Part shown: one piece after another, positions 1 through 34,489 of the stretch | Layout: each line of letters opens with the position of its first letter | How positions within the stretch are numbered: the first letter of the stretch is position 1 | Virus record (IMG/VR): IMGVR_UViG_2541047695_000003 | Direction: 5' to 3' (one strand) | From: a virus | Taxonomy: Duplodnaviria > Heunggongvirae > Uroviricota > Caudoviricetes | DNA: 34,489 nt | Translations under genes and position numbers: made by a program | Notes under the pieces: model-generated | The model's database searches: none | Seen by the model: only the letters and a program-made list of their open reading frames with translations | Told to the model about the DNA's origin: nothing

Positions 1-100
1 AAATTAGATACTAAATATATACGTGAAGGATGTTGAGCTGGTCAACGTCTACGGGGGAGAACATCCCCCGCTAACCTTTTTCTTATTTGAGGATTTACCT

Positions 101-202
101 ATGGTTGAATTTTTGATTTATCTGGCTGTAGGATTAACTATCGTATATTCACTGGCACATATTGGCATTTCTACTTTGTGTAACGCTTTCAAGTATCATT
201 AA
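101..202 (+). CDS. Small hydrophobic peptide (33 aa, MVEFLIYLAVGLTIVYSLAHIGISTLCNAFKYH), hypothetical
   Basis: ATG at 101 preceded by GAGGA Shine-Dalgarno (91-95); uninterrupted to TAA at 200-202; predicted single TM helix. Below the 60-aa cutoff of the ORF track. Confidence 0.25.
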   Translation: MVEFLIYLAVGLTIVYSLAHIGISTLCNAFKYH

Positions 203-255
203 TTAAATCGATGAATTGAACTATAGATGATGGTCGTTTTCAAAGAGGATTATCT

Positions 256-429
256 ATGGATCTTTTTGTCTACTTTGCTACTCTGCTGTTTTTGACTATC
301 GTCGCTGGCATTAAATTGATTTTTATATCGCTGGTGGTATTTTTCAAATTTCTAATCGGTACGCCTTACGGCTGGGTATGTTTAATCCTGTTTATTCTTT
401 TTAGTTGCTGTAAATCAGACACTAAATAA
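256..429 (+). CDS. Small membrane protein (57 aa, two hydrophobic segments), hypothetical
   Basis: ATG at 256 preceded by AGAGGA SD; ORF runs to TAA 427-429; strongly hydrophobic product MDLFVYFATLLFLTIVAGIKLIFISLVVFF...; followed by two + strand terminators. Confidence 0.3.
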   Translation: MDLFVYFATLLFLTIVAGIKLIFISLVVFFKFLIGTPYGWVCLILFILFSCCKSDTK

Positions 430-588
430 TATTGTAATCTGCCTTTTCTCCTTATGTGGTTTTAACAGGGAATTTTCGAAAGAGAGTTCCCGATTAAAAG
501 CCATTAAAACACACTCCAGTACAGTGTTTTCATAGTCAGTGATCTATACAACACAAAAACATAACAAGTATAGATTGAGTATTAATCC

Positions 589-616
589 TCCCGCCCCGAA
601 GGGGGCGGTTATTTTT
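589..616 (+). terminator. Rho-independent terminator (hairpin CCGCCCC-GAAG-GGGGCGG plus T-run)
   Basis: 7-bp GC stem 591-597/602-608 followed by TTATTTTT. Confidence 0.55.
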
Positions 617-693
617 CTGGCTTTAAAGAATAATGTAGCATTATGTTCATTATAACCTCATCTTTGTTGTGCAAACCTAACCTAAACTTACTA

Positions 694-717
694 GGGACTC
701 TTCGGAGTCCCTTTTTT
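694..717 (+). terminator. Rho-independent terminator (GGGACTC-TTCG-GAGTCCC plus TTTTTT), possibly bidirectional
   Basis: Perfect 7-bp stem with UUCG loop and T6 on + strand; A-rich on the other side; overlaps the stop codon of the minus-strand gene 716-1660. Confidence 0.5.
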
Positions 718-1660
718 ATTGGCAGTAAGAAAAGTTAGTACCGTACATTTCATCATGAAGCATTGCAACATTGCGTTTCTGTTCTTCTTCCTCGTCTACC
801 GCATCACTAGAAAAATGAGATTTGCCCTTAAAAGAACGAAGCAATTGCAGTGCAGCCATCGGATCACGCATCACATCGATTTTCACTTCTACTTCATCAT
901 TTGCGGCCTCATCAGCCGCATTTTCAACTACTGCCACCGGAGCAACTTCTTTAGCTTTCAGTTCTTCAATCTCAGCTTTCTGTGCTTCGATGATCTGGTC
1001 TTTTTCTTTCAGTGCAGCTTTCAGTTCTGCGATCTGTGCTTCCAGTGCAGAGAAACGATCTTCAACAGCAACCGGAGAAACAGCATTAACCTGTGCTTCC
1101 AGTTCTACGAAAGCGTCGCAAGATTCAATACGTGCTTTTTCTTCACCTTCATATGCAACCAGTTCTACTACTTCTTTCTCAGTAGCGTGGCTGTTAAAGA
1201 ATACAGCAAAGTAAGGATTGCCGGATTTGGTGAAGTTCAGTTTAGCTTTTCCGGTAACTTCTTTACGACGACCAAAGGTAATGTTGCAATCAGCGGTATC
1301 CTGAAAATCCATGTTAGGAGCGGAAACGATAGCAGTATCACCAGCAATCACTAGGTGGAACAGTTCAGAAGAGTTCTTAACGGTGAAAGTAACGATGTGG
1401 TCTACTGCAACGTCTTTAGCAGGTTTAACGCGGTCGATTGCTTTACGAATGCCGTTAGGCAGTTTACCGTCAACACCAAAGCCAGCCGCGATCAGTGCTT
1501 CACGATGTGCTTTAAAGCCAGCGAAAGCGGATTTCTGCTGCGCAAAGGAAACATGAGCAACAACTTTCGGCTGAATCTTCTTGTTTGCTTCGGTGCCAAA
1601 TTTGATAACTGCTTTAGCGTTGGTTACTTCGTTAGTGAAAAAGTTAGCGGAAAATAACAT
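716..1660 (-). CDS. Hypothetical early protein (314 aa): globular N-terminal region, central coiled-coil, acidic C-terminal tail
   Basis: Long ORF with diverse composition; AGGAG SD 9 nt upstream of ATG (1660); the + strand overlapping ORFs are low-complexity Phe/Ser-rich artefacts. Function not recognised. Confidence 0.75.
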   Translation of the reverse strand: MLFSANFFTNEVTNAKAVIKFGTEANKKIQPKVVAHVSFAQQKSAFAGFKAHREALIAAGFGVDGKLPNGIRKAIDRVKPAKDVAVDHIVTFTVKNSSELFHLVIAGDTAIVSAPNMDFQDTADCNITFGRRKEVTGKAKLNFTKSGNPYFAVFFNSHATEKEVVELVAYEGEEKARIESCDAFVELEAQVNAVSPVAVEDRFSALEAQIAELKAALKEKDQIIEAQKAEIEELKAKEVAPVAVVENAADEAANDEVEVKIDVMRDPMAALQLLRSFKGKSHFSSDAVDEEEEQKRNVAMLHDEMYGTNFSYCQ

Positions 1661-1704
1661 TATAAATACTCCTGTGGAAAGTTAGTTTTAATTGTTCATT
1701 TCAA

Positions 1705-1742
1705 GCCTCCTTTGCTGCAACAAGGGAGGCTTTTTCTTTTTT
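1705..1742 (+). terminator. Hairpin plus T-run (GCCTCCTTTG...CAAGGGAGGC TTTTTCTTTTTT) between two minus-strand genes
   Basis: 10-bp stem (1 mismatch) followed by T-run on the + strand; on the minus-strand RNA the same hairpin lies in the intergenic leader of gene 716-1660 and contains an AGGAGG sequence. Confidence 0.4.
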
Positions 1743-1774
1743 AAAGCCATCATATAATTCTCAGTGAAAGTGGA

Positions 1775-1954
1775 TTAACAAACTTGAACGTTAATCTTTA
1801 CCTGAATTTCGTATTTCTTCATTAGCTTGTAGAATCCGCTTCTATCAATTCCTTCCTTCTTAAAGAAGTTTTCCCCGCCTCGCTCAGTGTCGCTGTAAAA
1901 GCGTTTAGCAATATCAACAATCATTTCACGAGTGAACTTAACAGGTCTAGCCAT
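1775..1954 (-). CDS. Small HTH DNA-binding protein (59 aa, MARPVKFTREMIVDIAKRFY...GIDRSGFYKLMKKYEI), paralog family A
   Basis: ATG at 1954 (minus) with GAGGA SD 8 nt upstream (the track ORF starts at an upstream TTG, 1969). Shares the RPxxF...DIA...GI...FYKxMKK motif with 5372-5599 and the C-terminus of 5634-6239. Confidence 0.6.
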   Translation of the reverse strand: MARPVKFTREMIVDIAKRFYSDTERGGENFFKKEGIDRSGFYKLMKKYEIQVKINVQVC

Positions 1955-2053
1955 AAGTAGATTCCTCAAATGTGGATTAATAAGGACAATAAAAAGAGCT
2001 TTTCGCCCTCGATACTTCTATTTATAAAAGTCATTTCAGAAAACCCTGCAAAA

Positions 2054-2075
2054 CCACTGTGTATCTGATCAGTGG
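2054..2075. repeat. Inverted-repeat site CCACTG-N10-CAGTGG (operator-like)
   Basis: Perfect 6-bp arms; a near-identical copy lies at 2139-2160; adjacent to a candidate leftward promoter (-35 TTGCAG 2050-2045). Confidence 0.4.
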
Positions 2076-2138
2076 GAGCACGAATTGCTAAAGAGAAGAT
2101 TAATTATTAATCAATTCGTACAATATTCAACCGAAAAA

Positions 2139-2177
2139 GCACTGTATATCTAACCAGTGCTGTATGAATTAGCAGTG
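2139..2177. repeat. Inverted-repeat site GCACTG-N10-CAGTGC followed by a third CAGTG half-site
   Basis: GCACTGTATATCTAACCAGTGC (2139-2160), then CAGTG again at 2173-2177; direct repeat of the 2054-2075 element (CACTGT-TATCT-A-CAGTG core). Confidence 0.4.
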
Positions 2178-2296
2178 AATCAGGAGATTTTCAGAAGTGA
2201 ACAATCATTTCACACATGTATTTATAACGTGGAAATTCTTGCTTATCATCTATATGGGGACTGTTTAGAAAATTTCAACCCCCACCAGTGAGAAAA

Positions 2297-2325
2297 AGTA
2301 TAAAATAATCCTTGACAGTTGTCAA
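2297..2325 (-). promoter_or_regulatory. Candidate sigma70-type promoter reading leftward (-35 TTGACA, 17-bp spacer, -10 TATACT), overlapping palindrome TTGACAGTTGTCAA
   Basis: Minus-strand TTGACA at 2325-2320 and TATACT at 2302-2297 with exact 17-nt spacing; the perfect 14-bp palindrome 2312-2325 could also be an operator. Confidence 0.4.
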
Positions 2326-2519
2326 TGCACTTGACCTAAGCGAGAAATGACTATCAAAATTTTTGTTTGAAAATGGTAGATCAGGATTATCAACCTTTAT
2401 AACCTATTATAGCGCGGAGACCTTTTGACAATTCTTTTTAAATCATTAACTTACGCCACTTTTTGGTGATTTTTTGATTAAATAATATACAAGAATTTTC
2501 TATCAAAATATTTGATGGG

Positions 2520-2770
2520 AATTGCCCCTGAAATTCTGAATTTTTGCCCCCGAATAAAATCCCCAAGATTCTACTATCCCATTTTTGCCCCTGAAACCTA
2601 CTATTTTTGCCCCTGAAATTCTGGGAAACAGTGATTTTGCCCCTCATTTTTGCCCCTGAAATGCCAATAATTGCCCCTGAAAATCTAATTTTTGCCCCTC
2701 ATTTTTGCCCCTGAAAAGGATTGGTGAGAAAAACCCTTTATAAAACATTAACTTAGCGAGGGGCAAAAGC
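2520..2770. repeat. Iteron-like array: ~9 direct copies of (T)TTTTGCCCCTGAAA (core GCCCCTGAAA / GCCCCTCA) plus one inverted copy (GAGGGGCAAAA)
   Basis: Cores at 2524, 2555 (variant GCCCCCGAAT), 2587, 2609, 2639 (GCCCCTCA), 2652, 2673, 2694 (GCCCCTCA), 2707; inverted copy 2759-2769; irregular spacing of roughly 13-32 bp; no spacer regularity, no coding potential. Confidence 0.75.
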
Positions 2771-2859
2771 GGGGGATCGGGCGTGCATAGATATTATATA
2801 ACACATTCGCTACGCTCATGTGTAAAACTAAAAACAACAAATAACCAAAAAGATAATTA

Positions 2860-2878
2860 GGAGGGCGTAGCCCGACTG
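2860..2878. repeat. Direct repeat copy 1: GGAGGGCGTAGCCCGACTG (contains GGGC-N3-GCCC mini-hairpin)
   Basis: 16/19 identical to copy at 3291-3309; the two copies bracket ~430 bp of repeat-rich non-coding DNA. Confidence 0.5.
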
Positions 2879-3055
2879 CGCGAAGCGCTAACCAATTACT
2901 TCTAGTAACAACTAATTTAAACTAGATGATACTAGATGGTCTTAGAAGGAATTAACTAGTTTGCTCGCTCGCTTCGCTCACTCTCAAACGTCTGCGACGC
3001 CACTGCGTGGCATCGAGAATCACTTCTGAAAGGATTTTCTCGAAAGGGATTTAAT

Positions 3056-3142
3056 ACTAGTTACTAACTGATTCTAGAAAGATAGTAATAATCACTTTGA
3101 AGATAATAGTAGTTAACTGGTTACTAGATGATTCTAGATCAC
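3056..3142. repeat. Tandem imperfect repeats of a TTACTA(A/G)(C/A)TGATTCTAGA-containing unit (about 60-bp period); related ACTAGATGATACTAGATGG at 2921-2940
   Basis: TTACTAACTGATTCTAGAAA (3061-3080) vs TTACTAGATGATTCTAGATC (3121-3140), 17/20 identical; each followed by CACTTT(G/A)A. Confidence 0.45.
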
Positions 3143-3167
3143 TTTAATGATCATGAAAGGTATTGGT

Positions 3168-3196
3168 ATCCCTTCGGGATTGCAACCTTCGGTTGC
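3168..3196 (+). other. Two adjacent GC-stem hairpins with TTC(G) loops (ATCCC-TTC-GGGAT; GCAACC-TTC-GGTTGC), no T-run
   Basis: Back-to-back stable stem-loops seen directly in the sequence; not followed by a U-run, so not a canonical terminator. Confidence 0.3.
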
Positions 3197-3290
3197 TAAA
3201 TTGCTTCCTGATTATTATTTCTCCAAAAGAAAGATTATTATATTCTAAAGATACTTCTTCGTTTTGATCATAATTTAATCAAATCATGAA

Positions 3291-3309
3291 GGAGGGCTTT
3301 GCCCGACTG
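3291..3309. repeat. Direct repeat copy 2: GGAGGGCTTTGCCCGACTG
   Basis: See copy 1 at 2860-2878. Confidence 0.5.
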
Positions 3310-3398
3310 AATACAATCACCTTTCATAATAACAAGAATTTTCTCTTTATAAATAATAGTGAACTTACTTGATTCACTTTCTTTTAGAGGATACCACT

Positions 3399-3848
3399 AT
3401 GATCAATACTAAAACTCCTTTCGTACTTCTGGGTCTGGACTCTGAAAACTATGGTAACTTCCATATGCTAGAAGTTTTCGCTCATCGTGGTTATAACATC
3501 ATTCGTCATTCCGAAGACTCCAACTACTCAACTGCTTTCTACGCTTTAAAACGAAATGGTCGTCCTACTGTGATCATCGACTGTTTTACTGATGAGGGTC
3601 GTCTTCAATACAACGATATTCCAGCAATTATTGTTCGTGATGATCTGCCGTTTCAAGTCCGTTCCGGTGACATTGACCTGGGTAGCTTCTTGACTCTTCG
3701 TGAACTGGATGAAGCAATGTTTAATTACGGTAAAGAAACCGCTCAGGAAGCCCCAGAACAAGATGAGGAAGACGAAGACTACGCACCAATCGCTTTCTCT
3801 TCTCACGGTGGCTTCTACGGTTACGACGAAGGCTTAGATATGCTGTAA
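3399..3848 (+). CDS. Hypothetical early protein (149 aa) with strongly acidic C-terminal tail
   Basis: ATG at 3399 (MINTKTPFVLLG...) with GAGGA SD; the track ORF starts 10 codons earlier without an RBS. C-terminus EAPEQDEEDEDYAPIAF... is acidic. Confidence 0.7.
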   Translation: MINTKTPFVLLGLDSENYGNFHMLEVFAHRGYNIIRHSEDSNYSTAFYALKRNGRPTVIIDCFTDEGRLQYNDIPAIIVRDDLPFQVRSGDIDLGSFLTLRELDEAMFNYGKETAQEAPEQDEEDEDYAPIAFSSHGGFYGYDEGLDML

Positions 3849-3883
3849 GTTAGGTCAACCCTTTGGCATCTTGTCAAGGGGTA

Positions 3884-3912
3884 TTGACAAAAATTTCTGA
3901 CTTTTTTATGAT
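3884..3912 (+). promoter_or_regulatory. Candidate sigma70 promoter (-35 TTGACA 3884-3889, 17-bp spacer, -10 TATGAT 3907-3912); -35 embedded in inverted repeat TTGTCAAGGGGTATTGACAA (3871-3890)
   Basis: Consensus -35 and near-consensus -10 with 17-nt spacing about 55 nt upstream of the 3969 start codon; a second TTGACA lies at 3921-3926. Confidence 0.5.
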
Positions 3913-3968
3913 TATCGAACTTGACAACTTTGAACCTATTTGACCTAGATTTGTAAAGAGGATGTAAC

Positions 3969-4301
3969 ATGAAAGAATTTACCATCACTAAATCCCTGTA
4001 TGACTGGACTGTTAAAATCTCCGGCAAAACCGTTTCTGTAACCCCTAGCCATGTAGAAAATGATTGGGGCGTATCCCGTGAAACTATCTCCCGTAGTATG
4101 CATGTTCCGTTTGATCTGATGACCTTAACTGGTATTCATGCAATGCTGGAAGTTCGCGAGCAATTCGAAGCTGGTAATCACAATGCAACTCCAGTTAGCA
4201 ATCACCTTCTTACTAATGAAGAACGTGAAATCATCGAAAACTGGCGTTATGAATATGCGATTCCTTATTATGAAGAAGACCAAGTAGAAATCGATTGGTG
4301 A
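3969..4301 (+). CDS. Hypothetical protein (110 aa)
   Basis: ATG with AGAGGA SD 7 nt upstream; promoter candidate immediately upstream; no recognisable motif. Confidence 0.75.
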   Translation: MKEFTITKSLYDWTVKISGKTVSVTPSHVENDWGVSRETISRSMHVPFDLMTLTGIHAMLEVREQFEAGNHNATPVSNHLLTNEEREIIENWRYEYAIPYYEEDQVEIDW

Positions 4302-4389
4302 TAAATTTCTATTATAAATAAAATTGTTCCGGTTGAGATGCCGGAACTAGGAGGATCAATCACTAAACCGTTTAAGGGGAATTAATACT

Positions 4390-5196
4390 ATGAATACTGT
4401 TACCGTTATGAATACTGCTAAAACTGCTTCCGTGTCTCTGGTTGTTGATAACACCAAACCGCTGACCATGTCTTCCCGTCAGATCGCTGAATTTACCGGA
4501 AAGAAACACTTTCACGTAAAACGCGACATTCGCGAAATGCTGATTACCTTAGAATTAGATGAATCCAAATTTGGATGCATCTTTTTTGACCAATATGGAC
4601 GCGAGCAAACAGAATATCACTTGAATGAAGAACTGACTCTGACTCTTGTCACTGGTTACAATATCCAGATGCGAAACGCGGTTATTCAGGAATGGAAGCG
4701 ACTGAAAGAAGAAAATGAAAAACTTCGCTCTACTCCGGTTAACCCGTATGCAGACTTTGAAGAAACAGACTGGATCGAACTGGCATTAAAGAAAACTCGC
4801 GAAAATAAAAAGCTGATTGAACTTCATGTTCGCAAATCCGTAGATAGCCATTCAATGACGCGTCTGTTAGGCGCTAAAAAGGGCGCTACGAAGGTTAAAG
4901 AAGCACTGACGGCCTTACGTACTGCTGGATACATCGAGCGCGTCTATGATGAAAATAACAAGCCGTGTGGGTATGTTGCTAATGATTCTTCTCTCTCTTT
5001 CTGCCGCATGAATGCTCACTACCAACTTGAGTTTACTGTTGATGTGCTTCCGGTGCTGGTTGAATTGGGTGTTTTGGAAGAAGAACAAAAAGCAACTCTG
5101 AATCTTCCTAAGCCGAACAACACTATTCTGATTCAAAATAAAGCGGCTGAACGTCTCCGTCAGAATGTTGGATCACTGGAAGTCTTCGGACTGTAA
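4390..5196 (+). CDS. Rha-family phage regulatory protein / antirepressor-like (268 aa)
   Basis: N-terminal SRQIAEFTGKKHFHVKRDIREML matches the conserved Rha-domain signature (HxxVxRDI) as I recall it; AAGGGG SD; followed by a strong terminator. Confidence 0.75.
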   Translation: MNTVTVMNTAKTASVSLVVDNTKPLTMSSRQIAEFTGKKHFHVKRDIREMLITLELDESKFGCIFFDQYGREQTEYHLNEELTLTLVTGYNIQMRNAVIQEWKRLKEENEKLRSTPVNPYADFEETDWIELALKKTRENKKLIELHVRKSVDSHSMTRLLGAKKGATKVKEALTALRTAGYIERVYDENNKPCGYVANDSSLSFCRMNAHYQLEFTVDVLPVLVELGVLEEEQKATLNLPKPNNTILIQNKAAERLRQNVGSLEVFGL

Positions 5197-5202
5197 TTAA
5201 TC

Positions 5203-5236
5203 GCCCGGCGCATAATTGCGCTGGGCTTTTTGTTTT
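5203..5236 (+). terminator. Rho-independent terminator (GCCCGGCGC-ATAATT-GCGCTGGGC plus TTTTTGTTTTT)
   Basis: 9-bp stem with one G-U pair followed by a T-run directly after the 4390-5196 stop. Confidence 0.7.
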
Positions 5237-5330
5237 TATAGATAACAGCATTTTTGCTGGCATCTATAGATCAGTCCAGATTTGGACTCAACTTAGAAAT
5301 GAGCGCAGTTTTGCGCCGATTGTTTTACAT

Positions 5331-5356
5331 ACAAAAAAGCCACTCCGAAGAGTGGC
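5331..5356 (-). terminator. Rho-independent terminator for the leftward operon (GCCACTC-TTCG-GAGTGGC plus U-run on minus strand)
   Basis: Perfect 7-bp stem 5339-5345/5350-5356; A6 on + strand (5333-5338) gives a U-run after the hairpin on the minus transcript; 15 nt beyond the stop of 5372-5599. Confidence 0.6.
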
Positions 5357-5371
5357 AAAGAGAATCAAAAC

Positions 5372-5599
5372 TCAAAAACCTGTTGCTTCTACGATCTGAC
5401 CATCACCGATCTGAACATAGAATTTAATGTCTAACTTCTTCATATTCTTATAGAATTGGGCAATTGAAATCCCATGTTCACTAAGAATCTGTTCTTTCGC
5501 TTCCTTACCACGATCCGCTGTATAATAAGCGTAGGCAATATCAGCCATTTGTTCAGCGTTAAAACGGGCAGGACGACCGCGAGTAGCTTTAGTAGTCAT
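5372..5599 (-). CDS. Small HTH DNA-binding protein (75 aa, MTTKATRGRPARFNAEQMADIAYAY...GISIAQFYKNMKKL), paralog family A; resembles terminase-small-subunit / AlpA-type N-terminal HTH
   Basis: Second in-frame ATG (5599) has GGAGAA SD at 6-nt spacing; the first ATG (5605) abuts the SD. GRP-x-RF...DIA...GIS..FYK.MKK motif shared with 1775-1954. Confidence 0.6.
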   Translation of the reverse strand: MTTKATRGRPARFNAEQMADIAYAYYTADRGKEAKEQILSEHGISIAQFYKNMKKLDIKFYVQIGDGQIVEATGF

Positions 5600-5633
5600 A
5601 GTCATTTCTCCAAATTAAAGTGAATGTTCACTT

Positions 5634-6239
5634 TTATTTAGAGGACTTACATTTTATCGGAAAAAGTTCTCCATCGTCAATACTCATAAAGAACTCTGCC
5701 TTAATCCCGTACTTCTTCAACCGTGAATAGTATGTACCCCGACTTATATCAACCTTGCGCAGCACTTCAAAGAACCCTTTAGGATCGTTGTAATAGTGGC
5801 TGTATCGCACGTTAGCGAGTTCTACAAACAATTCCCTTGTATCACCATAGCCTTTCTTGAAAGCCTCGTTACGATAGCGTGTAATAGCGTGATTCAATCT
5901 CTTCTGTTTCAACACTTCTCGGATCGGCTTCCACTGCAACCTATAGATAGGACCGTCATCAATGCGATAATAACGCTTGATATCAAAATCAAACCAATCT
6001 CGGACTCGCTGAAACTCTGTCTGTGAGGTGCGATACTTCTTAAAGAAGTTATGAATATCGGTATACCCATGATCACGATACAACTCGATTAAAATCTGTT
6101 TAGCTTCCTCACGACTAAAGCCAGATGTTGTGTAATCAGTCTTCTTGTGATGGTGCTTAACTGGCAAACGATATTCATGATCGGTACAACAAGAAAAGGC
6201 TAATTCTACTTCATCTCTTTGTTGCTGATTAATTAGCAT
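5634..6239 (-). CDS. Hypothetical protein (201 aa) with C-terminal HTH-like segment ([16 protein letters not shown]) related to paralog family A
   Basis: AGGGGG SD 5 nt upstream of ATG 6239; divergent from the terminase gene; function unknown. Confidence 0.7.
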
Positions 6240-6326
6240 ACAACCCCCTTAAATATTAATACCCGTATTTATCAAAATATCAACAATTTAATAAATACCT
6301 TCATATTTCGTAATGAGGGTAATTAC

Positions 6327-8234
6327 ATGAAACTAATTTCTAATAAGGCCAAATTAAAAAAGATTCTCAGAAATGCAGCCAAATATATTACGCCACCGCC
6401 TAAACTCCTTCCATCGGAATGGTGCGAAGCTAATATGGTGCTGGTAGATGGTCCTCAAGCTGGGGATAAAGTTAAATTGCTGTCATTCCAGAAAGGTATG
6501 ATTGATGCTCCTTTCCTTGAGAACAAGAAAAAGTATGTTCTGATGACCAGTGCGCAGATCGGAAAGACTACCATCCTGAACGGCATCCTGTTTAACCAGA
6601 TGGCTAACGATCCATGCAATATGATTATCGGACAATCAACCGCTAAAGAAATGTCTCAATATCTCGCTGGTAAGATCCGACCGTCTATCGAAGCATGTGA
6701 TGCATTAAAAGACGTGGTTACAGACAAGAATGATCGCAATGCGGTTAACAACAATAACCAACTCCAGCTAAAAACGAATCACTTCCTGTACATGGTATCG
6801 CTTACCAGTCCATCAACCCTGCGCGGTAAGACTGCAAAGGTCGGACTACTAGACGAAATCGATGCTGCTACAGCCTCAGAAGAAGGTGATCCGGTGGCAC
6901 TGGCTGCTAACCGTTTAACTACCTTTGGCGATGAAGGCCGATTAGTCGTATCCAGTACCCCGACCAGTAAGCTCGGAAGCATTAACCAGCAATGGTTATC
7001 AAGCGATATGCGTATGTTTTTTGTTCCGTGTCCTCATTGCGGGGAACACCAGGTGATCGAGTGGGAAAACGTTCAATTTGAATGGCGTAACATCGATGGT
7101 AAGAACTTACCCGATCCTGATACCGCTCGTTATATTTGCCCCCACTGTAAGAACGCATGGACAGAAGGGGAACGAATCAGGGCAGTAGCGCAAGGCGAGT
7201 GGAGAGCAACCCGTGAAAGTGAAGTAGCAGGATTCTGGATTAGCCGTCTGTATTCACCTTTCAGCACGATCCGCGCTTGTGTGGTTGATTTTAGTCATGC
7301 GTGGCAATCCTTTGATTTACAATCATTTTATAACACCGTGTTAGGCAAGGTATACGATGATCAGGACACGGCAGTAGAAGCAAATGAACTGGAACAACTC
7401 AAAACAGATGTTTCTATCGAGAATATCCCTGATGACGTGATTTTCTTGTGCTCAGGAATTGACCAGCAATTGGATCGCGCAGAATCTACCATCTTAGGTG
7501 TAGCGAAAGATAAGGTTTACATTCTGGATCACCGTAGCTTTTACGATCATAACTGTGAACGATACGAATCACCTGTATGGGATCGTCTGGTTAACTTCAA
7601 GAAAACCAAATTCTATAACGTTAATGGTGAACGTGTGCCAATGCTCGCCAGCTTCCTCGATACATCAAACGGTCGATTCACTCAAGCCGGATACCGTATT
7701 TGTGGTAAGTGGAAGAACCTACACGCTATTAAAGGTAGTTCATCTGGTAATGCTCCAGTGATTCCGGTTAAACCTACCCGCACAGGTGGTCATGAATTGC
7801 TTATGCTGGGCGTTAACGTTGGTAAATCCGCTGTTCGTGAAATGCTGGTTAGAAACCTGAAAGATAATCCTCATATTGGCTTAGAAATATCAGAAACCGT
7901 TCCTGATGATTATCTCGATCAGCTTTTGAGTGAATCCATCAAGCGTACTACTACTGGTGTTCGTTGGGTGAAAAATCCAGGTAGTACCCGAAACGAGGCT
8001 CTCGACTGTCTGGTTTATAGCTATGCTGCTTCTCGCTACGTCCTTTCAAAAATGTCATGGGATAAACTCATTGCAATGAAAGACAGCTTAAACAGCGTTA
8101 AAGAAGAACCCGTAAAAGCTCCTGAATCGCAATCTGACGAGCAAATCGAAGAAACTAAGCCAATCACACGACCGCAACGTCAAAACATCGCCAGACGCCC
8201 AAATAGAGGCCGTAGCTGGGTAACATCGTTCTAA
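6327..8234 (+). CDS. Terminase large subunit, lambda gpA family (635 aa)
   Basis: By recall of lambda gpA: matching N-terminal EW-x-ANxxL...FQ segment, Walker-A-like SAQIGKT, CPHCGE...YICPHC zinc-ribbon-like pair, and C-terminal RNEALDC(L/F)VY motif; GAGGG SD; first gene of the long rightward structural operon. Confidence 0.9.
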
Positions 8235-8240
8235 TAACTC

Positions 8241-8262
8241 GCCGTCCTTCGGGGCGGCTTAC
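8241..8262 (+). terminator. Hairpin GCCGTCC-TTCG-GGGCGGC after terminase gene (weak or attenuating terminator)
   Basis: 7-bp stem with UUCG loop; downstream only moderately T-rich, so termination is probably partial. Confidence 0.3.
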
Positions 8263-8306
8263 TCCTAAATATTGTTAATCCAATAACAATTAAATAAGGG
8301 GTAATT

Positions 8307-8804
8307 ATGAGTTTAGAACTAATTCCCTTAGTAATTCGTAAAGGCGAAAAAATCACGCTGGCGAATGAAGAGGGTGTAACAATTCAGGTAGGAAATAATA
8401 ATAAAGGTATCATTTATCAGGTTGATGATACTCCGGCTAATCACGAGATTAAAACCTTAGATTTTGCCGAAGGTAAATATACCATCGTAATAACTTTGGA
8501 AGAAGAACTGATATCAATGCAGGAATTAACTGTTTTACCAGTATTCGCCAAACAATCCAAAAAAGAATATCTGCGGGAAACTATCGCCTTAATCGAGCAA
8601 GTTATTTTCGCCCGTTTATCTGGGGACGAAGCCGCATTATCAGCAATGACAGTGAAAGGGAATACTTTCGCCTATGAGTCATTGGCTGTTCTCCAGACTC
8701 TAAAAGTCGATTATGAACGTCAACTGTCTAAATTAATTCAAGCCGAACGACGTAAACAGGGAATTAGCCCGATTAAAAATATCAAATTACGTCTTACGCG
8801 ATAA
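8307..8804 (+). CDS. Hypothetical protein (165 aa) between terminase and portal
   Basis: AAGGGG SD; position corresponds to small head-completion or joining genes in lambdoid head modules, but no motif recognised. Confidence 0.65.
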   Translation: MSLELIPLVIRKGEKITLANEEGVTIQVGNNNKGIIYQVDDTPANHEIKTLDFAEGKYTIVITLEEELISMQELTVLPVFAKQSKKEYLRETIALIEQVIFARLSGDEAALSAMTVKGNTFAYESLAVLQTLKVDYERQLSKLIQAERRKQGISPIKNIKLRLTR

Positions 8805-8814
8805 GGGGTAAATC

Positions 8815-10326
8815 ATGTTTAATCTTTTTCGACGCAAAAAGGCGGTAGAAACTCCAGTTAAAACTAATCACCGCCAGCAACAACCAAAAATTTTCATCGA
8901 TAAGCAAGTAGAAAAATTCCAGAAATCTCTGGCGACTCGTAGTTTAGGACTGGTTGGTGATCGTATTGATGGATCACTTCAACAAGACACCATTACAGGA
9001 ACCTTCAATAAGGCTCTCAAATCGAATGGTAAGCGCCTTTATGATCAGGGTCGTACTCTGGCCTTAAACACTTCCGTAGGCAGTCGCTACACGCAATACA
9101 TCACCGATATGGTGGTAGGTACTGGCCTAGATCCGAAGCCGTCAGTTGTTAAACCAAATGGAAAACTTGATAGCGCACTGAATAAGCAGATCGAGAATGC
9201 TTTCTGGAAGTGGGCGCAGAATGCTAAACGCTTCTCTCGCAATGGTCGTTTTAACTTCCGTGAATTGCTGGTAATGGCTGAACGTGAGCGCGTTATGGGT
9301 GGTGAGTGTTTCATCGTTTTAACTAAAGAAAACAATGAGTTAAATGTTTCTATCCTGTCTGCTGATAAATGCGACTGGTCGCTAAACCGTGAAATAAGCA
9401 AAGAGCGTGCGATATATCAAGGTGTGGAGTATGACGTAGAGACGATGAAGCCCGTAGCATACTGGTTTCGTAAAATCAACCTACTGACTCAGACCTACAC
9501 TGGTGATAACTATCGCGTCGATGCTTCGCAAGTATGCCATTATTATCAACCACTTGCGGCTGAATCCCTGCGTGGTGTGACTGACTTCCTGCCAGTGATT
9601 AAGGATATCGCACATCAAGACGCATTCCGCGAAACTGCGATCGTCCAGAAACGTATTGCGGCTAGTTCTATGGGCTTTATCGAACGTCCGAAAGATTCTG
9701 GTGACGATTTTGATACTGGTGAAGAGGATGAACAATATCAAGCGCCGGAAGTAGTACAGGATTTTGCACCTGGTACTATTCAGGAATTACCGGAAGGGGC
9801 AACGATCAAGAGCATCCAGGCGACGCAAAGCGGTGATGATTTCAAATCCTTTAACGATGCGATGTATGGTAGCGTCGCGATGGGCTTAGGCGTGTTTAAA
9901 CAGGGCTTGACTGGTGACACTAGCCAAATAAATTACAGCGCCAGTAGATTCGGTGATTTAATGCAACGACACCGCGTTAAAGCACTGCAAAACAAATTGA
10001 TTGAAACAGTGGTATTGCCAATTTTCGAAGCATATCTACGCCATTATTCCGCGCGTGGTATTGTTCCGATTCGTATTACTGCAATTCCGCATATTATCGA
10101 TAACACTACTATTATTCGTCCTCGTTTTGAATCCGTCGATCCATTTAAAGACGTAAGCGCCGAGATTGCTTTAATTGATAACGGACTTAAATCACGTACT
10201 GCCGTTATTCTTGAACGTGGTGATGATCCTGAAAAAGTATTCTCAGAGATTCAAGCCGAAAAGAGCGCACTAAATATTATCGTTAATGGCGAGGGTGAAG
10301 AAAAAAATTCCCCAGCCGATCCCTAA
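8815..10326 (+). CDS. Portal protein (503 aa), putative
   Basis: Size and position immediately downstream of terminase large subunit and upstream of protease/capsid; AAGGGG SD. Assignment is by synteny; not verified by homology. Confidence 0.7.
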   Translation: MFNLFRRKKAVETPVKTNHRQQQPKIFIDKQVEKFQKSLATRSLGLVGDRIDGSLQQDTITGTFNKALKSNGKRLYDQGRTLALNTSVGSRYTQYITDMVVGTGLDPKPSVVKPNGKLDSALNKQIENAFWKWAQNAKRFSRNGRFNFRELLVMAERERVMGGECFIVLTKENNELNVSILSADKCDWSLNREISKERAIYQGVEYDVETMKPVAYWFRKINLLTQTYTGDNYRVDASQVCHYYQPLAAESLRGVTDFLPVIKDIAHQDAFRETAIVQKRIAASSMGFIERPKDSGDDFDTGEEDEQYQAPEVVQDFAPGTIQELPEGATIKSIQATQSGDDFKSFNDAMYGSVAMGLGVFKQGLTGDTSQINYSASRFGDLMQRHRVKALQNKLIETVVLPIFEAYLRHYSARGIVPIRITAIPHIIDNTTIIRPRFESVDPFKDVSAEIALIDNGLKSRTAVILERGDDPEKVFSEIQAEKSALNIIVNGEGEEKNSPADP

Positions 10327-10371
10327 TAACCAACGGGGGCGCAATGTCCCCAATTAATTAAAGGTGATTAA

Positions 10372-12372
10372 ATGCTTAAATTTCGCCGCGATCTTAACGG
10401 TTACGGTGGAGTTATTAACGAAGGGCATAACGATCAATACGAATTTGAAATTGCTTTCTCCAGTGAACAGCCGTATCAGCGCCAATTCTGGGATGAGCAA
10501 AATCAAGAGATGGTGGTACTAGATGAAATTCTGGTACATACACCGGAAGCGGTTGATCTGTCTCGTCTGAATAATAACGCTCCGTTGCTGTTCAATCATA
10601 ATTTCGATAATCATTTAGGTGTAGTCTGCGACGCTCGAATCGATGCGGATAACGTAGGTCGTGCTCTGGTTAAATTCTCTAAGCATGGCACTTTGGCTAA
10701 TGATATTCGCAATAAAGTCATTGAAGGTACGATGGAAAAAATTTCTGTCGGCTATGACATTAAAGAATATCACATCGATTACGCCAAAGGGCAATTGATT
10801 GTTACTAAGTGGGCGCCCTATGAACTCTCATTTGTCACCGTTCCTGCTGACGATACGGTCGGTTTAAATCGCTCTCTAAATACTATCACAGTTAATTTGG
10901 AGGCTAAACGCGATATGACTAAAGAACAAATTGAAGAAATCAAAGAAGAACAAGAATCCGCTCAGGTTGAAGAAACTCCGGTAGAAGAAATTAAAGAATC
11001 GGAAGTTGAAGAAACTCAAGAGCGCCAAGTTGAAGAGAATAAAGAAGATGAAAATCTCGAAGACGGAAAAGACGCTGAACATCCTGAAAGTGTTGATGAT
11101 GATAGTTCAACTGTTCGGGAAGAAGAAATAAAAGAAGAACGTGAAGCTGCTCCGGTTGAAGAAGAAAAAATCGAAGAAGTGGCTGAACGTTCCGAAGAAG
11201 ACGAATTAGAAATTCGCGAAATTGCACGCGAACTAAATATTGATGACGAAGAATTGAAACGCGCATTGGCAATTAAAGACATGACGCCGGAAGCATTCCG
11301 CACTAAGGCACTAAATAATCTCGTCAATGCTCAACGTAATAACGAACAAATTAAGGACTCTAAAATGGAAAAAACTTTTGACCTGAACAACGTAATTCGC
11401 TCTCTGGTAGATGGTGCTGCTCTGGGTGCTAACGAAGCTGAATATTCCTCTATGGCTGCTGGTGCTGCGATGCAGCGTGGTCGTGCTGCTCGTGGTGGCT
11501 CTGTATTCGTTCCGGCTGCTGCTCTGCGTGCTGCTGCTGATGGTAACACCAAAACTACTCTGACCGCTGTAACTGACGAAAAACTGATGACTGAATCCTA
11601 CATCGAAATGCTGATGCCGGAATCTGTTCTGGGTCGTCTGGGTGTGACTGTTTACAGTGGCTTGAACTCCCCGACCGCTATTCCAAAAATGACCGCTTCC
11701 AGCGTTGACGCTTTCGGCTTCGTTGATGAAAACGGTGCTGCACCGGAAAGCAAAGCTGAATTTGCGAACGTGAAACTGTCTCCGAAAACTTTTGCTGGTG
11801 GCAACCCGATCAGCCGTCAGTCGCTGAAAACCGTTCCGGGCATCGCTACCCTGATCACTGATCACATTAACAAAGCTGTTCGTATCAAACTGGAACAACT
11901 GATTCTGTCTGATAAAGAAAATGCTCGTGGTCCGGCTGGTCTGGTTAAGCAACTGGTAGACGCTAGCCGCGTTACCAAGAAAGCTGCTTTCTCTTATAAA
12001 GACTTCCTGAAAGAAATTGCAGCACTGACCGACGCTGGCGTTCCTGCTCAGGCGATCAAGTTTGCAATGAGCGGTGCAACTGCTGCTGAACTGGAATCTA
12101 CCCTGAAAGATAACGGCGTTTCCGGTTATATCATCGAAAACGGCAAACTGGCTGGTTACGAAGTAGTTACTTCTGGCGTTATCCCGGCAGACCACATCGT
12201 TCTGGGTGACTTCTCCGGTATTACTATCGGTGAGTGGGGAGGTCTGGAACTCGACATGGATCTAACTACATATAGGGATCGTGGTGCGGTAGTGCCTCGT
12301 ATCTTTGTAGATTTGGACTACGTTGTAGCACAGCCGGAAGCCCTGAAAGTTCTTCACATCTCCGCTGAATGA
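10372..12372 (+). CDS. Fused prohead protease (HK97-type, S78-like) - acidic scaffold-like linker - major capsid protein (666 aa)
   Basis: N-terminal ~180 aa carry His (LFNHNFDNHLGVV) and Ser (EKISVGYDIKEY) motifs typical of HK97-family prohead proteases; residues ~190-330 are Glu-rich and coiled-coil-like; C-terminal ~330 aa have capsid-like composition (MEKTFDLNNVIRSL...AAGAAMQRGRAARGG...). Strong terminator follows. Confidence 0.85.
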   Translation: MLKFRRDLNGYGGVINEGHNDQYEFEIAFSSEQPYQRQFWDEQNQEMVVLDEILVHTPEAVDLSRLNNNAPLLFNHNFDNHLGVVCDARIDADNVGRALVKFSKHGTLANDIRNKVIEGTMEKISVGYDIKEYHIDYAKGQLIVTKWAPYELSFVTVPADDTVGLNRSLNTITVNLEAKRDMTKEQIEEIKEEQESAQVEETPVEEIKESEVEETQERQVEENKEDENLEDGKDAEHPESVDDDSSTVREEEIKEEREAAPVEEEKIEEVAERSEEDELEIREIARELNIDDEELKRALAIKDMTPEAFRTKALNNLVNAQRNNEQIKDSKMEKTFDLNNVIRSLVDGAALGANEAEYSSMAAGAAMQRGRAARGGSVFVPAAALRAAADGNTKTTLTAVTDEKLMTESYIEMLMPESVLGRLGVTVYSGLNSPTAIPKMTASSVDAFGFVDENGAAPESKAEFANVKLSPKTFAGGNPISRQSLKTVPGIATLITDHINKAVRIKLEQLILSDKENARGPAGLVKQLVDASRVTKKAAFSYKDFLKEIAALTDAGVPAQAIKFAMSGATAAELESTLKDNGVSGYIIENGKLAGYEVVTSGVIPADHIVLGDFSGITIGEWGGLELDMDLTTYRDRGAVVPRIFVDLDYVVAQPEALKVLHISAE

Positions 12373-12509
12373 ACTCCTGTAGAACCTTCTGAACCTTCCC
12401 CCGATTTGGGGGAAGAAAATCTGATTCCATCTCAGGAAGAAGAAGTTCAAGAGGTTACGGCGAAAGCCACAGTTAAAAAAGAACGTAAGACTAAAGCAAA
12501 ATAATAATT

Positions 12510-12537
12510 AGCCCTGCCTTAATGGTGGGGCTTTTTT
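12510..12537 (+). terminator. Rho-independent terminator after capsid gene
   Basis: GCCC...GGGGC hairpin followed by TTTTTTG at 12531-12537. Confidence 0.6.
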
Positions 12538-12567
12538 GTATGTAAATACTCCATAAAGGGGGTAACT

Positions 12568-12858
12568 ATGTTCAAATTATCAGAATCACAATTATCAAGA
12601 ATGTTTCGAAGTGCTCCTGTATTTTCGGTGGAAGGTGGTAAATCAATTCGTGCTTATCATGAAATTACCACTACCGACGAACAAGGGGTAATTACAGAAT
12701 CAGAATTTCTATTTTGTCGTGAGGGAGACTTAAATCAGGGTGATGTTGTCATTGTAGACGGTGAACGCTTCAAAGTTCAATACGTTAAGCGCAATGGTGA
12801 TAATACTTCTGATTGCTTTATTGCTCGTGCAGGGGGTACACATGCTCGCTACCGTTAA
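12568..12858 (+). CDS. Hypothetical head-tail connector / head completion candidate (96 aa)
   Basis: Small ORF immediately after the capsid gene and terminator; assignment by position only. Confidence 0.6.
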   Translation: MFKLSESQLSRMFRSAPVFSVEGGKSIRAYHEITTTDEQGVITESEFLFCREGDLNQGDVVIVDGERFKVQYVKRNGDNTSDCFIARAGGTHARYR

Positions 12859-13264
12859 TAATATGCCTAGACTGAAAATTAAACGCGCCTTGCAGGATAT
12901 TATCGAACAAGATTTAGGTCTGGCTTTAAACGTAGAACAAACTCAGCAAGGCTTTAGTGATGATGTGGTTTGTTGGATTACCGGAATGAATGAGACTTAC
13001 AATAGGGTCCGTGGTGGTAATGCAATGCAAGCTGAATGCGTTATCGAAATGCAGTTGTATTCTCAGAATCATGAAACCAAAATTCATGAGGGTATTTGCC
13101 AGATAATCCAGATTCAGCCTGATAATCCACGTTTTAAAGATTTGGGCTTCTCTATTTCAGATATCACTCCAGTAGCTTCTAATACCGATTATGACGATGA
13201 TTCTAGTGATGGGGGTATCGTTGGGACACTTAGCCTTAAATTTTCTTATCTAGCGCGTTTTTAA
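12842..13264 (+). CDS. Hypothetical head-tail joining candidate (141 aa)
   Basis: Start reassigned to ATG 12842 (AGGGGG SD at about 7 nt) rather than track start 12761; overlaps the previous gene by 17 nt in a different frame. Confidence 0.55.
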   Translation: MLATVNNMPRLKIKRALQDIIEQDLGLALNVEQTQQGFSDDVVCWITGMNETYNRVRGGNAMQAECVIEMQLYSQNHETKIHEGICQIIQIQPDNPRFKDLGFSISDITPVASNTDYDDDSSDGGIVGTLSLKFSYLARF

Positions 13265-13273
13265 GGGGTAATA

Positions 13274-14107
13274 ATGAATATTACACAAGATAACTTAGAC
13301 ATTTTCACGGGGTCACATGTTGAAGTCTCCGTGTCTACTATGGTGGATAACCAGCCGGACTTTTTCGATCCTGCATTTAGTCCTATCGAGAACATCGCAG
13401 CATTCCCGACGATAACCGAATCCACAGAGATCCAGACGTTAGAAGAGTATGATCAGGACGCTACGGGGAAACTTGCTGGTTATCGTAAACTTGAATCAAC
13501 TACGTTAGTAGTAAACCGTGTTCTGGATGACGAACATCAAGACATGTTGATGAAAGCGGTGAATGATAAAACTCCTTTACGCTTTCGTATGTTCTATGTT
13601 GTGAACTCTGGCTATAGTGCTGCTAACACAGGTTACTACGTCATTTTTGACGCTTATGTCTCGTCACATAAAACAAAATCCGGTGATAACAAAGTTACTA
13701 CAATCGAGTTTAAATTAGAACCTGATGGCGGGATTCTAGATCGCGGTATTGCTACCGAAGGCCGGATCTTACGTCAAGGTGATTTTGGTTTGGGCGCTGG
13801 TGTACATCCATTCACAGGTCCGATTGATAGCGAAGCATTAGCCGGAAACCGTTTCGTAACTTATCAGGGATCGAGCGTATCTAATCCATTTAGTGCTGAT
13901 ACTTCACTAATTCACGTTCAACCTAATGAAGATGGTGGATGGCAATTAACTTGCACCGCTTCCGGCGCACCACGTTTACGAGTTCGCACAGTCCAGAAAG
14001 ACGGTAATTCTGGATGGGTGAAAGTGTATTCCACAGAAGAAAAACCGACACCAGCCGAGATTGAAGCCGTTTCTATCCATGACCGGATCGACTTCGGGGA
14101 ATACTGA
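13274..14107 (+). CDS. Tail-tube-like protein, long paralog (277 aa) with C-terminal extension
   Basis: N-terminal ~160 aa align by eye with ORF 18705-19175 (DIF(T/S)G...I-x3-AAFP...H-x2-(L/M)-x-KA...DG); C-terminal part carries a KPTPAEI motif identical to one inside the tail fibre (14181-17705). Confidence 0.65.
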   Translation: MNITQDNLDIFTGSHVEVSVSTMVDNQPDFFDPAFSPIENIAAFPTITESTEIQTLEEYDQDATGKLAGYRKLESTTLVVNRVLDDEHQDMLMKAVNDKTPLRFRMFYVVNSGYSAANTGYYVIFDAYVSSHKTKSGDNKVTTIEFKLEPDGGILDRGIATEGRILRQGDFGLGAGVHPFTGPIDSEALAGNRFVTYQGSSVSNPFSADTSLIHVQPNEDGGWQLTCTASGAPRLRVRTVQKDGNSGWVKVYSTEEKPTPAEIEAVSIHDRIDFGEY

Positions 14108-14133
14108 TTGCTTCTCTAAATAAAACATGACGC

Positions 14134-14165
14134 GGGAGGTTAACGCCTCCCTTATTCCTGTTTTA
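14134..14165 (+). terminator. Hairpin GGGAGG-TTAACG-CCTCCC followed by T-rich tract
   Basis: 6-bp GC stem followed by TTATTCCTGTTTTAT; lies between the tube-like gene and the fibre gene. Confidence 0.4.
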
Positions 14166-14180
14166 TAGTGAGGTGATTCG

Positions 14181-17100
14181 ATGCAGTCGATCCAATTTAA
14201 ACGAACAAATGTTTCTGGCAAAAAACCAACGCCGGAACAATTACAGGTCGGTGAGGTAGCAATCAACCTTAAAGACCATGTTATTTTTACCAAAGACCGA
14301 GATCATGAAGTAGTTCAAATCTCTGTTTCTCCTGAAACTCACGCGGCACTAGAATCTAAAGTTGATGCTAATAAAAAAGAACTGGATAGCACAATTGCAG
14401 TAAATGACCGCAATATTCACGCTAAAGTAGATGAAATTAAACAAACTACTGATGCAACCATCGCAGCAAATCACGCAGAAATTAACAATAAAGTTGATGT
14501 AATTAAACGCGAAACCGACGCGACAATCGAGGCCAATAAAAATAAAGCTGCTTCCGATCTTGCTGGTGTTAAAGCTGAATTGTCGGATACCATCAACGCT
14601 AATAAAAATGCGGCTGCTGTAGCAACTCAGGAACTGGACACCCGCATCAATAAAAAAGTTGATGATATTAAATCCCGTACCGATGCAACCATCGCAAGCA
14701 ATGACAAAGCAATCAATGACAAAGTTGATTTGATTAAGGCAGAAACTGACCGCACTATCGCAGCAAATCACGCCTATGCGGAAAATCAGTTAACTGACAC
14801 CTACAATAACCTTACTGGTGTGATTGCAGCCAATAAGCAAGAGGCAGCGGATAACGTCGCAGCATTAACCCGTGATGTTGAAGCCAAAAATACAGCAATT
14901 CATAGCAAAGTTGACAATAACAAGTCTTACACTGATTCTGAATTGGCACGTTTAGAAAGCCGTATTGATGCAGCCGATGGATCTGCTGATGGCAAGTACA
15001 TCAAAAAACACGTAAACACTTATACTGATGGTTATTTGCTGTCTAAGACCGCAAACTATTTTGATGATCCAAATGCGCGTAATCTTGATTACTTTGGTGC
15101 ATTCCGCATGAATGACCTGGCGGGTCATATTGCAATGATCTTGCATGTTCCGCATCCATCTGGTGTTAATCATGCTCGTGGCTTCGAGTTCACTTATGGG
15201 TCTAATCCACATGCTACTGTAAGAACATACGGCTATGATGAATTGGGACATTTGGCATATTCTCACCGCATGTATCATGAAGGTGATAAACCTACTCCGG
15301 CTGAAATTGGCGCATATTCGAAAGCAGAAATTGACCGACTGTTCCAGAAGACGCTTAATTTTGGTATCGAGGGTGGTTGGTTTAAACTAGGCACTTTGAC
15401 AATGCCACAACAACACGGTCGCACGGCTAAGATCCGTTTGGTTGGTGGTAACGGTTATAACGTAGGACATAATGGACAAGCCAATATTATCGAATTGGTG
15501 ATTCGATGCGGCAACAATAGCCCGAAAGGTGTTGTATTCAATGCGTATTATACTATTTGGCATCATGAACAACATTTTTGCGCTATTCCAACCGATGGCG
15601 ACAATTACGATCTTTACGCTTACTACGGTGCACATACAGGATTTGTTTTAGCAGAATATCAAGTTTCTTCCGGTGGTGTTTCTTTAAACCTGTTGGATAC
15701 TCCTGAATATCTGGGTGGTGAAAAACCTGTTGCAGATGAAATTTTTGATGCTCTTAACATTTCATCGTTCAATAACTTTAGCAACCGTGGGACGTTAAAT
15801 TTTGCTGGCAATCATCAAGGCCAATATGATATTGAGCATTTAAACGAACAACCGACAAATGCTAAAAAGATGTTGCGTCGCTTCCGTAGTTGTGCACCAG
15901 CTACAATCTGGCATGAGACAGTTGATGATAACGCATATCGTCTTGCTACTGGATACGAAGATACAAATCAGGAATTATTGCTGTCAGCAACATCCGGGTT
16001 ACATGTCAAGAAATTAACATTGGATGGCGGTGTTACTGGAAATTCTGGTATTGATATTCGTCGAGGACCAAACGAATCAAGCCATTTTAATTTCATGGAT
16101 TATCGCACTGGACAAGATGTTCGTAATGGCTGGTTTGGCTTCGGTGATGGTCAGACCAAAGATTTTATTTGGTGGAACGATAACGGTCAAAACTCTATAA
16201 ACCTGATTGAAGATGGTGAATTGCATATTACTGGCGGTAAAGGCCAGAAAATTGTAATGAATAGCGAAGTTGCATTATCTGAAAATGCTCGTTTGGCTGT
16301 CAAAGGTGGTAACTATGGTTTAATCCTTCGTAATGATGGTTCTAGCTTCCATATTCTTACTACCGATTTAAAAGATTCCTTTGGGACGTGGAACACTCGT
16401 AGACCATTTAGTTATGATTTCGCCGAAGGTGGATTAGATCTAGGTGGCACAGCTACCGCACGCTGTTTACATCTGGGAATTGATGGTAGCACCCGCATCG
16501 AAGATAATATGGTGTTTAGATCAGGGTCTCGTCAGTCAATGGACTATATTGAATTAATCCATTGGGGTAACAGTAATACCGCTCGTAACAACGTTTTGAG
16601 TATGAAAGACTCGAAAGGATTCCTTGCTGAATTTGAACGCGTGGGGGGTACTAACGGCGTTAAAACCAGATTCTTTGGCGAAACATTCACTGACGGTACA
16701 TTATACCTAAATCAGATGAATAATAGCTCTGAACGATTCTCTATCAATAACTGGGGAAATTCAGAAGTTGGTCGCGCGGCAGTGATGGAAGTCGGTGATT
16801 CCAAAGGTTATCACTTCTATACTGAACGTAGGACAGATAACAGTTTGATGTTTGATGTTGCTGGCGCTTTTACTGTGCATGGACCTTCCGGGATTACTAT
16901 CAAAAACTCTGCTGGTGCTCGCCACGTCTGGTTTAGAGATGATAGCGATACGGAAAAGGCTGTTATCTGGGCTACAGATGAGGGTATTTTACATATTCGC
17001 AATAACCACGGTGGACAATTTACACATCACTTCCAGGGCGCGATGATTAAACTGGAAGGGCGTGTTCCTTATGCCGCAGATCAAGGACTTATCCGTGGTG

Positions 17101-24108: not shown

Positions 24109-27100
24109 TGGGATTTGAAATATTAGTAGGCGCGGTGATCGCTGGTGCTTCGGCGGGGATGGCGGCAGCCGCAACATTTTCTGTTATGACCGCAGTCGCT
24201 ATCGGTATGGCTGCTGGTGCAATGACCTTGATCGCTTCCACTGTAGGCGCACCAAAAACACCGAAAGTACAAAGCCCAGATAATGCGGTGACACTAGGAA
24301 CATCAAACGATCCGAAAACAGTATTACCCGTTCTTTTTGGTACTACCCGCACGGGTGCAATCTGCGTTTACAAGGCAATTTCACAGCGTGAAAATAACAA
24401 GCTGGTACAAATTTTTGCTATTGCCGAAGGTGAGATCGATCACTTTAAAGCACTGCACATCGATAATAAAAACGTTCTCATTAGCCAGAATATGACAATT
24501 CGTGATGGCATTCTCGATAAAGGAAACATTAAAGACGAATACCGCAAAGTTTTAGAAGTCGAGTTTCGCACGGGTAAAAATCCTAACACTGCATTGGATT
24601 TAGCTAAACATCATTTGGGCGCTGATTGGGATGATCGGTATCAGGGTAACGGCATTGCGACCATGTGTATTGTTTTACGTCGTGATGACAAATCTTTGGC
24701 TGCTGGTGTTGATATTCTCCAGCCTAATAGCCAGGTAGCGGTCGATGTTATGGGCTTAAAGATTCGTAACCTTGAAACCAATGCTATTGAGGCTAGCACT
24801 AACGGCGTGGACCAGATTTTCCATTATCTGACAAATACAAAGTATGGTCTTAGTGTACCGATTGAAAATATTAACGTTGATTCATTCCTGAAAGTGCGTA
24901 AACAAGTACGCCAGATGGATTTACATTCCAACGGTGCATGTGATCCGAACGCCAGCTTTAAAGAGAACTTAACTAGCCTTATGCAGACTTTCGGCGGGGT
25001 GATGTTCGAATCCTTTGGACGTATTACGCTGAAACTGGATGCTCCTGATATTGTTAAGCATACCTTCAATGAAGACAATATCATGATGGGAAAAGTATCA
25101 CTGAAAACAGGTGGCACTAACGGTTATTTCAATACCATTAACGCGATGTATCAAGAACCATCAATCGACTATTCAGAGCAAATGCTACGTTATCCGGCTG
25201 ATGCTGAAAACGATGCTACTATTCGTCAAGATGGTCGAATTATCGCTAAAGATATTGAATATCGTTTTGTTAAGTCTAAAGCCCAGATTGATAAACTTGC
25301 GAGTGTAGAACGAAATAAATCTCGTATCACTCAGGTTATCAGCTTTATGACTACTGACGCATTCACCGCCGAAGTATGGGACGTTATCAGCGTAACCTAT
25401 GATGAATTGAAACTGAATAATTCACTTTGGCGCATTACTGCAATTGATCGTTCTATTGATTCTGGTATTGCTGGGATGATGACTATCACCGCCACAGAAT
25501 ATAATTCTCAGGTTTATACTGACCTGAACTATGCGGCAACTCCAGACAATAGACCTACTGGTTTACCGGATTCAATGACAGTACAGAAACCGACTAATTT
25601 CAGAATTAAGGCAACTGGTGAGACAATCCACGGTAAAAACGTTACTTTGACATGGGATGCACCGGAAGATTTTAACCGCTACGGTTTCCAGATTGATTAC
25701 CGTGTAAGTGGATCGCCTAACTGGATTAAGCTGGGGCAGACTTCACAGCAAATTTTCAATATCAATGCACTGGCAAAAGATCGCTCCTACGATTACCGCG
25801 TTTGTGCTTTCGGTATTATTGCTCGTTCCGAATGGGTGGAACTGGTTAACCAGAATCCTACTGTTACCTATGAATTGCCGACTCCGGTTATTCGAATCAA
25901 AAATCAGGGTAGCACGCCTGGTACTTTCGAAGGCAATGATCTGATTATCGAATGGGAAAATCAGCAACAATTAGATGTGATGATCAACGGTGAAGCTAAC
26001 AAGTTTAGTGACCTGTTTGAAGCATACATTATCAAGGTAACTAACAAGGCTGGTAAGTCTATTCAGTACCGTACCCGCGATCCTGAATCATGGACTTATA
26101 CGCTTGATATGAACCAGTTTAACGGCCTTTCCCGTGAATTGACGGTAGAAGTATCAGTCAAGGGCTATAACAACTCAGAGAGCGCCCCAGCGCGTTTAGT
26201 GGCTATCAACCCACAACATAAGCCGATGAAAGGTTTTAGTGCGCGTGGTGGCTTTAATACTGCGTTTGTTAGCTGGGCGGATGACGTAGAACATGACTAT
26301 GCAGGGTCAATCATCCAGTATGCAACCGATAATACTTTCTCCGATGCAAGGGCAGTGACTACCAATAGCGTTAGTCATACTTCCTTTGATTTGGCTGACG
26401 GTGATTATTATATCCGTGGTGCTCACTATGATATTTTCGGTATGGATGATGCTGTTTGGTCTGAACCGTATTTCATGCAAATGAAATCTACCATTAGCTG
26501 GGACGATCAGGACAAAGAAGCACTGGAAGACCTGATTGGTTTACAAGATCGCTTAGATGAAACCATCGCGGATGCTATTGCTCAAGCTGGCGCTAATGCC
26601 GATGCTAAGATTGATGCAATGCATAAACAGATTACTACCGAGACAGGGCAGACGGTCCAAGCCTCAGCCGATACTCTCAAGAGTCTGATTGCTACCAGTG
26701 AGCAAGCCAGCGCAACTAAGATTGATCAGGTTAAAGCTGAACTGAAAGGCGATATCACCAAAGAAGTTAGCGCATCCGCTACTACCCTGAAACAAGCAAT
26801 TGCTACCAGTGAGGCAGCAAGCGCAAGTAAGATTGATCAAGTTCGGGTAGAAATGGATGGCAAGATTGCTGGTGTGAATCAGGAAGCAGATGTAAAAATC
26901 GATGCTTTGAAGGGAACCATTAACAGCAAATATAATCTGGCAGTTAATGCAGATGGTCGCGTGGCTGGTATTCATATGAGCGCAACCAATGATCCGGCAG
27001 AACCGACAAGAATCATCTTTACGGCTGATAAAATCGCGGTAGCTCCACAAGACGGATCAGAAGTTTGTCCGTTTGGCATCGAAGATAACAAAGTTTATCT

Positions 27101-27854
27101 TGATAATGCGATGATTCGTAATGCTGCAATTGGCACAGCCCAGATTAGTGATGCTAGTATCACCACGGCTAAGATCGGCACAGCCCAGATTAACGGCGCT
27201 CACATCCAACACGCACAGATCGGAACAGGTCATATCATTGATGGCTCTATCGATAATGCTAAAATTGGTAACTATATCCAGTCTTATAACTGGAATGGTA
27301 ACGATGGATGGTATATCGGCAAAGATGGCACTTGTCATTTTAGACACGCTAATATTCGTGGTCATTTGGTGGCTGATTCCGGCGAAATGAACAACGTAAC
27401 GATTAATTCAAGTTGCCGCATTTTGGGTATGCTTGATGCTAATCAGGTGCGTGGTGACTTCGTGAAAGTGGTTGGTAGGAGTTTCCCGCATCGCCAACCA
27501 AACTGGCCTGATGGTGCAATCACTGTAAGGGTCGAAGATGATCATCCATTCGATCGCCAAATAGTGATTCCAGCGATTCATCATAACGGGTCTGTTCGTA
27601 GTGGCGAAAGTAGCGATCATTGGGATACTTGCCGACTAATCGTTAAGAAAAATGGTGGTGTTCTATATGATCGCACTGCAACTTCTGGCTGTATGTACAG
27701 TGGAGTTATTGACATGCCAGCCGGACACGGGGCAGTAACAATGACTTTTGAAGTTTACTGTAAGGGCGTTAACAACTATAACCCAAGTGCATATATCAGC
27801 GATCTAACGGTAATGGTAACTAAGAAAGCCGCTACTGGTATTTCTGTTTCTTAA
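24108..27854 (+). CDS. Tail tip attachment / host-specificity protein, lambda J-like (1248 aa) with N-terminal lambda gpI-like hydrophobic segment
   Basis: By recall of lambda: C-terminal ~150 aa match the lambda J receptor-binding region (DDHPFDRQIV, DMPAGxGxVxxTF, VMVxKKxAxGISV); N-terminal ~95 aa resemble the C-terminal half of lambda gpI (hydrophobic Gly/Ala stretch, APKTPK, VLPVLFG); central region has Ig/FN3-like segments and repeats ATSE(Q/A)ASA(T/S)KIDQV. Confidence 0.9.
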   Translation: MGFEILVGAVIAGASAGMAAAATFSVMTAVAIGMAAGAMTLIASTVGAPKTPKVQSPDNAVTLGTSNDPKTVLPVLFGTTRTGAICVYKAISQRENNKLVQIFAIAEGEIDHFKALHIDNKNVLISQNMTIRDGILDKGNIKDEYRKVLEVEFRTGKNPNTALDLAKHHLGADWDDRYQGNGIATMCIVLRRDDKSLAAGVDILQPNSQVAVDVMGLKIRNLETNAIEASTNGVDQIFHYLTNTKYGLSVPIENINVDSFLKVRKQVRQMDLHSNGACDPNASFKENLTSLMQTFGGVMFESFGRITLKLDAPDIVKHTFNEDNIMMGKVSLKTGGTNGYFNTINAMYQEPSIDYSEQMLRYPADAENDATIRQDGRIIAKDIEYRFVKSKAQIDKLASVERNKSRITQVISFMTTDAFTAEVWDVISVTYDELKLNNSLWRITAIDRSIDSGIAGMMTITATEYNSQVYTDLNYAATPDNRPTGLPDSMTVQKPTNFRIKATGETIHGKNVTLTWDAPEDFNRYGFQIDYRVSGSPNWIKLGQTSQQIFNINALAKDRSYDYRVCAFGIIARSEWVELVNQNPTVTYELPTPVIRIKNQGSTPGTFEGNDLIIEWENQQQLDVMINGEANKFSDLFEAYIIKVTNKAGKSIQYRTRDPESWTYTLDMNQFNGLSRELTVEVSVKGYNNSESAPARLVAINPQHKPMKGFSARGGFNTAFVSWADDVEHDYAGSIIQYATDNTFSDARAVTTNSVSHTSFDLADGDYYIRGAHYDIFGMDDAVWSEPYFMQMKSTISWDDQDKEALEDLIGLQDRLDETIADAIAQAGANADAKIDAMHKQITTETGQTVQASADTLKSLIATSEQASATKIDQVKAELKGDITKEVSASATTLKQAIATSEAASASKIDQVRVEMDGKIAGVNQEADVKIDALKGTINSKYNLAVNADGRVAGIHMSATNDPAEPTRIIFTADKIAVAPQDGSEVCPFGIEDNKVYLDNAMIRNAAIGTAQISDASITTAKIGTAQINGAHIQHAQIGTGHIIDGSIDNAKIGNYIQSYNWNGNDGWYIGKDGTCHFRHANIRGHLVADSGEMNNVTINSSCRILGMLDANQVRGDFVKVVGRSFPHRQPNWPDGAITVRVEDDHPFDRQIVIPAIHHNGSVRSGESSDHWDTCRLIVKKNGGVLYDRTATSGCMYSGVIDMPAGHGAVTMTFEVYCKGVNNYNPSAYISDLTVMVTKKAATGISVS

Positions 27855-27872
27855 AATTTAATTCTAATAATT

Positions 27873-27913
27873 AATCCCGCTTAATTCTTTTGAGTTAGGC
27901 GGGATTATTTTTA
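27873..27913 (+). terminator. Hairpin AATCCCGC...GCGGGATT plus ATTTTTAT after tip protein gene
   Basis: 8-bp perfect stem, 18-nt loop, T-rich tail. Confidence 0.5.
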
Positions 27914-27959
27914 TCTAAATAATTCTGCCATTAAATTATATAAAAATATCGGGGGCGTA

Positions 27960-28238
27960 ATGACTGAAATTATATATGGCGGTATCGGTGTTATCGCCTT
28001 AATTTGTGGTGGGCTTTGGAGACTTCACCGAAATCAATTAGCCACAGAAAATAGATTGTCGAAATTGGAATCCAGCGACGCATTGTTAAACCAGAAGTTT
28101 GAGACGATGCAGAATAACCATACTCAGATTGCTGAACGTGTTTACCAAATGGAACAAACACTACACGGTATAGAGAAGAAAGTGGTTGCGATGGACGCCA
28201 AATTTGACCAAGTTCTCGACATACTCAAACAAAAATAA
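27960..28238 (+). CDS. Lysis-associated membrane protein (92 aa): N-terminal TM helix plus coiled-coil; holin or i-spanin-like
   Basis: IIYGGIGVIALICGGLW TM segment followed by heptad-like helical region; first gene of the cassette that ends with the endolysin; GGGGGCG SD. Confidence 0.5.
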   Translation: MTEIIYGGIGVIALICGGLWRLHRNQLATENRLSKLESSDALLNQKFETMQNNHTQIAERVYQMEQTLHGIEKKVVAMDAKFDQVLDILKQK

Positions 28239-28256
28239 TAATAAAGGGGTGAATAT

Positions 28257-28427
28257 ATGAAGAATAAACTTAAGAAATATTTTGGTTATCTCTTGATTGT
28301 CGCCCTCACTTATAACGTAGCTATTAGACCTCTGCTAACGTCCTTTGGGCTTGAACTCCCGGCTATGACCGTGGATGAACAATTGCTAAGGACACTGGCG
28401 GGGGTCTTTTCGTTATTAGGGGGCTAA
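28257..28427 (+). CDS. Small membrane protein (56 aa), holin-like candidate
   Basis: ATG 28257 (GGGGTGAATAT upstream), MKNKLKKYFGYLLIVALTYNVAIRPLLTSFGL...; below track length cutoff; stop overlaps next start (28429). Confidence 0.35.
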   Translation: MKNKLKKYFGYLLIVALTYNVAIRPLLTSFGLELPAMTVDEQLLRTLAGVFSLLGG

Positions 28428-28428
28428 C

Positions 28429-29112
28429 ATGGCAACCAGTACCAATAAACGAAACGCTCTAAGGACAAAGAAAGCGTTACGCCAATGGACTGATAAAGCA
28501 ACCGATACATTCGAAAGGGCGATAGGGGAAGGGGCGATCTTTGCTGCTCGTGCACTCCAGAAGAAGATTAACAAGAATGTTGATAGACCTACTCGATGGA
28601 CTCAGCAAGCTGTAGGTAATACCAACTACAAGAACCGATCAGGGACGAGACACCAAATCTTCATCAAGGGCGCAAGGGATAAGGACAAGAAGATCGGCAG
28701 TCAGGATGACTATCTGAAACACTATTTCGATGGTGGCAAAATCAATAAGCTAGTTCCAATCGCTAACGGCAAGGTCTTAGACGCCCACGGGAACATTAAG
28801 GCCATCAAAGGCGGTAAGATGATGCGTAACCTCGAAAACGGCAACTTCATCAAGGTAGAGAACAAGGAAGGGACTTTTATCATGAAGAAGTACAAGCCTA
28901 AGAAATCCCGAACCAAACGCGCTAGGAATGGATCGGCGGTGGCAAAACGTCGCTTAGAGAAACGCATACAGAAACAGAGCAAGCGAATTGTTGCCGTTAA
29001 ATCGGATAAAATTTCTACTCGTTATTCGACGCTAGGATCGTGGGAAAGCAACGAAGCAATGATGCTTGAAAACATCAATAAGCACATTAAATCGCGCATG
29101 AAATACGTTTAA
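28429..29112 (+). CDS. Highly basic hypothetical protein (227 aa, Lys/Arg-rich)
   Basis: Real-looking ORF with GGGGG SD; composition suggests nucleic-acid binding; function not recognised. Confidence 0.65.
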   Translation: MATSTNKRNALRTKKALRQWTDKATDTFERAIGEGAIFAARALQKKINKNVDRPTRWTQQAVGNTNYKNRSGTRHQIFIKGARDKDKKIGSQDDYLKHYFDGGKINKLVPIANGKVLDAHGNIKAIKGGKMMRNLENGNFIKVENKEGTFIMKKYKPKKSRTKRARNGSAVAKRRLEKRIQKQSKRIVAVKSDKISTRYSTLGSWESNEAMMLENINKHIKSRMKYV

Positions 29113-29150
29113 TCCATAAATACCCTCATAGAAACTTATGGGGGTATAAC

Positions 29151-29498
29151 ATGGCTAAAAATATTTTCACTGAATTTCCTACTTATCCGGTCGATCAGCT
29201 TTCCGGTATTTTTATTAATGGCATTAGCCCAGAATCTATGACACATGATTTTGAGGCGAAGAGAGTTAAACATAAACAATATAAAGAATGTATCCGCGAT
29301 CATGAAAAAGGGACCGTGTTTTGTGTCGCTACATTGGCTAAACGTCCTAAGTATCGTTTTCGTGTAGGACAAGAAGTTGATGTGGTTAATCCTTATAGCT
29401 TTAACTGTCTGGGCGATGCACGCGCGGTGTGTGTAGGCACTGCTCCTTATTATATCAAGGGTATGCGCTTTATTGGTTATATCTTCGAAATGATCTAA
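29151..29498 (+). CDS. Hypothetical protein (115 aa)
   Basis: ATG with GGGGGTATAAC upstream; no motif recognised. Confidence 0.6.
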   Translation: MAKNIFTEFPTYPVDQLSGIFINGISPESMTHDFEAKRVKHKQYKECIRDHEKGTVFCVATLAKRPKYRFRVGQEVDVVNPYSFNCLGDARAVCVGTAPYYIKGMRFIGYIFEMI

Positions 29499-29507
29499 GG
29501 GGGTAAT

Positions 29508-29861
29508 ATGTTAAGTAAGCATTTTTCTCGCAAGGAATTTAAATGTAAATGCGGAAAATGTGATTATGATACAATCGACGCTGAATTACTGGTGATTCTT
29601 GAGGATGTACGAGAGCACTTCGGTAAACCAGTGATTATTAACAGTGGCAACCGTTGCCCGACTCATAACAAGAATGTAGGCGGGGCAGCCAATAGCTATC
29701 ACGTTCGAGGCCGCGCGGCTGACATTGTTATCAAGGGTGTCTCGCCTGATATTGTTCATGCTTATCTTGATGGGAAATATCCTACTCAATACGGCTTAGG
29801 AAAATATAAAACTTTTACGCATATTGATTCCAGATCAAAAAAATCACGGTGGAATGGATAA
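29508..29861 (+). CDS. Endolysin, peptidase M15 family (L-alanyl-D-glutamate peptidase-like, 117 aa)
   Basis: SRKEF-x-CKCG...SGNRCPTHN...SYHVRGRAADIVI...THID matches the zinc-peptidase M15 signature found in small Gram-negative phage endolysins; strong terminator follows. Confidence 0.8.
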   Translation: MLSKHFSRKEFKCKCGKCDYDTIDAELLVILEDVREHFGKPVIINSGNRCPTHNKNVGGAANSYHVRGRAADIVIKGVSPDIVHAYLDGKYPTQYGLGKYKTFTHIDSRSKKSRWNG

Positions 29862-30225
29862 AACAAAAGCGCCTCTGGTGGGCGCTTTTTTGTTAGAATA
29901 TGCTGGCGATGTTAGCTATATTTCTGACCATTTTTTCATTATAGACAAATATACCGCAGATGATAAAGTTGTATTCGACGAAGTTGATCCGTCTCTGGTT
30001 GAAGCAATGAAAGAACCTGAGATCGTCATTGAAGAAACAAAAGAAGAATCTCCAGCAGTTGAACCAGTGGTCGAAGAAGTTAAGTCAGATGTTGAAGAAG
30101 CACCGGAAGTTAAAGTGGAATCTCCGGTAGCCAACATTTTCTCTGACGAAGCAGAACATCGTTCCCCAGCACATGACACTGATTCATTTTGCGATCTTAC
30201 TGGTTTCCAAAACTACAATAATTAA
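29824..30225 (+). CDS. Acidic hypothetical protein; start uncertain (first in-frame ATG after the terminator is at 30007)
   Basis: Track ORF overlaps the endolysin 3' end and the terminator hairpin, so the real start is probably downstream (TTG 29890 or ATG 30007); the Glu/Val/Pro-rich product could also be non-coding. Confidence 0.3.
   Translation: MIPDQKNHGGMDKTKAPLVGAFLLEYAGDVSYISDHFFIIDKYTADDKVVFDEVDPSLVEAMKEPEIVIEETKEESPAVEPVVEEVKSDVEEAPEVKVESPVANIFSDEAEHRSPAHDTDSFCDLTGFQNYNN
29868..29892 (+). terminator. Rho-independent terminator (AGCGCC-loop-GGCGCT plus TTTTTTG)
   Basis: 6-bp GC stem, 7-nt loop, T6 run directly after the endolysin stop; marks the end of the late operon. Confidence 0.75.
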
Positions 30226-30271
30226 TTCTTATAAATAGTAGTGAATATTATTTTATTGAGGATTCACTACT

Positions 30272-31270
30272 ATGAATACTACTTTAGCAAAGGATATCGA
30301 ATTTACCGCAAAAAGCAAACGTGCGACCCCTCCGGTCGAATATGAAACCAGAATCATTAAAGTTTGTCAAGTGCATGGATGGTTATACAGTGGTTTTGTG
30401 CTTCCTGTAAAGAAACCATTCCAGAACACCAAAGTTTGCATAGAAGTTAACGGAAAGGTTAAAACGCCATGTATTAGTCATGTTCTAACTGGTCAGTTTA
30501 CTGGCAAAGATAGAGTATCACCGCCTAAGAAGAAGTTTAGATTTACCGAAGAAGAACACTTAGAAAACGCTCGCAAGTTCTACAAGCCGATAGGGTGGGA
30601 TGTGTTAGGTCTGGCTGAACCTTATCAGGGTGTTGACACTAAACTAATTCTTCGTTGTAAGTGCCACGGAAAGATTCACAAGAAAGGTGATTTACACAAT
30701 AACCGCAGACAAGGCGGGTTAACATGCCCTTTGGTTAGGGGTGTACTTAAATCAATTCAGAATGGTAGAAAACAGGTTATCAGAAACAAGTTTGCACAGC
30801 GCCCTATGCACTTTTATCTAATTCGTGTTGGCGAGAAGTTTTTCAAATATGGAATTACCACTCGCAAAGATCCGATGCAACGGGTAAGAGAACACCAGAA
30901 GCACACCAGCGAGAAAATCACCTTTGAATGCTCACATTTGTTTAACATTGGATGGAAAGCTGGTGATTTAGAAATGGGGATTAAAAAGAATATTCAGGGC
31001 AAGAAAATCCCACGTAAGGTAATGAATAGCGGATTCACAGAAACGCTACCGATTAGCAAGCTGAAAGATGTTAAATCATTCATCAATGAATACATCCACA
31101 CCAACCCATCTAAGCCAATGTATTTTGATGATACCAACGCAATCAATCTGAACAACTACATTAGTGATGAAGACATAGAACGAGATTTATCGCAGTGGAT
31201 GAATGCACCGTTAGCTGATTTAACACCGGAAGACTTAGAACTCGATTTAAGCCCTTTAGAGGCTCTTTAA
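30272..31270 (+). CDS. T5orf172 / GIY-YIG-like domain protein with N-terminal Cys/His-rich region (332 aa)
   Basis: HFYLIRVGEKFFKYGITTRKDPMQRVREH matches the T5orf172 (MUG113) signature of the GIY-YIG superfamily as I recall it; N-terminal CQVHGW...C...CKCHGKIHKKGD suggests a zinc-binding module; GAGGA SD. Confidence 0.7.
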   Translation: MNTTLAKDIEFTAKSKRATPPVEYETRIIKVCQVHGWLYSGFVLPVKKPFQNTKVCIEVNGKVKTPCISHVLTGQFTGKDRVSPPKKKFRFTEEEHLENARKFYKPIGWDVLGLAEPYQGVDTKLILRCKCHGKIHKKGDLHNNRRQGGLTCPLVRGVLKSIQNGRKQVIRNKFAQRPMHFYLIRVGEKFFKYGITTRKDPMQRVREHQKHTSEKITFECSHLFNIGWKAGDLEMGIKKNIQGKKIPRKVMNSGFTETLPISKLKDVKSFINEYIHTNPSKPMYFDDTNAINLNNYISDEDIERDLSQWMNAPLADLTPEDLELDLSPLEAL

Positions 31271-31285
31271 TACAATTAAATTAAA

Positions 31286-31308
31286 AAGGGGTACAGATGT
31301 ACCCCTTA
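31286..31308. terminator. Bidirectional terminator hairpin (AAGGGGTACA-GAT-TGTACCCCTT) between convergent genes
   Basis: Perfect 10-bp stem, 3-nt loop, A/T-rich on both sides; sits between the stops of 30272-31270 (+) and 31344-33023 (-). Confidence 0.55.
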
Positions 31309-31343
31309 AAGTGTTTAGCTCGTTATACGTCGATTTAGGCCGC

Positions 31344-33023
31344 TTAAATTCCAAATTCCTGTAATGGACCTGGTATTTCCTCTTCTGGTTTCCAGTTCTT
31401 ATCTGTCAGCATGTCTAAACATGGATGCAGAACAAGCCCGTTGCTCTCCAGAATCTGCCTATCATTGATAGTTTTCAAATCAATGAATATCCGGCCTTTC
31501 CTCGTTCCTCTTGAATTTTCTATTACAACTCTCTGGGTCTTTCCATCGATGTATTCCAGCACAAACAAGTTTTTATTTCTGTCAATCCTGCTACACCCGA
31601 TCCGCTTTAGAGCTTGCTTAATCTTAAACCGGACCTTTAGTCGTTCCTCGTTATAAACATCTTCTAAATCAAATTCTGCGAGCTTCTCCCAGCCTTGAGA
31701 GTCCACAGAATACATTTCCTCTTCTGCCATCTTGATCTGATTGTAGAGTGTTTCACGCTCGCTATTGAGGGTAGTAATCTGATCGGCTAGCTCCTTCGTT
31801 GCTCCTGTCATAGCAGAAAGGGCAATCAGGTTATCAATCTTGCGTGATATTTCATCAACCTGTACTTTCAACGCCGGAACCGGATTAGCCTTGTCCTCAG
31901 CAATCCATATTTTATCAGCCAGCAATTGCAATACAGCTTTCTCTAATTGATCACCTCGAAAACTCCAGTTTGGATGCTCGCAATCAAGTCTACGTGAACG
32001 GGTCGCATCACATGTATAACGATACTGGTCAGAACGTTTGTTCGTTCCCTTCACTTTAACCATAGCGCAACCGCAATGATCACATTTCAATAGGCCAATA
32101 CCACTAAGCAGGGGGATCGGTTTAACTTCTTCCTTGTCTCCAAAGTTCCATGCTCTAGCACCAATATTTTTCTTAAGGTGATAGAACGTAGCATCATCAA
32201 TAACACGAGGGTAATAATCCTTTAACTCATAGTTAACACCATCTACAGAGACTTCCTTGATACCAATCAAAGCGCGGGTATGGAACAACCTTTCAACCAT
32301 TGCCCGTGACCATTTTGAATGCTTCTTGTTGCTTACTGCTGGTGGCGGTGTATATGTCTCGTTAAGGTGATCCAGTATCTCGGCGGTTGAACGTCCATTC
32401 TTCCGTAATTCCACAATCTCCTGAACAACAGGGAAGTATGTAGGATGAGGCAACACATAACCGGAAGTGGTATCCGTCCACCACATATTCTTTCCAACTT
32501 CCTCGATTGCCACTGCCGGATTCTGGGGATTTTCTTGATGGGCTTTAATCTTAATCAGTGCGCTTGAGTTAGTACGATTGCGCTTAGTCTGGCTTTCCTC
32601 ATTACCACGGATGAATAAAAGGATGGAGAACATCAGGTCCATCGGGTTAGCGGTAACAGTATCCAGCGAGTAGATCTTGTTATCCATGCCAGTAACAATG
32701 GTTATTCCCCTACGGATGATTGAAAGGAATAACTCCTGCGCACTGACAATATCGGCACGGGATAAGCGGTCCAAGTTTTCAATGAATAGCCAGCTACCAA
32801 CAGGAACGGATCTACCAATTGCATCAAGGAAACGAGATAGCGCCCCTGTTTTAGAGTTAGCACCCTTAAACGCAGATACACCCAGATCCTGATAATCATT
32901 TACCAGTTCAAGGTCATACTTTGCCGCAACCTCTCTCGCCATCCTGATTTGTCGTTCATAACTCGAACCATCATTCTGACGCATAGACGAGAAGCGAATA
33001 TACGAATACAGTTTAGTTTTCAT
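31344..33023 (-). CDS. Large serine recombinase (serine integrase, 559 aa)
   Basis: N-terminus MKTKLYSYIRFSS...Q with catalytic-Ser resolvase-type domain, then a recombinase domain, Cys cluster (CDHCGC...C-x-A...CEH) and C-terminal coiled-coil, the architecture of phiC31/Bxb1-type integrases. Start taken at ATG 33023 rather than the upstream TTG 33038 of the track. Confidence 0.9.
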   Translation of the reverse strand: MKTKLYSYIRFSSMRQNDGSSYERQIRMAREVAAKYDLELVNDYQDLGVSAFKGANSKTGALSRFLDAIGRSVPVGSWLFIENLDRLSRADIVSAQELFLSIIRRGITIVTGMDNKIYSLDTVTANPMDLMFSILLFIRGNEESQTKRNRTNSSALIKIKAHQENPQNPAVAIEEVGKNMWWTDTTSGYVLPHPTYFPVVQEIVELRKNGRSTAEILDHLNETYTPPPAVSNKKHSKWSRAMVERLFHTRALIGIKEVSVDGVNYELKDYYPRVIDDATFYHLKKNIGARAWNFGDKEEVKPIPLLSGIGLLKCDHCGCAMVKVKGTNKRSDQYRYTCDATRSRRLDCEHPNWSFRGDQLEKAVLQLLADKIWIAEDKANPVPALKVQVDEISRKIDNLIALSAMTGATKELADQITTLNSERETLYNQIKMAEEEMYSVDSQGWEKLAEFDLEDVYNEERLKVRFKIKQALKRIGCSRIDRNKNLFVLEYIDGKTQRVVIENSRGTRKGRIFIDLKTINDRQILESNGLVLHPCLDMLTDKNWKPEEEIPGPLQEFGI

Positions 33024-33030
33024 ACCATTT

Positions 33031-33072
33031 CCAAACAAAAACGCCCCTACCGCGTATTATAACGATAGGGGC
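33031..33072 (-). terminator. Hairpin GCCCCTA...TAGGGGC followed by U-rich tract on minus strand
   Basis: 7-bp stem with 16-nt loop; minus-strand downstream GTTTTTGTTTGG; sits between 33087-33506 and the recombinase start and overlaps the alternative TTG start. Confidence 0.4.
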
Positions 33073-33086
33073 TAGGTGATTAAAGA

Positions 33087-33506
33087 TTAAAGAATTTCAC
33101 GGCAGCTAATCAGGGAATAAGACGTATCACCTTTTTTAACATCAAATATAGGAGAACCATCAATAGAATGCAGATATTTGATGTAAGACTTACCATCTTC
33201 GGAACCATAATATTCTTCTTTCTCGTTCTTATCTTCTTTCAGTTTCGGGCTTTTGATTGTTTTATCAAATACCGGATCGTTGAAAGCAAATTGACTATTA
33301 TCATCATTCACTCGAACCTTTACACCGATAAAACCACGGTATTTGCCAGACGGCGCATGATAATAACGGTCGCCATCACTCAGGTAGCGTGTATCATCTC
33401 CTTTATGTTCGAAGTAGGAATTGCACACATAATAGGTATAGGTATTAGCATTCGCAGCACCAACCAAACCCAGAGCAAGAACAACACCCGCGATAATCTT
33501 TTTCAT
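33087..33506 (-). CDS. Secreted/periplasmic protein with cleavable signal peptide (139 aa), moron-like
   Basis: MKKIIAGVVLALGLVGAANA signal peptide with A-N-A cleavage-site motif; mature part Tyr/Asp/Lys-rich with two Cys; GAGGA SD 9 nt upstream. Confidence 0.75.
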   Translation of the reverse strand: MKKIIAGVVLALGLVGAANANTYTYYVCNSYFEHKGDDTRYLSDGDRYYHAPSGKYRGFIGVKVRVNDDNSQFAFNDPVFDKTIKSPKLKEDKNEKEEYYGSEDGKSYIKYLHSIDGSPIFDVKKGDTSYSLISCREIL

Positions 33507-33551
33507 AGTAGAATTTCCTCTTGTTATTTGAATTACGATATATTTATATCG

Positions 33552-33677
33552 TTAAAAGTTGATGCTGATTACCAAACCAAACACAACCGCACCAATCAAA
33601 TCAATCCAGTTAATACACAATCCGCTATATTCTTTCTTGAATGTCTTAGATGAAATGCCATCATGAAATTGTTTCAT
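33552..33677 (-). CDS. Small tail-anchored membrane peptide (41 aa), hypothetical
   Basis: ATG 33677 (minus), MKQFHDGISSKTFKKEYSGLCINWIDLIGAVVFGLVISINF; weak SD; below track cutoff. A second 26-aa hydrophobic ORF with GGAGA SD lies at 33681-33761. Confidence 0.25.
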   Translation of the reverse strand: MKQFHDGISSKTFKKEYSGLCINWIDLIGAVVFGLVISINF

Positions 33678-33775
33678 TGCTCACCCCATACTAACGACAA
33701 GATAAGAAAGACTAATAATAGTTGTGAGACTACCTCCCACGAATGAGATAAAAGCTAACATGTTTGATTCTCCAT

Positions 33776-33803
33776 TTAAAAAGCGGTGGGAATTGCACCC
33801 ACC
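33776..33803 (-). terminator. Rho-independent terminator on minus strand (GGTGGG-loop-CCCACC plus U-run)
   Basis: 6-bp stem 33785-33790/33798-33803; A5 on + strand at 33778-33782 gives U-run on the minus transcript, 15 nt after the stop of 33818-34204. Confidence 0.55.
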
Positions 33804-33817
33804 AAATTAGAAATTAA

Positions 33818-34204
33818 TTAAGCGCGAACGATGGTCAGAGTATCCAGCAAACCTTTTTCGTATAATTCGAAACACGTTTTATATTGCTCAATCTGGAAAC
33901 CATAGCGGGTGATCTTATTCAGTAGGACAATCGCGCTATTCTCATCTAGGTATTGTCCTTGCTGTCCAATTACATAAGTCTCACGATTCAATCTCAGCTT
34001 ACGGAAACCTTTAACACCTAATTCCTTAGCCACCGCTTTAATCTCTTTAATCTCACCCTCAGCCGCAACATATTCAGCGTCGATAATCTCAGGTGATGAT
34101 CTCAGTGCTACCAGAACTAAGGCCATTGCTTCTTCTTCTGTACGCGCAACACCAGCTTTCTCGAAAGTCATCTCACCAAATTTACGAATCATGATATTGA
34201 ACAT
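33818..34204 (-). CDS. Hypothetical protein (128 aa)
   Basis: Clean ORF with its own terminator; no motif recognised. Confidence 0.7.
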   Translation of the reverse strand: MFNIMIRKFGEMTFEKAGVARTEEEAMALVLVALRSSPEIIDAEYVAAEGEIKEIKAVAKELGVKGFRKLRLNRETYVIGQQGQYLDENSAIVLLNKITRYGFQIEQYKTCFELYEKGLLDTLTIVRA

Positions 34205-34216
34205 TGTTTTGCTGCC

Positions 34217-34489
34217 TTACTTCTTGCTGATAAACTCTTTAGCGATAAAGTTGATTACTTCTTTCAGCTTCTTGTCTGTATCGATGCACGCCGGTAATTC
34301 TTCTTTAATCTCCTGCGGCAGATACACATTCCCTTTAAAGTGGAGGAAACCATCATTACCAATCATGTAGGAGAACATCCATTCACAATCGTTATCCGCT
34401 TCCCAGAACGCTACGGTCTCATCGCCAATCAAGGTAATGTCCATGTTGCGACGTGCTGCGTAGTTGATGATTGCTTTGCCGATGTTCAT
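34217..34489 (-). CDS. Hypothetical protein (at least 90 aa); start coincides with window edge and may lie beyond it
   Basis: ORF runs to the last base of the window (ATG at 34489-34487 on minus strand), so the N-terminus may be truncated; 12-nt gap to the downstream gene suggests an operon. Confidence 0.55.
   Translation of the reverse strand: MNIGKAIINYAARRNMDITLIGDETVAFWEADNDCEWMFSYMIGNDGFLHFKGNVYLPQEIKEELPACIDTDKKLKEVINFIAKEFISKK

What the first reader, a model, noticed from the sequence alone, without database searches (positions are those of the whole stretch)
716..1660. Unrecognised 314-aa early protein with coiled-coil and acidic tail
This is the largest gene of the leftward early unit. 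It has a ~190-aa globular N-terminal region, a 40-50-aa heptad-like coiled-coil (ALEAQIAELKAALKEKDQIIEAQKAEIEELKAKE) and an acidic C-terminus, and matches no family I can name. Early-expressed proteins with this build are often recombination mediators or host-takeover/anti-defence factors.
Basis: inference. Interest (0 to 1): 0.45.

Follow-up and report, generated by a model that had tools for sequence, protein, structure and literature searches.

The report
Abundant orphan early prophage protein
This is a real, conserved gene of an E. coli prophage with no recognisable relatives or fold; its codon usage matches the phage's major tail protein, so it is probably made in bulk, but its function is still only a guess.

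Summary
The ORF at 716-1660 (minus strand, 314 aa) is real and built as described: a basic beta-rich head (aa 1-160, pI 9.75), a ~40-aa coiled coil (196-237) and an acidic tail. The window is a ~35-kb serine-integrase prophage inserted in E. coli ycdX. Nothing beyond coiled-coil noise matched in Pfam, PHROGs, NCBIfam, PADLOC or PDB sequences. Among 1.84 billion representatives only two diverged full-length relatives exist. AlphaFold models were weak (pLDDT 55-61) and matched no fold.

New findings:
- It has the strongest E. coli codon adaptation in the prophage (0.63), equal to the tail-tube gene, and this survives a composition control.
- It is under purifying selection (omega ~0.17).
- It is the second gene of a two-gene leftward operon, behind a small HTH gene, a near-consensus promoter and a conserved LexA-like box.
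- In sister prophages the same slot holds an unrelated basic head on a homologous acidic tail with a shared aromatic tip. That gene too has the top codon adaptation in its locus.
- Head type reassorts freely with the neighbouring regulatory alleles.

Best guess (~0.3): a stoichiometric nucleic-acid-binding early protein with SSB-like logic, but not an SSB homologue. Function is not established. Interest is moderate.

The parts
716..1660 (-). CDS of the 314-aa orphan protein (head type A); the stop codon is 716-718
   Evidence: ORF. It is 100% identical to a gene of E. coli PD23. dN/dS is 0.17. CAI is 0.63, the highest of 37 ORFs, and 0.589 without Glu/Lys against a median of 0.28.
1181..1660 (-). 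Basic beta-rich head, aa 1-160 (pI 9.75, net +8); the N-terminus MLFSANFF.N is invariant in all relatives
1076..1180 (-). Acidic helical linker, aa 161-195 (aa 161-200: net -8)
950..1075 (-). Coiled-coil helix, aa 196-237, flanked by P/V/A-rich 'PVAV' linkers
   Evidence: A single long helix in AlphaFold2; heptad register; only coiled-coil noise in Pfam/PHROGs. It is 100% conserved between the window and PEC41.
719..949 (-). Acidic C-terminal tail, aa 238-314 (net -10). This module is exchangeable: an alternative 'WNKYL' module replaces it in PEC41, P0123 and P0127.
728..766 (-). Tail tip motif AMLHDEMYGTNFS (aa 299-311), shared with the unrelated head-B protein of DEC5A (MALHDAIYDTNYS)
   Evidence: Local alignment of the two tails: z = 7.0, with 0 of 2000 shuffles reaching the score. 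The heads give z = 0.19.
1669..1673 (-). Shine-Dalgarno AGGAG; the sequence CAGGAGTATTTATAATG is conserved in L003 and DEC5A
1703..1732 (.). Conserved GC-rich hairpin between the small HTH gene and the target. It has a T-run only on the + strand, so it would stop antisense transcription rather than the operon's own transcript.
   Evidence: Conserved in L003, PEC41 and DEC5A. Used as an anchor to collect 12 slot variants.
1775..1969 (-). Small HTH-like ORF, first gene of the operon (59 aa from the ATG at 1954 as RefSeq annotates it; 64 aa from the TTG at 1969). Its alleles are highly variable.
   Evidence: 47% identity between the window and PEC41 while the flanks are 97%. It is present upstream of every relative.
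2140..2159 (.). Best LexA-box-like site in the whole window (CACTGTATATCTAACCAGTG); weaker ones lie at 2158-2177 and 2055-2074
   Evidence: PWM score 20.1, against a median of 20.8 for the real sites used. It is the top hit at the same position in GN4741, PEC41 and DEC5A. Three CTGT-N9-CAG sites cluster here.
2297..2325 (-). Near-consensus sigma-70 promoter for the leftward operon (TTGACA-17-TATACT), whose -35 lies in the palindrome TTGACAACTGTCAA. A weaker candidate promoter lies at 2130-2103, between the LexA-like boxes.
   Evidence: L003 has TTGACA-17-TATAAT with TTGACATGAGTCAA. Identical in PEC41.
693..712 (.). Hairpin just 3' of the stop codon (a second lies at 591-608). Both are T-tailed on the + strand, so they shield the gene from convergent rightward transcription.

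Best explanation
The gene encodes an abundant early protein of a temperate E. coli siphophage.

Shown:
- It is a real gene under purifying selection.
- Its codon adaptation equals that of the major tail protein.
- It is the second gene of a two-gene leftward operon, behind a small HTH gene. The operon has a near-consensus promoter and a conserved LexA-like operator.
- The protein is bipartite: a basic beta-rich head, then an acidic stalk containing a ~40-aa coiled coil, then an acidic tail with a conserved aromatic tip.
- In sister prophages an unrelated basic head sits on a homologous tail in the same slot, with equally extreme codon adaptation.

Inferred:
- After SOS induction the operon is derepressed and the protein accumulates to stoichiometric amounts.
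- The coiled coil makes it a dimer or higher oligomer.
- The basic heads coat nucleic acid, most plausibly ssDNA or replication/recombination intermediates of the phage.
- The acidic tail folds back on the head when no DNA is bound, and its aromatic tip recruits a constant partner from the host or the phage.

This is the working logic of SSB, T4 gp32 and T7 gp2.5. It would supply a replication/recombination accessory function in a phage that has no recognisable replication or recombination gene. It works like an SSB or annealing protein but is not a detectable member of those families.
For: - Abundance: CAI 0.63 is the top of 37 ORFs, equal to the tail tube (0.625) and above the capsid gene (0.50).
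- The bias survives removal of Glu/Lys codons: 0.589 against a median of 0.28. CTG is 69% of Leu (median 20%) and CAG is 82% of Gln (median 40%).
- Synonymous divergence from L003 is much lower than for neighbouring genes: dS about 1.0-1.2 against 2.7-2.9 or saturated.
- The slot gene has the top CAI in every enterobacterial variant: 0.66, 0.72, and 0.70 for the unrelated head B.
- Charge dipole in both head types: head pI 9.75/9.80, C-terminal half pI 4.37/4.12.
- The tail and its aromatic tip are conserved across unrelated heads (z = 7.0).
- Non-orthologous head replacement in one slot (7 type A, 5 type B). From general knowledge, this pattern is typical of phage SSB and annealing-protein modules.
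- Free reassortment of head type with regulatory alleles points to a generic rather than specificity-matched function.
- A LexA-like box is conserved in four E. coli variants, together with a strong promoter.
- The prophage has no recognisable replication or recombination gene.
Against: - No sequence or profile similarity to SSB, gp2.5, RecT, Erf or Rad52 families. Pfam at E <= 10 lists only coiled-coil noise. hhalign probability is 0.08% against the E. coli SSB OB domain and 0.06% against T7 gp2.5.
- A central coiled coil is not a feature of known SSBs or annealing proteins.
- No exonuclease or other recombination partner gene lies adjacent.
- Nucleic-acid binding is inferred from charge alone.
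- High expression is inferred from codon usage, not measured.
- The LexA-like box is not found in the more distant L003.
Confidence: 0.3

Rival explanations
1. Abundant anti-defence or host-takeover factor. The long acidic stalk and tail would act as a DNA mimic or decoy (in the manner of Ocr or ArdA), or the head would bind a host protein. The protein would be made in bulk at the start of lytic growth to neutralise a host system.
For: It is early, strongly expressed and orphan. The C-terminal half is strongly acidic (net -20 to -32). The slot shows head turnover between unrelated families, as anti-defence hotspots do. The family is extremely narrow.
Against: Both unrelated heads are equally basic (pI 9.8), which fits nucleic-acid binding better than recognition of different protein targets. 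There is no PADLOC or other hit. Within E. coli the head is 97-100% conserved with omega 0.17, so there is no sign of an arms race. Known DNA mimics are acidic throughout and have no basic domain (general knowledge).
Confidence: 0.15
2. SOS-controlled anti-repressor or other regulator (Ant/Tum-like). On DNA damage it would be made and would titrate the prophage repressor to trigger induction.
For: A LexA-like box lies upstream of the operon. The head-coiled coil-C module layout resembles Ant/Rha/ORF6N proteins. One database protein (P0129) joins an ORF6N anti-repressor domain to this family's coiled coil and C module.
Against: Head type does not co-vary with any candidate immunity or regulator allele. 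Codon adaptation at the level of the tail tube is unexpected for a regulator. P0129 comes from one 1.5-kb metagenome contig. Its first 368 nt are Firmicute-like: 66% identical to Lactococcus phage Ant proteins, with a different RBS and different codon usage. The rest is 96-97% identical to this prophage, so it is probably an assembly chimera. There is no similarity to Ant, Tum, KilA-N, Bro-N or Rha families.
Confidence: 0.1
3. Replication initiator or origin-binding protein acting on the nearby iteron array (2521-2767).
For: Ten copies of TTTGCCCCT lie within 250 bp at 11/21/22-nt spacing, close to the operon. The same core repeat is present in L003 and PEC41. L003 has three perfect DnaA boxes just upstream of its homologue. 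No other initiator candidate is recognisable in the prophage. The size (314 aa) is typical of Rep proteins.
Against: Initiators are normally scarce and poorly codon-adapted, whereas this gene is the best adapted in the phage. The predicted head is beta-rich, not winged-helix. There is no Rep_3 or lambda-O-type hit. An unrelated head B is used with the same iterons, so head and iteron do not co-vary. DnaA boxes are not enriched in the window.
Confidence: 0.1
4. Lysogen-expressed exclusion or defence protein, occupying the position that rexA holds behind cI in lambda. It would be co-transcribed with a small repressor and protect the host from other phages.
For: It lies directly downstream of a variable small HTH gene in a leftward unit divergent from the rightward early genes. 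It is close to the prophage end. It is insulated by hairpins on both sides.
Confidence: 0.1
5. Virion or assembly protein encoded outside the late operon, such as a scaffold-like, decoration or internal/ejected protein. This would explain codon adaptation equal to the major structural genes.
For: CAI equals that of the tail tube and exceeds that of the capsid. There are weak PHROG hits of the coiled-coil region to scaffold-like segments of head protease and major head families (E = 0.02 and 0.006).
Against: The gene is in an early-type sigma-70/LexA-controlled unit, on the opposite strand and about 5 kb from the late genes. The 666-aa capsid gene is a protease-plus-major-head fusion, so it already carries its own scaffold-type segment. 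The weak hits cover only the coiled coil.
Confidence: 0.07

Closest known systems
Single-stranded DNA-binding proteins with acidic C-terminal tails (E. coli SSB, T7 gp2.5, T4 gp32)
   Same: Made in bulk. A basic nucleic-acid-binding body is followed by a flexible linker and an acidic tail ending in aromatic residues that recruit partners. They oligomerise. In phages they are early genes, and unrelated versions often replace one another. E. coli ssb is itself SOS-linked (general knowledge).
   Different: There is no sequence or profile similarity and no OB fold was recovered. The target has a central coiled coil and a ~160-aa head with a different predicted topology. DNA binding has not been shown.
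Phage single-strand annealing proteins (Redbeta/RecT, Erf, Sak; the Rad52-like superfamily)
   Same: A conserved N-terminal DNA-binding body with an exchangeable C-terminal partner-binding module. Non-orthologous replacement at a fixed genome position among related temperate phages. Early expression.
Phage anti-repressors of the Ant/ORF6N/Rha/Bro-N type
   Same: A modular head, a short coiled coil and a variable C-terminal domain. Size is about 230-300 aa. Some are LexA-controlled. A Rha-type protein with this layout lies in the same prophage (4390-5196).
   Different: The head is unrelated to any of these domains. Codon adaptation is extreme. There is no co-variation with regulatory alleles. 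The one apparent hybrid (P0129) is probably an assembly artefact.
The head-B slot protein of related prophages (e.g. E. coli O55:H7 DEC5A, WP_000798183.1, 333 aa)
   Same: Same slot, same upstream hairpin and RBS, same charge layout, a coiled coil, a homologous acidic tail and tip, and the top codon adaptation of its prophage.
   Different: The head has no detectable similarity (Smith-Waterman z = 0.19; hhalign probability 0.5%). It is followed by an extra 80-aa coiled-coil ORF that the window lacks. It is also uncharacterised.

Membership tests
OB-fold SSB family (Pfam PF00436) | Sequence or profile match to the SSB OB domain | tested here: not met
   No Pfam hit at E <= 10.
OB-fold SSB family (Pfam PF00436) | Five-stranded OB barrel | tested here: inconclusive
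OB-fold SSB family (Pfam PF00436) | Acidic C-terminal tail with an aromatic or hydrophobic tip | tested here: met
   aa 238-314 are net -10. The tip ...LHDEMYGTNFSYCQ is conserved across unrelated heads. This is a resemblance of layout only.
OB-fold SSB family (Pfam PF00436) | Binds ssDNA | not testable with these tools
   Needs purified protein and a gel-shift or fluorescence assay.
T7 gp2.5-like SSB/annealing proteins (Pfam PF10991) | Sequence or profile match to gp2.5 | tested here: not met
   No Pfam hit. hhalign against T7 gp2.5 (taken from NC_001604) gives probability 0.06%.
Rad52-like annealing proteins (RecT/Redbeta PF03837, Erf PF04404, Rad52 PF04098) | Profile match, or a beta-beta-beta-alpha Rad52-type core | tested here: not met
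Rad52-like annealing proteins | Adjacent partner gene (exonuclease or SSB) | tested here: not met
   The neighbours are a 59/64-aa HTH ORF upstream and non-coding DNA downstream. The only nuclease-like ORF (30272-31270) lies about 29 kb away in the prophage map.
Ant/ORF6N/KilA-N/Bro-N/Rha anti-repressors | One of these N-terminal domains | tested here: not met
   There is no such hit for the target, whereas the neighbouring Rha protein and P0129 hit strongly with the same tools.
Ant/ORF6N/KilA-N/Bro-N/Rha anti-repressors | Specificity matched to a cognate repressor (co-variation with the immunity allele) | tested here: not met
   Head A and head B reassort freely with the small-HTH, orf159/orf111 and Rha/HTH277 alleles across 31 loci.
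Iteron-type replication initiators (Rep_3, lambda O) | Winged-helix DNA-binding domains or a profile match | tested here: not met
   No Pfam or NCBIfam hit. The predicted head is beta-rich.
Iteron-type replication initiators (Rep_3, lambda O) | Protein co-varies with its iterons | tested here: not met
   Prophages with the unrelated head B share near-identical flanking sequence (the upstream hairpin, RBS and small-HTH allele). PEC41, which has head A, keeps the same iterons as the window. The iteron core is the same in L003 although its head is only 54% identical.
Known anti-phage defence or exclusion proteins (PADLOC set; lambda RexA) | Profile match, or a RexA/RdgC-like fold | tested here: not met
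Phage head scaffolding proteins | Encoded in the head module and needed because the capsid gene lacks its own scaffold segment | tested here: not met
   The gene lies in the early region on the opposite strand. The capsid ORF 10372-12372 is a protease-plus-major-head fusion (phrog_617 E = 2e-94; phrog_4523 E = 9e-41).

The most novel reading that the evidence does not exclude
The slot encodes a previously unrecognised class of bulk early phage proteins. Interchangeable, unrelated basic heads of new fold are mounted on a common acidic coiled-coil stalk, whose conserved aromatic tip docks on a host or phage partner. The proteins would be switched on by the SOS response and would serve as the DNA-coating or recombination factor (or as a DNA-mimic decoy) for a temperate phage lineage that has no recognisable replication or recombination genes.
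Probability: 0.25. Interest if true: 0.65.

Novelty: new variant of a known kind. Interest (0 to 1): 0.5.

Why it matters
The protein is one of the two best codon-adapted genes of a prophage lineage found in about 1% of complete E. coli genomes (49 of 5,426 carry the portal gene), including Shigella sonnei and O55:H7 strains. Even so, it has no name, no family and no recognisable fold.

If it is a new kind of DNA-coating or annealing protein, it would extend the small list of such protein types. It would also help explain how a 35-kb phage without recognisable replication or recombination genes multiplies. The shared tail tip on two unrelated heads gives a simple handle, a short peptide bait, for finding the partner it recruits. 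The host is E. coli, so every proposed test is easy to run.

If it turns out to be an ordinary regulator or a virion component, the finding is of local interest only.

Tried and rejected
- **Profile libraries.** Pfam, PHROGs, NCBIfam and PADLOC gave only coiled-coil noise.
- **PDB sequence searches.** Neither the single sequence nor the head profile found anything.
- **tblastn against 50,697 phage records.** No match for head A or head B.
- **Deep homologue searches.** All returned the same closed family. A search with the tail alone found only fragments of the same gene.
- **SSB hairpin lead.** By eye, both heads seemed to end in an SSB-like beta4-beta5 hairpin motif. hhalign rejected this.
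- **ORF6N 'head swap' (P0129).** Rejected as evidence. It is a single 1.5-kb metagenome contig with a Firmicute-like 5' part joined to DNA of this prophage.
- **PK5074 partial match.** This is an IS3-disrupted remnant, not a domain swap.
- **Polymorphic toxin/immunity reading.** The idea was a variable C-terminal module with a cognate small downstream ORF. It was rejected because the small ORF type does not follow the tail type. DEC5A has the acidic tail and L003 has the WNKYL module, yet both carry homologous '...LRIVA' ORFs. The modules are also tiny and acidic.
- **DnaA boxes.** Three perfect boxes occur in L003, but there is no enrichment in the window.
- **CAI as a composition artefact.** A Glu/Lys-rich protein in an AT-rich genome could score high without selection. 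This was tested and rejected.
- **Literature.** Searches for the prophage and for accessions found nothing relevant.
Full report
**What the window is**

The 34.5-kb window is almost the whole of a ~35-kb prophage inserted into the E. coli gene ycdX, between ghrA and ycdY.
- It has a large serine recombinase at the right end (31344-33038, minus strand).
- It has a lambda-gpA-type large terminase, a portal, a protease-plus-major-head fusion, a 1174-aa fibre, a tail-tube gene and a tape measure.
- A small terminase gene lies just left of the window (phrog_57 in the DEC5A copy).
- No sequenced phage is close. The best portal identity is 36%.
- About 49 of 5,426 complete E. coli genomes carry the portal gene. 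37 carry a detectable copy of the target gene, 32 of them full-length.
- The window's copy of the gene is 100% identical to that of strain PD23.

**The observation**

The ORF at 716-1660 on the minus strand is there exactly as described: 314 aa, with an ATG start and an AGGAG ribosome-binding site.
- AlphaFold2 predicts a beta-rich core (strands between residues 2 and 156, with two helices at 45-81), helices at 161-193, one long helix at 196-237, and a poorly ordered rest.
- Residues 1-160 are basic (pI 9.75, net +8). Residues 161-314 are acidic (pI 4.37, net -20). A heptad register fits the long helix.
- The gene is not a chance ORF. Hundreds of variants exist in E. coli and Shigella.
- dN/dS is 0.17 for the head among E. 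coli alleles.
- Full-length relatives at 50% (P0123) and 35% identity (P0127) conserve 41 head positions, including the first ten residues.

**No family, no fold**
- Pfam, PHROGs, NCBIfam and PADLOC give only coiled-coil noise.
- PDB sequence searches with the protein and with a head profile give nothing.
- tblastn against 50,697 phage records gives no match.
- An exhaustive HMMER pass over 1.84 billion representative proteins finds 11 hits. Only two of them are diverged full-length relatives.
- The fold is therefore unresolved. The models are too poor to claim a new fold.

**Genomic setting**

The gene is the second of two genes in a leftward unit.
- The first gene is a 59/64-aa HTH-like ORF (1775-1954/1969), present upstream of every relative.
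- The unit is driven by a near-consensus promoter (TTGACA-17-TATACT, 2325-2297) whose -35 sits in a palindrome. Both features recur in L003 and PEC41.
- The best LexA-box-like site of the entire window lies between that promoter and the small ORF (2140-2159, score 20.1, against a median of 20.8 for the real sites used). Two weaker sites lie nearby.
- The same position is the top-scoring site in three other E. coli variants, with central substitutions that keep the CTG...CAG arms. The box is not seen in the more distant L003.
- A conserved hairpin (1703-1732) and two hairpins 3' of the gene (693-712, 591-608) carry T-runs on the plus strand only. They would block antisense or convergent transcription rather than the operon's own transcript.
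- Further upstream lies an array of ten TTTGCCCCT repeats (2521-2767) at 11/21/22-nt spacing.

**Abundance**

Glu and Lys codons could inflate this figure in an AT-rich genome, so I recomputed without them.
- The value is 0.589, tied with the tail tube (0.593), against a median of 0.28.
- CTG makes up 69% of Leu codons (median 20%).
- CAG makes up 82% of Gln codons (median 40%).
- Synonymous divergence from L003 is also far lower than in neighbouring genes.

These results point to selection for very high expression, at the level of the main virion proteins. Expression itself was not measured.

**The slot, not just the protein**

In E. coli O55:H7 DEC5A and five viral contigs, the related prophage (there inserted in hicB) carries a 333-aa ORF in exactly the same place, behind the same hairpin and ribosome-binding site.
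- Its head has no similarity to the target's (Smith-Waterman z = 0.19; hhalign 0.5%).
- The build is nevertheless the same: head pI 9.80, a P/V/A-rich linker, a coiled coil, and a C-terminal half of pI 4.12.
- Its tail is homologous (z = 7.0; 0 of 2000 shuffles), with the shared tip ...(A)LHD..Y.TN(F/Y)S....
- It is also an orphan.
- It also has the best codon adaptation of its prophage (0.70, against 0.64 for the tail tube). The head-A genes of PEC41 (0.66) and L003 (0.72) are likewise the top of their loci.

Anchoring on the hairpin recovered seven head-A and five head-B loci and no third type.

Within head A there are two tail alleles. One is the acidic tail of the window. The other is a 'WNKYL' module in PEC41, P0123 and P0127.

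Across 31 loci, head type reassorts freely with the alleles of the small HTH ORF, of orf159/orf111 and of Rha/HTH277.

**Interpretation**

The facts to be explained are these:
- bulk expression;
- early and probably SOS-linked control;
- two unrelated but equally basic heads;
- a common acidic, oligomerising stalk with a conserved aromatic tip;
- no pairing with regulatory alleles;
- a phage with no recognisable replication or recombination gene.

The reading that fits most of them is a stoichiometric nucleic-acid-binding protein that works like SSB, gp32 or gp2.5. The basic body would coat DNA. The acidic tail would self-inhibit and recruit a partner through its tip. I put this at about 0.3.

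It is a statement about how the protein may work, not about membership. Sequence and profile tests against SSB and gp2.5 failed. No OB or Rad52-like fold was recovered. The central coiled coil has no counterpart in those families. DNA binding is inferred from charge only.

**Rivals**

| Rival | Weight | Main argument against |
|---|---|---|
| Anti-defence decoy | 0.15 | Both heads are basic, and the head is conserved with omega 0.17 |
| Anti-repressor | 0.10 | No co-variation with regulatory alleles; extreme codon adaptation; its best support (P0129) is probably a chimeric contig |
| Iteron-binding initiator | 0.10 | High codon adaptation; beta-rich head; an unrelated head is used with the same iterons |
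| Lysogen-expressed exclusion | 0.10 | The LexA-like box predicts repression in the lysogen; no defence-family hit |
| Virion or assembly protein | 0.07 | Early-type unit on the opposite strand; the capsid gene is a protease-plus-head fusion with its own scaffold-type segment |

The remaining probability is for something not considered here.

**Verdict**

The protein family is new in sequence and unresolved in fold. On the best current reading, its kind of function is a variant of a known kind. Interest is moderate (0.5). It is a tractable, widespread and evidently important orphan in E. coli prophages, with a clear set of cheap experiments, but there is no demonstrated mechanism yet.

Noticed in passing
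window 2521-2767: An iteron-like array: nine direct copies and one inverted copy of TTTGCCCCT (longer form TTTTTGCCCCTGAAA), spaced 11, 21 or 22 nt apart. There are no other exact copies in the 34 kb. The same core repeat is present in L003 (6872-7135) and PEC41. It could be a replication origin, a packaging or terminase site, or an operator array. The binding protein is unknown.
   Followed up: partly
window 2140-2159, 2158-2177, 2055-2074: A cluster of LexA-box-like palindromes in the leader of the leftward operon. The best one (CACTGTATATCTAACCAGTG) is the top-scoring site of the window and is conserved in GN4741, PEC41 and DEC5A. This suggests direct SOS control of an early operon in a phage with no recognisable CI-type repressor. 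The matrix was built from memory-typed sites.
   Followed up: partly
window 2855-3315: A non-coding stretch bracketed by a 20-nt direct repeat (2859-2878 and 3290-3309), rich in GC hairpins including two TTCG-loop hairpins. It folds far better than shuffles on both strands (z = -5.1 and -4.4). There is no Rfam match. It may be a structured RNA, for example an RNA-based origin or regulator, or a dense set of palindromic protein sites.
   Followed up: partly
window 3209-3283: A 75-nt segment 84% identical to unannotated DNA in 54 T4-like (RB49/Krischvirus-type) phage records. It is not a tRNA (ARAGORN finds none) and has no Rfam hit.
   Followed up: no
window 1775-1969 (-), 5372-5605 (-), 5634-6239 (-): Three paralogous HTH-like modules sharing the motif (A/G)RP.(K/R)F...FYK.MKK..I: two small ORFs and the C-terminus of a 201-aa ORF. 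All are on the minus strand and none has a family hit. The first varies sharply between prophage variants (47-100% identity) while its flanks stay about 97% identical.
   Followed up: partly
L003 7692-7700, 7712-7720, 7851-7859: Three perfect DnaA boxes (TTATCCACA) within 170 bp, between the small HTH ORF and the head-A gene of the sister prophage. This segment is absent from the window, where DnaA boxes are not enriched.
   Followed up: yes
L005 1-1549 (protein P0129): A database protein joining an ORF6N anti-repressor domain to this family's coiled coil and WNKYL module. The first 368 nt are Firmicute-like (66% to Lactococcus phage Ant proteins, with a different RBS and different codons). 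The rest is 96-97% identical to this prophage. It is probably a chimeric metagenome contig.
   Followed up: yes
window 3369-3848 (+): The first rightward early ORF (159 aa, an orphan) also ends in an acidic, aromatic tail (...EEDEDYAPIAFSSHGGFYGYDEGLDML). It has high codon adaptation (0.47-0.50 here, 0.60 in L003), and its alleles are highly variable (43-100% identity).
   Followed up: no
L001 19442-19993; L008 2192-2746; window 6327-8234: The small terminase gene lies at the left prophage end. It is separated from the lambda-gpA-type large terminase by about 6-7 kb that holds the whole early and regulatory region. This is an unusual layout for a gpA/Nu1-type packaging system.
   Followed up: no
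L001/L006 (ycdX) versus L007/L008 (hicB): The same prophage lineage is found inserted in two different host genes, ycdX and hicB. The serine recombinase variants presumably differ in target site. PK5074 carries an IS1/IS3-riddled remnant at hicB.
   Followed up: no
L008 3447-3689 (-); L003 8930-9163 (+); L006 4361-4702 (+): A small coiled-coil ORF (77-113 aa, ending ...LR(I/L)VA) follows the slot gene in DEC5A, L003 and PEC41 but is missing from the window, where only a 13-codon remnant-like ORF is seen. Several slot-protein variants end in -AA (...VRKAA, ...AYAYAA). That recalls ClpX C-terminal degrons, a resemblance from memory that was not tested.
   Followed up: no
window 2921-2937, 3056-3078, 3116-3139: Repeated ACTAG.TACTA..GATTCTAGA / TTCTAGAA-type palindromic elements in the non-coding region. 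Similar TTCTAGAA-rich repeats occur in L003 6520-6760. They may be operators for an unidentified regulator.
   Followed up: no

Follow-up and report, generated by a model that had tools for sequence, protein, structure and literature searches.

Phage Mu encodes two small paralogous HTH proteins, Mor and C, which activate promoter classes one after the other. A three-helix homeodomain-like bundle forms the C-terminal domain of Hin, Gin, and the resolvases (HTH_7) and the HTH of IS3 OrfA proteins (HTH_Tnp_1, HTH_23, and HTH_28), and likewise occurs in three small proteins, P1, P2, and P3, of the prophage analyzed here. This prophage is ~35 kb long, encodes a large serine integrase and a gpA-type TerL, and is present in 58 of 5,426 complete E. 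coli genomes and also in Salmonella and Proteus; one member of the lineage carries a chromosomal mcr-1 transposon. Almost all of its early genes are annotated as "hypothetical protein," and the P1-P3 family is a first handle on its regulation. We refer to the whole 34,489-nucleotide stretch of DNA that was analyzed as the window. The genes and domain copies considered first are:

716-1660, minus strand: gene of a 314-aa protein that directly follows P1 (variable N-terminal domain, coiled coil, and acidic tail)
1775-1954, minus strand: P1, a 59-aa ORF with a single domain (MARPVKF arm, three helices, and a short beta segment)
5339-5356, minus strand: terminator-like hairpin directly past the P2 stop codon
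5372-5599, minus strand: P2, a 75-aa ORF with a single domain and an RGRPARF arm
5634-6239, minus strand: P3, a 201-aa ORF with two domains in tandem
5655-5855, minus strand: C-terminal domain copy of P3 (residues ~129-195), aligned to P1 by BLASTP and hhalign
5940-6134, minus strand: N-terminal domain copy of P3 (residues ~36-100), without an RP arm, aligned to P1 and P2 by hhalign
31344-33038: large serine recombinase integrase with Resolvase, Recombinase, and Zn_ribbon_recom domains

Judged by sequence comparison, P1, P2, and P3 are true paralogs, and the similarity that a sequence-only reading of the window had pointed out is real but was understated. That reading gave the three ORFs and their minus-strand orientation correctly, and its motif (RP-x-(K/R)-F, DIA, GI(S/D), FYK, and MKK) was found as described. 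Pairwise BLASTP, in which each E-value stands for one comparison, aligned P1 with P2 over 57 residues (35% identity, E=7e-10), residues 41-88 of P3 with P1 (E=0.017), and residues 36-98 of P3 with P2 (E=0.002). The reading had placed the P3 copy at the C terminus; this copy stands (residues 134-187 against P1, E=8e-6), but the N-terminal half is a fourth copy that had been overlooked. P3 is thus a tandem of two domain copies, and there are four domains in three genes. Profile-profile comparison with hhalign, using four families (P1, P2, P3N, and P3C) built from database homologs, connected every pair: P1-P2 (P=5.5e-11), P1-P3N (P=1e-9), P1-P3C (P=1.2e-9), P2-P3C (P=9.5e-8), P2-P3N (P=8.6e-7), and P3N-P3C (P=1.7e-5). 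Both sets of statistics bear out the proposed paralogy of the three proteins. The best reading is a lineage-specific family of small DNA-binding proteins, sequence-specific in their binding, that originated by gene duplication, plus a tandem domain duplication inside P3.

Every domain copy was modeled by AF2 as H-H-H-beta-beta (pLDDT 75-82). The models are best read as a tri-helical HTH of the Hin-resolvase/IS3-OrfA (homeodomain-like) type, in which helices 2 and 3 of the bundle form the HTH, followed by a beta-hairpin. In the P2 model (mean pLDDT 81.6), the helices span residues 15-27, 32-41, and 46-55 and the hairpin spans residues 61-71. The P3 model (mean pLDDT 75.5, pTM 0.65) has helices at 43-57, 62-67, and 73-83 and strands at 87-93 and 98-100 in the N-terminal copy, helices at 135-148, 153-162, and 167-176 and a strand at 181-187 in the C-terminal copy, a low-confidence linker (residues ~101-133), and an additional N-terminal helix (residues 5-17). 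A basic N-terminal arm before helix 1, which is GRP in Hin, is present in P1 and P2; this (G)RP arm is invariant across 30 homologs and missing from both P3 domains. The Hin DNA-binding domain aligned in register from GRP to helix 3, with the GRPR register kept (hhalign, P=0.0026).

Hin/resolvase- and IS3-transposase-type homeodomain-like HTHs are the closest folds and profile neighbors of the family. When a P1/P2 profile was searched against 1.84 billion representatives, the non-family matches included several multi-repeat proteins with strong HTH_23, HTH_7, and HTH_Tnp_1 scores. P1, P2, and P3 themselves had no significant family match in Pfam, PHROG, NCBIfam, PDB, or BFVD, and no family member scored above a curated Pfam HTH cutoff (HTH_7, HTH_23, HTH_28, and HTH_Tnp_1); the best sub-threshold scores were E=0.017 for HTH_Tnp_1 (6 of 30 members) and E=0.059 for HTH_7 (3 of 30). 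Among cultured phages and plasmids, tblastn returned nothing for P3, the 314-aa protein, or the 204-aa protein described below, and only two Acinetobacter phage matches (E=0.8) for P1. The family is an unannotated HTH family of an ordinary kind, limited to one Enterobacterales prophage lineage and one T4-like contig. A likeness to AlpA/Xis-type regulators, proposed from the sequence alone, did not hold: neither PF05930 (Phage_AlpA) nor PF12728 (HTH_17; MerR-like winged HTH) matched any of 65 family members at E<=1, the integrase is a large serine recombinase and not a tyrosine integrase, and the domain is Hin/IS3-OrfA-like with an RP arm.

The gene order is kept in ~38 loci of three genera: TerL and P3 diverge, P2 follows P3, and, farther on, P1 is followed by the 314-aa gene. 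P1 (25 homologs, 59-60 aa long, from E. coli, Salmonella, and Proteus; CDS identical in RefSeq) heads this conserved pair with the iteron-linked 314-aa protein, and when the phage is circular it stands at the head of a leftward gene string that ends at the integrase. For P2, a start at the upstream ATG (5605) is less likely, because its homologs are 72-75 aa long and a GGAG is located 9 nt upstream of the 5599 ATG. The prophage has no recognizable CI/Cro, Q, or other regulator except a Rha-like gene, which some relatives lack. In the first 35 kb of record DCP80, the nearest sequenced relative (TerL 43% identical), TerL is preceded by two small ORFs that have no relationship to P1, P2, or P3; a TerL-alignment scan of one genome per species returned only terminases 24-31% identical, too distant for positional inference.

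Short promoter-like motifs precede these genes:

1994-2026, minus strand: TATAAATA (2019-2026), then a small hairpin and T-run (1994-2010), upstream of P1
5619-5642, minus strand: TCTAAATA-AA-AGTGAACATTCACT, a promoter-like element with an inverted repeat before P2, overlapping the P3 stop codon
6265-6298, no strand assigned: inverted pair GTATTTAT...ATAAATAC within the 87 nt that separate P3 from TerL

The TATAAATA-type motif has seven exact matches against 2.3 expected, a number reached in 0 of 100 shuffles, and it is enriched in the Proteus relative too. All seven lie outside protein-coding gene bodies and five are directed at the next gene; the remaining two are at 2219 (minus strand), before noncoding sequence, and at 1661 (plus strand), overlapping the start codon of the 314-aa gene in antisense. 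An exact copy precedes P1, and one-mismatch variants precede P3, P2, and TerL. From its sequence, the GTATTTAT/ATAAATAC pair is a candidate operator made of back-to-back promoter-like elements, for P3 on the minus strand and TerL on the plus strand. Its arms are kept in 38 loci, among them Proteus with a different spacer, and the conserved inverted arrangement of the two copies, 18 bp apart, is a geometry that fits a switch or autoregulation. The architecture of the element before P2 is repeated at 3348-3378 and 30230-30268. The small hairpin that separates the promoter-like element from the P1 start codon is retained in Proteus and in the other upstream-region type with different stem and loop sequences. 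The TCTAGAAAGGATT motif, common to Proteus, is not enriched within the window, and an Rfam scan of positions 1-6500 found no family.

We tentatively favor, at a little short of an even chance, the explanation that P1, P2, and P3 are the phage's own DNA-binding transcription regulators, heading units with TATAAATA-type promoter motifs, and not the missing packaging subunit. This explanation starts from what was observed (paralog homology, the HTH fold class, the conserved gene order, the promoter-like motifs, the scarcity of other regulators, and no covariation with iterons or TerL) and predicts the DNA targets, the oligomeric states, and the regulatory role. By analogy with Hin, the (G)RP-x-(K/R)-F arm of P1 and P2 would lie in the minor groove with helix 3 reading the major groove. 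P1 and P2 are probably dimeric, perhaps through the beta-hairpin, and P3 could be a single-chain pseudo-dimer. The back-to-back promoter region of P3 and TerL would be the site of action of P3 and P2, which would thereby control late gene expression and their own synthesis. P1 is the first gene of the leftward unit, to which the gene of the iteron-linked 314-aa protein also belongs. Three observations count against a regulatory role: neither the iterons nor the CACTG palindromes described below covary with the paralogs, all family members fall below the curated HTH thresholds, and no TerS is recognizable in the phage, where P3 adjoins TerL.

The region upstream of P1 contains the repeats to which the sequence-only reading had suggested testing the paralogs for binding:

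2054-2075, no strand assigned: palindrome CCACTG-N10-CAGTGG, upstream of P1
2138-2161, no strand assigned: palindrome AGCACTG-N10-CAGTGCT, upstream of P1
2521-2716, plus strand: iteron array, nine copies of (T/A)TTGCCCCTGAAA

We consider both kinds of site unlikely targets. Iterons are CTAGGGATG in Proteus and TTTGCCCCTGAAA in E. coli, despite which the recognition helices of P2, P3, and the P1 allele B2 are the same or similar. Within E. coli, the iteron type tracks the type of N-domain in the 314-aa protein, whatever the P1 allele, and each of at least three such types has its own iteron. The iterons were accordingly rejected as a paralog target, and the 314-aa protein is probably the iteron-binding partner in the P1 gene pair. 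For the palindromes, a search allowing up to one mismatch gave three matches (the two exact ones included) against 0.5 expected. They occur with P1 alleles A, B1, B2, and C but are missing from other B1/B2 loci; CACTG-N10-CAGTG does not covary with the P1 allele and was rejected as a P1 operator.

These repeats also bear on a different explanation, which we regard as unlikely: P1 may belong, as accessory subunit or autoregulator, to a mobile three-part module (structured noncoding stretch containing iterons, P1, and a protein with variable N-domain and coiled coil) that would work as an origin/initiator-like or other nucleoprotein device, with P2 and P3 as duplicates recruited elsewhere. The 314-aa-type gene always follows P1, the iteron changes with the partner N-domain as described, and the prophage has no recognizable replication gene elsewhere. 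In addition, a 168-kb T4-like contig has a P1-like gene with the same first 10 residues (MARPVKFTRE). Upstream of this gene are 560 nt of noncoding sequence containing GC hairpins and AGCGATTAC repeats, and after it comes a gene for a 204-aa protein that shares 38% identity (E=6e-17) with the N-domain of the 318-aa protein of Proteus. This arrangement suggests that P1 may serve the module and not phage-wide regulation, but it is one example plus a short duplicate contig, and the role of the module itself is a prediction. A specific protein-protein fit between P1 and its partner is not evident either, because P1 alleles assort independently of the partner's N-domain type and C-tail type.

Quite unlikely is the proposal that P3, possibly with P2, is the small terminase/cos-recognition subunit, its HTHs binding cos-proximal sites and recruiting the adjacent gpA-type TerL. 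P3 directly adjoins TerL at every locus, no other TerS candidate is recognizable in the prophage, many TerS proteins start with an HTH of this kind, and the promoter-like elements of P3 and TerL, an inverted pair of the same 8-mer, suggest co-regulation. P3 (with P2) is transcribed divergently from TerL, neither upstream of it nor co-oriented; in phage P2, the two terminase genes belong to late operons that are divergent. The likeness to TerS N-terminal HTHs that the sequence-only reading had seen failed to find a matching profile or fold: 65 family members matched no TerS family in Pfam, PHROGs, or NCBIfam, the lone phrog TerS match (1 of 35 members) had E=0.18, PDB and BFVD yielded no TerS-like structure, and the P3 monomer model (two HTH-plus-hairpin domains and an N-terminal helix) has no central oligomerization helix hairpin or barrel. 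P3 and P2 alleles also reassort freely with divergent TerL alleles (~53% identical over residues 1-120): P3 pairs 92%-96% identical go with such TerLs, and a P3 at 51% identity goes with a TerL 98% identical in this N-terminal segment (95% overall), a test of moderate weight because the portal also reassorts with TerL in the same loci. Covariation with TerL as a sign of TerS was likewise absent for the C-tail of the 314-aa protein.

Less probable still is a private promoter class, TATAAATA-NN-AGTG (its core that of a T4 late promoter, without a -35), placed before most operons and either opened or gated for host RNA polymerase by P1, P2, and P3 or read, when a T4-like phage infects, by the late-transcription machinery of that phage; no gp55 or gp33 homolog is present in the prophage. 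If T4-like machinery does read these promoters, the element would be wired to respond to T4-like infection, and the paralogs and the P1-iteron module would have been exchanged between both phage types. Finally, that one paralog is the recombination directionality factor (RDF, excisionase) of the serine integrase is highly improbable: serine integrases have small, diverse RDFs that usually go unannotated, and P1 heads the string that ends with the integrase, but none of the three genes adjoins it, profile searches gave no similarity to any excisionase or RDF family, and the lytic T4-like phage carries its P1-like gene with no integrase nearby.

The region of these genes offers an entry point to iteron/specificity-domain swaps, to a T4-late-like promoter motif, and to sequence held in common with T4-like phages, and identifying the late-gene controller and the packaging-site recognizer would make the lineage experimentally tractable. 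Compared with known systems, the family resembles Hin and IS3 OrfA in the GRP-type arm of P1 and P2 and in the helix 3 pattern G-I-S-x-x-T/Q-F/L-Y-K/R. Unlike these, P1-P3 are free-standing proteins of 59-201 aa without a catalytic domain, have an additional C-terminal beta-hairpin, and score under all Pfam gathering thresholds. P3 shares two HTH units per chain with Cbp2-type tandem homeodomain-like HTHs; Cbp2 (PDB 2LVS) was the weak top match of the P1/P2 profile among PDB sequences, with both repeats aligned (E=0.28, not significant), and differs in being archaeal, of unrelated biology, and without beta-hairpins. Lambda gpNu1, Sf6 gp1, and SPP1 G1P, TerS proteins with an N-terminal HTH, are like P3 small HTH proteins encoded beside TerL, but P3 has a divergent gene orientation and lacks a profile or fold match, a modeled oligomerization domain, and TerL covariation. 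Mu Mor and C are unrelated to P1-P3 in sequence and fold, so an activator role here would be a functional analogy: both phages have paralogous small DNA-binding proteins, and the promoters of this phage, as in the Mor/C comparison, have a good -10-like element and no -35.

The sequence-only reading had proposed that three small minus-strand ORFs, here P1, P2, and P3, are paralogues, and the proposal stood. All three are real genes, for which RefSeq calls identical CDSs, and each has full-length homologues in E. coli, Salmonella, and Proteus.

Genes of the window considered here
716-1660 (-): 314-aa protein, encoded directly after P1
1775-1954 (-): P1, 59 aa
4390-5196 (+): Rha-like protein
5372-5599 (-): P2, 75 aa
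5634-6239 (-): P3, 201 aa
6327-8234 (+): gpA-type large terminase (TerL)
31344-33038 (-): large serine recombinase

BLASTP linked P1 to P2 (E=7e-10), P1 to P3 residues 134-187 (E=8e-6) and 41-88 (E=0.017), and P2 to P3 residues 36-98 (E=0.002). With one alignment per family, and P3 treated as two halves, pairwise hhalign comparison of the profiles showed all six pairs to be related (P-values 5.5e-11 to 1.7e-5); hence, the similarity is not due to chance. P3 carries the domain twice in tandem, which brings the count to four domains in three genes. P1 and P2 keep an invariant RP-x-(K/R)-F arm that both P3 copies have lost.

AlphaFold2 models from the family alignments (mean pLDDT 81.6 for P2 and 75.5 for P3, the latter with pTM 0.65) show three helices and then a beta-hairpin in each modelled copy, with a low-confidence linker between the halves of P3. 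The assignment of a DNA-binding (helix-turn-helix) fold to the four copies is firm. Among 1.84 billion representative proteins, the P1+P2 profile matched only 13; matches beyond the family include several long proteins with 4-7 repeats each, which score strongly for HTH_23, HTH_7, HTH_28, and HTH_Tnp_1. The same profile aligned in full register, from GRP through the recognition helix, with the DNA-binding domain of Hin (P=0.0026). No member of the P1, P2, and P3 families reached curated thresholds in Pfam, PHROGs, or NCBIfam. The domain is a new narrow family in the resolvase/transposase class of tri-helical HTH, with a hairpin added.

The window covers most of a ~35-kb prophage of 41% G+C that also encodes portal, protease-capsid fusion, tail, and lysis genes. 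Of 5426 complete E. coli genomes, 58 carry chromosomal DNA 85-97% identical to positions 1600-6400 of the window. In strain PE15, hicB is split by the element, with one fragment at each boundary; the PE15 prophage also holds an ISApl1-mcr-1-pap2-ISApl1 transposon between the 185-aa and 314-aa genes (PE15 chromosome, L002 14062-18715). Cultured phages include no close relative, the top TerL match (43%) being at the start of record DCP80 (PQ671644.1, Escherichia phage). This 141-kb record is classed as a T4-like Gaprivervirus and opens (1-11611) with terminase (gpA-type), portal, and capsid genes related to those of the window prophage; the record may stem from a mixed lysate or chimeric assembly.

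Gene order is constant in ~38 loci: TerL diverges from P3, which is followed by P2, a variable block, ~1.4 kb of noncoding DNA, and P1 with a 313-368-aa protein after it. The variable block comprises Rha and two genes in E. coli and different genes in Proteus. Loci differ in how they combine alleles of P1 (four types), P2 (three types), P3, and TerL, and this mosaicism made three tests possible, on the iterons, the CACTG palindromes, and TerL.

Protein after P1 and iterons
Window: 716-1660 (-) and 2521-2716
Proteus relative (L004): 12842-13131
Another compared locus (L050): 5180-5340

The window array (2521-2716) has nine copies of TTTGCCCCTGAAA, and its Proteus equivalent ~16 copies of CTAGGGATG; at certain E. 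coli loci the repeats are TAGTGTAGGTTT. The P1 allele has no bearing on iteron type, which tracks the N-terminal domain type of the protein encoded after P1: GGGGCAA iterons are present at 17 of 17 loci with the window-type N-domain and at none of the 16 remaining loci. We therefore rejected the iterons as a target of the paralogues; the protein after P1 would most likely be the binder. The coiled coil is the sole part that its E. coli and Proteus versions share. The protein combines a variable N-domain and a coiled coil with an acidic tail that ends in LHDxxYxTNxS. There are at least four N-domain types, at least three each with a different iteron array; no array was detected with the fourth. 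Possible roles are origin binding, packaging-site recognition, or some other specificity function. P1 and this protein appear to travel as a unit, since the same pairing is found in a T4-like contig, there too with iterons alongside, and a narrower role for P1 within the iteron module is conceivable, if unlikely. The palindrome CACTG-N10-CAGTG was rejected as a P1-specific operator, being found with all four P1 alleles and absent elsewhere with the same alleles.

A terminase small subunit among the paralogues is suggested by a gene adjoining TerL and by the lack of an alternative candidate in the prophage, but P3 alleles reassort with divergent TerL types. P3 alleles 92-96% identical pair with TerL types whose N-terminal 120 residues are only ~53% identical, and a P3 at 51% identity pairs with a TerL 95% identical (98% in those N-terminal residues). 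The 314-aa protein's C-terminal tail likewise fails to track TerL. None of these proteins gains support as a small subunit from this comparison, a test of moderate weight because the portal reassorts with TerL too. The small-subunit HTH resemblance noted from sequence was not borne out: no such model in Pfam, PHROGs, or NCBIfam was matched by the three families, and BFVD holds no structural counterpart of P3. We consider this role improbable. The AlpA/Xis resemblance fared no better against models in the same three libraries, and a paralogue acting as recombination directionality factor is very improbable.

We tentatively favor the reading that P1, P2, and P3 are phage-specific transcription regulators because no other regulator is recognisable in the prophage, each paralogue heads a transcription unit behind a shared promoter-like motif, and the P3/TerL promoter geometry suits late-gene control.

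Motif sites in the window
1661-1668 (+): TATAAATA, antisense, overlapping the 314-aa start codon
2019-2026 (-): TATAAATA
2219-2226 (-): TATAAATA, noncoding sequence downstream
3348-3355 (+): TATAAATA
4313-4320 (+): TATAAATA
30230-30237 (+): TATAAATA
33541-33548 (-): TATAAATA
5635-5642 (-): one-mismatch variant TCTAAATA, before P2, overlapping the P3 stop codon
6265-6272 (-): one-mismatch variant GATAAATA, before P3
6290-6297 (+): one-mismatch variant AATAAATA, before TerL
3358-3378, 5619-5632, 30240-30268 (and 2197-2213): AGTGAA-N(2-17)-TTCACT, directly after TATAAATA-type motifs

The seven exact octamers compare with 2.3 expected, and none of 100 shuffles reached seven. All lie outside protein-coding bodies of genes, and five face the next gene (P1, a 149-aa gene, Rha, a 332-aa gene, and a 139-aa gene). 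The motif is enriched in the Proteus relative too (10 copies versus 2.4 expected), with seven of the ten inside the prophage: six before a gene, P3 and P1 included, and one antisense within the 318-aa gene. An antisense copy at L004 14060 occupies the place equivalent to position 1661 of the window. The copies before P3 and TerL are inverted relative to each other, with 18 bp between them and arms conserved despite spacer differences; this would place two overlapping promoters back to back.

The inverted repeat AGTGAA...TTCACT is present in three copies versus 0.11 expected, and AGTG directly follows several motif copies; these repeats could be 5'-terminal mRNA hairpins or variably spaced operator half-sites. 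A small hairpin and T-run between the P1 motif and start codon are found, the hairpin being kept in Proteus and in the other upstream-region type with changed stem and loop sequence. A strong terminator-like hairpin (1703-1732) lies ~35 nt past the plus-strand octamer at 1661, and the spacer separating the 314-aa gene from P1 may give rise to a short RNA (1661-1745, +). Central noncoding DNA (2750-3330) is dense in short GC-rich hairpins, with two UUCG-type loops at 3165-3197, the box GGAGGGC(G/T)T(A/T)GCCCGACTG at 2859 and 3290, and ACTAGATGAT(A/T)CTAGAT repeats. Homologous promoter-like segments facing outward (2219-2241 and 3333-3355; 87% complementary) flank this region.

The family is modest in itself; the promoter motif and the links with T4-like phages are more unusual. 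No -35 element is recognisable at any window motif site or variant, and the prophage showed no homologue of gp55 or gp33. Noncoding DNA at 3209-3283 of the window (75 nt), matched by 54 phage records, is 84% identical to an element of Krischvirus T4-like phages, two copies of which occupy one intergenic region (between ORF164c and ORF165c of RB49, 97.4-97.8 kb). In a T4-like metagenomic contig of 168 kb lies a gene for a P1-like protein whose first ten residues are those of P1; ahead of it come 560 nt of noncoding DNA with AGCGATTAC repeats and GC hairpins, and after it a gene for a 204-aa protein that shares 38% identity (E=6e-17) with the Proteus 318-aa N-domain. The window octamer itself matches the T4 late-promoter core exactly.

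What the first reader, a model, noticed from the sequence alone, without database searches (positions are those of the whole stretch)
2054..2177. Repeated CACTG-N10-CAGTG inverted-repeat sites next to candidate leftward promoters
CCACTGTGTATCTGATCAGTGG (2054-2075) and GCACTGTATATCTAACCAGTGC (2139-2160) are direct copies of a 22-bp element with perfect 6-bp inverted arms, and a third CAGTG lies at 2173-2177. They sit between a strong-looking leftward promoter (2325-2297) and the leftward early genes, overlapping a second promoter candidate, which is the geometry of operator sites for a dimeric regulator.
Basis: partly seen in the sequence, partly recalled or inferred. Interest (0 to 1): 0.55.

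Follow-up and report, generated by a model that had tools for sequence, protein, structure and literature searches.

The report
LexA SOS boxes in E. coli prophage
The repeated inverted repeats are most likely three binding sites for the host's DNA-damage repressor LexA, which would switch on a two-gene operon of an uncharacterised E. coli prophage after DNA damage; this kind of control is well known, here seen in a new phage.

Summary
CACTG-N10-CAGTG occurs exactly twice in the window (2055-2074, 2140-2159; 0.03 expected). The lone CAGTG at 2173-2177 is the right arm of a third box (2158-2177) that abuts the second.

All three fit the E. coli LexA operator CTG-N10-CAG, each with a consensus-like left half CTGT(A/G)T. 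The window is almost a whole ~35 kb prophage inserted in ycdX of E. coli.

Box S2 scores like proven SOS boxes. S3 is borderline here but better in relatives. S1 is marginal.

Thirteen related prophages keep all three boxes. Changes fall in the spacers, not in CTG/CAG (1 of 18 core columns variable against 15 of 40; p=0.01).

About half of the family carries unrelated regulatory cassettes without boxes, upstream of the same genes. No phage gene tested co-varies with the cassette, which points to a host factor.

Most likely LexA represses leftward transcription into a 59-aa helical protein and a 314-aa orphan coiled-coil protein. Which promoter it blocks is unresolved: a near-consensus promoter lies more than 110 bp upstream of the boxes, and two weak candidates lie at or beside them.

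This is a new member of a known kind. LexA binding is inferred, not shown.

The parts
2140..2159 (.). S2, the strongest LexA-type box: CACTGTATATCTAACCAGTG (core CTGTATATCTAACCAG)
   Evidence: Heterology-index-type score 4.84 with a matrix of 18 E. coli boxes. This is the best in the window (next best 10.5), and no site this good arose in 1000 shuffles. The score is 8.8 when the three most similar training boxes are left out, still inside the leave-one-out range of known boxes, 0.6-12.6. CTG and CAG are intact in all 13 group-1 relatives.
2158..2177 (.). S3, second box of the abutting pair: TGCTGTATGAATTAGCAGTG. Centre-to-centre distance to S2 is 18 bp.
   Evidence: Score 10.9 in the window (12.4 with the reduced matrix). 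Most relatives have TTAACAG instead of TTAGCAG and score 7.4-9.8. Two sites this good spaced 14-25 bp apart arose in 1 of 1000 shuffles. The CTG is broken in one relative, DEC5A.
2055..2074 (.). S1, weak LexA-type box: CACTGTGTATCTGATCAGTG. It lies 85 bp centre-to-centre from S2.
   Evidence: Score 13.4 in the window and 10.5-11.6 in 11 of the 12 relatives; L008, with flank CAGAG, scores above 14. With the reduced matrix the scores are 16.8 and 14.4, so S1 is marginal as a LexA site taken alone. CTG-N10-CAG is intact in all 13 relatives.
2297..2325 (-). P1, near-consensus leftward sigma-70 promoter TTGACA-17-TATACT. The inferred start is near 2290, so S3/S2 lie about +113 to +150 and S1 about +215 to +235.
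   Evidence: best score, 15.1. Nearly invariant in group-1 relatives. The -35 hexamer sits in the palindrome TTGACAACTGTCAA.
2103..2130 (-). P2, candidate leftward promoter TTGAAT-16-AATAAT between S2 and S1. With an inferred start near 2096, S2 is at about -44 to -63 and S1 at about +22 to +41.
   Evidence: score 8.7. The -35 hexamer is invariant in the 10 aligned group-1 sequences, and TTGAATA is also kept in 7 of the 8 group-2 cassettes; PI7 has TTAAATA.
2141..2168 (-). P3, weak candidate promoter TTCATA-16-TACAGT, with its -35 inside S3 and its -10 inside S2
   Evidence: score 7.5. The -35 is not well conserved in relatives, and the -10 is part of the LexA core. This is the only candidate that LexA would occlude directly.
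2079..2120 (.). Inverted repeat ACGAATTG...CAATTCGT around the -10 region of P2. It could be a hairpin in the leader or a further operator.
   Evidence: It is highly conserved in group 1. The right arm, CTTTAGCAATTCGTGCT, is also kept in group 2.
1985..2010 (-). Small terminator-like hairpin (AGRGC-GAAA-GCTCT followed by T5) just before the ribosome-binding site of the 59-aa gene
   Evidence: It is conserved with G-U-compatible changes in group 1. An analogous hairpin sits at the same place in groups 2 and 3.
1775..1954 (-). First gene of the leftward operon: 59-aa basic protein (MARPVKFTRE...) with ribosome-binding site GAGGAA
   Evidence: annotated as a 59-60 aa CDS in relatives. It has two paralogues in the window, at 5372-5605 and 5634-6239. 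The predicted structure has three helices at pLDDT 64. There is no Pfam or PHROG hit.
716..1660 (-). Second gene: 314-aa protein with a beta-rich N-terminal domain, a coiled coil and an acidic tail. Function unknown.
   Evidence: Only two distant homologues exist among 1.84 billion cluster representatives. The model is poor (pLDDT 54) and there is no significant fold match.

Best explanation
The three inverted repeats are SOS boxes, that is, operators for the host repressor LexA.

In an undamaged lysogen, LexA dimers occupy S2 (strong). They probably also occupy the abutting S3, and possibly the weak S1. This keeps leftward transcription into the 59-aa/314-aa operon low. DNA damage activates RecA, LexA cleaves itself, the boxes are vacated and the operon is expressed.

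What is shown by sequence: the match to the LexA operator, the clustering, the conservation pattern and the E. coli host.

What is inferred: LexA binding itself, and the step at which it acts. My preferred reading is occlusion or bracketing of the internal promoters (P3 inside S3/S2, and P2 flanked by S2 and S1). A partial roadblock to transcripts from the strong upstream P1 may also contribute.

The role of the two proteins is unknown. They may be a switch, an antirepressor-like function or an excision function.
For: - The host is E. coli. The window is a ~35 kb prophage in ycdX, found in about 60 of 5426 complete E. coli genomes.
- All three sites have CTG-N10-CAG, the LexA core (PMC2994835), with left halves CTGT(A/G)T.
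- S2 differs at 4 of 20 positions from the dinB box CACTGTATACTTTACCAGTG listed in PMC3009722.
- Lewis-type scores from 18 published boxes: S2 4.84, which is better than 10 of the 18 training boxes. S3 scores 10.9, and 7.4-9.8 in most relatives. S1 scores 13.4.
- No shuffle of 1000 gave a site as good as S2. Three sites within 125 bp arose in 1 of 1000 shuffles. With a reduced matrix, the S2+S3 pair still arose in only 1 of 1000.
- In the 11 of the 13 group-1 sequences that are in register without indels, 1 of 18 CTG/CAG columns varies against 15 of 40 other in-site columns (p=0.01). The arms outside CTG/CAG are broken in several relatives.
- Identical 60-aa proteins occur with and without the boxes (WP_000113735.1 in L007 versus L010, L013 and L014). 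Alleles of the first rightward gene and of the right-end genes also do not follow the cassette type. No cognate phage regulator is therefore apparent.
- RefSeq annotation of a relative lists no CI/Cro-type or S24-type regulator in the prophage.
Against: - No binding or expression data exist.
- The boxes do not overlap the only strong promoter, P1. They lie more than 110 bp downstream of its inferred start. The promoters they do touch are weak consensus matches.
- S1 is outside the range of proven boxes once similar training sites are removed (14.4-16.8). S2 alone then reaches only about p=0.06 per window.
- The whole region is 91% identical among group-1 relatives, so conservation is only modestly informative.
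- About half of the family lacks the boxes, so they are not essential to the operon.
- One relative (DEC5A) pairs the loss of CTG in S3 with a change on the far side of S2 that preserves a longer palindrome. This hints at a hairpin or a wider recognition site.
Confidence: 0.7

Rival explanations
1. The sites are operators for a phage-encoded dimeric regulator. This could be one of the small helical proteins or the Rha-family protein, recognising CACTGTATATC-N4-CAGTG.
For: S1 and S2 share 17 of 20 positions, including CACTG/CAGTG ends that differ from the LexA consensus TACTG/CAGTA. S1 is too weak to be a confident LexA site. The prophage encodes several uncharacterised small proteins and three paralogous helical proteins.
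Against: No further copy of the motif exists anywhere else in the prophage. Identical alleles of the 60-aa protein, of the first rightward gene and of the right-end genes occur with and without the sites. Only CTG/CAG and the CTGTAT half are conserved, not the outer arm positions. S3 lacks the CACTG left arm.
Confidence: 0.13
2. The palindromes act at the RNA level, or as cruciforms. They would be hairpins in the ~335-nt leader made from P1, taking part in termination, processing or masking of the ribosome-binding site. They would not be protein operators.
For: The leader folds better than shuffles (z = -3.3) and ends in a terminator-like hairpin before the ribosome-binding site. All three cassette types share the plan of strong promoter, structured leader and terminator. 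There is one compensatory change flanking S2 in DEC5A.
Against: The 5-bp stems with 10-nt loops are weak. Several relatives break the stems outside CTG/CAG without compensation (PEC41, H2, FDAARGOS_1267, PRO_A). There is essentially no covariation: 3 of 78 predicted pairs. The spacing and half-site sequence match a protein operator exactly.
Confidence: 0.07
3. The boxes are a functionless relic or a chance cluster, for example a duplicated palindrome carried along with a recombined cassette.
For: Half of the family does without them. S1 and S3 are degenerate in this window compared with the family consensus. The boxes are badly placed relative to P1.
Against: The cluster arose in 1 of 1000 shuffles. 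The core triplets are selectively conserved. All three boxes are kept in all 13 relatives that have this cassette, at 81-97% overall identity.
Confidence: 0.1

Closest known systems
Chromosomal E. coli SOS boxes (recA, lexA, dinB, recN and others; consensus TACTG(TA)5CAGTA)
   Same: The core is the same 16-mer, CTG-N10-CAG, with the same CTGTAT half-site. The CCAG right half is seen in recN, dinI, uvrD, cho and dinB. S2 is 16/20 identical to the dinB box. More than one box per promoter region occurs: lexA harbours two SOS boxes (PMC2994835), and recN has three by my recollection.
   Different: The sites are on a prophage. All three end in CAGTG rather than CAGTA. The boxes are not placed over the strongest promoter. 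The S2-S3 spacing is 18 bp centre to centre. For the two lexA boxes I recall 21 bp; this was not checked here.
LexA-controlled prophage induction modules (Gifsy-1/2/3 antirepressors, PMC3121763; from memory also 186 tum and N15 antC)
   Same: Host LexA boxes sit in front of a small prophage operon that lies outside any recognisable immunity region. A terminator-like palindrome is nearby. This connects a prophage function directly to the SOS response.
   Different: The two gene products show no similarity to known antirepressors. No CI-type repressor that they could target was found in the prophage. There are three boxes instead of one.
Tectivirus GIL01, in which LexA itself is the lysogeny repressor at promoter P1, helped by phage gp7 (PMC4551915, abstract)
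   Same: The phage has no evident CI-type repressor and carries a set of several SOS boxes in one regulatory region.
   Different: The host (Bacillus) and the box consensus are different. Nothing here shows that the operon controls the lytic cycle. No gp7-like protein was identified.
Colicin operon double SOS boxes (PMC2994835)
   Same: Two adjacent LexA boxes would bind two dimers side by side. In colicins this arrangement gives tight repression with no basal expression.
   Different: Colicin boxes overlap. Here the 16-mer cores are separated by 2 bp, and only the 20-mers share TG.

Membership tests
E. coli LexA operator (SOS box) | 16-mer palindromic core CTG-N10-CAG | tested here: met
   All three sites. 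The definition is from PMC2994835.
E. coli LexA operator (SOS box) | Overall closeness to the consensus TACTG(TA)5CAGTA, measured by a heterology index within the range of boxes that bind LexA | tested here: inconclusive
   S2 is met: 4.84, or 8.8 with the reduced matrix, against a leave-one-out range of 0.6-12.6 for known boxes. S3 is borderline: 10.9/12.4 here, 7.4-9.8 in most relatives. S1 is marginal to failing: 13.4/16.8. The matrix was rebuilt from 18 boxes in PMC3009722, so the values are not those of the original Lewis table.
E. coli LexA operator (SOS box) | Resident in a host that has LexA with this specificity | tested here: met
   The element is a prophage of E. coli chromosomes, and protein names also show Shigella. 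That E. coli LexA binds this motif is established knowledge.
E. coli LexA operator (SOS box) | Placed so as to interfere with a promoter of the regulated gene | tested here: inconclusive
   Only weak candidates overlap or flank the boxes (P3 at 2168-2141, P2 at 2130-2103). The strong P1 is more than 110 bp upstream. No transcription start data exist.
E. coli LexA operator (SOS box) | Bound by LexA in vitro or in vivo, and target induced by DNA damage in a RecA/LexA-dependent way | not testable with these tools
   This needs EMSA or footprinting, ChIP, and reporter or RNA-seq in lexA3 and lexA(Def) backgrounds.
Colicin-type overlapping double SOS boxes | Two boxes that overlap each other | tested here: not met
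   The cores at 2142-2157 and 2160-2175 are 2 bp apart. Only the flanking TG of the 20-mers is shared.
LexA-controlled prophage antirepressor module (Gifsy / 186 Tum / N15 AntC type) | The regulated gene encodes an antirepressor related to known ones | tested here: not met
   There are no PHROG or Pfam hits for the 59-aa and 314-aa proteins. The 314-aa protein has only two distant homologues and no fold match. The Rha/Ant-like protein of the prophage (4390-5196) is on the other strand and is not preceded by boxes.
LexA-controlled prophage antirepressor module (Gifsy / 186 Tum / N15 AntC type) | A non-cleavable CI-type repressor in the same prophage as the target | tested here: not met
   None was recognised by Pfam in the 20 ORFs scanned, or by RefSeq annotation of a relative. 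An unrecognisable repressor cannot be excluded.
GIL01-type control (LexA as the lysogeny repressor) | LexA boxes at the promoter that drives the lytic programme, and a phage-encoded LexA cofactor | not testable with these tools
   The role of the operon in the lytic cycle is unknown, and no gp7 homologue can be recognised by sequence.

The most novel reading that the evidence does not exclude
In this prophage family, which has no recognisable CI-type repressor, host LexA may itself be the master switch. It would hold the leftward operon (a small DNA-binding protein plus an orphan coiled-coil protein) off from sites inside a transcribed, terminator-ended leader.

The ~480-bp regulatory cassette would then be an exchangeable immunity/induction module. 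About half of the family is wired to the SOS response. The rest carries unrelated cassettes (TAACA repeats, or a 66-aa leader ORF) and answers to something else.
Probability: 0.15. Interest if true: 0.6.

Novelty: new member of a known kind. Interest (0 to 1): 0.35.

Why it matters
If LexA binds here, this widespread but unstudied E. coli/Shigella prophage has at least one operon wired directly to the DNA-damage response. That would include damage caused by antibiotics such as quinolones.

The natural split of the family gives a ready-made comparison. The same genes sit behind either an SOS-box cassette or unrelated cassettes, so one can ask what SOS coupling contributes to a prophage.

It would also assign a first regulatory context to two orphan proteins. 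The principle itself, LexA boxes on prophages, is well established, so the gain is incremental.

Tried and rejected
- Rfam scan of 1-6400 found no credible RNA family; the only hit was Ysr49 at E=0.32, far below its gathering score.
- The near search of 'phages' with 1-6000 gave only a 75-bp match, and the near search of 'plasmids' with 1-6300 gave nothing. The element is not a described phage or a plasmid.
- The homology search for the 314-aa protein returned only near-identical hypothetical proteins. The exhaustive representative search found two distant homologues. The AlphaFold model was poor (pLDDT 54.5) and the Foldseek PDB search had no hit below E=0.02, so I draw no functional conclusion.
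- A protein-guided scan of GTDB species representatives found no relatives.
- A scan for the abutting-pair pattern found 8 matches in unrelated, mostly non-enteric and high-GC taxa. My estimate of the chance expectation is about 4.
- I looked for a phage regulator that co-varies with the cassette type, testing the 60-aa gene, the first rightward gene and the right-end genes. None co-varies.
- I looked for LexA boxes in the group-2 and group-3 cassettes. There are none.
- I considered RNA hairpins. There is almost no covariation.
- A literature search for a prophage in ycdX found nothing relevant.

Full report
**What is in the sequence**

CACTG-N10-CAGTG occurs only at 2055-2074 and 2140-2159 in the whole window, against 0.03 expected.

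A search for CTGT-N9-CAG shows that the lone CAGTG at 2173-2177 closes a third box, CTGTATGAATTAGCAG at 2160-2175. There are therefore three sites:
- S1: CACTGTGTATCTGATCAGTG, 2055-2074.
- S2: CACTGTATATCTAACCAGTG, 2140-2159.
- S3: TGCTGTATGAATTAGCAGTG, 2158-2177.

S2 and S3 share only the dinucleotide TG. Their centres are 18 bp apart.

**What the window is**

The first 6.3 kb have no near relative among deposited phages or plasmids. They match about 60 of 5426 complete E. coli chromosomes at 88-97% identity.

In strain GN4741 the element is a prophage of about 35 kb that splits ycdX. It carries:
- a lambda-type large terminase and portal;
- tail genes and an M15 endolysin;
- a large serine recombinase.

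The window covers almost all of it. The host is therefore E. coli, and source names also show Shigella.

RefSeq annotation and my Pfam scans show a Rha-family protein but no CI/Cro-type or S24-type regulator.

**Why LexA**

The LexA operator of E. coli is the 16-mer CTG-N10-CAG, with consensus TACTG(TA)5CAGTA (PMC2994835; PMC6590174). All three sites have that core, and each has a left half CTGT(A/G)T.

I took 18 E. coli boxes from a published table (PMC3009722) and applied the heterology-index formula of Lewis et al. The results:
- S2 scores 4.84, better than 10 of the 18 training boxes and by far the best 20-mer in the window (next best 10.5).
- S3 scores 10.9.
- S1 scores 13.4.

No site as good as S2 arose in 1000 dinucleotide shuffles. 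Three sites at least as good as S1 within 125 bp arose once.

S2 resembles dinB, cho and ruvA, which are in the training set, so I repeated the scoring without them. S2 rises to 8.8, S3 to 12.4 and S1 to 16.8. The leave-one-out range of the 18 known boxes is 0.6-12.6.

On that stricter footing:
- S2 alone is only suggestive (58 of 1000 shuffles).
- The S2+S3 pair arose in 1 of 1000 shuffles.
- Three CTG-N10-CAG within 120 bp also arose in 1 of 1000.

S2 is thus a good SOS box, S3 a plausible one, and S1 marginal.

**Relatives**

Prophages of this family fall into groups by their regulatory cassette.

*Group 1.* This comprises 31 of 57 E. coli genomes with a match and 3 of 15 IMG/VR contigs. 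It is homologous to the window across 1660-2500. I examined 12 relatives plus the window.
- S1 and S2 keep CTG-N10-CAG in all 13 sequences. S3 keeps it in 12.
- In most relatives S3 reads TGCTGTATGAATTAACAGTG and scores 7.4-9.8.
- In most relatives S1 reads CACTGTATATCCGATCAGTG.
- The window therefore carries slightly degenerate versions of S1 and S3.
- Substitutions fall in the spacers and outer flanks. In the 11 sequences that are in register, 1 of 18 CTG/CAG columns varies against 15 of 40 other in-site columns (one-sided Fisher p=0.01).
The conserved unit is therefore the LexA core, not the longer palindrome.
- The region as a whole is 91% identical, so this test has limited power.

*Group 2.* Similarity to the window stops at about 2026 and resumes at the iterons. 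In between lies an unrelated cassette. It has two overlapping consensus promoters, runs of TAACA/TGTTA motifs, a copy of the GGGG...CCCC element and a terminator-like hairpin. It contains no LexA-type site.

*A third type.* L034, in which the 314-aa protein is 50% identical, has a consensus promoter, a 66-aa ORF and the terminator. It too has no boxes.

Where the boxes are missing, the promoter and leader were replaced as well.

**Is a phage regulator a better candidate?**

I looked for any phage gene that follows the cassette type.
- The identical 60-aa protein WP_000113735.1 occurs with boxes (L007) and without (L010, L013, L014).
- Both allele types of the first rightward gene occur in both groups.
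- The right-end genes next to the recombinase are 96-97% identical to the window in members of both groups.
- The rest of 421-6300 is about 93% identical in a group-2 genome.
- No further copy of the motif exists in the prophage.

A host protein fits this pattern better than a phage one. It is not proof, because a regulator could act on both cassettes through other sites.

**Geometry and mechanism**

Reading leftward, the elements come in this order:
1. P1, TTGACA-17-TATACT (2325-2297; inferred start near 2290).
2. A GGGG...CCCC hairpin.
3. S3 and S2.
4. P2, TTGAAT-16-AATAAT (2130-2103; -35 invariant in the 10 aligned group-1 sequences).
5. The inverted repeat ACGAATTG...CAATTCGT (2120-2079).
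6. S1.
7. A small terminator-like hairpin (2010-1985).
8. The ribosome-binding site and the ATG at 1954.

A weak third candidate, P3 (TTCATA-16-TACAGT, 2168-2141), has its -35 in S3 and its -10 in S2. That is the classical occlusion arrangement, but its -35 is poorly conserved.

LexA at S3/S2 would thus cover P3 and sit just upstream of P2 (about -44 to -81). S1 would sit at about +22 to +41 of P2. Relative to P1 the boxes are at about +113 to +235, where LexA could act only as a roadblock.

I cannot decide among these without mapping of transcription starts. The leader folds better than shuffles (z=-3.3) but shows almost no covariation.

One relative (DEC5A) combines the loss of CTG in S3 with a change that keeps a longer palindrome around S2. 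I record this as unexplained.

**The regulated genes**

The 59-aa protein has two paralogues in the window, at 5372-5605 and in the C-terminal part of 5634-6239. Its predicted structure is three helices at modest confidence. It has no family hit. By eye its RP..F...E...GI..S.FYK pattern recalls Hin/resolvase-type helix-turn-helix domains. That is a lead, not a result.

The 314-aa protein is an orphan. It has two distant homologues among 1.84 billion representatives, a poor model and no fold match. What the operon does is therefore unknown.

**Comparison with known systems**

Direct LexA control of prophage genes is well known:
- the Gifsy antirepressor genes (PMC3121763);
- GIL01, where LexA is the lysogeny repressor (PMC4551915);
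- from memory, 186 tum and N15 antC.

Prophage SOS boxes are now predicted systematically (PSOSP, PMC12527982).

The present case works like these. However, its cargo is unrelated to known antirepressors, no target repressor is visible, and it has three boxes. The abutting pair is not the overlapping colicin arrangement.

**Verdict**

This is a new member of a known kind, in an uncharacterised E. coli prophage family whose regulatory cassette comes in SOS-box and box-free versions. I put the confidence that LexA binds at least S2/S3 at about 0.7. Confidence in any particular promoter mechanism is lower.

Noticed in passing
window 2520-2716, with an inverted copy at 2759-2775: An array of about nine iterons, TTTTTGCCCCTGAAA (some read ...CCCCTCATT), sits in the 1.45-kb gene-free region. 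It is present in all three cassette groups of the family. It could be a replication origin or a binding array for the small helical proteins.
   Followed up: partly
window 2900-3140: A second set of repeats, ACTAGATGAT(A/T)CTAGA and ACTrGTTACTAaCTGATTCTAGA, partly palindromic. Given the lambda-type terminase 3 kb downstream, these could be packaging (cos) or protein-binding sites.
   Followed up: no
window ~2027-2500, compared with L010-L017, L020-L031 and L034: The whole regulatory cassette (promoter, leader, terminator) is exchanged among otherwise ~93% identical prophages. Group 2 has two overlapping consensus promoters and TAACA/TGTTA repeats. L034 has a consensus promoter and a 66-aa ORF. 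This looks like swapping of an immunity or induction module.
   Followed up: partly
window 1775-1954(-), 5372-5605(-), 5634-6239(-): There are three paralogous small proteins sharing RP..F...E....GI..S.(F/Y)YK.(M/L)KK..I. The 201-aa protein seems to hold two such domains. None has a Pfam or PHROG family.
   Followed up: partly
window 3209-3283: A 75-bp stretch is 84% identical to an unannotated intergenic region of RB49-like T-even phages (Krischvirus). In RB49 this region lies between a DprA-like gene and a hypothetical gene. It is the only DNA match of the early region to any deposited phage.
   Followed up: partly
window 2312-2325: The -35 hexamer of the strong leftward promoter lies in a perfect palindrome, TTGACA-AC-TGTCAA. 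The diverged relative L034 has TTGAC-ATGA-GTCAA at the same place. This may be an operator for another regulator or a divergent -35.
   Followed up: no
window 1189-1208 and 27683-27702: Two further CTG-N10-CAG sites have middling LexA scores (11.4 and 10.5). The first is inside the 314-aa gene and is conserved in relatives. The second is in the 3' end of the tail-tip gene, about 260 bp before the genes that lead to the endolysin. They are probably chance, but this was not tested.
   Followed up: no
window 23-202(+) and 256-429(+): Two very hydrophobic small ORFs (59 and 57 aa) lie at the prophage left end, between attL and the 314-aa gene. This segment differs among relatives, some of which carry a 183-aa, 94-aa or 80-aa gene instead.
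   Followed up: no
L001 19088-19441 and L018 19510-19548 (strain GN4741): The prophage is integrated inside ycdX (zinc-binding phosphatase), splitting it into two annotated pseudogene halves. The same site is used in the diverged relative L034. The integrase is a large serine recombinase (window 31344-33038, minus strand).
   Followed up: partly

What the first reader, a model, noticed from the sequence alone, without database searches (positions are those of the whole stretch)
2312..3890. TTGACA/TGTCAA palindromes embedded in the -35 elements of divergent early promoters
Both early promoter candidates carry their -35 hexamer inside a perfect inverted repeat: TTGACAGTTGTCAA (2312-2325, leftward) and TTGTCAAGGGGTATTGACAA (3871-3890, rightward). 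A shared palindromic half-site TTGACA(A) overlapping -35 would let one regulator control both divergent early units, a repressor/operator-like arrangement in a window that contains no obvious CI-like repressor gene.
Basis: partly seen in the sequence, partly recalled or inferred. Interest (0 to 1): 0.5.

Follow-up and report, generated by a model that had tools for sequence, protein, structure and literature searches.

The report
Conserved TTGACA boxes around prophage promoters
Two strong promoter-like sites in an uncharacterised E. coli prophage each sit beside a conserved, oppositely oriented copy of their own -35 sequence, and these copies belong to a repeated 27-bp two-box motif that most likely serves as a regulator-binding site, although no binding has been tested.

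Summary
TTGACAgtTGTCAA (2312-2325) and TTGTCAAggggtaTTGACAA (3871-3890) are at the stated coordinates. Each contains the -35 hexamer of one of the only two intergenic 11/12 sigma-70-type sites in the window. Two such palindromes arose in 1 of 600 simulations.

The window is nearly a whole ~35-kb prophage inserted in ycdX. Relatives occur in about 60 of 5426 complete E. coli genomes, and in Salmonella and Proteus.

- The two palindromes differ in geometry: a 2-nt versus a 6-nt spacer, and opposite arm order. One symmetric dimer cannot read both the same way.
- The shared unit is a bipartite motif, TTGACA-N13-TTGACCTA. It has exactly three perfect copies: 2312-2338 (+), 3877-3851 (-) and 3921-3947 (+).
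- Across relatives the boxes stay invariant while the spacers drift (Fisher p = 2e-6).
- The right-hand set is present in every E. coli and Salmonella relative that retains the intergenic region; one deletion derivative (L011) and the Proteus relative lack it.
- The left palindrome is missing from relatives with alternative left arms, so co-regulation of the two promoters is not obligatory.

Best reading, confidence about 0.4: operator-like boxes for a phage-encoded regulator, possibly the tandem-HTH 201-aa protein. The main rival is RNA-polymerase-binding pseudo-promoters, because the geometry also fits -35 plus an extended -10 TG. No regulator is shown.

The parts
2320..2325 (-). -35 hexamer TTGACA of the leftward promoter-like site (P_left)
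   Evidence: TTGACA-17-TATACT, 11/12. Nearly invariant in 23 distinct relatives. The promoter is kept in Salmonella (-10 TAAGAT, TATAAT or TATACT) and in Proteus (TAAAAT).
2297..2302 (-). -10 hexamer TATACT of P_left; inferred start near 2290
   Evidence: One variable column (TATGCT in 13% of sequences).
2312..2325 (.). Palindrome A, TTGACA gt TGTCAA: the -35 of P_left plus an inverted partner box lying inside the promoter spacer
   Evidence: The partner TTGACA (2312-2317) is invariant in 23 distinct sequences, while the 2-nt spacer varies (GT, GA, CT, CA, AA).
2312..2338 (+). Bipartite element A: TTGACA-N13-TTGACCTA
   Evidence: one of exactly three perfect copies. Box 2 is less constrained here (TTGACCTA, TTGATCTA, ATGATCTA, ATGACCTA, TTGACCCA).
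3851..3877 (-). Bipartite element B1 (TTGACAA-N12-TTGACCTA read on the minus strand), upstream of P_right at about -68 to -42
   Evidence: perfect or one mismatch in every E. coli/IMG relative that retains the intergenic region (absent from the deletion derivative L011). The spacer varies.
3871..3890 (.). Palindrome B, TTGTCAA ggggta TTGACAA: box 1 of B1 plus the -35 of P_right
   Evidence: TGTCAA-N6/7-TTGACA is kept in all five Salmonella relatives and is the RNAalifold consensus, with 6 pairs and no compensatory changes.
3884..3912 (+). P_right core: -35 TTGACA (3884-3889), 17-nt spacer, -10 TATGAT (3907-3912); inferred start near 3919
   Evidence: 11/12. The -10 is invariant in 32 distinct sequences, and the -35 has one variant in each of two columns. 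It is followed by an SD and ATG at 3969, then the Rha-family gene and a strong terminator at 5203-5226.
3921..3947 (+). Bipartite element B2 at about +2 to +28 of P_right, inverted relative to B1
   Evidence: The boxes are invariant while the 12-nt spacer takes at least 10 different forms. The first box, TTGACA(A/T), is kept in all Salmonella relatives.
1775..1954 (-). 59-aa HTH protein, first gene downstream of P_left; candidate regulator
   Evidence: Paralog of the 74-aa protein (E = 7e-10) and of both halves of the 201-aa protein.
5634..6239 (-). 201-aa protein with two tandem HTH-plus-beta modules; candidate reader of the two-box element (inferred only)

Best explanation
The two palindromes are by-products of a larger regulatory design. 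Each strong sigma-70 promoter (P_left, reading left from about 2290; P_right, reading right from about 3919) has, next to its own -35 hexamer, an oppositely oriented copy of an asymmetric two-box element: CTTGACA, 13 nt, then TTGACCTA.

There are three copies:
- A straddles the -35 of P_left, with boxes at about -27/-22 and -48/-41.
- B1 lies just upstream of the -35 of P_right.
- B2 lies at +2 to +28 of P_right, inverted relative to B1. B1 and B2 therefore bracket the core promoter symmetrically.

I infer that these are operator-like sites for a sequence-specific DNA-binding protein encoded by the phage. The most economical candidate is a protein with two DNA-reading modules in one chain, such as the 201-aa tandem-HTH protein. 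Alternatively, its 59-aa or 74-aa paralogs could act in tandem. Because box 1 mimics the -35 hexamer, such a protein would compete with sigma-70 region 4.

Binding at A would occlude P_left. Binding at B1 plus B2 would clamp or roadblock P_right, which drives a swappable small gene and the Rha-family gene.

Shown: the sequences, their non-randomness, their conservation, and the existence of tandem-HTH paralogs. Inferred: that the sites are promoters, that a protein binds the boxes, which protein it is, and the sign of regulation.
For: - There are exactly three perfect copies of the 14-specified-base motif and no other site with two mismatches or fewer.
- The three spacers are unrelated in sequence, so the copies were not made by simple duplication.
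- In 32 distinct relatives, 6 of 43 box columns of region 3849-3968 vary, against 45 of 77 non-box columns (Fisher p = 2.3e-6).
- B1 and B2 are perfect or have one mismatch in every E. coli/IMG locus that retains the intergenic region, although the downstream gene is swapped among three unrelated families.
- Partner box 2312-2317 is invariant although it lies in a promoter spacer, where sigma-70 needs no specific sequence.
- The palindromes are retained in Salmonella relatives whose 201-aa homologue (the protein used to retrieve them) is 52-73% identical to the window's.
- All eight positions of TTGACCTA are constrained in B1 and B2, which is more than an extended -10 TG would need.
- HTH paralogy and a tandem-module model are supported.
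- There is a precedent for a monomeric repressor with two DNA-binding domains on asymmetric sites in promoters (PMC9283540).
Against: - There is no binding or expression data.
- Box 2 is not conserved in sequence between E. coli (TTGACCTA) and most Salmonella relatives (GTGATTAG, TGATTTGA), and it varies at site A. Only TG(A/C) at a fixed distance is universal, and that is exactly where an extended -10 TG would lie.
- In Salmonella, site A is followed by TATAAG, TATATG or TAGAAG, which looks like a true rightward promoter rather than an operator.
- Relatives with alternative left arms lack site A entirely.
- The 74-aa paralog is absent from two Salmonella relatives that keep the palindrome and the +2 TTGACA box, so it is dispensable.
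- The conservation test uses related sequences, and the boxes were defined on the reference.
Confidence: 0.4

Rival explanations
1. The partner boxes are RNA-polymerase binding sites: divergent or tandem promoter-like elements consisting of a -35 TTGACA plus an extended -10 TG. Each strong promoter would then be paired back to back with a weak, activator-dependent or non-productive promoter (A rightward, B1 leftward and antisense to the 149-aa ORF, B2 in tandem). Regulation would work by polymerase competition or trapping rather than by a repressor.
For: - In all three copies, and in Salmonella, the common denominator is TTGACA-N14(13)-TG(A/C). That is the exact geometry of a -35 and a TGn motif with a 17(16)-nt spacer.
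- In four Salmonella relatives, site A continues with TATAAG, TATATG, TAGAAG or TAGGAG, which are plausible -10 hexamers.
Against: - In E. coli the hexamer is CCTAAG, CCTAAC, CCTAGA or TCTAAG. These lack the essential -11 A and -7 T, yet the sequence is strictly conserved.
- Conservation covers all 8 bases of TTGACCTA, not only TG.
- TTGACA-N14-TGA alone is only mildly unusual (3 or more copies in 1.8% of simulations).
- No alternative sigma or appropriator was found.
Confidence: 0.27
2. Palindrome B is mainly the DNA image of an RNA hairpin at the 3' end of the 149-aa ORF message, acting as a terminator or stabiliser. That hairpin happens to abut a consensus -35, and palindrome A is a separate feature.
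For: - RNA 3854-3888 folds with -19 kcal/mol, z = -4.1.
- A GC-rich hairpin at this place is also present in Salmonella relatives, with different loops (CCCCC TGTCAA GGGGG).
- Several E. coli variants are transitions that keep wobble pairing.
Against: - No U tract follows the stem, and the site is not in the terminator scan.
- There are no compensatory double changes, and the score is no better than shuffles.
- Several relatives break stem pairs (GGTG, GGTA, GGAG).
- TGTCAA is invariant even where it is in the loop (L040, L046).
- This explanation does not account for sites A and B2.
Confidence: 0.1
3. Palindrome A is a site for a host CRP/FNR-family regulator (TTGAC-N4-GTCAA fits the FNR/FixK core TTGA-N6-TCAA, recalled from memory), giving oxygen- or metabolite-dependent control. 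The right-hand boxes would be unrelated.
For: Across relatives the pattern at A is 5-nt arms TTGAC/GTCAA with a variable 4-nt centre (AGTT, AGAT, ACTT, ACAT, AGAA, ACCT, AGGA).
Against: - The centre lies at about -28.5 of P_left, and no rightward -10 is at the class II distance (sequence reading).
- The fifth base is C/G rather than T/A.
- Palindrome B has the reverse arm order and cannot be such a site.
Confidence: 0.07
4. There is no dedicated function. The inverted hexamers are chance or hitch-hiking features in a generally well conserved regulatory region.
For: - The overall identity of the region among relatives is high (about 90-97%), so invariance is partly inherited.
- TTGACA is not enriched window-wide.
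Against: - Two palindromes arose in 1 of 600 simulations.
- There are three perfect 14-base motif copies with unrelated spacers.
- There is a box versus spacer contrast in substitutions.
- The features are retained in Salmonella relatives with diverged flanks.
Confidence: 0.06

Closest known systems
Mycobacteriophage L5/TipsytheTRex (cluster A) immunity repressor and its asymmetric operator/stoperator sites (PMC9283540)
   Same: Both have an asymmetric, oriented site repeated in the genome and present at an early promoter. In L5 a single chain with two DNA-binding domains reads the site, and here there is a candidate two-module HTH protein. The L5 consensus as I recall it (GGTGGMTGTCAAG, from memory) also contains the complement of a -35-like TTGACA.
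Lambda/434/P22-type operators: palindromes overlapping -35 or -10, read by a dimeric CI or Cro
   Same: Inverted repeats overlap the -35 of early promoters in a temperate phage.
   Different: The two palindromes differ in spacing and polarity. There are no tandem OR1-3-like arrays. No CI/Cro-like gene pair lies between divergent promoters. The promoters are 1.6 kb apart.
P2 C repressor operator: two direct repeats flanking part of the early promoter (recalled from memory)
   Same: The direct-repeat half-sites (TTGAC ... TTGAC, 19 bp apart) straddle a core promoter element at site A.
   Different: There is no homologue of P2 C, and the spacing is different (P2's is about 22 bp, from memory). 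Here there are in addition two inverted copies bracketing the second promoter.
P22 immI region: P_ant driving a small regulator gene followed by the antirepressor gene (recalled from memory)
   Same: A strong promoter is followed by a small ORF and then an Ant/Rha-family gene, with operators overlapping the promoter.
   Different: The small ORF here is swapped among three unrelated families while the boxes stay constant, so it is unlikely to be the operator-specific repressor. No Arc/Mnt-like protein was detected.
Overlapping non-productive promoter-like sites that compete with a real promoter, such as lac P2 versus P1 (recalled from memory)
   Same: -35-like and TG motifs are placed at promoter geometry next to a functional promoter.
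   Different: Here the elements are on the opposite strand or downstream, are repeated three times, and are conserved over 8 extra bases.

Membership tests
Sigma-70-type promoter | -35 and -10 hexamers close to consensus, with A at -11 and T at -7 and a 17 +/- 1 nt spacer | tested here: met
   Both sites score 11/12 with a 17-nt spacer.
Sigma-70-type promoter | Intergenic position upstream of a gene on the same strand, conserved in relatives | tested here: met
   P_right lies 50 nt upstream of ATG 3969. P_left lies upstream of the 59-aa gene, after a 335-nt leader. The hexamers are conserved in E. coli, Salmonella and Proteus relatives.
Sigma-70-type promoter | Mapped transcription start | not testable with these tools
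   No RNA data are available.
Palindromic operator of a dimeric phage repressor (lambda/434/P22 type) | The same half-site spacing and polarity at all operators of one repressor | tested here: not met
   TTGACA-2-TGTCAA versus TGTCAA-6/7-TTGACA.
Palindromic operator of a dimeric phage repressor (lambda/434/P22 type) | A CI/Cro-like repressor gene in the element | tested here: not met
   Pfam, PHROGs and NCBIfam scans of most ORFs of at least 100 aa and most small ORFs in the two arms found only a Rha-family protein. Several small ORFs, mainly in the tail and lysis region, were not scanned.
Asymmetric operator read by a two-domain monomer (cluster A mycobacteriophage type) | An asymmetric site repeated with a fixed internal geometry | tested here: met
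   Three perfect copies of TTGACA-N13-TTGACCTA, with no other site at two mismatches or fewer.
Asymmetric operator read by a two-domain monomer (cluster A mycobacteriophage type) | Many sites across the genome, oriented with transcription (stoperators) | tested here: not met
   There are only three sites, all at the two promoters.
Asymmetric operator read by a two-domain monomer (cluster A mycobacteriophage type) | A repressor with two DNA-binding domains, homologous to gp71 | tested here: inconclusive
FNR/CRP-type site (for palindrome A) | TTGAT-N4-ATCAA-like dyad centred near -41.5 or -61.5 of a dependent promoter | tested here: not met
   The core TTGA-N6-TCAA is present, but the centre is at about -28.5 of P_left and there is no suitably spaced rightward -10 (consensus recalled from memory).
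Intrinsic terminator (for palindrome B) | A GC-rich hairpin followed by a U tract, with covariation in the stem | tested here: not met
   A hairpin is predicted, but there is no U tract and no compensatory changes.

The most novel reading that the evidence does not exclude
This prophage family, found in E. coli, Salmonella and Proteus and mostly inserted in ycdX, has no CI-type repressor. It may run its lysis-lysogeny decision with an undescribed circuit made of three parts:
- -35-mimicking two-box operators read by a tandem-HTH protein of a family with no annotated relatives;
- direct host LexA control of the left arm;
- a structured, roughly 300-nt terminated leader RNA from P_left.

All three lie next to a lineage-specific iteron origin.
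Probability: 0.15. Interest if true: 0.7.

Novelty: new variant of a known kind. Interest (0 to 1): 0.4.

Why it matters
Operators that overlap early promoters are classical. Here the repeated unit is an asymmetric two-box element that copies the -35 hexamer itself. It sits in a widespread but unstudied enterobacterial prophage family whose regulatory and replication genes are all unannotated.

If the boxes are bound by the tandem-HTH protein, that would define a new phage regulator family and its code. It would also give an entry point to how a prophage without a recognisable repressor maintains lysogeny. Either outcome can be tested with simple footprints and reporter fusions.

Tried and rejected
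- **Rfam.** Nothing was found in the window at gathering thresholds, and nothing credible in 1600-4100 at a permissive E-value.
- **tRNA.** None found.
- **Close relatives.** None among isolated phages (the best TerL identity is 43%, in a probably chimeric record) and none among plasmids.
- **Genome-contig scan with the 149-aa protein.** It found nothing.
- **Protein families.** The 59-, 74-, 110-, 149-, 201- and 314-aa proteins have no Pfam, PHROG, NCBIfam or PDB sequence match.
- **149-aa protein as repressor.** Its model is an alpha/beta P-loop-like or flavodoxin-like fold with a disordered acidic tail and no obvious DNA-binding domain.
- **Invertible promoter.** Rejected, because only 43 bp separate the inverted elements B1 and B2.
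- **MerR-type control of a 19-nt-spacer promoter.** Considered because TAAGCG, TAACTT and TAGATT lie 19 nt after the partner TTGACA. Rejected, because two of the three spacers have no dyad and there is no MerR-like protein.
- **Other readers checked by eye against remembered consensus sequences.** Sigma-32, sigma-E, sigma-28, IHF, CusR, PhoB and FadR do not fit.
- **Co-variation of box 2 with the regulator.** Box-2 type tracks overall divergence only, and L044 mixes two types.
- **Large RNA hairpin in region B.** No covariation.
- **Literature search for a prophage in ycdX.** It returned nothing relevant.
Full report
**What the window is**

The 34.5-kb window is almost a complete prophage. A 94-96% identical copy in E. 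coli GN4741 is bounded by the two halves of ycdX and spans about 35.3 kb. Relatives are present in 58-63 of 5426 complete E. coli genomes, in 21 IMG/VR contigs, and in Salmonella enterica and Proteus columbae. There is no close relative among isolated phages or plasmids.

Gene order around the finding:

| Coordinates | Strand | Feature |
|---|---|---|
| 716-1660 | - | 314-aa ORF |
| 1775-1954 | - | 59-aa HTH ORF |
| about 1955-3398 | | 1.4-kb non-coding stretch |
| 3399-3848 | + | 149-aa ORF |
| 3969-4301 | + | 110-aa ORF |
| 4390-5196 | + | Rha-family gene |
| 5372-5605 and 5634-6239 | - | two HTH ORFs |
| from 6327 | + | gpA-type terminase, lambda-type portal, protease-capsid fusion, tail and lysis genes |
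| 31344-33038 | - | large serine recombinase |

No CI/Cro-like protein and no recognisable replication protein was detected in the ORFs scanned. The scans covered most ORFs of at least 100 aa and most small ORFs in the two arms. Several small ORFs, mainly in the tail and lysis region, were not scanned.

**Checking the observation**

Both palindromes are exactly as reported.
- TTGACA gt TGTCAA lies at 2312-2325.
- TTGTCAA ggggta TTGACAA lies at 3871-3890.

Each includes the -35 hexamer of an 11/12 sigma-70-type site with an optimal 17-nt spacer. On the minus strand this is TTGACA(2325-2320)-17-TATACT, and on the plus strand TTGACA(3884-3889)-17-TATGAT. Only three 11/12 sites exist in the entire window. 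The third lies antisense within a tail-fibre gene.

TTGACA is not over-represented overall. However, two TTGACA/TGTCAA pairs within 8 nt were seen in only 1 of 600 Markov-1 simulations, against a mean of 0.073.

- The arm order is opposite at the two sites.
- The promoters are not adjacent divergent promoters. They are 1.6 kb apart, separated by an iteron array and the 149-aa ORF.

**What the palindromes are part of**

The inverted partner of each -35 hexamer is box 1 of a longer asymmetric motif, TTGACA-N13-TTGACCTA. The motif occurs exactly three times with no mismatch:
- A, at 2312-2338 (+);
- B1, at 3877-3851 (-);
- B2, at 3921-3947 (+).

No other site in the window has two mismatches or fewer. 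The three 13-nt centres are unrelated, so these are not simple duplications.

Relative to the inferred starts, A straddles the -35 of P_left, with box 1 inside the promoter spacer. B1 lies at about -68 to -42 of P_right and B2 at about +2 to +28. B1 and B2 are inverted with respect to each other and bracket the core promoter symmetrically around position 3899.

The partner boxes read CTTGACA. The true -35 hexamers read ATTGACAA (direct reading).

**Conservation**

*Region B.* In 32 distinct sequences of region 3849-3968, 6 of 43 box columns vary, against 45 of 77 other columns (Fisher p = 2.3e-6). This test uses related sequences, and the boxes were defined on the reference. B1 and B2 are perfect or have one mismatch in every E. 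coli/IMG locus that retains the intergenic region. One deletion derivative, L011, has lost region B. The B2 spacer takes many forms, and the gene downstream is swapped among three unrelated families of 110 aa, 48-50 aa and 59 aa.

*Region A.* The partner box 2312-2317 is invariant in 23 distinct sequences and TGTCAA has one change. The 2-nt spacer varies (GT, GA, CT, CA, AA), and box 2 varies (TTGACCTA, TTGATCTA, ATGATCTA and others).

*Salmonella relatives* (201-aa homologue 52-73% identical to the window's).
- Palindrome A is exact in three, has one mismatch in one, and is lost in one.
- Palindrome B (TGTCAA-N6/7-TTGACA) and the TTGACA at +2 are kept in all five.

*Relatives that lack palindrome A.* E. 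coli relatives with alternative left arms (for example L012-L016 and L041) lack it. L016, L015 and L041 instead carry tandem leftward TTGACA-17-TATACT and TTGACA-17-TATAAT (or TATAAC) promoters. The Proteus relative keeps P_left (TTGACA-17-TAAAAT) with a degenerate partner (TTGCTT), and it has no P_right.

The two promoters, however, are not an obligatory co-regulated pair.

**Mechanism**

Two readings fit the anatomy.

*(i) Operator-like sites for a phage protein (preferred, about 0.4).*
- All eight bases of TTGACCTA are constrained in B1 and B2.
- The partner box in the P_left spacer is invariant.
- B1 and B2 clamp the promoter symmetrically.
- The element encodes four copies of a small HTH-plus-beta module in three proteins. 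The 59-aa and 74-aa proteins match at E = 7e-10, and the 59-aa protein matches the 201-aa protein twice.
- The AlphaFold model of the 201-aa protein shows two three-helix modules with pLDDT of about 81-92 within the modules.
- A single chain with two reading heads on an asymmetric site has a structural precedent (PMC9283540).

- The universal feature of all partner boxes, including those in Salmonella, is TTGACA-N14(13)-TG. That is the geometry of a -35 plus an extended -10 TG.
- In Salmonella, site A continues with TATAAG, TATATG or TAGAAG.
- Against this, the E. coli hexamers (CCTAAG, CCTAAC, CCTAGA) lack -11 A and -7 T and yet are strictly conserved.

*Minor rivals.*
- An RNA hairpin at the end of the 149-aa ORF message. 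It is predicted at -19 kcal/mol with z = -4.1, but it has no U tract and no covariation.
- A host FNR-type site at A, for which the position is wrong and which B cannot fit.
- Chance.

**Other features of the interval**

The stretch between the two promoters is unusual in its own right.
- It holds nine direct iterons, TTTTGCCCCTGAAA, at 2520-2716 with mostly 21-22-nt spacing, plus an inverted copy near 2758-2775.
- Different lineages carry different iteron sequences at the same place: CCTACACTA, ATCCCTAGC, TTTTGTCCGTGA, TTATAGGACA.
- The leader between P_left and the 59-aa gene contains a strong LexA-box-like site at 2140-2159 (19.7 bits on a matrix built from SOS boxes recalled from memory; the best of 30 shuffles scored 17.8). 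Weaker neighbours lie at 2158-2177 and 2055-2074.
- Such boxes accompany all but two of the loci that have palindrome A and are absent from every alternative left arm.
- The Salmonella relative L040 has a consensus box, TACTGTATATTCATACAGTA.
- The leader RNA is predicted to be structured (z = -3.95). It ends in a terminator-like hairpin at 2010-1994 (-) just before the 59-aa gene's ribosome-binding site.

**Verdict**

The repressor/operator reading is plausible, but it must be recast from a shared palindromic half-site to a repeated asymmetric two-box element, and it competes with an RNA-polymerase-decoy reading.

In kind, this is a variant of the classical theme of operators overlapping early promoters, found in an unstudied prophage family. 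Interest is moderate at 0.4. It would be higher if the tandem-HTH, LexA and leader-RNA circuit proves real.

Noticed in passing
window 2140-2159 (also 2158-2177 and 2055-2074): LexA-box-like sites lie in the leader between P_left and the 59-aa HTH gene. CACTGTATATCTAACCAGTG scores 19.7 bits on a matrix built from remembered E. coli SOS boxes, above the best of 30 shuffles. They co-occur with the palindrome-A type of left arm in relatives and are absent from alternative arms. Salmonella relative L040 has a consensus box. This suggests direct SOS control in a prophage without a CI-like repressor.
   Followed up: partly
window 2520-2716 (inverted copy about 2758-2775): Nine direct iterons TTTTGCCCCTGAAA lie mostly at 21-22-nt spacing. 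Related prophages carry different iteron sequences at the same position: CCTACACTA, ATCCCTAGC, TTTTGTCCGTGA, TTATAGGACA, CTTGGAAGATTCCAC. This looks like a replication origin, or possibly a packaging-protein array, with lineage-specific specificity. No Rep-like protein was recognised. The variable 314-aa coiled-coil protein (716-1660, minus strand) is a candidate.
   Followed up: partly
window 1975-2292, minus strand: The roughly 318-nt transcript predicted from P_left is strongly structured (z = -3.95). It ends in a terminator-like hairpin plus U run at 2010-1994 immediately before the ribosome-binding site of the 59-aa gene. Similar hairpin-forming sequences, with different stems, are visible at this position in all relatives, including Proteus. 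It could be an attenuator or a terminated regulatory RNA.
   Followed up: partly
window 2750-3398: There is about 650 nt without a convincing ORF but with RNA-like features: two UUCG-loop hairpins at about 3168-3200, repeats AGGAGGGCnTnGCCCGACTG at 2859 and 3290, a 29-nt imperfect inverted repeat at 3150-3178 / 3302-3330, and ACTAGATGAT-type repeats. There is no Rfam match.
   Followed up: no
window 1775-1954 (-), 5372-5605 (-), 5634-6239 (-): Three paralogous proteins are built from a small HTH-plus-beta-strand module, with two copies in the 201-aa protein. They have no Pfam, PHROG, NCBIfam or PDB sequence match, and homologues were found only in this prophage family in E. coli, Salmonella and Proteus.
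   Followed up: partly
window 3969-4301 and equivalents in L004, L008, L010: The first gene after P_right is exchanged among three unrelated families (110 aa, 48-50 aa, 59 aa). The recombination break lies within a few bases of the start codon, while the upstream regulatory region stays constant.
   Followed up: yes
window 1703-1784: A 75-nt stretch including a strong hairpin terminator matches RB49-like T-even phages (Krischvirus) at about 84% identity, in unannotated regions of those genomes.
   Followed up: no
L002 18442-18993 (just left of the window start) and L039/L042 ends: A 183-aa ORF at the prophage's left end has a faint Nu1 (small terminase) similarity (E = 0.017). It lies far from the gpA-type large terminase gene. 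The prophage also interrupts a PHP-domain (ycdX-like) gene in Proteus.
   Followed up: no

What the first reader, a model, noticed from the sequence alone, without database searches (positions are those of the whole stretch)
2520..2770. Dense array of ~9 direct TTTTTGCCCCTGAAA repeats plus one inverted copy in a gene-free region
Nine copies of a 12-15 bp motif (core GCCCCTGAAA, variants GCCCCTCA and GCCCCCGAAT) occur within ~250 bp at irregular spacing, and the array is closed by an inverted copy (GAGGGGCAAAA, 2759-2769). Short motif, irregular spacing and T-tract spacers fit an iteron or protein-titration array: a replication origin, a terminase small-subunit recognition region (cosB/pac-like), or a repressor/partition-protein binding array. 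It is not a CRISPR array. No replication initiator or ParB is encoded in this window, so the cognate binding protein is unknown; it may be one of the three small HTH paralogs.
Basis: seen in the sequence. Interest (0 to 1): 0.8.

Follow-up and report, generated by a model that had tools for sequence, protein, structure and literature searches.

The report
Prophage repeat array with matching orphan protein
A real cluster of nine short direct repeats plus one inverted copy in an uncharacterised E. coli prophage changes sequence in lock-step with the front half of a neighbouring 314-residue protein of no known family, so it is very probably that protein's binding array and most likely the phage's replication origin with its initiator.

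Summary
TTGCCCCT occurs 10 times in the window against 0.74 expected, and nine of those lie at 2522-2766. With one TTGCCCCC variant this gives nine direct copies and one inverted copy. The copies sit in helical phase (period 10.7 bp). They abut the least stable 40-mer of a 1.4-kb gene-free gap.

The window is a ~36.6-kb E. coli prophage with a serine integrase, inserted in ycdX or hicB, found in about 1% of complete genomes.

Relatives carry different repeat motifs at the same spot, at least seven kinds. Only the N-terminal ~180 residues of ORF 716-1660 (minus strand) change with the motif: 33 type-A and 18 type-B genomes, no mismatched pairs, although the DNA between gene and array recombines freely. 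The small HTH paralogs do not track the motif.

The protein has a specificity domain, a leucine zipper and a swappable tail. It matches nothing in Pfam, PHROGs, NCBIfam, PADLOC or PDB.

Best reading (about 0.5): an iteron-type lytic origin with a new initiator family. The repressor reading is weakened by a natural IS3 deletion of the module in an otherwise intact prophage. Partition and packaging readings fail their defining features. Binding and replication are inferred, not shown.

The parts
2520..2716 (+). Array of nine direct repeats, core TTTTTGCCCCT(GAAA), in helical phase
2758..2768 (-). Single inverted copy (GAGGGGCAAAA) closing the array; present in every type A and A' relative examined
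2477..2516 (.). AT-rich, least stable 40-mer of the gap (99.95th percentile of the window), abutting the first repeat; candidate DNA-unwinding element. Contains the palindrome CTATCAAA-ATA-TTTGATGG (2501-2519).
   Evidence: read
2717..2860 (.). Type-specific non-coding segment that is exchanged together with the array
716..1660 (-). 314-residue orphan protein. The N-terminal ~180 residues (about 1120-1660) change with the repeat motif; then a leucine-zipper coiled coil (about residues 190-245), an acidic linker and an exchangeable C-terminal tail. Proposed array-binding protein and initiator.
1775..1969 (-). Small HTH protein, first gene of the same leftward operon; does not change with the array type
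2297..2325 (-). Near-consensus sigma-70 promoter-like site (TTGACA-17-TATACT, 11 of 12) pointing at 1775-1969 and 716-1660. Its -35 lies in the palindrome TTGACAGTTGTCAA. Conserved in all types (TTGACA-17-TATAAT in L018).

Best explanation
The array is the binding-site array of the protein encoded at 716-1660 on the minus strand. One N-terminal domain of that protein reads one ~12-bp repeat. The copies lie on one face of the helix, so molecules joined through the leucine zipper can assemble co-operatively into a nucleoprotein complex. The most likely role of this complex is to start lytic DNA replication of the prophage. In that model the complex strains and opens the adjacent AT-rich 40-mer (2477-2516), and the exchangeable C-terminal tail recruits host or phage replication factors. 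The array also lies 195 bp upstream of the promoter of its own operon, and the inverted copy may give feedback on expression.

Shown here: the array exists, it is phased, it abuts the least stable DNA of the gap, and it changes strictly together with the protein's N-terminal domain.

Inferred only: physical binding, origin firing, recruitment through the tail, and autoregulation.
For: 1. The same slot holds different arrays in relatives: TTTTTGCCCCTGAAA (A), ATTTTTGCCCCTC (A'), AAACCTACACTA (B), TCCCCGY (C), TTTRCGAT (C'), TCCCCGGTATTAG (D), TAGCATTTGAA (L072).

2. Of ten neighbouring proteins, only the 314-residue ORF tracks the array type: 96-100% identity in all type A loci and undetectable in B, C and D. 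The proteins in the equivalent position are remote homologues (E 1e-5 to 1e-7).

3. Related proteins go with related motifs: A with A' (51-55% identity, shared TTTTTGCCCCT core), and C with D (shared TCCCCG).

4. In complete E. coli genomes, 33 records carry the A gene with the A array and 18 carry the B gene with the B array. None has one without the other. Yet the ~860 bp between gene and array (the HTH gene and left flank) are shared across types at about 92%. Seventeen further viral-contig loci agree.

5. All arrays are helically phased, periods 10.6-11.2 bp, with many 21-22 bp spacings.

6. The least stable 40-mer of the gap touches the array. Types C, C' and the second array of type D are two clusters around an AT-rich spacer.

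7. The whole prophage (~36.6 kb) has no other recognisable replication gene.

8. An IS3 deletion in strain 14EC029 removed the N-terminus of the protein, the HTH gene and the array, and left every other phage gene intact. The module is therefore not needed to keep the prophage silent, which fits a lytic function.

9. The N-terminal specificity domain and the C-terminal tail are exchanged independently. From my knowledge, the lambda O initiator has the same layout: the N-terminus reads ori and the C-terminus binds the partner P.
Against: No homology to any known initiator or DNA-binding family. Two structure predictions failed (pLDDT 36.8 and 39.3), so not even the fold is known. No consistent DnaA-box or IHF consensus appears next to the arrays; only type D has two DnaA-box-like 9-mers. 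No helicase, primase or loader gene is present. The repeats (12-15 bp) are shorter than classical 17-22 bp iterons. Seven or more specificities among very close relatives is the pattern expected for immunity or incompatibility determinants. Two poly-lysogens carry different types, which also fits immunity. Covariation shows a functional pairing, not which function. The promoter calls are consensus matches only, at chance frequency for the region.
Confidence: 0.5

Rival explanations
1. Immunity module. The 314-residue protein is the lysogeny repressor, and the array is a multi-site operator or roadblock. This would resemble the phage Mu c repressor on O1-O3, or the asymmetric 'stoperators' of mycobacteriophage L5 gp71. 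The many specificities would then be heteroimmunity types.
For: Strict pairing of protein domain and array with conserved flanks, in seven or more types, is the classical signature of heteroimmune relatives. Strain UTME-9 carries a type A and a type B prophage with identical Rha, 77-residue and 201-residue proteins. BS74R-D carries type A plus a type that is neither A nor B. The layout (DNA-binding domain, zipper, tail) resembles the Mu repressor (my knowledge). Several tails end in -AA, reminiscent of ClpXP tags. The operon has a strong promoter.
Against: In 14EC029 the protein's N-terminus, its promoter, the HTH gene and the whole array are deleted, while the candidate rightward promoter region and all lytic and structural genes stay intact in a viable host. 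No promoter consensus lies within or next to the array. The motif does not recur at other promoters in the window: one further hit against 0.74 expected. Two differing poly-lysogens are expected by chance about 60% of the time given the type frequencies. Conserved palindromes (2313-2326, 2352-2370, 2501-2519) are better candidates for a conventional dimeric repressor.
Confidence: 0.13
2. An early regulator with no origin function. The protein coats the array to activate, silence or insulate the divergent early promoters, its own included. The known analogue is the omega protein of plasmid pSM19035 on heptad arrays, used there purely for transcription control.
For: The array lies upstream of the operon's own promoter: 195 bp in the window and about 45 bp in L018. 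It mixes direct copies with a closing inverted copy, as in omega sites (my knowledge). In L001 and L003 a terminator after the Rha gene contains the motif as a palindrome, TTTGCCCCTGAATTTCAGGGGC.
Against: Nine to twenty phased sites next to the least stable DNA is more than regulators usually need. It leaves the phage with no origin or initiator candidate at all. It does not explain the two-cluster arrays with AT-rich spacers.
Confidence: 0.15
3. Packaging recognition. The protein is the small terminase subunit and the array is a cosB- or pac-like site.
For: The layout (N-terminal DNA-binding domain, oligomerisation coiled coil, short C-terminal tail) parallels small terminases such as lambda Nu1 (my knowledge). 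No small terminase is annotated next to the gpA-type large subunit.
Against: The gene lies 4.7 kb from the large terminase gene, on the other strand, in the early region. Array type and tail type do not follow the large-terminase type: the window and L001 share the array, the protein and its tail at about 97%, but their large terminases are 59% identical. The window and type B L002 have essentially identical large terminases. Region 1700-3400 is 96% identical between the window and L001.
Confidence: 0.05
4. Centromere. The array is a partition site bound by a ParR-, ParG- or omega-like adaptor.
For: Phased direct repeats upstream of the operon that encodes their binding protein resemble parC-ParR of plasmid R1 (my knowledge).
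Against: No ParA, ParM or TubZ-type NTPase anywhere in the element. All 65 places in E. coli genomes are chromosomal and none is on a plasmid. No plasmid match. The element has a large serine integrase and defined insertion sites.
Confidence: 0.03

Closest known systems
Lambda O protein and ori-lambda (and the O-type initiators of other lambdoid phages)
   Same: Phased repeats read by the N-terminal domain of a phage protein of about 300 residues. The N-terminal specificity domain changes with the repeats, while the C-terminal part is exchanged independently. AT-rich DNA lies beside the repeats (my knowledge of lambda; for this element).
   Different: No sequence similarity (Pfam Phage_rep_O not hit). 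The array lies outside the gene, 860 bp away, not inside it. Nine to fourteen asymmetric 12-15 bp direct copies rather than four ~19-bp sites. No P-like loader gene.
Iteron plasmids and phage P1 (RepA with the incC origin iterons and the nine irregularly spaced incA iterons)
   Same: Many direct repeats at roughly two-turn (21-22 bp) spacing, irregular in places. A cis-linked specific binding protein. The array sits next to the promoter region of its own gene. An array of about nine sites could also titrate the protein (my knowledge).
   Different: No winged-helix Rep homology detectable. No consistent DnaA boxes. The element is integrated, not a plasmid.
SaPI and PICI replication origins with their cognate Rep proteins
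   Same: Island-specific pairs of repeats and binding protein. Two clusters of short repeats flank an AT-rich spacer, as in types C, C' and the second array of type D (my knowledge of SaPIs).
   Different: SaPI Rep is a helicase. The protein here has no NTPase motif or domain hit.
Phage Mu c repressor on operators O1-O3; mycobacteriophage L5 gp71 with stoperators
   Same: Multiple asymmetric ~12-13 bp sites. The layout of DNA-binding domain, coiled coil and regulatory tail. Repressor and site motif evolve together among close relatives (my knowledge).
   Different: All sites are confined to one 250-bp cluster, not spread over promoters. A natural deletion of the module leaves the prophage silent. 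No sequence homology.
pSM19035 omega protein and R1 ParR-parC
   Same: Arrays of 7-10 short repeats, direct with some inverted, upstream of the operon encoding the binding protein.
   Different: Those proteins are small ribbon-helix-helix proteins working with a partition NTPase on plasmids. Here the protein has 314 residues, there is no NTPase and the element is chromosomal.

Membership tests
Iteron-type replication origin with cognate initiator | Cluster of several directly repeated binding sites in helical phase | tested here: met
   Nine direct copies; best period 10.7 bp, R 0.83, p about 0.004. The same holds in six other arrays.
Iteron-type replication origin with cognate initiator | AT-rich, easily melted element beside the repeats | tested here: met
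   2477-2516 is the least stable 40-mer of the gap and third in the whole window. Actual unwinding was not tested.
Iteron-type replication origin with cognate initiator | Cis-linked gene for a protein whose specificity matches the repeats | tested here: met
   Strict covariation with the N-terminal domain of ORF 716-1660: 33 type A and 18 type B genomes with no recombinants; 17 of 17 further loci agree.
Iteron-type replication origin with cognate initiator | Initiator belongs to a known Rep, O or RepA family | tested here: not met
   No hit in Pfam, PHROGs, NCBIfam or PDB sequences. Only 12 representatives in 1.84 billion proteins.
Iteron-type replication origin with cognate initiator | Host-factor sites (DnaA boxes, IHF); common but not universal | tested here: not met
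   No consistent consensus matches across types; only type D has two one-mismatch DnaA boxes.
Iteron-type replication origin with cognate initiator | Supports autonomous or induced replication that depends on the protein | not testable with these tools
   Needs a mini-replicon assay or marker-frequency sequencing.
Prophage immunity repressor with operators | Repressor gene and sites exchanged together between heteroimmune relatives | tested here: met
Prophage immunity repressor with operators | Sites overlap the early lytic promoters | tested here: inconclusive
   No promoter consensus in or beside the array. The nearest candidates are 195 bp to the left and about 560 bp to the right. The scan is at chance level.
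Prophage immunity repressor with operators | Needed to keep the prophage silent | tested here: not met
   One natural case only: 14EC029 lacks the window-equivalent 1400-3017 but keeps all other phage genes intact.
Partition centromere with adaptor protein | Partner partition NTPase encoded alongside | tested here: not met
   None in the element.
Partition centromere with adaptor protein | Extrachromosomal maintenance | tested here: not met
   65 of 65 places are on chromosomes; no plasmid match.
Small terminase with cosB or pac site | Gene adjacent to the large terminase gene, with specificity following it | tested here: not met
   The gene is 4.7 kb away on the other strand. Array and tail types are independent of the large-terminase type.
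CRISPR array | Regularly spaced repeats of 24-48 bp with unique spacers of constant length | tested here: not met
   Repeats of 12-15 bp at spacings of 13-41 bp.

The most novel reading that the evidence does not exclude
The 314-residue protein founds a new class of phage replication initiators. It has a modular, easily re-targeted ~180-residue DNA-reading domain of unknown fold, with at least seven natural specificities for ~12-bp sites. The resident prophage's array would also act as a sink for the initiator of an incoming phage of the same type. That would give integrated prophages a plasmid-like incompatibility, which would explain why the specificities diversify as immunity types do.
Probability: 0.2. 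Interest if true: 0.8.

Novelty: new variant of a known kind. Interest (0 to 1): 0.6.

Why it matters
This prophage family sits in about 1% of complete E. coli genomes, and the protein is recorded on more than a thousand contigs, including Shigella sonnei. Yet all seven proteins of its early region (716-6239) apart from the Rha-like one are orphans. The paired variation gives a concrete, testable handle on that dark region: one protein domain, one 12-bp site, and seven natural specificity swaps. If the module is the origin, it defines a new initiator family and a compact replicon. If it is an immunity or incompatibility determinant, it explains how near-identical prophages co-exist in one cell. 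In either case it offers a set of orthogonal protein and DNA-site pairs.

Tried and rejected
- Structure prediction of the full protein (pLDDT 36.8) and of the N-terminal domain with eight diverse sequences (pLDDT 39.3) both failed. The fold search on the second model gave only meaningless matches (TM at most 0.2).
- Profile searches found nothing beyond coiled-coil noise: PDB sequences, Pfam at E up to 1, NCBIfam and PADLOC.
- Rfam and tRNA scans of the window found nothing relevant. RNA folding of the array on either strand is no better than shuffles, so a structured or sponge RNA was set aside.
- DnaA-box, IHF and GATC scans gave no consistent pattern.
- The genome-collection scan with the flank anchor returned only chance matches in unrelated bacteria.
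- Literature searches for the insertion sites, protein accessions and the motif found no description of this prophage family.
- I asked whether the C-terminal tail type follows the large terminase, Rha, or the 77-, 110- or 159-residue proteins. It follows none.
- I looked for chimeras with only the C-terminal part of the gene. The four candidates turned out to be IS-truncated remnants.
- A profile of the family did not detect the proteins in the equivalent position of more distant relatives (50% large-terminase identity). The slot could therefore not be tied to a known function through those relatives.

Full report
**What the window is.** The window is almost the whole of a prophage.
- It matches E. 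coli chromosomes in 58-61 of 5,426 complete genomes, never plasmids.
- The element is about 36.6 kb and is inserted in ycdX or in hicB.
- It has a large serine integrase (31344-33038, minus strand) and a gpA-type large terminase (6327-8234).
- It has siphovirus-like tail genes, an M15 endolysin and a T-even-like distal tail fibre.
- No isolated phage is close; the best capsid match is 43%.
- The early region holds seven proteins. Only the Rha-like one has any family hit.

**The observation.** It is correct as written.
- Nine direct copies and one inverted copy lie at 2520-2768, inside a 1.4-kb gene-free gap (1969-3369).
- TTGCCCCT occurs 10 times against 0.74 expected.
- Spacings of 22, 41, 22, 30, 13, 21, 21 and 13 bp place the copies on one face of the helix (period 10.7 bp, p about 0.004).
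- The array is not a regular tandem repeat, not coding, and not a stable RNA fold.

**The key result: the array is a swappable module.**
- The relative L002 has about 92% identical flanks. Immediately after the same conserved sequence (ttctatcaaaatWtttgatg) it carries about nine copies of AAACCTACACTA instead, at 13-23 bp spacings, mostly 21-23.
- A scan of viral contigs with the flank, plus look-ups of distant family members, gave more kinds:
  - type C, TCCCCGY, about 15-20 copies;
  - type D, TCCCCGGTATTAG;
  - type A', ATTTTTGCCCCTC, in quite different flanks;
  - type C', TTTRCGAT, about 20 copies;
  - TAGCATTTGAA in L072.
- All are helically phased, with periods of 10.6-11.2 bp.
- Types A, A' and C end with inverted copies.
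- Copy number within type A runs from 6 to 14.

**Which protein goes with it.**
- I compared ten neighbouring proteins of the window with 14 loci. Only ORF 716-1660 (minus strand) follows the array type. It is 96-100% identical in all type A loci and undetectable in B, C and D.
- The first gene of the same operon, the 64-residue HTH protein, does not follow the type. L002 (type B) has the window's version, and L006 (type A) has another.
- The other HTH paralogs, the Rha-like protein, the 159- and 110-residue proteins and the large terminase do not follow it either.
- The proteins in the equivalent position (333, 337 and 371 residues) are remote homologues of one another, E 1e-5 to 1e-7.
- They share a layout: an N-terminal domain of about 180 residues, a leucine-zipper coiled coil, an acidic linker and a tail.
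- The tail is exchanged independently. L006 has a type A head with another tail. P0124 has a type C head with the window's tail.
- Similar heads go with similar motifs: A with A', and C with D.

**How strict the pairing is.**
- In complete genomes, 33 records have the A head with the A array and 18 have the B head with the B array.
- The remainder have only the shared middle segment or the C-terminal end of the gene. Three of the four C-terminal-only records were inspected, and each is an IS-truncated remnant.
- Seventeen further viral-contig loci agree.
- Gene and array are separated by about 860 bp that recombine freely between types. The absence of mismatched pairs therefore argues for selection on a functional pairing.

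**How narrow the family is.** A full HMMER pass over 1.84 billion representatives found 12 hits, of which about five are full-length types, all Escherichia or Shigella.

**What the pair does.**
- For an origin:
  - many two-turn spacings;
  - the least stable 40-mer of the gap, at the 99.95th percentile of the window, touches the first repeat;
  - several types are two clusters around an AT-rich spacer;
  - the phage has no other candidate origin or initiator;
  - the split into head specificity and exchangeable tail parallels lambda O (my knowledge).
- Against a repressor:
  - in strain 14EC029 an IS3-linked deletion removed the window-equivalent 1400-3017, which covers the head of the protein, its promoter, the HTH gene and the array;
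  - all remaining phage genes there are annotated intact;
  - the motif is absent from other promoters.
- For a repressor or incompatibility role:
  - the number of specificities;
  - two poly-lysogens with different types, although that is expected by chance about 60% of the time.
- Partition fails: there is no NTPase and the element is always chromosomal.
- Packaging fails: the gene is far from the terminase gene, and the types are independent of the large-terminase type.

**Limits.**
- Binding has not been shown. The fold is unknown, because both predictions failed.
- Promoter calls are consensus matches at chance frequency. The leftward site, TTGACA-17-TATACT, is nevertheless conserved in every type.
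- The deletion argument rests on one genome.

**Verdict.** The array is real and functional. It is very probably (about 0.85) the site array of the 314-residue orphan protein. The pair is most likely (about 0.5) an iteron-type lytic origin with a new kind of initiator. I rate it a new variant of a known kind, of moderate to high interest.

Noticed in passing
window 3209-3283: About 75 nt are 84% identical to intergenic sequences present in 1-3 copies in RB49-like (Krischvirus) T4-type phages; a 45-nt core is nearly identical. In RB49 the segment supplies TTGATC-17-TATTAA, but the -10 part is not conserved in the window. It may be related to the mobile promoter/stem-loop cassettes (PeSLs) described in PMC2839356.
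   Followed up: partly
window 14181-17705 (and 24108-27854): The tail fibre gene shares 79-94% nucleotide identity with distal long tail fibre genes of T-even and RB49-like myoviruses. Yet it sits in a siphovirus-like prophage that also has a lambda J-like tip protein. This points to recent exchange of host-range genes between virulent and temperate phages.
   Followed up: no
window 2859-2878 and 3290-3309: The hairpin element AGGAGGGC-NNN-GCCCGACTG occurs twice (0.02 expected) and brackets a conserved, CTAG-rich 430-bp segment. In L018 the first copy has GGCC...GGCC, a change on both sides of the stem.
   Followed up: partly
window 3163-3198: Two adjacent hairpins with TTCG loops (ATCCC-TTCG-GGAT and GCAACC-TTCG-GTTGC), identical in L002. 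This suggests a structured RNA or terminator pair upstream of the first rightward gene. No Rfam match.
   Followed up: no
window 2313-2326, 2352-2370, 2501-2519: Conserved palindromes. TTGACAGTTGTCAA overlaps the -35 of the leftward promoter. CTATCAAA-N3-TTTG(A/T)T(G/T)G occurs twice, 149 bp apart, a perfect palindrome in L006. They are shared by types A-D, so they are candidate operators for a conserved dimeric regulator.
   Followed up: partly
L001 about 23595-23625 (and L003 about 7480): In two type A relatives the terminator after the Rha-like gene contains the array motif as a palindrome, TTTGCCCCTGAATTTCAGGGGC. The window has a different hairpin there.
   Followed up: no
L010 (oriented from the flank anchor) 250-500; L007 330-390: Type C and D loci carry a second protein of 333-363 residues downstream of the first. 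They also carry a second, different array. In type D this is about ten TGTACAAGG copies in two clusters around a 95-bp AT-rich spacer.
   Followed up: partly
L023 5205-5250; L018: Some type A and A' arrays are preceded by two or three type B-like CCTACAC sites. L023 sits in the same cell as a type B prophage, which hints at cross-talk or recombination between arrays.
   Followed up: no
L024, L026, L027 (E. coli EC05, 14EC029, L73): IS3 or IS5 insertions with deletions repeatedly hit the head of the 314-residue gene and the array. IS5 also sits in the window-equivalent 1700-3400 region in strain HeN100.
   Followed up: partly
window 23-202 and 256-429: Two small, very hydrophobic ORFs on the plus strand near the left prophage end, conserved in relatives; probably membrane-protein cargo genes.
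   Followed up: no
L021 9060-11107 (strain 23CRST001): Between the endolysin and the integrase this relative carries a DEAD/DEAH helicase-family gene with a partner ORF that the window lacks. This is a variable cargo slot, possibly for defence genes.
   Followed up: no

What the first reader, a model, noticed from the sequence alone, without database searches (positions are those of the whole stretch)
2860..3309. 19-bp direct repeats GGAGGGC(N3)GCCCGACTG bracketing a 430-bp repeat-rich non-coding segment
Two near-identical 19-mers (2860-2878, 3291-3309; 16/19) each containing a GGGC-N3-GCCC mini-hairpin flank a segment with no convincing ORF that holds tandem ACTAGATG and TTACTAnnTGATTCTAGA repeats and several hairpins. 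Bracketing direct repeats are expected for recombination sites, boundaries of an inserted or invertible element, or repeated processing/binding sites. Together with the iteron array, this makes 1970-3398 a 1.4 kb control hub.
Basis: seen in the sequence. Interest (0 to 1): 0.65.

Follow-up and report, generated by a model that had tools for sequence, protein, structure and literature searches.

The report
Twin conserved GA-clamped mini-hairpin signals
The two 19-base repeats are real, but they are not the ends of a movable cassette: they are two copies of a small hairpin-forming signal conserved almost letter for letter in insertion sequences and phages across many bacterial phyla, absent from Rfam 15 and not found in the searchable papers, and here most likely a start signal for DNA priming beside the phage's replication origin.

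Summary
Observation confirmed: GGAGGGC-NNN-GCCCGACTG occurs at 2860-2878 and 3291-3309 (17/19 identical, 18/20 with the preceding A), and nowhere else in the window (0/100 shuffles give two hits). The cassette-boundary reading fails: in 21 relatives no indel or mosaic breakpoint falls at the repeats. The 19-mer is the core of a ~27-nt cap, [G.A,N.G,A.G]-[R-U,G-C]-[G.A,A.G]-GGGC-GTA-GCCC. In dozens of diverse bacteria it tops a 12-20-bp stem of unrelated sequence (15/15 stem pairs covary; G.U 22 vs A.C 2, so only the G-rich strand folds). There it lies inside IS21, IS3-like and other mobile elements. Rfam and sequence-string searches of the paper library find nothing. In the window the copies belong to a cluster of six c-GNA-g triloop hairpins (0/200 shuffles) next to an iteron array. 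This is the signature of extraordinarily stable DNA mini-hairpins found at phage and plasmid priming sites. Both copies read hairpin-GA-CTG, like the phage G4 primase origin (hairpin-CTA-CTG). Best reading (~0.4): single-strand DNA priming signals. Main rival (~0.2): an RNA leader hairpin mimicking the 23S rRNA site of ribosomal protein uL1. Function untested.

The parts
2859..2878 (+). Copy 1 of the GA-clamped mini-hairpin: A-GG-A-GGGC-GTA-GCCC-G-A-CTG. Contains the GCGTAGC mini-hairpin; CTG at 2876-2878.
   Evidence: Cap model R2 gives 28.3 bits, E = 4.6e-5, the top hit in the window. 20/20 identical to the cap of IS21-type hairpins. Local fold ((..((((...))))..)).
2878..2888 (+). Abutting GCGC-GAA-GCGC hairpin (contains GCGAAGC, the classic DNA mini-hairpin); shares G2878 with copy 1.
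   Evidence: Conserved in all relatives, including the non-homologous left module of the L019 group, where copy 1 is replaced by CGGC-GTA-GCCG. GCGNAGC properties from PMC13037366.
2989..3011 (-). Two adjoining hairpins, CGTC-TGC-GACG (2989-2999) and GCCAC-TGC-GTGGC (2999-3011), that read c-GCA-g on the minus strand.
   Evidence: c-GNA-g scan; folds; conserved in close relatives.
3168..3196 (-). Two hairpins, ATCCC-TTC-GGGAT (3168-3180) and GCAACC-TTC-GGTTGC (3182-3196). On the minus strand both contain CCGAAGG, the mini-hairpin of RSF1010 ssiA.
   Evidence: invariant in all relatives that have the region; ssiA comparison from PMC13037366.
3243..3283 (.). 41-nt block TTCTAAAGATACTTCTTCGTTTTGATCATAATTTAATCAAA directly upstream of copy 2. 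It is shared with one ORF-free gap of RB49-like coliphages and contains TTGAT-N9-ATCAA and a GATC. Function unknown (promoter or operator?).
   Evidence: 95% over 41 nt and 26/26 to two spots in the RB49 gap.
3287..3311 (+). Copy 2: U-GA-AG-GA-GGGC-TTT-GCCC-GA-CT-GA-A, that is, two tandem sheared G.A steps around two Watson-Crick pairs. CTG at 3307-3309.
   Evidence: R2 gives 20.3 bits, E = 5e-3, the second-best hit in the window. Relatives keep AUGAAGGA...GACUGAAU while the apical part varies in a structure-preserving way: GGGC-TTT/TAT/TTTA-GCCC and GGC-GAA-GCC.
2510..2716 (+). Iteron array (about 9 copies of TTTTTGCCCCTGAAA-like units), the presumed replication-origin core. Both 19-mers lie to its right on the + strand.
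   Evidence: families D1, D2. Present in the relatives that carry copy 1 and absent from the fetched DNA of the L019 group. The origin function is inferred, not shown.

Best explanation
The two 19-mers are two copies of a conserved module that folds in single-stranded nucleic acid: a c-GNA-g-type mini-hairpin (GGGC-loop-GCCC) clamped by sheared G.A pairs and followed by CTG. In this phage they most likely act at the DNA level. When the + strand is unwound beside the iteron origin, they would snap into very stable mini-hairpins that exclude SSB and present hairpin-GA-CTG to the host primase, as single-strand initiation signals of the phage G4 / plasmid ssi kind. Both copies sit on the strand that would be the lagging-strand template of a fork leaving the iterons rightwards. 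Four further mini-hairpins on the opposite strand lie between them. The same capped hairpin inside IS21, IS3-like and other elements lies on the strand that would be the lagging-strand template of a fork entering at the nearer end, which suggests the same job during copy-out replication. Shown here: the motif, its conservation, its strand-specific fold, the mini-hairpin cluster, and the layout shared with G4.
For: (1) Real and non-random. (2) Conserved module: the cap GGAA-GGAGGGCGTAGCCCGACTG-GAG tops 12-20-bp stems of unrelated sequence in 33 distinct hairpins from many phyla. All 15 lower-stem pairs show compensatory changes, 98.4% of cells are paired, and 0/500 shuffles reach the observed pairing or covariation score. 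An IS21 on pNGR234a outside the training set scores 66 bits and turns the cap's R-U pair into G-C. (3) Strand-specific single-strand fold: G.U(T) 22 vs A.C 2 among 546 stem positions, and the cap's A/G-U pair is 6 A-U: 6 G-U. (4) DNA signature: all seven GC hairpins of 2860-3310 have 3-nt loops closed by C-G, and six read G-N-A on one strand. Six of the window's eight c-GNA-g hairpins fall in 1.4% of its length (shuffle mean 0.055, maximum 2 of 200). Copy 1 contains GCGTAGC, its neighbour GCGAAGC, and two minus-strand hairpins CCGAAGG. PMC13037366 reports that GCGNAGC mini-hairpin DNA is extraordinarily stable while the RNA versions are considerably less so, that such sequences are frequent at phage replication-initiation sites (G4, St-1, alpha3), that RSF1010 ssiA carries CCGAAGG beside the RepB' primase site, and that mini-hairpins bind SSB poorly. 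(5) Layout equals G4: in NC_001420 the annotated primer (3970-3997) starts at the T of CTG 3996-3998, 3 nt after Hairpin I. Both window copies are hairpin-GA-CTG. (6) Position and orientation: both copies are on the + strand, 145 and 575 nt right of the iterons. In IS elements the G-rich strand always reads inward from the nearer end, whether or not that is the sense strand of the transposase. L030 has three copies antisense to its tube, sheath and capsid genes, which a DNA-level signal tolerates and an mRNA leader does not.
Against: No experiment or sequencing-coverage data support any of this. That the iterons are an origin is inferred: the neighbouring 314-aa and 64-aa genes are ORFans with no recognisable Rep, helicase or primase, and the structure prediction failed. 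Copy 2 has a TTT, TAT or TTTA loop in most relatives (GAA only in the L004 group), so it is not a GNA mini-hairpin there. The L019 group keeps copy 2 although no iterons occur in the fetched DNA. The four minus-strand hairpins are not followed by CTG. Invariance of all ~27 cap positions, including the G.A mismatches, across phyla argues for a specific conserved reader. Primase start trinucleotides differ between phyla (my own knowledge), and one natural variant reads GACCG instead of GACTG. In IS21 the -10 box is in the left terminal repeat (PMC10122671), and two Bacteroidales elements have TAtcTTTG just upstream, so the hairpin is also expected at the 5' end of transposase mRNAs; an RNA role is therefore not excluded. 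G.T wobbles do not discriminate DNA from RNA.
Confidence: 0.4

Rival explanations
1. RNA leader element that mimics the 23S rRNA binding site of ribosomal protein uL1. The cap would fold in the 5' leader of the rightward operon (and of transposase mRNAs) and bind free uL1, as the autoregulatory L1 operators do, coupling mobile-element expression or RNA stability to ribosome-assembly status.
For: uL1 is one of the few truly universal, sequence-specific RNA binders. Its domain I recognises a motif invariant in rRNA and mRNA, and bacterial L1 binds archaeal mRNA (PMC2175363; PMC10931766). Operators are small irregular stem-loops with an internal bulge holding a G-A pair, occur in the widest phylum range, and often come as two sites (PMC3616713). 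The real E. coli 23S reads GGUGG-GA-GGC...GCC-GACCUUGAAAUA-CCACC, and the Rfam consensus is gGuGG-GA-GgC...GcC. The cap reads (R)G-GA-GG(G)C...G(C)CC-GA-C, and the pNGR234a/L030 variant GGGAGGGC...GCCCGACC equals the rRNA strands plus one G-C pair. In the whole E. coli rrn operon the only exact split match GGAGGC...GCCGAC is 23S:2124, the L1 stalk. The L004-type copy 2, GA-GGC-GAA-GCC-GACUGAAUACC, equals the rRNA junction minus three bases. The 3' flank of copy 2 resembles the rRNA 3' strand at p = 0.016 when only the flank is shuffled. Rfam has no L1-operator model, so its silence is uninformative. The hairpin lies just after the IS21 -10 box.
Against: The 3' junction is only GA, against 6-7 nt in 57 of 68 extracted proteobacterial operators (never fewer than 6) and 12 nt in rRNA. 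The H77-equivalent is mostly non-Watson-Crick. The sites lie ~100 nt from the start codon, whereas operators end 11-20 nt before it. A model built from 20 genuine operators does not find the cap; it does not find the 23S site either, so that test is inconclusive. The p = 0.016 is post hoc and one of four tests, and copy 1 shows nothing beyond the core. GNA triloops closed by C-G are a DNA feature rather than an RNA stability feature. The antisense orientation in L030 and in one IS3 subgroup needs extra assumptions. The archaeal operator sequence that prompted the idea is from my memory and could not be verified.
Confidence: 0.2
2. RNA leader hairpin with another role: a 5'-terminal stabiliser, an insulator or processing site for incoming transcripts, or the site of a different conserved reader such as RNA polymerase (put-like).
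For: Strand-specific fold. Position at the entrance of gene modules and just after promoter elements in IS21 and in two Bacteroidales elements. The whole 2850-3400 + strand is unusually structured. The cap sits in the sense orientation ~110 nt upstream of istA in 21 of the 22 IstA/IstB loci; in L095 the genes are on the opposite strand.
Against: Most hairpins lack a U-tract, and no terminator is predicted at either copy. A mere stabiliser would not need 27 invariant positions and would be expected to use RNA-type tetraloops. HK022 has no cap-like sequence and its putR region is unrelated. The antisense cases do not fit.
Confidence: 0.2
3. Recombination sites or boundaries of an inserted cassette.
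For: Direct repeats of 19-20 bp bracket a variable, ORF-free segment, and a serine recombinase is encoded in the window.
Against: None of the indels or mosaic junctions in 21 relatives coincides with a repeat, and no relative has a single recombined copy with the segment missing. The same 19-mer occurs singly inside IS elements of unrelated bacteria. The recombinase gene is ~28 kb away.
Confidence: 0.03
4. Chance similarity in a repeat-rich region.
For: The region is rich in short repeats.
Against: 0/100 shuffles give two hits. Both copies are conserved in relatives. The 19-mer of copy 1 is identical to a motif found across phyla.
Confidence: 0.01

Closest known systems
Primase-dependent complementary-strand origin of phage G4 (G4-type single-strand initiation signal)
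   Same: A stable hairpin containing a GCG(N)nAGC mini-hairpin, followed within 2-3 nt by 5'-CTG-3', at whose T the primer starts (G4: Hairpin I-CTA-CTG; window: hairpin-GA-CTG at both copies). E. coli host. It works only in single-stranded DNA, and the mini-hairpin excludes SSB (PMC13037366).
   Different: There is no sequence similarity beyond the layout. G4 uses three hairpins in a ssDNA genome, whereas here there are two short G.A-clamped hairpins 431 nt apart in a dsDNA temperate phage. Priming here is untested.
ssiA/ssiB of RSF1010-type plasmid origins (RepB' primase)
   Same: Iterons followed by hairpin signals on opposite strands. ssiA carries a CCGAAGG mini-hairpin (PMC13037366), identical to the core of the two minus-strand hairpins at 3168-3196.
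   Different: No RepB'-like primase, RepA helicase or RepC is recognisable in the window. The two 19-mers are on the same strand. The ssi consensus outside the mini-hairpin was not compared.
Mini-hairpin DNA d(GCGNAGC) (Hirao and co-workers)
   Same: Copy 1 contains GCGTAGC and its neighbour GCGAAGC. All six clustered hairpins are c-GNA-g with a C-G closing pair, and a sheared G.A pair is part of the fold.
   Different: The conserved module is larger, with extra tandem G.A steps and the GACTG tail. Copy 2 in this window has a TTT loop.
uL1 operators and the 23S rRNA L1-stalk junction (H77-GA-H78)
   Same: An irregular stem-loop with a 5' GA at an internal loop and a G-A pair. The strands G-GA-GG(G)C...G(C)CC-GA-C(C) match E. 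coli 23S 2124-2129/2159-2165. Conservation is universal, and two sites per leader occur in some lineages.
   Different: The 3' junction is 2 nt instead of 6-12. The sites are not adjacent to a ribosome-binding site or to rplK/rplA. The cap is not detected by a model of genuine operators. Binding is untested.
Left-end architecture of IS21-family elements (L1/L2 terminal repeats, -10 box in the left end)
   Same: The long-stem version of the module lies inside IS21-family elements directly after the two terminal repeats and ~110 nt before istA.
   Different: The window has no IS. Its copies lack the long stem and the terminal repeats. The hairpin is not mentioned in the one IS21 structural paper I read.
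PeSL promoter/stem-loop cassettes of RB49-like phages
   Same: The 41-nt block just upstream of copy 2 is shared with RB49-like phages, and the RB49 gap also holds c-GNA-g hairpins.
   Different: In RB49 the block occurs only in one intergenic gap, not at the ~50 PeSLs. RB49 has no cap. A sigma-70 consensus could not be placed convincingly on either strand.

Membership tests
Capped hairpin of IS21/IS3-type mobile elements (family defined here, model R2) | Cap core A/G-GGAGGGC-loop-GCCCGACTG with the pairs R-U, G-C, [G.A, A.G] and GGGC/GCCC | tested here: met
   Copy 1 is 20/20 identical and copy 2 is identical outside the loop. R2 gives 28.3 bits (E = 4.6e-5) and 20.3 bits (E = 5e-3), the two best hits in the window.
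Capped hairpin of IS21/IS3-type mobile elements (family defined here, model R2) | 12-20-bp covarying lower stem below the cap, and the G.A / N.G / A.G 3x3 loop (flanks GGAA...GAG) | tested here: not met
   The R2 matches are local to model positions 15-38 only. Copy 2 has U-A, G.A, A.G instead, and copy 1 has no continuation. The window copies are minimal versions.
Capped hairpin of IS21/IS3-type mobile elements (family defined here, model R2) | Location inside a transposable element near one end | tested here: not met
   There are no transposase genes or terminal repeats nearby. The sites are internal to a prophage found in ~55 E. coli genomes.
G4-type primase (DnaG) single-strand initiation signal | Stable hairpin in the template strand followed within a few nt on its 3' side by 5'-CTG-3' | tested here: met
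   Window: GCCC-GA-CTG at 2870-2878 and 3301-3309. G4: Hairpin I ends at 3992 and CTG is at 3996-3998, with the primer annotated at 3970-3997.
G4-type primase (DnaG) single-strand initiation signal | Primer synthesis by primase on SSB-coated single-stranded DNA at that site | not testable with these tools
   This needs an in vitro priming assay or in vivo primer mapping.
Mini-hairpin DNA d(GCGNAGC) | G-N-A triloop closed by C-G within GC stem pairs | tested here: met
   Copy 1 contains GCGTAGC and 2878-2888 contains GCGAAGC. Six c-GNA-g hairpins cluster in 2850-3320. Copy 2 of this window (TTT loop) does not meet it, but the L004-group copy 2 (GGC-GAA-GCC) does.
Iteron-type replication origin with ssi signals (RSF1010-like) | Iterons bound by a cognate initiator, an adjacent AT-rich region, ssi hairpins on both strands, and element-encoded Rep, helicase or primase | tested here: inconclusive
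   Iterons, AT-rich DNA and hairpins on both strands are present. No Rep, helicase or primase is recognisable: neighbours are ORFans in Pfam, PHROGs, NCBIfam and PDB, and the structure model is unusable.
uL1 autoregulatory operator (proteobacterial rplK-leader type) | GGG-GA-GC[hairpin]GC-G(Y)U(N)2-4A-CCC ending 11-20 nt before the start codon of rplK | tested here: not met
   The consensus comes from 68 operators extracted here. Model R1 scores the E. coli operator at 29.9 bits but gives no hit on either copy or on IS caps at E <= 10. The cap's junction is 2 nt and it lies ~100 nt from a start codon.
23S rRNA L1-stalk mimic (any uL1 site) | Helix - 5' GA - G.C-rich helix, with strands matching GGGAGgC...GcC and a non-canonical G-A pair; nanomolar uL1 binding | tested here: inconclusive
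   The sequence and architecture resemblance is met, and flank similarity gives p = 0.016. R1 also misses the true rRNA site, so no valid computational test exists. Binding is not testable here.
HK022 put-type antiterminator RNA | Sequence or structure similarity to putL/putR (two stem-loops just downstream of early promoters) | tested here: not met
   No cap-like sequence occurs anywhere in HK022, and its putR region is unrelated.
Any Rfam 15 family | Match to a curated covariance model | tested here: not met
   There are no hits at gathering score in the window. Nothing relevant appears at E <= 1 in six cap loci or at E <= 10 in focused searches of L003 and window 2700-3420.
Site-specific recombination / cassette boundary repeats | Presence/absence polymorphism or junctions coinciding with the repeats | tested here: not met
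   All breakpoints in the alignment of 21 relatives fall elsewhere.

The most novel reading that the evidence does not exclude
The cap is a transcribed decoy of the 23S rRNA L1-stalk junction. Insertion sequences of several families and some phages across bacterial phyla would carry a miniature binding site for the universal ribosomal protein uL1 in their leader RNAs, letting mobile DNA read (or tap) the cell's ribosome-assembly state. This would be the first ribosomal-protein operator mimic known outside ribosomal-protein genes.
Probability: 0.2. Interest if true: 0.9.

Novelty: new variant of a known kind. Interest (0 to 1): 0.72.

Why it matters
A ~27-nt sequence that stays essentially invariant while the stem beneath it is rewritten in every lineage implies a reader or a physical constraint common to very different bacteria (Acidobacteria, Spirochaetes, Bacteroidales, Clostridia, Alphaproteobacteria, Planctomycetes and others). 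It occurs in several transposon families, on rhizobial plasmids (173 records, up to 13 places per replicon) and in phages, yet Rfam does not hold it and sequence-string searches of the paper library found nothing. If it is a DNA priming signal, copy-out-paste-in insertion sequences would carry their own lagging-strand start site, a missing piece of that mechanism, and temperate dsDNA phages would use G4-like signals at iteron origins. If it is an RNA mimic of the uL1 site, mobile elements would plug into ribosomal-protein feedback. Either way the element is short, portable and directly testable in E. coli, because this prophage family carries it.

Tried and rejected
1. Cassette or recombination boundaries: rejected from the alignment of 21 relatives.
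2. tRNA, tmRNA or a known RNA family: none found.
3. Intrinsic terminators: none is predicted at the copies, and most IS-type hairpins lack U-tracts.
4. HK022 put homology: rejected.
5. PeSL membership of the RB49-like block: not supported. The block occurs in a single RB49 gap and no sigma-70 consensus fits.
6. Small ORF starting at ATG 3286: the peptide is not conserved, because the frame shifts in the L004 group.
7. Shine-Dalgarno decoy or STAB-SD: AAGGAGG is fully inside the helix, and the cap also occurs in Bacteroidales, so I dropped it.
8. K-turn, CsrA site, SRP domain IV and 16S h44 similarity (GGAGGGCG...GACUGGGG lie on one strand): considered and dropped as not structurally compatible.
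9. Relaxed or half-anchored pattern scans for cap variants: only chance hits.
10. Operator covariance model R1 as an L1 test: inconclusive, because it also misses the rRNA site.
11. Literature: sequence-string searches found nothing, and three L1 papers or supplements were not held. My recalled M. vannielii operator sequence therefore remains unverified.
12. Function of the 314-aa neighbour: no family, no solved relative, only near-identical E. coli/Shigella homologues, and an unusable structure model.
13. The distal helix AUGAAGG/CCUUUCAU around copy 2 predicted by folding is not kept in the L005/L029 relatives.
Full report
**1. The observation**

They differ only at two loop bases, so identity is 17/19, or 18/20 with the preceding A (family D9). 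Allowing three mismatches, the pattern hits only these two places in the window. None of 100 dinucleotide-preserving shuffles gives two hits (mean 0.07).

The segment between the copies has no ORF above 34 aa. Its + strand folds better than all 100 shuffles (z = -4.6).

**2. Genomic setting**

The window is a temperate phage. It encodes a gpA-type large terminase (6327-8234), a portal, a head protein, a T4-gp37-like tail fibre, a Rha-family regulator (4390-5196) and a large serine recombinase (31344-33038, minus strand).

The stretch 1970-3398 is a 1.4-kb ORF-free gap between leftward genes (716-1660 and 1775-1969) and the long rightward operon starting at 3399. It holds:
- a strong leftward promoter-like site, 2325 to 2297;
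- about nine iterons at 2510-2716;
- the segment under study.

No cultured phage in the collection resembles it. It is a prophage present in about 55 of 5,426 complete E. coli genomes, with the best match in strain PE15 at 98.9%. Its neighbours are all annotated as hypothetical proteins.

**3. Not a bracketed cassette**

I aligned 21 related loci. The region is polymorphic, but never at the repeats:
- L021 lacks window ~3155-3347.
- Five loci (L019, L020, L028, L032, L033) are non-homologous left of ~3020 but keep copy 2.
- A 38-nt block (~3086-3123) is replaced in about half the relatives.

No locus has a repeat-to-repeat deletion. Because the repeats are direct, they cannot flank an invertible segment.

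Copy 2 varies in a way that preserves a hairpin: GGGC-TTT-GCCC, GGGC-TAT-GCCC, GGGC-TTTA-GCCC and GGC-GAA-GCC. Its flanks AUGAAGGA...GACUGAAU are invariant. Copy 1 has a GTA or TTT loop. In the alternative left module, copy 1 is replaced by CGGC-GTA-GCCG, followed by the same GCGC-GAA-GCGC hairpin.

**4. The 19-mer is part of a widespread module**

Most hits with arbitrary loops are chance matches in GC-rich coding DNA. Hits with loop GTA (69) form a family.

In that family the extended cap (C)GGAA-GGAGGGCGTAGCCCGACTG-GAG tops a 12-20-bp perfect stem whose sequence differs in nearly every lineage. There are 33 distinct hairpins, from Acidobacteria, Spirochaetia, Bacteroidales, Clostridia, Dehalococcoidia, Planctomycetes, Alphaproteobacteria and others.

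On a 12-sequence alignment:
- all 15 lower-stem pairs show compensatory double changes;
- 98.4% of cells are paired;
- neither shuffles (0/500) nor slid registers (at most 49% paired) come close.

Positions that my pattern did not force are also conserved: -4 G 31/33, -2 A 32/33, +1 G 30/33 and +2 A 29/33, while -3 is free. The cap therefore reads [G.A, N.G, A.G]-[R-U, G-C]-[G.A, A.G]-GGGC-GTA-GCCC. Natural variation is limited to three places:
- the loop (CUG in L048/L075);
- position -3;
- the R-U pair, which is A-U, G.U or G-C.

Relaxed and half-anchored scans found no other structured variants.

A covariance model of 22 such hairpins (R2) scores an untrained IS21 on pNGR234a at 66 bits. 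The window's two copies are its two best hits in the window, at 28.3 and 20.3 bits (E = 4.6e-5 and 5e-3). Both match the cap positions only. The window copies are therefore minimal, stem-less versions. Copy 2 reads U-A,[G.A,A.G],A-U,G-C,[G.A,A.G],GGGC-UUU-GCCC.

**5. Where the long version lives**

- In 21 loci the hairpin lies ~110 nt upstream of an IstA/IstB pair; in a twenty-second IstA/IstB locus (L095) the genes are on the opposite strand (IstB_IS21 confirmed by Pfam; annotated istA/istB on pNGR234a).
- Independent copies of the same IS in one genome become identical 50-70 nt upstream of the hairpin, at a terminal TG. The hairpin is therefore inside the element, directly after its two terminal repeats.
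- Other instances precede IS3-like OrfA/OrfB genes or a tyrosine recombinase. Others lie just beyond the stop codon of an IS3-like or IS481-like transposase on the opposite strand.
- In every classified IS-type case except L095 the G-rich strand reads inward from the nearer element end.
- The motif is abundant on rhizobial plasmids: 173 records and 366 places.
- A Mu-like-headed phage contig (L030) has three short-stem copies, all antisense to its tube, sheath and capsid genes.

**6. Which nucleic acid folds?**

Within 546 stem positions there are 22 G.U(T) wobbles but only 2 A.C mismatches, and the cap's R-U pair is half G.U. The structure therefore forms in a single strand, the G-rich one, and not as a duplex palindrome. 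That leaves RNA or single-stranded DNA.

Arguments for RNA:
- IS21 has its -10 box in the left terminal repeat (PMC10122671).
- Two Bacteroidales elements have a TAtcTTTG box 5-7 nt before the hairpin.
- The hairpin would therefore sit at the 5' end of transposase mRNAs.

Arguments for DNA:
- All seven GC-rich hairpins of 2860-3310 have 3-nt loops closed by C-G, and six read G-N-A on one strand.
  - Plus strand: 2863-2873 GTA and 2878-2888 GAA.
  - Minus strand: 2989-2999 GCA, 2999-3011 GCA, 3168-3180 GAA and 3182-3196 GAA.
- Six of the window's eight c-GNA-g hairpins fall within 1.4% of its length. Block shuffles give a mean of 0.055 and a maximum of 2 in 200.
- The same pattern holds in the non-homologous left module of the L019 group and in the related RB49 gap.
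- According to Kimoto and Hirao (PMC13037366):
  - d(GCGNAGC) mini-hairpins are extraordinarily stable;
  - their RNA counterparts are considerably less stable;
  - they are frequent at phage replication-initiation sites (G4, St-1, alpha3);
  - RSF1010 ssiA carries CCGAAGG beside the RepB' primase site;
  - N4 virion-polymerase promoters are such hairpins;
  - they bind SSB poorly.
- Copy 1 contains GCGTAGC, its neighbour GCGAAGC, and two minus-strand hairpins CCGAAGG.

**7. Comparison with a real primase origin**

In the G4 record the RNA primer is annotated at 3970-3997 and the origin at 3998. The sequence is Hairpin I (GGACGGC-GAAAGCC-GCCGTCC, ending at 3992), then CTA, then CTG at 3996-3998. 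Both window copies are hairpin-GA-CTG, with CTG at 2876-2878 and 3307-3309.

Both copies lie on the + strand to the right of the iterons. That is the lagging-strand template of a fork leaving the iterons rightwards.

In the IS elements the hairpin strand is likewise the lagging-strand template of a fork entering at the nearer end. IS3- and IS21-type copy-out-paste-in transposition has a replicative step (established knowledge; the link to this hairpin is my inference).

This geometry, the DNA-type loops and the antisense cases make the DNA reading my first choice, at about 0.4.

Weak points of the DNA reading:
- No Rep, helicase or primase is recognisable nearby.
- Copy 2 usually lacks a GNA loop.
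- The L019 group keeps copy 2 with no iterons in the fetched DNA.
- Full invariance of the cap across phyla calls for a conserved reader, whereas primase trinucleotide preferences differ among bacteria (my knowledge).

**8. The main rival: a uL1-site mimic in RNA**

What the literature says about uL1 operators:
- uL1 recognises a motif invariant in 23S rRNA and in its own mRNA.
- Bacterial uL1 regulates archaeal mRNAs.
- Operators are small irregular stem-loops with an internal bulge holding a G-A pair.
- They occur in the widest range of phyla.
- They are sometimes duplicated.

These points come from PMC2175363, PMC3616713 and PMC10931766.

Resemblances:
- The real E. coli 23S junction is GGUGG-GA-GGC...(H78)...GCC-GACCUUGAAAUA-CCACC, and the Rfam consensus is gGuGG-GA-GgC...GcC-aucguUGAaAUA-CCaCc.
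- The cap is (R)G-GA-GG(G)C...G(C)CC-GA-C. The pNGR234a and L030 variants read GGGAGGGC...GCCCGACC. The L004-type copy 2 reads GA-GGC-GAA-GCC-GACUGAAUACC, which is the rRNA junction minus three bases.
- The L1 stalk is the only place in the E. coli rrn operon where both halves match exactly as opposed strands.
- The 3' flank of copy 2 resembles the rRNA 3' strand at p = 0.016. This is post hoc and one of four tests.

Differences:
- The 68 genuine proteobacterial operators I extracted are GGG-GA-GCC..GGC-GYUNNNA-CCC and end 11-20 nt before the ATG. The cap has a 2-nt junction and lies ~100 nt from start codons.
- A model built from genuine operators (R1) does not find the cap. It also misses the 23S site, so that test is inconclusive.
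- Rfam lacks an L1-operator model.
- The archaeal operator sequence that first suggested the idea is from my memory and could not be verified.

I rate this rival at about 0.2, and other RNA-leader roles together at about 0.2.

**9. Novelty and verdict**

Rfam 15 has no matching family. Full-text searches for the sequence and for the concept found nothing.

The finding is therefore real and non-random. It is misread as a cassette boundary. It points to a cross-phylum, strand-specific hairpin module of mobile DNA that neither Rfam 15 nor the searchable papers describe and whose reader is unknown. Its kind is known (ssi-type DNA hairpin, or protein-binding leader hairpin). This particular conserved variant, and its presence in insertion sequences, appear to be new.

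Noticed in passing
window 2510-2716: Array of about nine iteron-like units (TTTTTGCCCCTGAAA, at 21-22-nt and longer spacings), with an inverted partial copy AGGGGCAAAAGCGGGGG at 2759-2775. It is the presumed origin core, but no initiator gene is recognisable nearby.
   Followed up: partly
window 3243-3283; L001 (RB49 AY343333) 1399-1424 and 1535-1575: A 41-nt block (TTCTAAAGAT.CTTCTTCGTTTTGATCATAATTTAATCAAA) is shared at 95-100% with two spots in a single 413-nt ORF-free gap between RB49ORF165c and ORF164c, and is present in 59 Krischvirus-like records. It contains TTGAT-N9-ATCAA and GATC. The RB49 gap also has c-GNA-g hairpins and the 11-mer ACTTCTAGTAA, shared with window 2898-2908. In RB49 the block lies on the strand opposite the flanking genes.
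   Followed up: partly
window 3056-3078, 3116-3138, 2920-2946: Operator-like repeats rich in CTAG (ACTAGTTACTAACTGATTCTAGA / ACTGGTTACTAGATGATTCTAGA; AACTAGATGATACTAGATGGTCTTAGA). The second lies partly inside a 38-nt block that is replaced in half of the relatives.
   Followed up: no
window 3347-3356: TATAAATAAT is conserved in every relative, including the L021 deletion variant that lacks copy 2. It may be the -10 of the main promoter of the rightward operon, and it resembles the T4 late-promoter box TATAAATA.
   Followed up: no
window 2297-2325 (minus strand): Near-consensus sigma-70-like site TTGACA-17-TATACT pointing leftward toward the 64-aa and 314-aa ORFan genes.
   Followed up: no
window 716-1660 (-), 1775-1969 (-), 3399-3848 (+), 3969-4301 (+), 5634-6239 (-): All genes flanking the control region are ORFans in Pfam, PHROGs and NCBIfam. 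The 314-aa protein (the only one searched for homologues) has only near-identical E. coli/Shigella homologues, and single-sequence AlphaFold gives pLDDT 43.
   Followed up: partly
L030 4720-4765, 6614-6661, 8771-8819: A GC-rich phage contig with Mu-like head and tail genes carries three short-stem cap copies within a ~75-nt repeated intergenic element. All are on the strand opposite the tube, sheath and major capsid genes, and two lie 27-37 nt from start codons. This orientation is unexplained under an mRNA-leader model.
   Followed up: partly
L092, L094, L132, L148, L134, L010: In one IS3-like subgroup the capped hairpin lies just beyond the transposase stop codon, on the opposite strand and at least 45 nt inside the right end. 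It follows a conserved ATAAGTGG..CTGCCGGTTG and precedes CGGCGGCGAAAAT.
   Followed up: partly
L367 (E. coli rrnH) 16S 1454-1489: 16S rRNA helix 44 contains GGAGGGCG...(20 nt)...GACUGGGG, which matches both cap halves (8/8 and 7/8). They lie on the same strand of the helix, so this is probably coincidence.
   Followed up: partly
L286 1103-1130 (E. coli rplK leader); L287-L366: The well-known uL1 operator upstream of rplK is not detected by any Rfam 15 model, even at E <= 10. The 68 operators extracted here give a sharp consensus, GGG-GA-GCC..GGC-GYUNNNA-CCC, ending 11-20 nt before the ATG, with a minority GAG...CUC form.
   Followed up: yes
window 22381-22426: A 13-bp perfect GC-rich hairpin (AAGCCCCCAUAG...CUAUGGGGGCUU) lies between the 809-aa gene and the next ORF. 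It is probably a bidirectional intrinsic terminator and was picked up as a weak hit by the cap model.
   Followed up: no
L046, L071, L100, L126, L131 (one Acidobacteriota MAG): The 19-mer with a TTC loop recurs in at least six identical copies of another repeated element with different flanks (…CTGCGAGA-GGAGGGCTTCGCCCGACTG-CCCCGGCG…). I did not determine whether it is coding or structured.
   Followed up: no

What the first reader, a model, noticed from the sequence alone, without database searches (positions are those of the whole stretch)
3056..3196. Tandem ~60-bp repeat units followed by twin GC-stem hairpins without U-tracts
TTACTAACTGATTCTAGAAA and TTACTAGATGATTCTAGATC repeat at ~60-bp period, immediately followed by two back-to-back short hairpins (ATCCC-TTC-GGGAT and GCAACC-TTC-GGTTGC) that lack a terminator U-run. 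This looks like a structured RNA leader or processing site, or phased binding sites, upstream of the first rightward early gene (3399).
Basis: seen in the sequence. Interest (0 to 1): 0.5.

Follow-up and report, generated by a model that had tools for sequence, protein, structure and literature searches.

The report
Twin mini-hairpin cassette shared between phages
The two small GC hairpins are real, conserved, and form with the AT-rich box beside them a non-coding cassette that also occurs three times in unrelated RB49-type lytic phages; its function (most likely transcript termination or insulation, possibly replication priming) is not settled.

Summary
The repeat (3056-3078 vs 3116-3138, 20/23 identical, 60 nt apart) and the hairpins (3168-3180, 3182-3196, no T-run) exist and exceed chance.

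The window is an E. coli prophage of about 37 kb, inserted in hicB. The finding lies in a 1.43-kb ORF-free gap.

The 60-bp repeat is a local duplication whose copy number varies among relatives. It is built from CTAG-centred, operator-like motifs.

The hairpins are one of three adjacent GC triloop pairs, all inside 2863-3196 (7 hairpins against 0.2 expected). Divergent relatives keep the twin layout with different stems.

Together with an 80-nt AT-rich box (3209-3288), the pair forms a cassette also found at three intergenic loci of RB49-type T4-like phages. There, the only three adjacent hairpin pairs in 164 kb each sit beside a copy of the box. In the public collections scanned, no other lineage carries it.

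The only conserved sigma-70-like promoter (3329-3357) lies downstream of the hairpins, so a leader RNA of the gene at 3399 is not supported.

Best reading (about 0.35): a PeSL-like cassette whose hairpins act on the minus strand as a transcript terminator, 3'-end structure or insulator, and as a recombination joint. Main rival (about 0.2): a single-stranded-DNA replication or priming signal.

The parts
3056..3078 (.). Repeat copy 1 (ACTAGTTACTAACTGATTCTAGA), CTAG-rich motif
   Evidence: (D7); present in most relatives
3116..3138 (.). Repeat copy 2 (ACTGGTTACTAGATGATTCTAGA), 20/23 identical to copy 1. Absent or truncated in many relatives.
   Evidence: a mosaic breakpoint at about 3118
2911..2947 (.). 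Three further copies of the CTAG motif at 10-nt spacing, inside a 60-nt imperfect palindrome (2894-2953)
   Evidence: D4, I2; CTAG census
3138..3164 (.). Operator-like imperfect palindrome (ATCACTTT ... GAAAGGTATT). In other alleles it reads AATCACTTTC-TA-GAAAGGTATTGG, centred on CTAG. L037 has a perfect 46-bp palindrome here.
3168..3180 (.). Hairpin 1, ATCCC-TTC-GGGAT (GAA triloop on the minus strand)
   Evidence: compensatory pair changes CG/UA and CG/GC
3182..3196 (.). Hairpin 2, GCAACC-TTC-GGTTGC (loop TGC in L017 and L050; replaced by GACGCTC-(T)AGG-GAGCGTC in allele B)
3209..3288 (.). AT-rich unit of about 80 nt, 80-84% identical to four copies in RB49. Conserved core TTCTAAAGATNNTTCTTCGTTTTG. 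On the minus strand it holds a -10-like TAGAAT (3247-3242).
3290..3309 (+). Single hairpin motif AG-GA-GGGC-TTT-GCCC-GA-CTG. The stem covaries (GGC/GCC, TGGC/GCCA) and the loop varies (TTT, TTTA, GAA, TAT).
   Evidence: (D10)
2859..2888 (+). Hairpin pair 1: AGGAGGGC-GTA-GCCCGACTG followed by GCGC-GAA-GCGC (GNA loops on the + strand)
2989..3011 (.). Hairpin pair 2: CGTC-TGC-GACG and GCCAC-TGC-GTGGC (GCA loops on the minus strand)
3329..3357 (+). Only conserved sigma-70-like promoter (ATAACA-17-AATAAT). Its -10 lies in TTATAAATA, which is invariant in all 40 relatives.
3399..3848 (+). First rightward gene: a 149-aa ORFan with an acidic C-terminal tail, found only in Escherichia and Shigella

Best explanation
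The twin hairpins and the adjacent 80-nt AT-rich box are one non-coding cassette (window 3168-3288). The cassette moves between coliphage genomes by recombination. It acts at the transcript level, and the strand that matters is the minus strand.

On that strand the box carries a weak promoter-like element (TGATCA-17-TAGAAT). About 45 nt further on, the two GC hairpins (GAA triloops) would form the 3' end. They would serve either as the terminator or 3' stabiliser of a short leftward RNA of about 70 nt, or as an attenuator of any transcription crossing the control region.

The three hairpin pairs plus the single hairpin, spaced about 126 nt apart, would together insulate the early operon (promoter at 3329-3357) from the iteron and leftward-operon region.

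The '60-bp repeat' is a recent duplication of CTAG-centred, operator-like spacer sequence inside this array. It is not a conserved phased array.

Shown: the structures, their conservation and stem replacement, the cassette's recurrence in RB49, its restriction to two lineages, and the position of the conserved promoter.

Inferred: the strand, the RNA-level action, termination or insulation, and the small transcript.
For: Enrichment. Of 22 GC triloop hairpins in 34.5 kb, 7 lie in 2863-3304. Shuffles give a mean of 0.2, and 0 of 2000 reach 7. All three adjacent pairs in the window are here.

Conservation. The twin hairpins are invariant in most of 40 distinct relatives, although the flanks are mosaic. 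Allele B (TGC-TTC-GCA + GACGCTC-AGG-GAGCGTC) and RB49 (TCGC-TTC-GCGA + ACTCC-TAC-GGAGT) keep the layout with different stems. RNAalifold counts both-sides-changed pairs in hairpin 1.

Cassette. The RB49 genome has 92 such hairpins but only three adjacent pairs. Each abuts a copy of the unit (62784-62882, 97640-97763, 150098-149990).

Strand. The hairpin-1 loop is TTC, with a C-G closing pair, in nearly every allele and copy (TTT in RB49 locus 1), which reads GAA on the minus strand. In RB49-type copies the terminator scan flags hairpin 1 on that strand, followed by T-rich tails (GTCGCAAAGCGAC AATTGTTAAT; GTCGCGAAGCGAT ATTTTGTTAA, which includes a G-T pair possible only on that strand).

Promoter-like element. 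A -10-like TAGAAT sits upstream on the same strand in the window and in three of four RB49 units, and about 20 of 40 relatives score 8/12 there.

Mosaic joints. Breakpoints abut the cassette (about 3020 and 3118 in E. coli relatives). In the RB49-like contig L066 the upstream flank changes exactly at hairpin 1.

Precedent. PeSL stem-loops without canonical U-tracts terminate efficiently in RB49/phi1 and mediate module shuffling (PMC2839356).
Against: In the window no T-run follows the hairpins on either strand (the minus-strand tail is ACCAATACCTTTC), so termination there would be weak or non-canonical.

The minus-strand promoter-like element is poor (8/12, weak -35). It is lost in divergent unit alleles (L008, L013, L017, L020, L054), and one RB49 copy has TAGAAC.

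There are no transcript data and no Rfam family.

The unit's own fold is not better than shuffles in most copies.

GNA triloops closed by C-G are known for exceptional stability in DNA, not RNA (PMC13037366), which favours the DNA-level rival.

L046 lacks the whole block, so it is dispensable for maintaining the prophage.
Confidence: 0.35

Rival explanations
1. DNA-level signal. The hairpins extrude as single-stranded or cruciform mini-hairpins and, with the AT-rich unit as an unwinding element, form part of a replication or priming module. In the prophage this would be the priming domain next to an iteron domain, as in IncQ oriV (iterons, AT-rich region, then ssiA and ssiB on opposite strands). 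In RB49 it would mark three origins lying in late-gene regions.
For: All 11 distinct triloop hairpin types between -510 and -180 of the gene start are GNA or its complement, where 1 in 8 is expected. GNA is on the + strand in the left group and on the minus strand in the right group, in two independent allele classes. d(C-GNA-G) mini-hairpins are extraordinarily stable in DNA and are reported at the G4 origin, in RSF1010 ssiA (CCGAAGG, which is the exact tip of both window hairpins on the minus strand) and in N4 promoters (PMC13037366). An iteron array lies 450 nt to the left, and four iteron classes track the allele of the 314-aa protein while the hairpin domain is shared. The motif 'hairpin-GA-CTG' occurs at 2863-2878 and 3294-3309, and DnaG starts at a CTG 3' of the G4ori hairpins (PMC6783573). 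T4 has at least 5 origins, mostly in late-transcribed regions, each a promoter plus an AT-rich DUE (PMC3016281). The prophage has no recognisable replication genes.
Against: No CTG is conserved 3' of the twin hairpins on either strand. Hairpin-2 loops in RB49 copies are GTA in two and TAC in one relative to the unit, so loop polarity is not strict. No primase or initiator was identified, and the AlphaFold model of the 314-aa protein failed (pLDDT 35). The T4 review states that T4 origins share no sequence motif. L046 lacks the block.
Confidence: 0.2
2. The hairpins fold in a plus-strand RNA that is a leader or processing site for the rightward early operon.
For: The hairpins fold on the + strand too. 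RNAalifold on the + strand recovers hairpin 1, a long unit hairpin and the single hairpin. In RB49 units a G-U pair (AACCGAAAC / GUUUUGGUU) is possible only on this strand. Window 3221-3233 is 12/13 complementary to the Shine-Dalgarno region 3377-3389 (I18), so read-through RNA could mask the ribosome-binding site.
Against: No promoter-like site lies on the + strand between 2361 and 3325, and the conserved promoter is downstream. UUC triloops have no special RNA stability. The anti-SD complementarity is lost in divergent unit alleles. Two of the three RB49 cassettes have no downstream gene in this orientation.
Confidence: 0.1
3. Applies to the repeat part and can coexist with any of the above. 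The CTAG-centred motifs and the AATCACTTTC-TA-GAAAGGTATT palindromes are operators for a phage DNA-binding protein, for example the small paralogous 60-aa or 77-aa proteins or the Rha-family protein, which controls the early promoter from upstream.
For: CTAG is under-represented 2.5-fold in the window but 8 sites cluster in 250 nt. There are five motif copies, three of them at 10-nt spacing. Palindromes are centred on CTAG, and one is perfect in L037. The location is between divergent operons of a temperate phage. Half-sites (ATCAC[C]TTTC) recur next to the -35 region (3314-3325) and in the leader (3372-3382).
Against: Copy number and spacing vary among relatives, and the motif is degenerate. 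No binding protein was identified. In other Krischviruses the RB49 CTTCTAGTAA reads CTTCCAGTAA or CTTCCGGTAA.
Confidence: 0.3
4. The cassette has no present function. It is a relic or selfish recombination linker (MITE- or PeSL-like 'empty cassette') spread by illegitimate or short-homology recombination among coliphages.
For: It occurs in two unrelated lineages only, in both orientations, at mosaic joints. L046 has lost it. Three of the four hairpin clusters are preceded by SD-like AGGAGG or GAAAGG with no ORF. Spacer 3012-3167 weakly resembles the promoter-leader segment 3305-3401 (z 2.4, 5 of 300 shuffles).
Against: The hairpin sequences are invariant across relatives whose flanks differ by 10-25%. 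The twin layout is preserved through complete stem replacement. The loop of hairpin 1 is near-invariant. All three point to purifying selection.
Confidence: 0.1

Closest known systems
PeSL cassettes (promoter-early stem-loop) of RB49/phi1 and other T4-like phages (PMC2839356, PMC4122927)
   Same: Composite non-coding cassettes (GC stem-loop without a canonical U-tract, plus an AT-rich segment) repeated in a phage genome. They sit in intergenic DNA, coincide with mosaic joints, and have stem-loops shown to terminate. The host phage, RB49, is the same.
   Different: PeSLs carry a consensus sigma-70 promoter with one stem-loop in or around it, lie in early hyperplastic regions, and point at a downstream ORFan. 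This cassette has two tandem triloop hairpins beside an 80-nt conserved box, has no consensus promoter, lies in late-gene regions of RB49 (two of three copies have no downstream gene), and is shared with a temperate prophage. The RB49 record annotates no promoter at the one locus whose regulatory features were inspected (97.4-97.8 kb).
Intrinsic (Rho-independent) terminators, including tandem-hairpin forms
   Same: Short GC-rich hairpins in intergenic DNA. In RB49 copies hairpin 1 on the reverse strand is followed by a T-rich tail and is flagged by the scan.
   Different: In the window there is no T-run on either strand. The stems are only 5-6 bp, with triloops.
GNA-triloop 'mini-hairpin DNA' d(GCGNAGC) and the single-strand initiation signals that contain it (G4 oric, RSF1010 ssiA CCGAAGG) (PMC13037366, PMC6783573)
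   Same: C-GNA-G triloop hairpins. CCGAAGG is the tip of both window hairpins on the minus strand. Hairpins on opposite strands lie next to an iteron array and AT-rich DNA, as in IncQ oriV. A CTG lies 3' of two other hairpins in the region.
   Different: No priming has been shown. No cognate primase (RepB') is present. No conserved CTG lies next to the twin hairpins. G4-type signals have three larger hairpins.
Bacteriophage N4 early promoters (hairpin promoters for virion RNA polymerase)
   Same: A 5-7 bp stem with a 3-nt loop (GGA or GAA) extruded from supercoiled DNA. Hairpin 1 on the minus strand is a 5-bp stem with a GAA loop.
   Different: No N4-type virion RNA polymerase is encoded in the window, and none appears among RB49's annotated genes. 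The N4 flanking consensus could not be tested.
HK022 put RNAs (my own knowledge; not checked in a paper here)
   Same: Two stem-loops separated by a single unpaired base in the control region of a temperate coliphage, acting without a U-tract.
   Different: put RNAs are about 70 nt with long, bulged stems and lie just downstream of PL/PR. Here the stems are 5-6 bp and no upstream promoter is evident. Rfam gives no match.
C(UUCG)G intercistronic hairpins of T4 (my own knowledge)
   Same: Both window hairpins contain CTTCGG, and small stable hairpins occur between phage genes.
   Different: The register here gives a UUC triloop with 5-6 bp. A UUCG tetraloop would leave only 1-2 pairs.

Membership tests
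Intrinsic terminator | GC-rich stem-loop | tested here: met
Intrinsic terminator | Run of T (U) directly 3' of the stem | tested here: not met
   Window: not flagged on either strand; tails are TAAATTGC (+) and ACCAATAC (-). RB49-type copies: met on the reverse strand at two of three loci.
PeSL cassette | Consensus sigma-70 early promoter inside the cassette, pointing at a downstream ORF | tested here: not met
   No site with at least 9/12 matches in window 3168-3288 on either strand; the best is 8/12 on the minus strand. No site lies inside the units at RB49 loci 1-3.
PeSL cassette | Stable stem-loop plus AT-rich segment, repeated in the genome, at insertion/deletion/replacement joints | tested here: met
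GNA mini-hairpin DNA | Triloop G-N-A closed by a C-G pair | tested here: met
   On the minus strand for both hairpins (C-GAA-G). All 11 distinct triloop types in the region are GNA or its complement.
GNA mini-hairpin DNA | Exceptional thermal and nuclease stability, or extrusion from duplex DNA | not testable with these tools
   The nearest-neighbour DNA fold gives only -8.1 to -8.5 kcal/mol for the pair. The special stability of the motif is not in those parameters.
G4-type / IncQ-type single-strand initiation signal | Hairpin cluster with a primase start site (5'-CTG-3') on its 3' side | tested here: inconclusive
   CTG lies 2 nt 3' of the hairpins at 2863-2873 and 3294-3304. For the twin hairpins there is a CTG 12 nt 3' on the + strand in allele A only, and none on the minus strand.
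G4-type / IncQ-type single-strand initiation signal | Cognate or host primase-dependent priming | not testable with these tools
   No primase or helicase was recognised in the prophage.
N4 virion-RNAP hairpin promoter | Genome encodes an N4-type virion RNA polymerase | tested here: not met
   No such ORF in the window, and none in the RB49 annotation.
lambda-type nut boxB | 5-bp stem with a GNRNA pentaloop, preceded by boxA | tested here: not met
   The loops are 3 nt and there is no CGCTCTTA nearby.
Any Rfam family | Score at or above the gathering threshold | tested here: not met
   No hit at gathering threshold in the whole window. The best sub-threshold hits have E above 0.7.
lambda-type cos site | Immediately upstream of the terminase genes; GC-rich nick site with terminase-binding repeats | tested here: not met
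   The gpA-type TerL starts at 6327. A terminator (5202-5235) and two reverse-strand genes lie in between. T4-like RB49 packages by headful (my own knowledge) yet carries the cassette.

The most novel reading that the evidence does not exclude
The cassette (twin GNA mini-hairpins plus an AT-rich box) is a portable, host-factor-driven replication-initiation or priming module. On this reading it marks the so far unmapped origins of RB49-type phages (about 62.8, 97.6 and 150.0 kb, all in late-gene regions like the T4 origins). It would also be the shared priming domain of this prophage family's origin, next to interchangeable iteron/initiator specificity modules, giving an IncQ-oriV-like two-domain origin in tailed phages.
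Probability: 0.2. Interest if true: 0.8.

Novelty: new variant of a known kind. Interest (0 to 1): 0.55.

Why it matters
A non-coding element that is kept under selection and shared by a temperate prophage family and an unrelated lytic T4-like genus, and by nothing else in several large collections, is unusual. It is a concrete, experimentally tractable case of regulatory or replicative DNA moving between phages without any gene.

If it is a terminator or small-RNA cassette, it extends the PeSL idea of mobile regulatory cassettes beyond T4-like phages. If it is an origin or priming module, it would locate RB49-type origins and explain how a 37-kb prophage with no recognisable replication genes initiates replication.

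It also warns against reading such hairpins as leaders of the nearest gene.

Tried and rejected
- cos site. Rejected: TerL is 3 kb away, behind a terminator and two reverse-strand genes, and RB49 carries the cassette too.
- TrpR-like operators (ATACTAGTTA resembles the trp operator, from memory). The second half-site does not fit. Not pursued.
- IHF (WATCAANNNNTTR), DnaA boxes, oriC-type 13-mers, Fur box and boxA, compared by eye. There are one or more mismatches in each, and none is conserved between copies.
- A 28-aa ORF from ATG 3287. Rejected because relatives differ by 1- and 2-nt indels in it.
- PeSL membership. The paper's text mentions neither these loci nor the motif, and no supplements are held.
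- Sigma-70 promoters upstream of the hairpins on the + strand. None is conserved.
- A -10-like GATAAT at 3102-3107. It exists only in relatives that carry the duplication.
- Function of the neighbouring proteins. The 149-aa, 314-aa, 201-aa and 332-aa proteins give nothing in Pfam, NCBIfam or PDB, and at most a weak PHROG 'endonuclease' hit. The AlphaFold model of the 314-aa protein was unusable (pLDDT 35), so no fold search was run.
- Protein homology between the RB49 flanking genes and the window. None.
- GTDB species representatives. No copy of the hairpins or of the leader.
- Similarity among the four AT-rich spacers. Only M1-M2 (z 4.5) and weakly M2-M4 (z 2.4), so the 'diverged tandem cassettes' idea is only tentative.

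Full report
**Context**

The window is most of an Escherichia prophage of about 37 kb. It encodes a lambda-type gpA large terminase (6327-8234), a portal, a protease-capsid fusion, tail and fibre genes and a serine integrase (31344-33038, minus strand).

It has no close relative among deposited phages or plasmids. Homologous regions occur in 58 of 5,426 complete E. coli genomes at 74-98% identity. In strain BS74R-D the element sits inside hicB.

The finding lies in a 1.43-kb stretch without plausible ORFs (about 1970-3398). This gap separates a leftward pair of genes (60 aa and 314 aa) from a rightward operon (149 aa, 110 aa, Rha-family) that ends at a terminator at 5202-5235. RefSeq annotates nothing in this gap in any of 21 loci inspected. 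Rfam gives nothing at gathering threshold and only noise below it.

**The observation**

Both parts are there, at the stated coordinates.

- The repeat is 20/23 identical at an offset of 60. Shuffles never exceed 18/23.
- It is not a clean tandem array. TRF is silent, and the two units align only with a 13-nt indel.
- It belongs to a family of five CTAG-containing motifs. CTAG is 2.5-fold under-represented in the window, yet 8 of its 50 sites lie in 2890-3140.
- Among relatives the second copy is present, truncated by about 25 nt (L001, L004), or absent (most of the L005-L018 group). One relative (L046) lacks about 3055-3320 altogether.
- Two mosaic breakpoints fall at about 3020 and 3118. So the 60-nt phasing is not a conserved property.

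Just upstream of the hairpins lies an operator-like palindrome, AATCACTTTC-TA-GAAAGGTATTGG. It is interrupted in the window and is a perfect 46-bp palindrome in L037.

The two hairpins (3168-3180 and 3182-3196) are the minimum-free-energy fold on both strands, as RNA and as DNA, and have no T-run.

**What the hairpins belong to**

A census of perfect GC-rich triloop hairpins finds 22 in 34.5 kb. Seven of them lie in 2863-3304: three adjacent pairs (2863/2878, 2989/2999, 3168/3182) and a single one at 3294. Shuffles give a mean of 0.2 and never reach 7 in 2,000 trials. No other adjacent pair exists in the window.

In relatives without the duplication the clusters are spaced 123-133 nt apart. 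In the window the spacings are 126, 179 and 126 nt.

The twin hairpins are identical in about 34 of 40 distinct relatives, although the flanks vary.

- Two relatives change only the second loop (TTC to TGC).
- Five carry a different allele with the same layout at the same place (TGC-TTC-GCA, then GACGCTC-(T)AGG-GAGCGTC).
- RNAalifold counts pairs changed on both sides in hairpin 1 (CG to UA, CG to GC).
- The single hairpin has the form AG-GA-stem-loop-stem-GA-CTG. Its stem covaries (GGGC, GGC, TGGC) and its loop is free.

All 11 distinct triloop types in the zone are G-N-A or its complement, where 1 in 8 is expected. GNA is on the plus strand in the left group and on the minus strand in pairs 2 and 3.

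**The link to RB49**

A 75-nt stretch just right of the hairpins (3209-3283) is 84% identical to an unannotated intergenic region of all Krischviruses (RB49-like T4-type phages) and to nothing else in the phage collection.

I read the RB49 region, then the whole RB49 genome. The unit of about 80 nt occurs four times there. Of 92 GC triloop hairpins in 164 kb, only three adjacent pairs exist, and each abuts a unit:

| RB49 position | Hairpins | Location |
|---|---|---|
| 62784-62809 | GTCGC-TTT-GCGAC, GTGCC-GTA-GGCAC | between gene 3 and ORF130 |
| 97640-97663 | TCGC-TTC-GCGA, ACTCC-TAC-GGAGT | between ORF165 and the DprA-like gene |
| 150074-150098 | same two stem types, reversed | between genes 35 and 36 |

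So 'twin mini-hairpins plus AT-rich unit' is one cassette: three loci in RB49 and one in this prophage family.

The unit's core was scanned against IMG/VR and the metagenome collections, and the twin-hairpin and leader motifs against one genome per GTDB species. The unit core turns up only in these two lineages, and the GTDB species representatives contain neither motif. No flanking protein is shared. In one RB49-like contig the upstream flank changes exactly at hairpin 1.

**How it may work**

*Leader of the 3399 gene.* This is unlikely. The only sigma-70-like promoter conserved in all relatives (its -10 lies inside the invariant TTATAAATA) is at 3329-3357, downstream of the hairpins. Nothing scores upstream for about 800 nt on that strand.

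*Minus strand.* Three observations favour it:
- The hairpin-1 loop is TTC (GAA on the minus strand), with a C-G closing pair, in nearly every allele and copy; RB49 locus 1 has TTT.
- In RB49-type copies, hairpin 1 read on that strand is followed by T-rich tails and is flagged as terminator-like. One of these copies includes a G-T pair that is possible only on that strand.
- A -10-like TAGAAT lies 32-57 nt upstream on the same strand in most copies.

RB49/phi1 are known to carry PeSL cassettes. These are stem-loops without classical U-tracts that terminate efficiently, joined to AT-rich promoter DNA, and they mediate module exchange (PMC2839356).

I therefore rank first a PeSL-like cassette whose hairpins terminate, stabilise or insulate minus-strand transcripts and which serves as a recombination joint (confidence 0.35).

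It fails strict PeSL membership, because there is no consensus promoter in the cassette. It also fails strict terminator membership in the window, because there is no T-run.

*DNA-level rival (0.2).*
- GNA triloops closed by C-G are a DNA mini-hairpin motif. They are reported at the G4 origin, in RSF1010 ssiA (CCGAAGG, identical to the tips of both window hairpins on the minus strand) and in N4 promoters (PMC13037366).
- DnaG starts at a CTG 3' of the G4 hairpins (PMC6783573). Such a CTG follows two other hairpins in this region.
- An iteron array lies 450 nt to the left. Its four specificity classes track the allele of the 314-aa protein, while the hairpin domain is shared.
- T4 origins are a promoter plus an AT-rich unwinding element and lie mostly in late-gene regions (PMC3016281), as do the RB49 cassettes.
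- Against it: no primase or initiator was identified, no CTG is conserved next to the twin hairpins, and loop polarity is not strict in RB49.

*The CTAG repeat.* It is best read as duplicated operator-like spacer sequence (0.3; compatible with either model).

**Verdict**

What is new is the composite cassette, its restriction to two unrelated coliphage lineages, and the GNA-loop polarity. Its function remains open and can be tested directly.

Noticed in passing
window 2519-2716: An array of about ten TTTTTGCCCCTGAAA iterons. Relatives carry three other iteron classes at the same place (AACCTACACTA; TCCCCG-type; AATCCCCAAGATTCCA). The class tracks the allele of the leftward 314-aa protein (716-1660, minus strand; N-terminal domain, coiled coil, acidic tail), whose alleles are only 21-26% identical. 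This looks like an exchangeable DNA-binding specificity module (origin/initiator or operator/regulator).
   Followed up: partly
window 3347-3357: TTATAAATA is invariant in all 40 distinct relatives (next base A or C). It contains TATAAATA, the T4-type late-promoter consensus, and also good sigma-70 -10 hexamers. This is intriguing given the RB49 link, but the sigma-70 reading is the simpler one.
   Followed up: partly
window 2859-2878 and 3290-3309: A repeated 20-mer, AGGAGGGC-NNN-GCCCGACTG. It is a hairpin flanked by tandem GA/GA and AG/CU, preceded by a Shine-Dalgarno-like AGGAGG with no ORF, and followed by CTG.
   Followed up: partly
window 2297-2340 and 2053-2160: A strong leftward promoter-like site (TTGACA-17-TATACT, 11/12) inside the palindrome TTGACAgtTGTCAA. 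Its leader of about 330 nt holds two similar hairpins, CCACTG-N10-CAGTGG and GCACTG-N10-CAGTGC.
   Followed up: no
window 1775-1957 (-) and 5372-5605 (-): The 60-aa and 77-aa proteins look like paralogs by eye (shared pattern RP.[KR]F..E...DIA..Y ... GI....FYK.MKK) and are probably small DNA-binding proteins. Each lies next to a larger ORFan (314 aa, 201 aa).
   Followed up: no
RB49 (NC_005066.1) 62784-62882, 97491-97763, 149990-150098 (loci L063, L064/L065): Three cassette loci in late-gene regions. At two of them a late-promoter-like (T/A)ATAAATA for the neighbouring late gene (gene 3, gene 36) lies 6-16 nt beyond hairpin 1 on the opposite strand. At the 97.4-97.8 kb locus, whose regulatory features were inspected, the RB49 record shows none.
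   Followed up: partly
L037 4328-4394 (-); L046: L037 has a perfect 46-bp palindrome centred on CTAG that includes the left arm of hairpin 1. L046 has lost the whole block equivalent to window 3055-3320.
   Followed up: no
L001 (E. coli PE15, NZ_CP041628.1) 1-3916: An ISApl1-mcr-1-pap2 composite transposon is inserted in this prophage, just left of the 314-aa gene.
   Followed up: no
window 3399-3848: The first rightward gene encodes a 149-aa protein found only in Escherichia and Shigella. It has a strongly acidic, aromatic C-terminal tail (EEDEDY...GFYGYDEGLDML) and a weak CheY-like N-terminal match (E 0.3).
   Followed up: partly
window 3263-3271: The window's allele of the unit (TTGATCATAAT) is identical to RB49's, whereas most E. 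coli relatives have TTGATGATGAT. This hints at a recent exchange involving this particular allele.
   Followed up: no

Follow-up and report, generated by a model that had tools for sequence, protein, structure and literature searches.

The prophage described here very probably has a cos terminase of the lambda type (gpNu1/gpA) with separated subunit genes: the Nu1-like small-subunit gene, terS, lies about 6.3 kb upstream of the large-subunit gene, terL, on the same strand. The components are those of a lambda-type terminase; the unusual part is the split gene layout. The stretch of DNA that was analyzed (the window, 34,489 nucleotides) represents most of a 37–38 kb temperate Escherichia coli prophage with a G+C content of about 41%. 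In complete genomes, this element interrupts ycdX, and a large serine recombinase is encoded at its right end. Megablast of the region against deposited phages produced no match, and at the DNA level the element is without a sequenced phage relative. Relatives were gathered by a scan of IMG/VR and a search of E. coli genomes; a scan of a genome collection with TerL peptides yielded no confirmed relative, the exact-peptide patterns probably being too strict. Literature searches on the ycdX prophage or on split Nu1/gpA genes found nothing specific. The coordinates of the main features are collected in Table 1.

Table 1. Features of the prophage discussed in the text (window positions unless locus L032 is indicated)
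Feature	Position	Strand	Remarks
terS, Nu1-like small terminase	L032 16240–16791	− in the locus, + of the window	183 aa; stop codon at position 0
3′ flank of off-window terS	1–70	+	terminator-like hairpin at about 52–70
Early/regulatory genes between terS and terL	71–6239		mixed orientation; ORF map
o64, third paralogue of the HTH-like domain	1775–1969	−	adjoins large non-coding region
o77, one copy of the HTH-like domain	5372–5605	−	77 aa; 75 aa if the start is 5599
o201, two tandem HTH-plus-beta-hairpin modules	5634–6239	−	201 aa; orphan
Divergent intergenic region, o201 to terL	6240–6326		87 bp, AT-rich; presumed control region of both units
terL, gpA-type large terminase (ATPase and nuclease)	6327–8234	+	635 aa; Pfam, PHROG, lambda gpA alignment
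gpW-like head-tail joining protein with additional N-terminal domain	8307–8804	+	PHROG 5774
Lambda-family portal protein	8815–10326	+	Pfam Phage_portal_2, 1.1e-62
Protease-capsid fusion	10372–12372	+	
Large serine recombinase, right end	31344–33038	−	564 aa; Pfam Resolvase, Recombinase, Zn_ribbon_recom

The product of terL matches the Pfam families GpA_ATPase (PF05876; E = 1.9e-56, residues 54–292) and GpA_nuclease (PF20454; E = 2.6e-44, residues 301–571), in both cases far above cut-off, as well as PHROG 15, “terminase large subunit” (E = 6e-138). Its BLASTP alignment with lambda gpA is collinear across residues 9–575, with 22% identity (E = 1e-24). An earlier reading of this DNA, made from the letters and their ORFs only (the sequence-only reading), placed terL at the head of the late operon, and the gene map bears this out: all sizeable ORFs from 6327 to about 31270 are on the plus strand, in the order terL, gpW-like gene, portal gene, protease-capsid fusion, head-completion genes, tail genes, and the endolysin gene of the lysis region. 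The gpW-like product matches the head-tail joining family PHROG 5774 over residues 48–160 (1.1e-7), and its gene sits between terL and the portal gene, as lambda W does. The succession of terL, a gpW-type head-tail joining gene, and a lambda-family portal gene is thus a lambda-type feature of the prophage; a small-subunit gene immediately upstream of, and overlapping, terL is a lambda-type feature that the prophage lacks.

The two genes directly upstream of terL, o201 and o77, are on the minus strand and diverge from it, as the sequence-only reading described and the ORF map confirms (for o77, both that reading and PGAP chose the start at 5599). The same layout, with o77 and o201 pointing away from terL, was found again in 21 IMG/VR loci whose TerL proteins are 77–99% identical, and also in E. 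coli and Proteus assemblies with more divergent o201 homologues. More than 25 related prophages from E. coli, Salmonella, and Proteus share it, and because it recurs in this way, it represents a conserved arrangement rather than a chance one. The gap between o201 and terL is too small for any further gene. It is 93–99% identical across 19 relatives, and the two most distant relatives keep only the o201-proximal 46 nt. A search of both strands for the sigma-70 consensus gave no match, and no recognizable cos features are found in the gap, though it is conserved; the simpler reading of this terL-proximal DNA is that of a regulated promoter region.

Profile searches (Pfam, PHROG) of the ORFs in the window revealed no match to a small-terminase family, and tblastn of the TerS protein against the window returned only noise (E = 0.013). 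The gene lies just outside. Positions 1–16239 of the window are 100% identical to E. coli scaffold KE699021.1 (assembly GCA_000456305.1, locus L032), in which the stop codon of terS ends one base before window position 1; terS reads in the same direction as terL, whose start codon is 6,326 nt further downstream. Of the options raised by the sequence-only reading, it is therefore the encoding of the small subunit elsewhere that is supported. That reading would have yielded to a canonical small-subunit gene elsewhere in the genome, adjacent to a mapped cos or pac site; the gene has been found, and the site beside it is a candidate rather than a mapped one. That a subunit seemed to be missing is due in part to the place at which the window was cut, and several IMG/VR provirus entries, like the window, start exactly after terS. 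In the complete genome UTME-12, RefSeq labels terS a “hypothetical protein,” whereas NCBI or UniRef already lists some homologues with 74–79% identity under the name “terminase small subunit.”

Several lines of comparison make it highly probable that this off-window gene encodes the small subunit of the phage terminase. TerS matches PHROG 57, “terminase small subunit,” with an E value of 1.5e-16, residues 1–168 aligning to positions 9–190 of the 199-position profile. Pfam Phage_Nu1 is matched by four of five TerS family members, at an E value (best 1.1e-4) that is under the gathering score. The hhalign comparison with lambda gpNu1 gives a probability of 85% (E = 5.8e-6) over 85 columns, encompassing the winged HTH and the charged helix that follows it. 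Among 11 weak PDB profile matches are three solved small-terminase chains (6hn7_B, 1j9i_A, and 7lw0_A), all aligned N-terminally; the PDB sequence matches are singly insignificant (E = 0.1–0.6), and the fold matches the N-domain of a solved small terminase. In the AlphaFold model (pLDDT 77.7), a small winged HTH is followed by three long helices and then by a disordered acidic C-terminal tail, which ends in a conserved EFDVS motif. Downstream of the gene, a terminator-like hairpin (CGGGGGAGAACATCCCCCG) is followed by a T-rich tail. The N-terminal ~80 residues occur in several allelic types in the E. coli and Salmonella family, whereas residues ~85–183, including the EFDVS motif, are nearly invariant, as is TerL. 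This pattern would be consistent with a TerS that joins a variable DNA-recognition domain to a conserved part binding TerL.

The genes o201, o77, and o64 share one domain of about 60 aa, composed of three helices followed by a beta-hairpin, which is found in o64, in o77, and in both halves of o201. BLASTP aligns o77 with o64 at 34% identity (E = 9e-10), and hhalign aligns o77 with the C-terminal module of o201 (probability 96%, E = 4.3e-9); the alignment of the shared domain and the AlphaFold model are in agreement. Homologue searches indicate that the o201 and o77 families are restricted to the present prophage lineage. The 39 close homologues of o201 and the 19 homologues of o77 are all annotated “hypothetical,” and a search of 1.8 billion cluster representatives with o201 retrieved only 12 matches, nearly all of them fragments of the same family. 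The two proteins look like DNA-binding-like orphans of the early/regulatory block, not terminase subunits. They might regulate an early/late switch or serve the serine integrase as a directionality factor, but both ideas are guesses.

The sequence-only reading had also listed, as one option, that one of these divergent HTH proteins is the small subunit. Were o201 or o77 the true small terminase, of a new family, the packaging site would be expected in or near the gap upstream of terL. Both genes are indeed near terL and both proteins are HTH-like; the adjoining gap is highly conserved, and o201 is about as conserved as TerL (88–97%), with neighboring genes more variable. No similarity of either protein to any TerS emerges in sequence, profile, or fold, however. 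The profile search suggested for the two genes was run against small-terminase families (Pfam, PHROG) and matched nothing, the TerS family of the phage gave hhalign probabilities of only 0.2% for o201 and 0.1% for o77, and comparison with solved small terminases produced no match. The AF2 model of o201 shows two separate three-helix-plus-hairpin modules connected by a disordered linker and lacks an oligomerization core after the DNA-binding domain, and o77, a single such module, lacks one as well. Moreover, o77 exists in allelic forms that are 58–72% identical beside a nearly constant TerL, and a Nu1-like gene is present in the same element, so that a terminase role for o201 or o77 is scarcely credible. 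An origin of the Nu1-like gene itself as an Rpp-type TerS mimic or remnant, with the real specificity factor unknown or absent, is very improbable too. The gene does stand apart from terL with its own terminator, and in one relative (L005) it is interrupted by a 1.6-kb insertion. Yet its PHROG 57 match spans the full length, its C-terminal half varies as little as TerL does, and it lies between the attL and attR ends of one prophage in which no other TerS candidate is present. It is also kept in DCP80 (see below) and in all relatives, in the same position wherever their sequence extends that far, Proteus included. The identification of terS as the small-subunit gene is accordingly retained.

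The DNA between terS and terL is filled by at least nine ORFs in both orientations, and its composition is mosaic among relatives. It contains two small membrane-like ORFs, o314, o64, o159, o110, a Rha-family regulator (4390–5196), o77, and o201; the Rha-family regulator (Pfam match, 8.7e-13) is the only one left of 6327 to match a known family. Conserved non-coding DNA at 430–625 folds strongly (z = −4.9) and ends in a terminator. A 1.4-kb non-coding region carries seven direct copies of TTGCCCCTGAAA, together with variants, at 2522–2775, a count reached in none of 100 shuffles. This repeat block is present in exactly the 7 relatives that have o314 and absent from the 10 that do not. The co-occurrence holds although the intervening o64 module recombines independently (o64 is found in two allelic types, which track the adjacent DNA at 1970–2517). 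Together, o314 and the repeat block look like an initiator-plus-iteron pair or a similar protein–site pair. The 10-copy TTTTTGCCCCTGAAA array (2520–2775) was also considered as a set of TerS sites (cosB or pac) and was rejected: its occurrence follows that of o314 rather than the TerS allele, and the block is therefore unlikely to be a terminase binding site.

By analogy with lambda, cosN and cosB are expected upstream of terS, and we give even chances to a candidate cos site located there. The 250–300 bp upstream of the gene are non-coding and 80–98% conserved among E. coli relatives, with invariant cores that persist into distant relatives and an invariant GC-rich palindrome, GTCGC-TAC-GCGAC. 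Local alignment of this region with lambda cos gave a score of 23, which is not significant (shuffle mean 18.3, maximum 29), and a search for R-site-like repeats found none that were convincing. Contig ends from scans of IMG/VR and metagenome contigs with conserved motifs, and from ~35 kb Logan contigs, did not point to cos; they fall in the ycdX att site or in arbitrary places. A packaging site within the window, either in the gap upstream of terL, as the sequence-only reading had allowed, or elsewhere (e.g., at 430–715), is unlikely. Both of these regions are strongly conserved non-coding DNA, and in P2-like phages cos is not adjacent to the small-subunit gene. However, the gap upstream of terL must also accommodate two ribosome-binding sites and promoters within its 87 AT-rich base pairs, and the 430–715 region folds as a structured RNA with terminators. 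Nu1-type subunits in lambda bind sites next to their own gene, and here it is the DNA upstream of terS that combines conservation with an invariant palindrome. The region upstream of terS thus remains the preferred candidate.

In the model proposed here, terS is a unit of its own, bounded by a terminator and placed at the far left end of the prophage, and terL heads the structural operon, started from its own control region at 6240–6326; the early/regulatory block, with o201 and o77 as parts of it, fills the DNA between them. As in lambda, TerS may bind cosB-like sites within the conserved non-coding stretch that precedes its gene and recruit TerL through its C-terminal tail, and TerL would then nick a nearby cosN and package rightwards. 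A more far-reaching version, which is conceivable but rather doubtful, holds that terS and the probable cos site have been permanently uncoupled from terL in this lineage (E. coli, Salmonella, Proteus, and a DCP80-like phage), with all of the early, replication, and regulatory genes lying between them. The small subunit would in that case be supplied by its own transcription unit on a schedule other than that of the late operon, and o201 would be a new control factor for the late operon or for packaging.

The split terminase is a modest point and involves no new mechanism. A Nu1/gpA pair 6.3 kb apart indicates that lambda-type systems can work without coupling their two subunits in translation or transcription, and the arrangement lends itself to asking how the stoichiometry and timing of the subunits are controlled when their genes belong to different units. 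It also has a practical side. Because terS is labeled “hypothetical” and is trimmed by provirus boundary calls, these elements seem to lack a small subunit, and predictions of packaging mode, transduction potential, or satellite–helper relations from the trimmed entries would mislead.

Compared with lambda, the prophage shares a gpA-type TerL with both Pfam domains, a probable Nu1-like TerS in which an N-terminal winged HTH is followed by a coiled coil, the placement of both terminase genes on one strand, and the continuation of terL into gpW-like and lambda-family portal genes (the order in lambda is cos-Nu1-A-W-B). In contrast to lambda, where Nu1 and A overlap (191–736 and 711–2636), the prophage genes are separated by 6,326 nt with early genes between them, and terS has its own terminator. 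The proteins are also distant, with TerL at 22% identity and TerS detectable only by profile methods, and similarity to lambda cos is absent.

The closest deposited phage, and the only one on record to carry a related TerL, is the siphovirus-like part of Escherichia phage DCP80 (PQ671644.1), whose TerL, gpW-like, and portal proteins are 43%, 36%, and 36% identical to those of the prophage. The rest of that record carries T4-like genes and may indicate a chimeric assembly. A true TerS homologue (hhalign 98.6%, E = 6.5e-16) is present in DCP80 and is likewise encoded far from terL. Unlike in the prophage, this gene follows the endolysin gene and in the linear record comes 22 kb after terL, and o201 and o77 homologues are absent. 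On a circular map, however, the order is lysis genes, terS, other genes, and terL, which is the same as in the prophage. The split is a trait of the lineage, not an accident of one genome. The RppC–TerS complex of E. coli phage-inducible islands (PDB 6HN7) presents a different situation, for the prophage gene is found inside a complete prophage without another TerS, and its product matches the small-terminase PHROG over its full length.

Phages P2 and 186 provide a precedent for separated subunit genes, as their terminase genes M (small) and P (large) are located in divergent operons. There, as in the prophage, the two subunit genes are non-adjacent, are not co-transcribed, and have separate promoters. 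The P2 subunits belong to other protein families, though, and their genes, which are on opposite strands, lie about 3 kb from each other and enclose only head genes, whereas terS and terL of the prophage are co-oriented with a whole early/regulatory block between them. Since non-adjacent terminase genes are thus known elsewhere, the split described here is unusual for the lambda-type family but not new in kind.

A cluster of short repeats, TTGCCCCTGAAA, lies inside a 1.4-kb non-coding region of the prophage and comprises seven direct copies, variants and one inverted copy over a span of about 250 bp. Across the 17 relatives compared, the repeat block is present exactly where o314, an ORF named for its 314 amino acids, is present: seven carry both and ten carry neither. 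This co-occurrence suggests a protein paired with its DNA site, such as an initiator with its iterons. No replication genes are recognisable in the prophage, and the whole 37-38 kb element has no recognisable CI-like repressor, excisionase/RDF or replication protein. The prophage is inserted within ycdX, as seen from host flanks in loci L024 and L025.

A lineage-restricted domain of about 60 aa, an HTH plus hairpin, has four copies spread over three genes. Alleles of one of these genes, o64 (1775-1969), a 64-aa ORF to the left of the large-terminase gene, vary in step with the adjoining DNA (1970-2517), the pattern that would be expected of a regulator-operator module.

Features of the window discussed in the text
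Feature	Position	Strand	Remarks
Folded segment	430-625	+	three predicted hairpins, then intrinsic terminator
Intergenic block	430-715		286 bp
o314	716-1660		coiled-coil protein
HTH-plus-hairpin gene	1775-1969	-
Repeat block	2518-2775
HTH-plus-hairpin gene	5372-5605	-
HTH-plus-hairpin gene	5634-6239	-
gpW-like protein	8307-8804	+
Protease-capsid fusion	10372-12372	+	666 aa
Recurring stretch	12510-12541		32 nt
PHROG 158 ORF	13274-14107	+
Tail-fibre gene	14181-17705	+	1174 aa, T4 gp37-like
PHROG 158 ORF	18705-19175	+
332-aa ORF	30272-31270	+	PHROG 681 'endonuclease', 4.2e-20
Large serine recombinase	31344-33038	-	integrates prophage into ycdX

Two further non-coding elements are conserved. The intergenic block is bordered by convergent genes and retains 88-97% identity across relatives; its folded segment (MFE -57.5 kcal/mol, z = -4.9, 0 of 200 shuffles) has no match in Rfam and is a candidate phage small RNA. 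The recurring stretch, conserved DNA downstream of the capsid gene, reappears at 94% identity in the intergenic region between Rha and o77 (a 77-aa ORF) of the two most divergent relatives (L017 8911-8941; L019 8952-8982).

Among the structural genes, an S78 prohead protease domain is fused to the major capsid protein, and the gpW-like protein bears an additional N-terminal domain of about 80 aa. The major-tail-protein PHROG (158) is matched by two ORFs, one on each side of the tail-fibre gene. Its location, after the head-completion genes and before those for the tail tube, is odd for a fibre gene.

The late operon ends in a cargo region that varies, since the related prophage of E. coli strain UTME-12 carries a GIY-YIG nuclease, a DEAD-box helicase and a 185-aa PHROG-681 protein in place of the 332-aa ORF. 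Some relatives are damaged: an insertion of about 1.6 kb splits terS, the Nu1-like small-terminase gene, in an IMG/VR provirus (L005 1413-3581), and an IS1 element lies within or beside the portal gene in UTME-12 (L024 24829-25526). The 141-kb record of Escherichia phage DCP80 (PQ671644.1) is assigned to the T4-like Gaprivervirus. Its first ~26 kb hold genes of siphovirus character (gpA terminase, lambda-type portal, tail, endolysin and Nu1-like TerS), T4-type genes (motA, ndd, rIIA) lie beyond, and the assembly may be chimeric.
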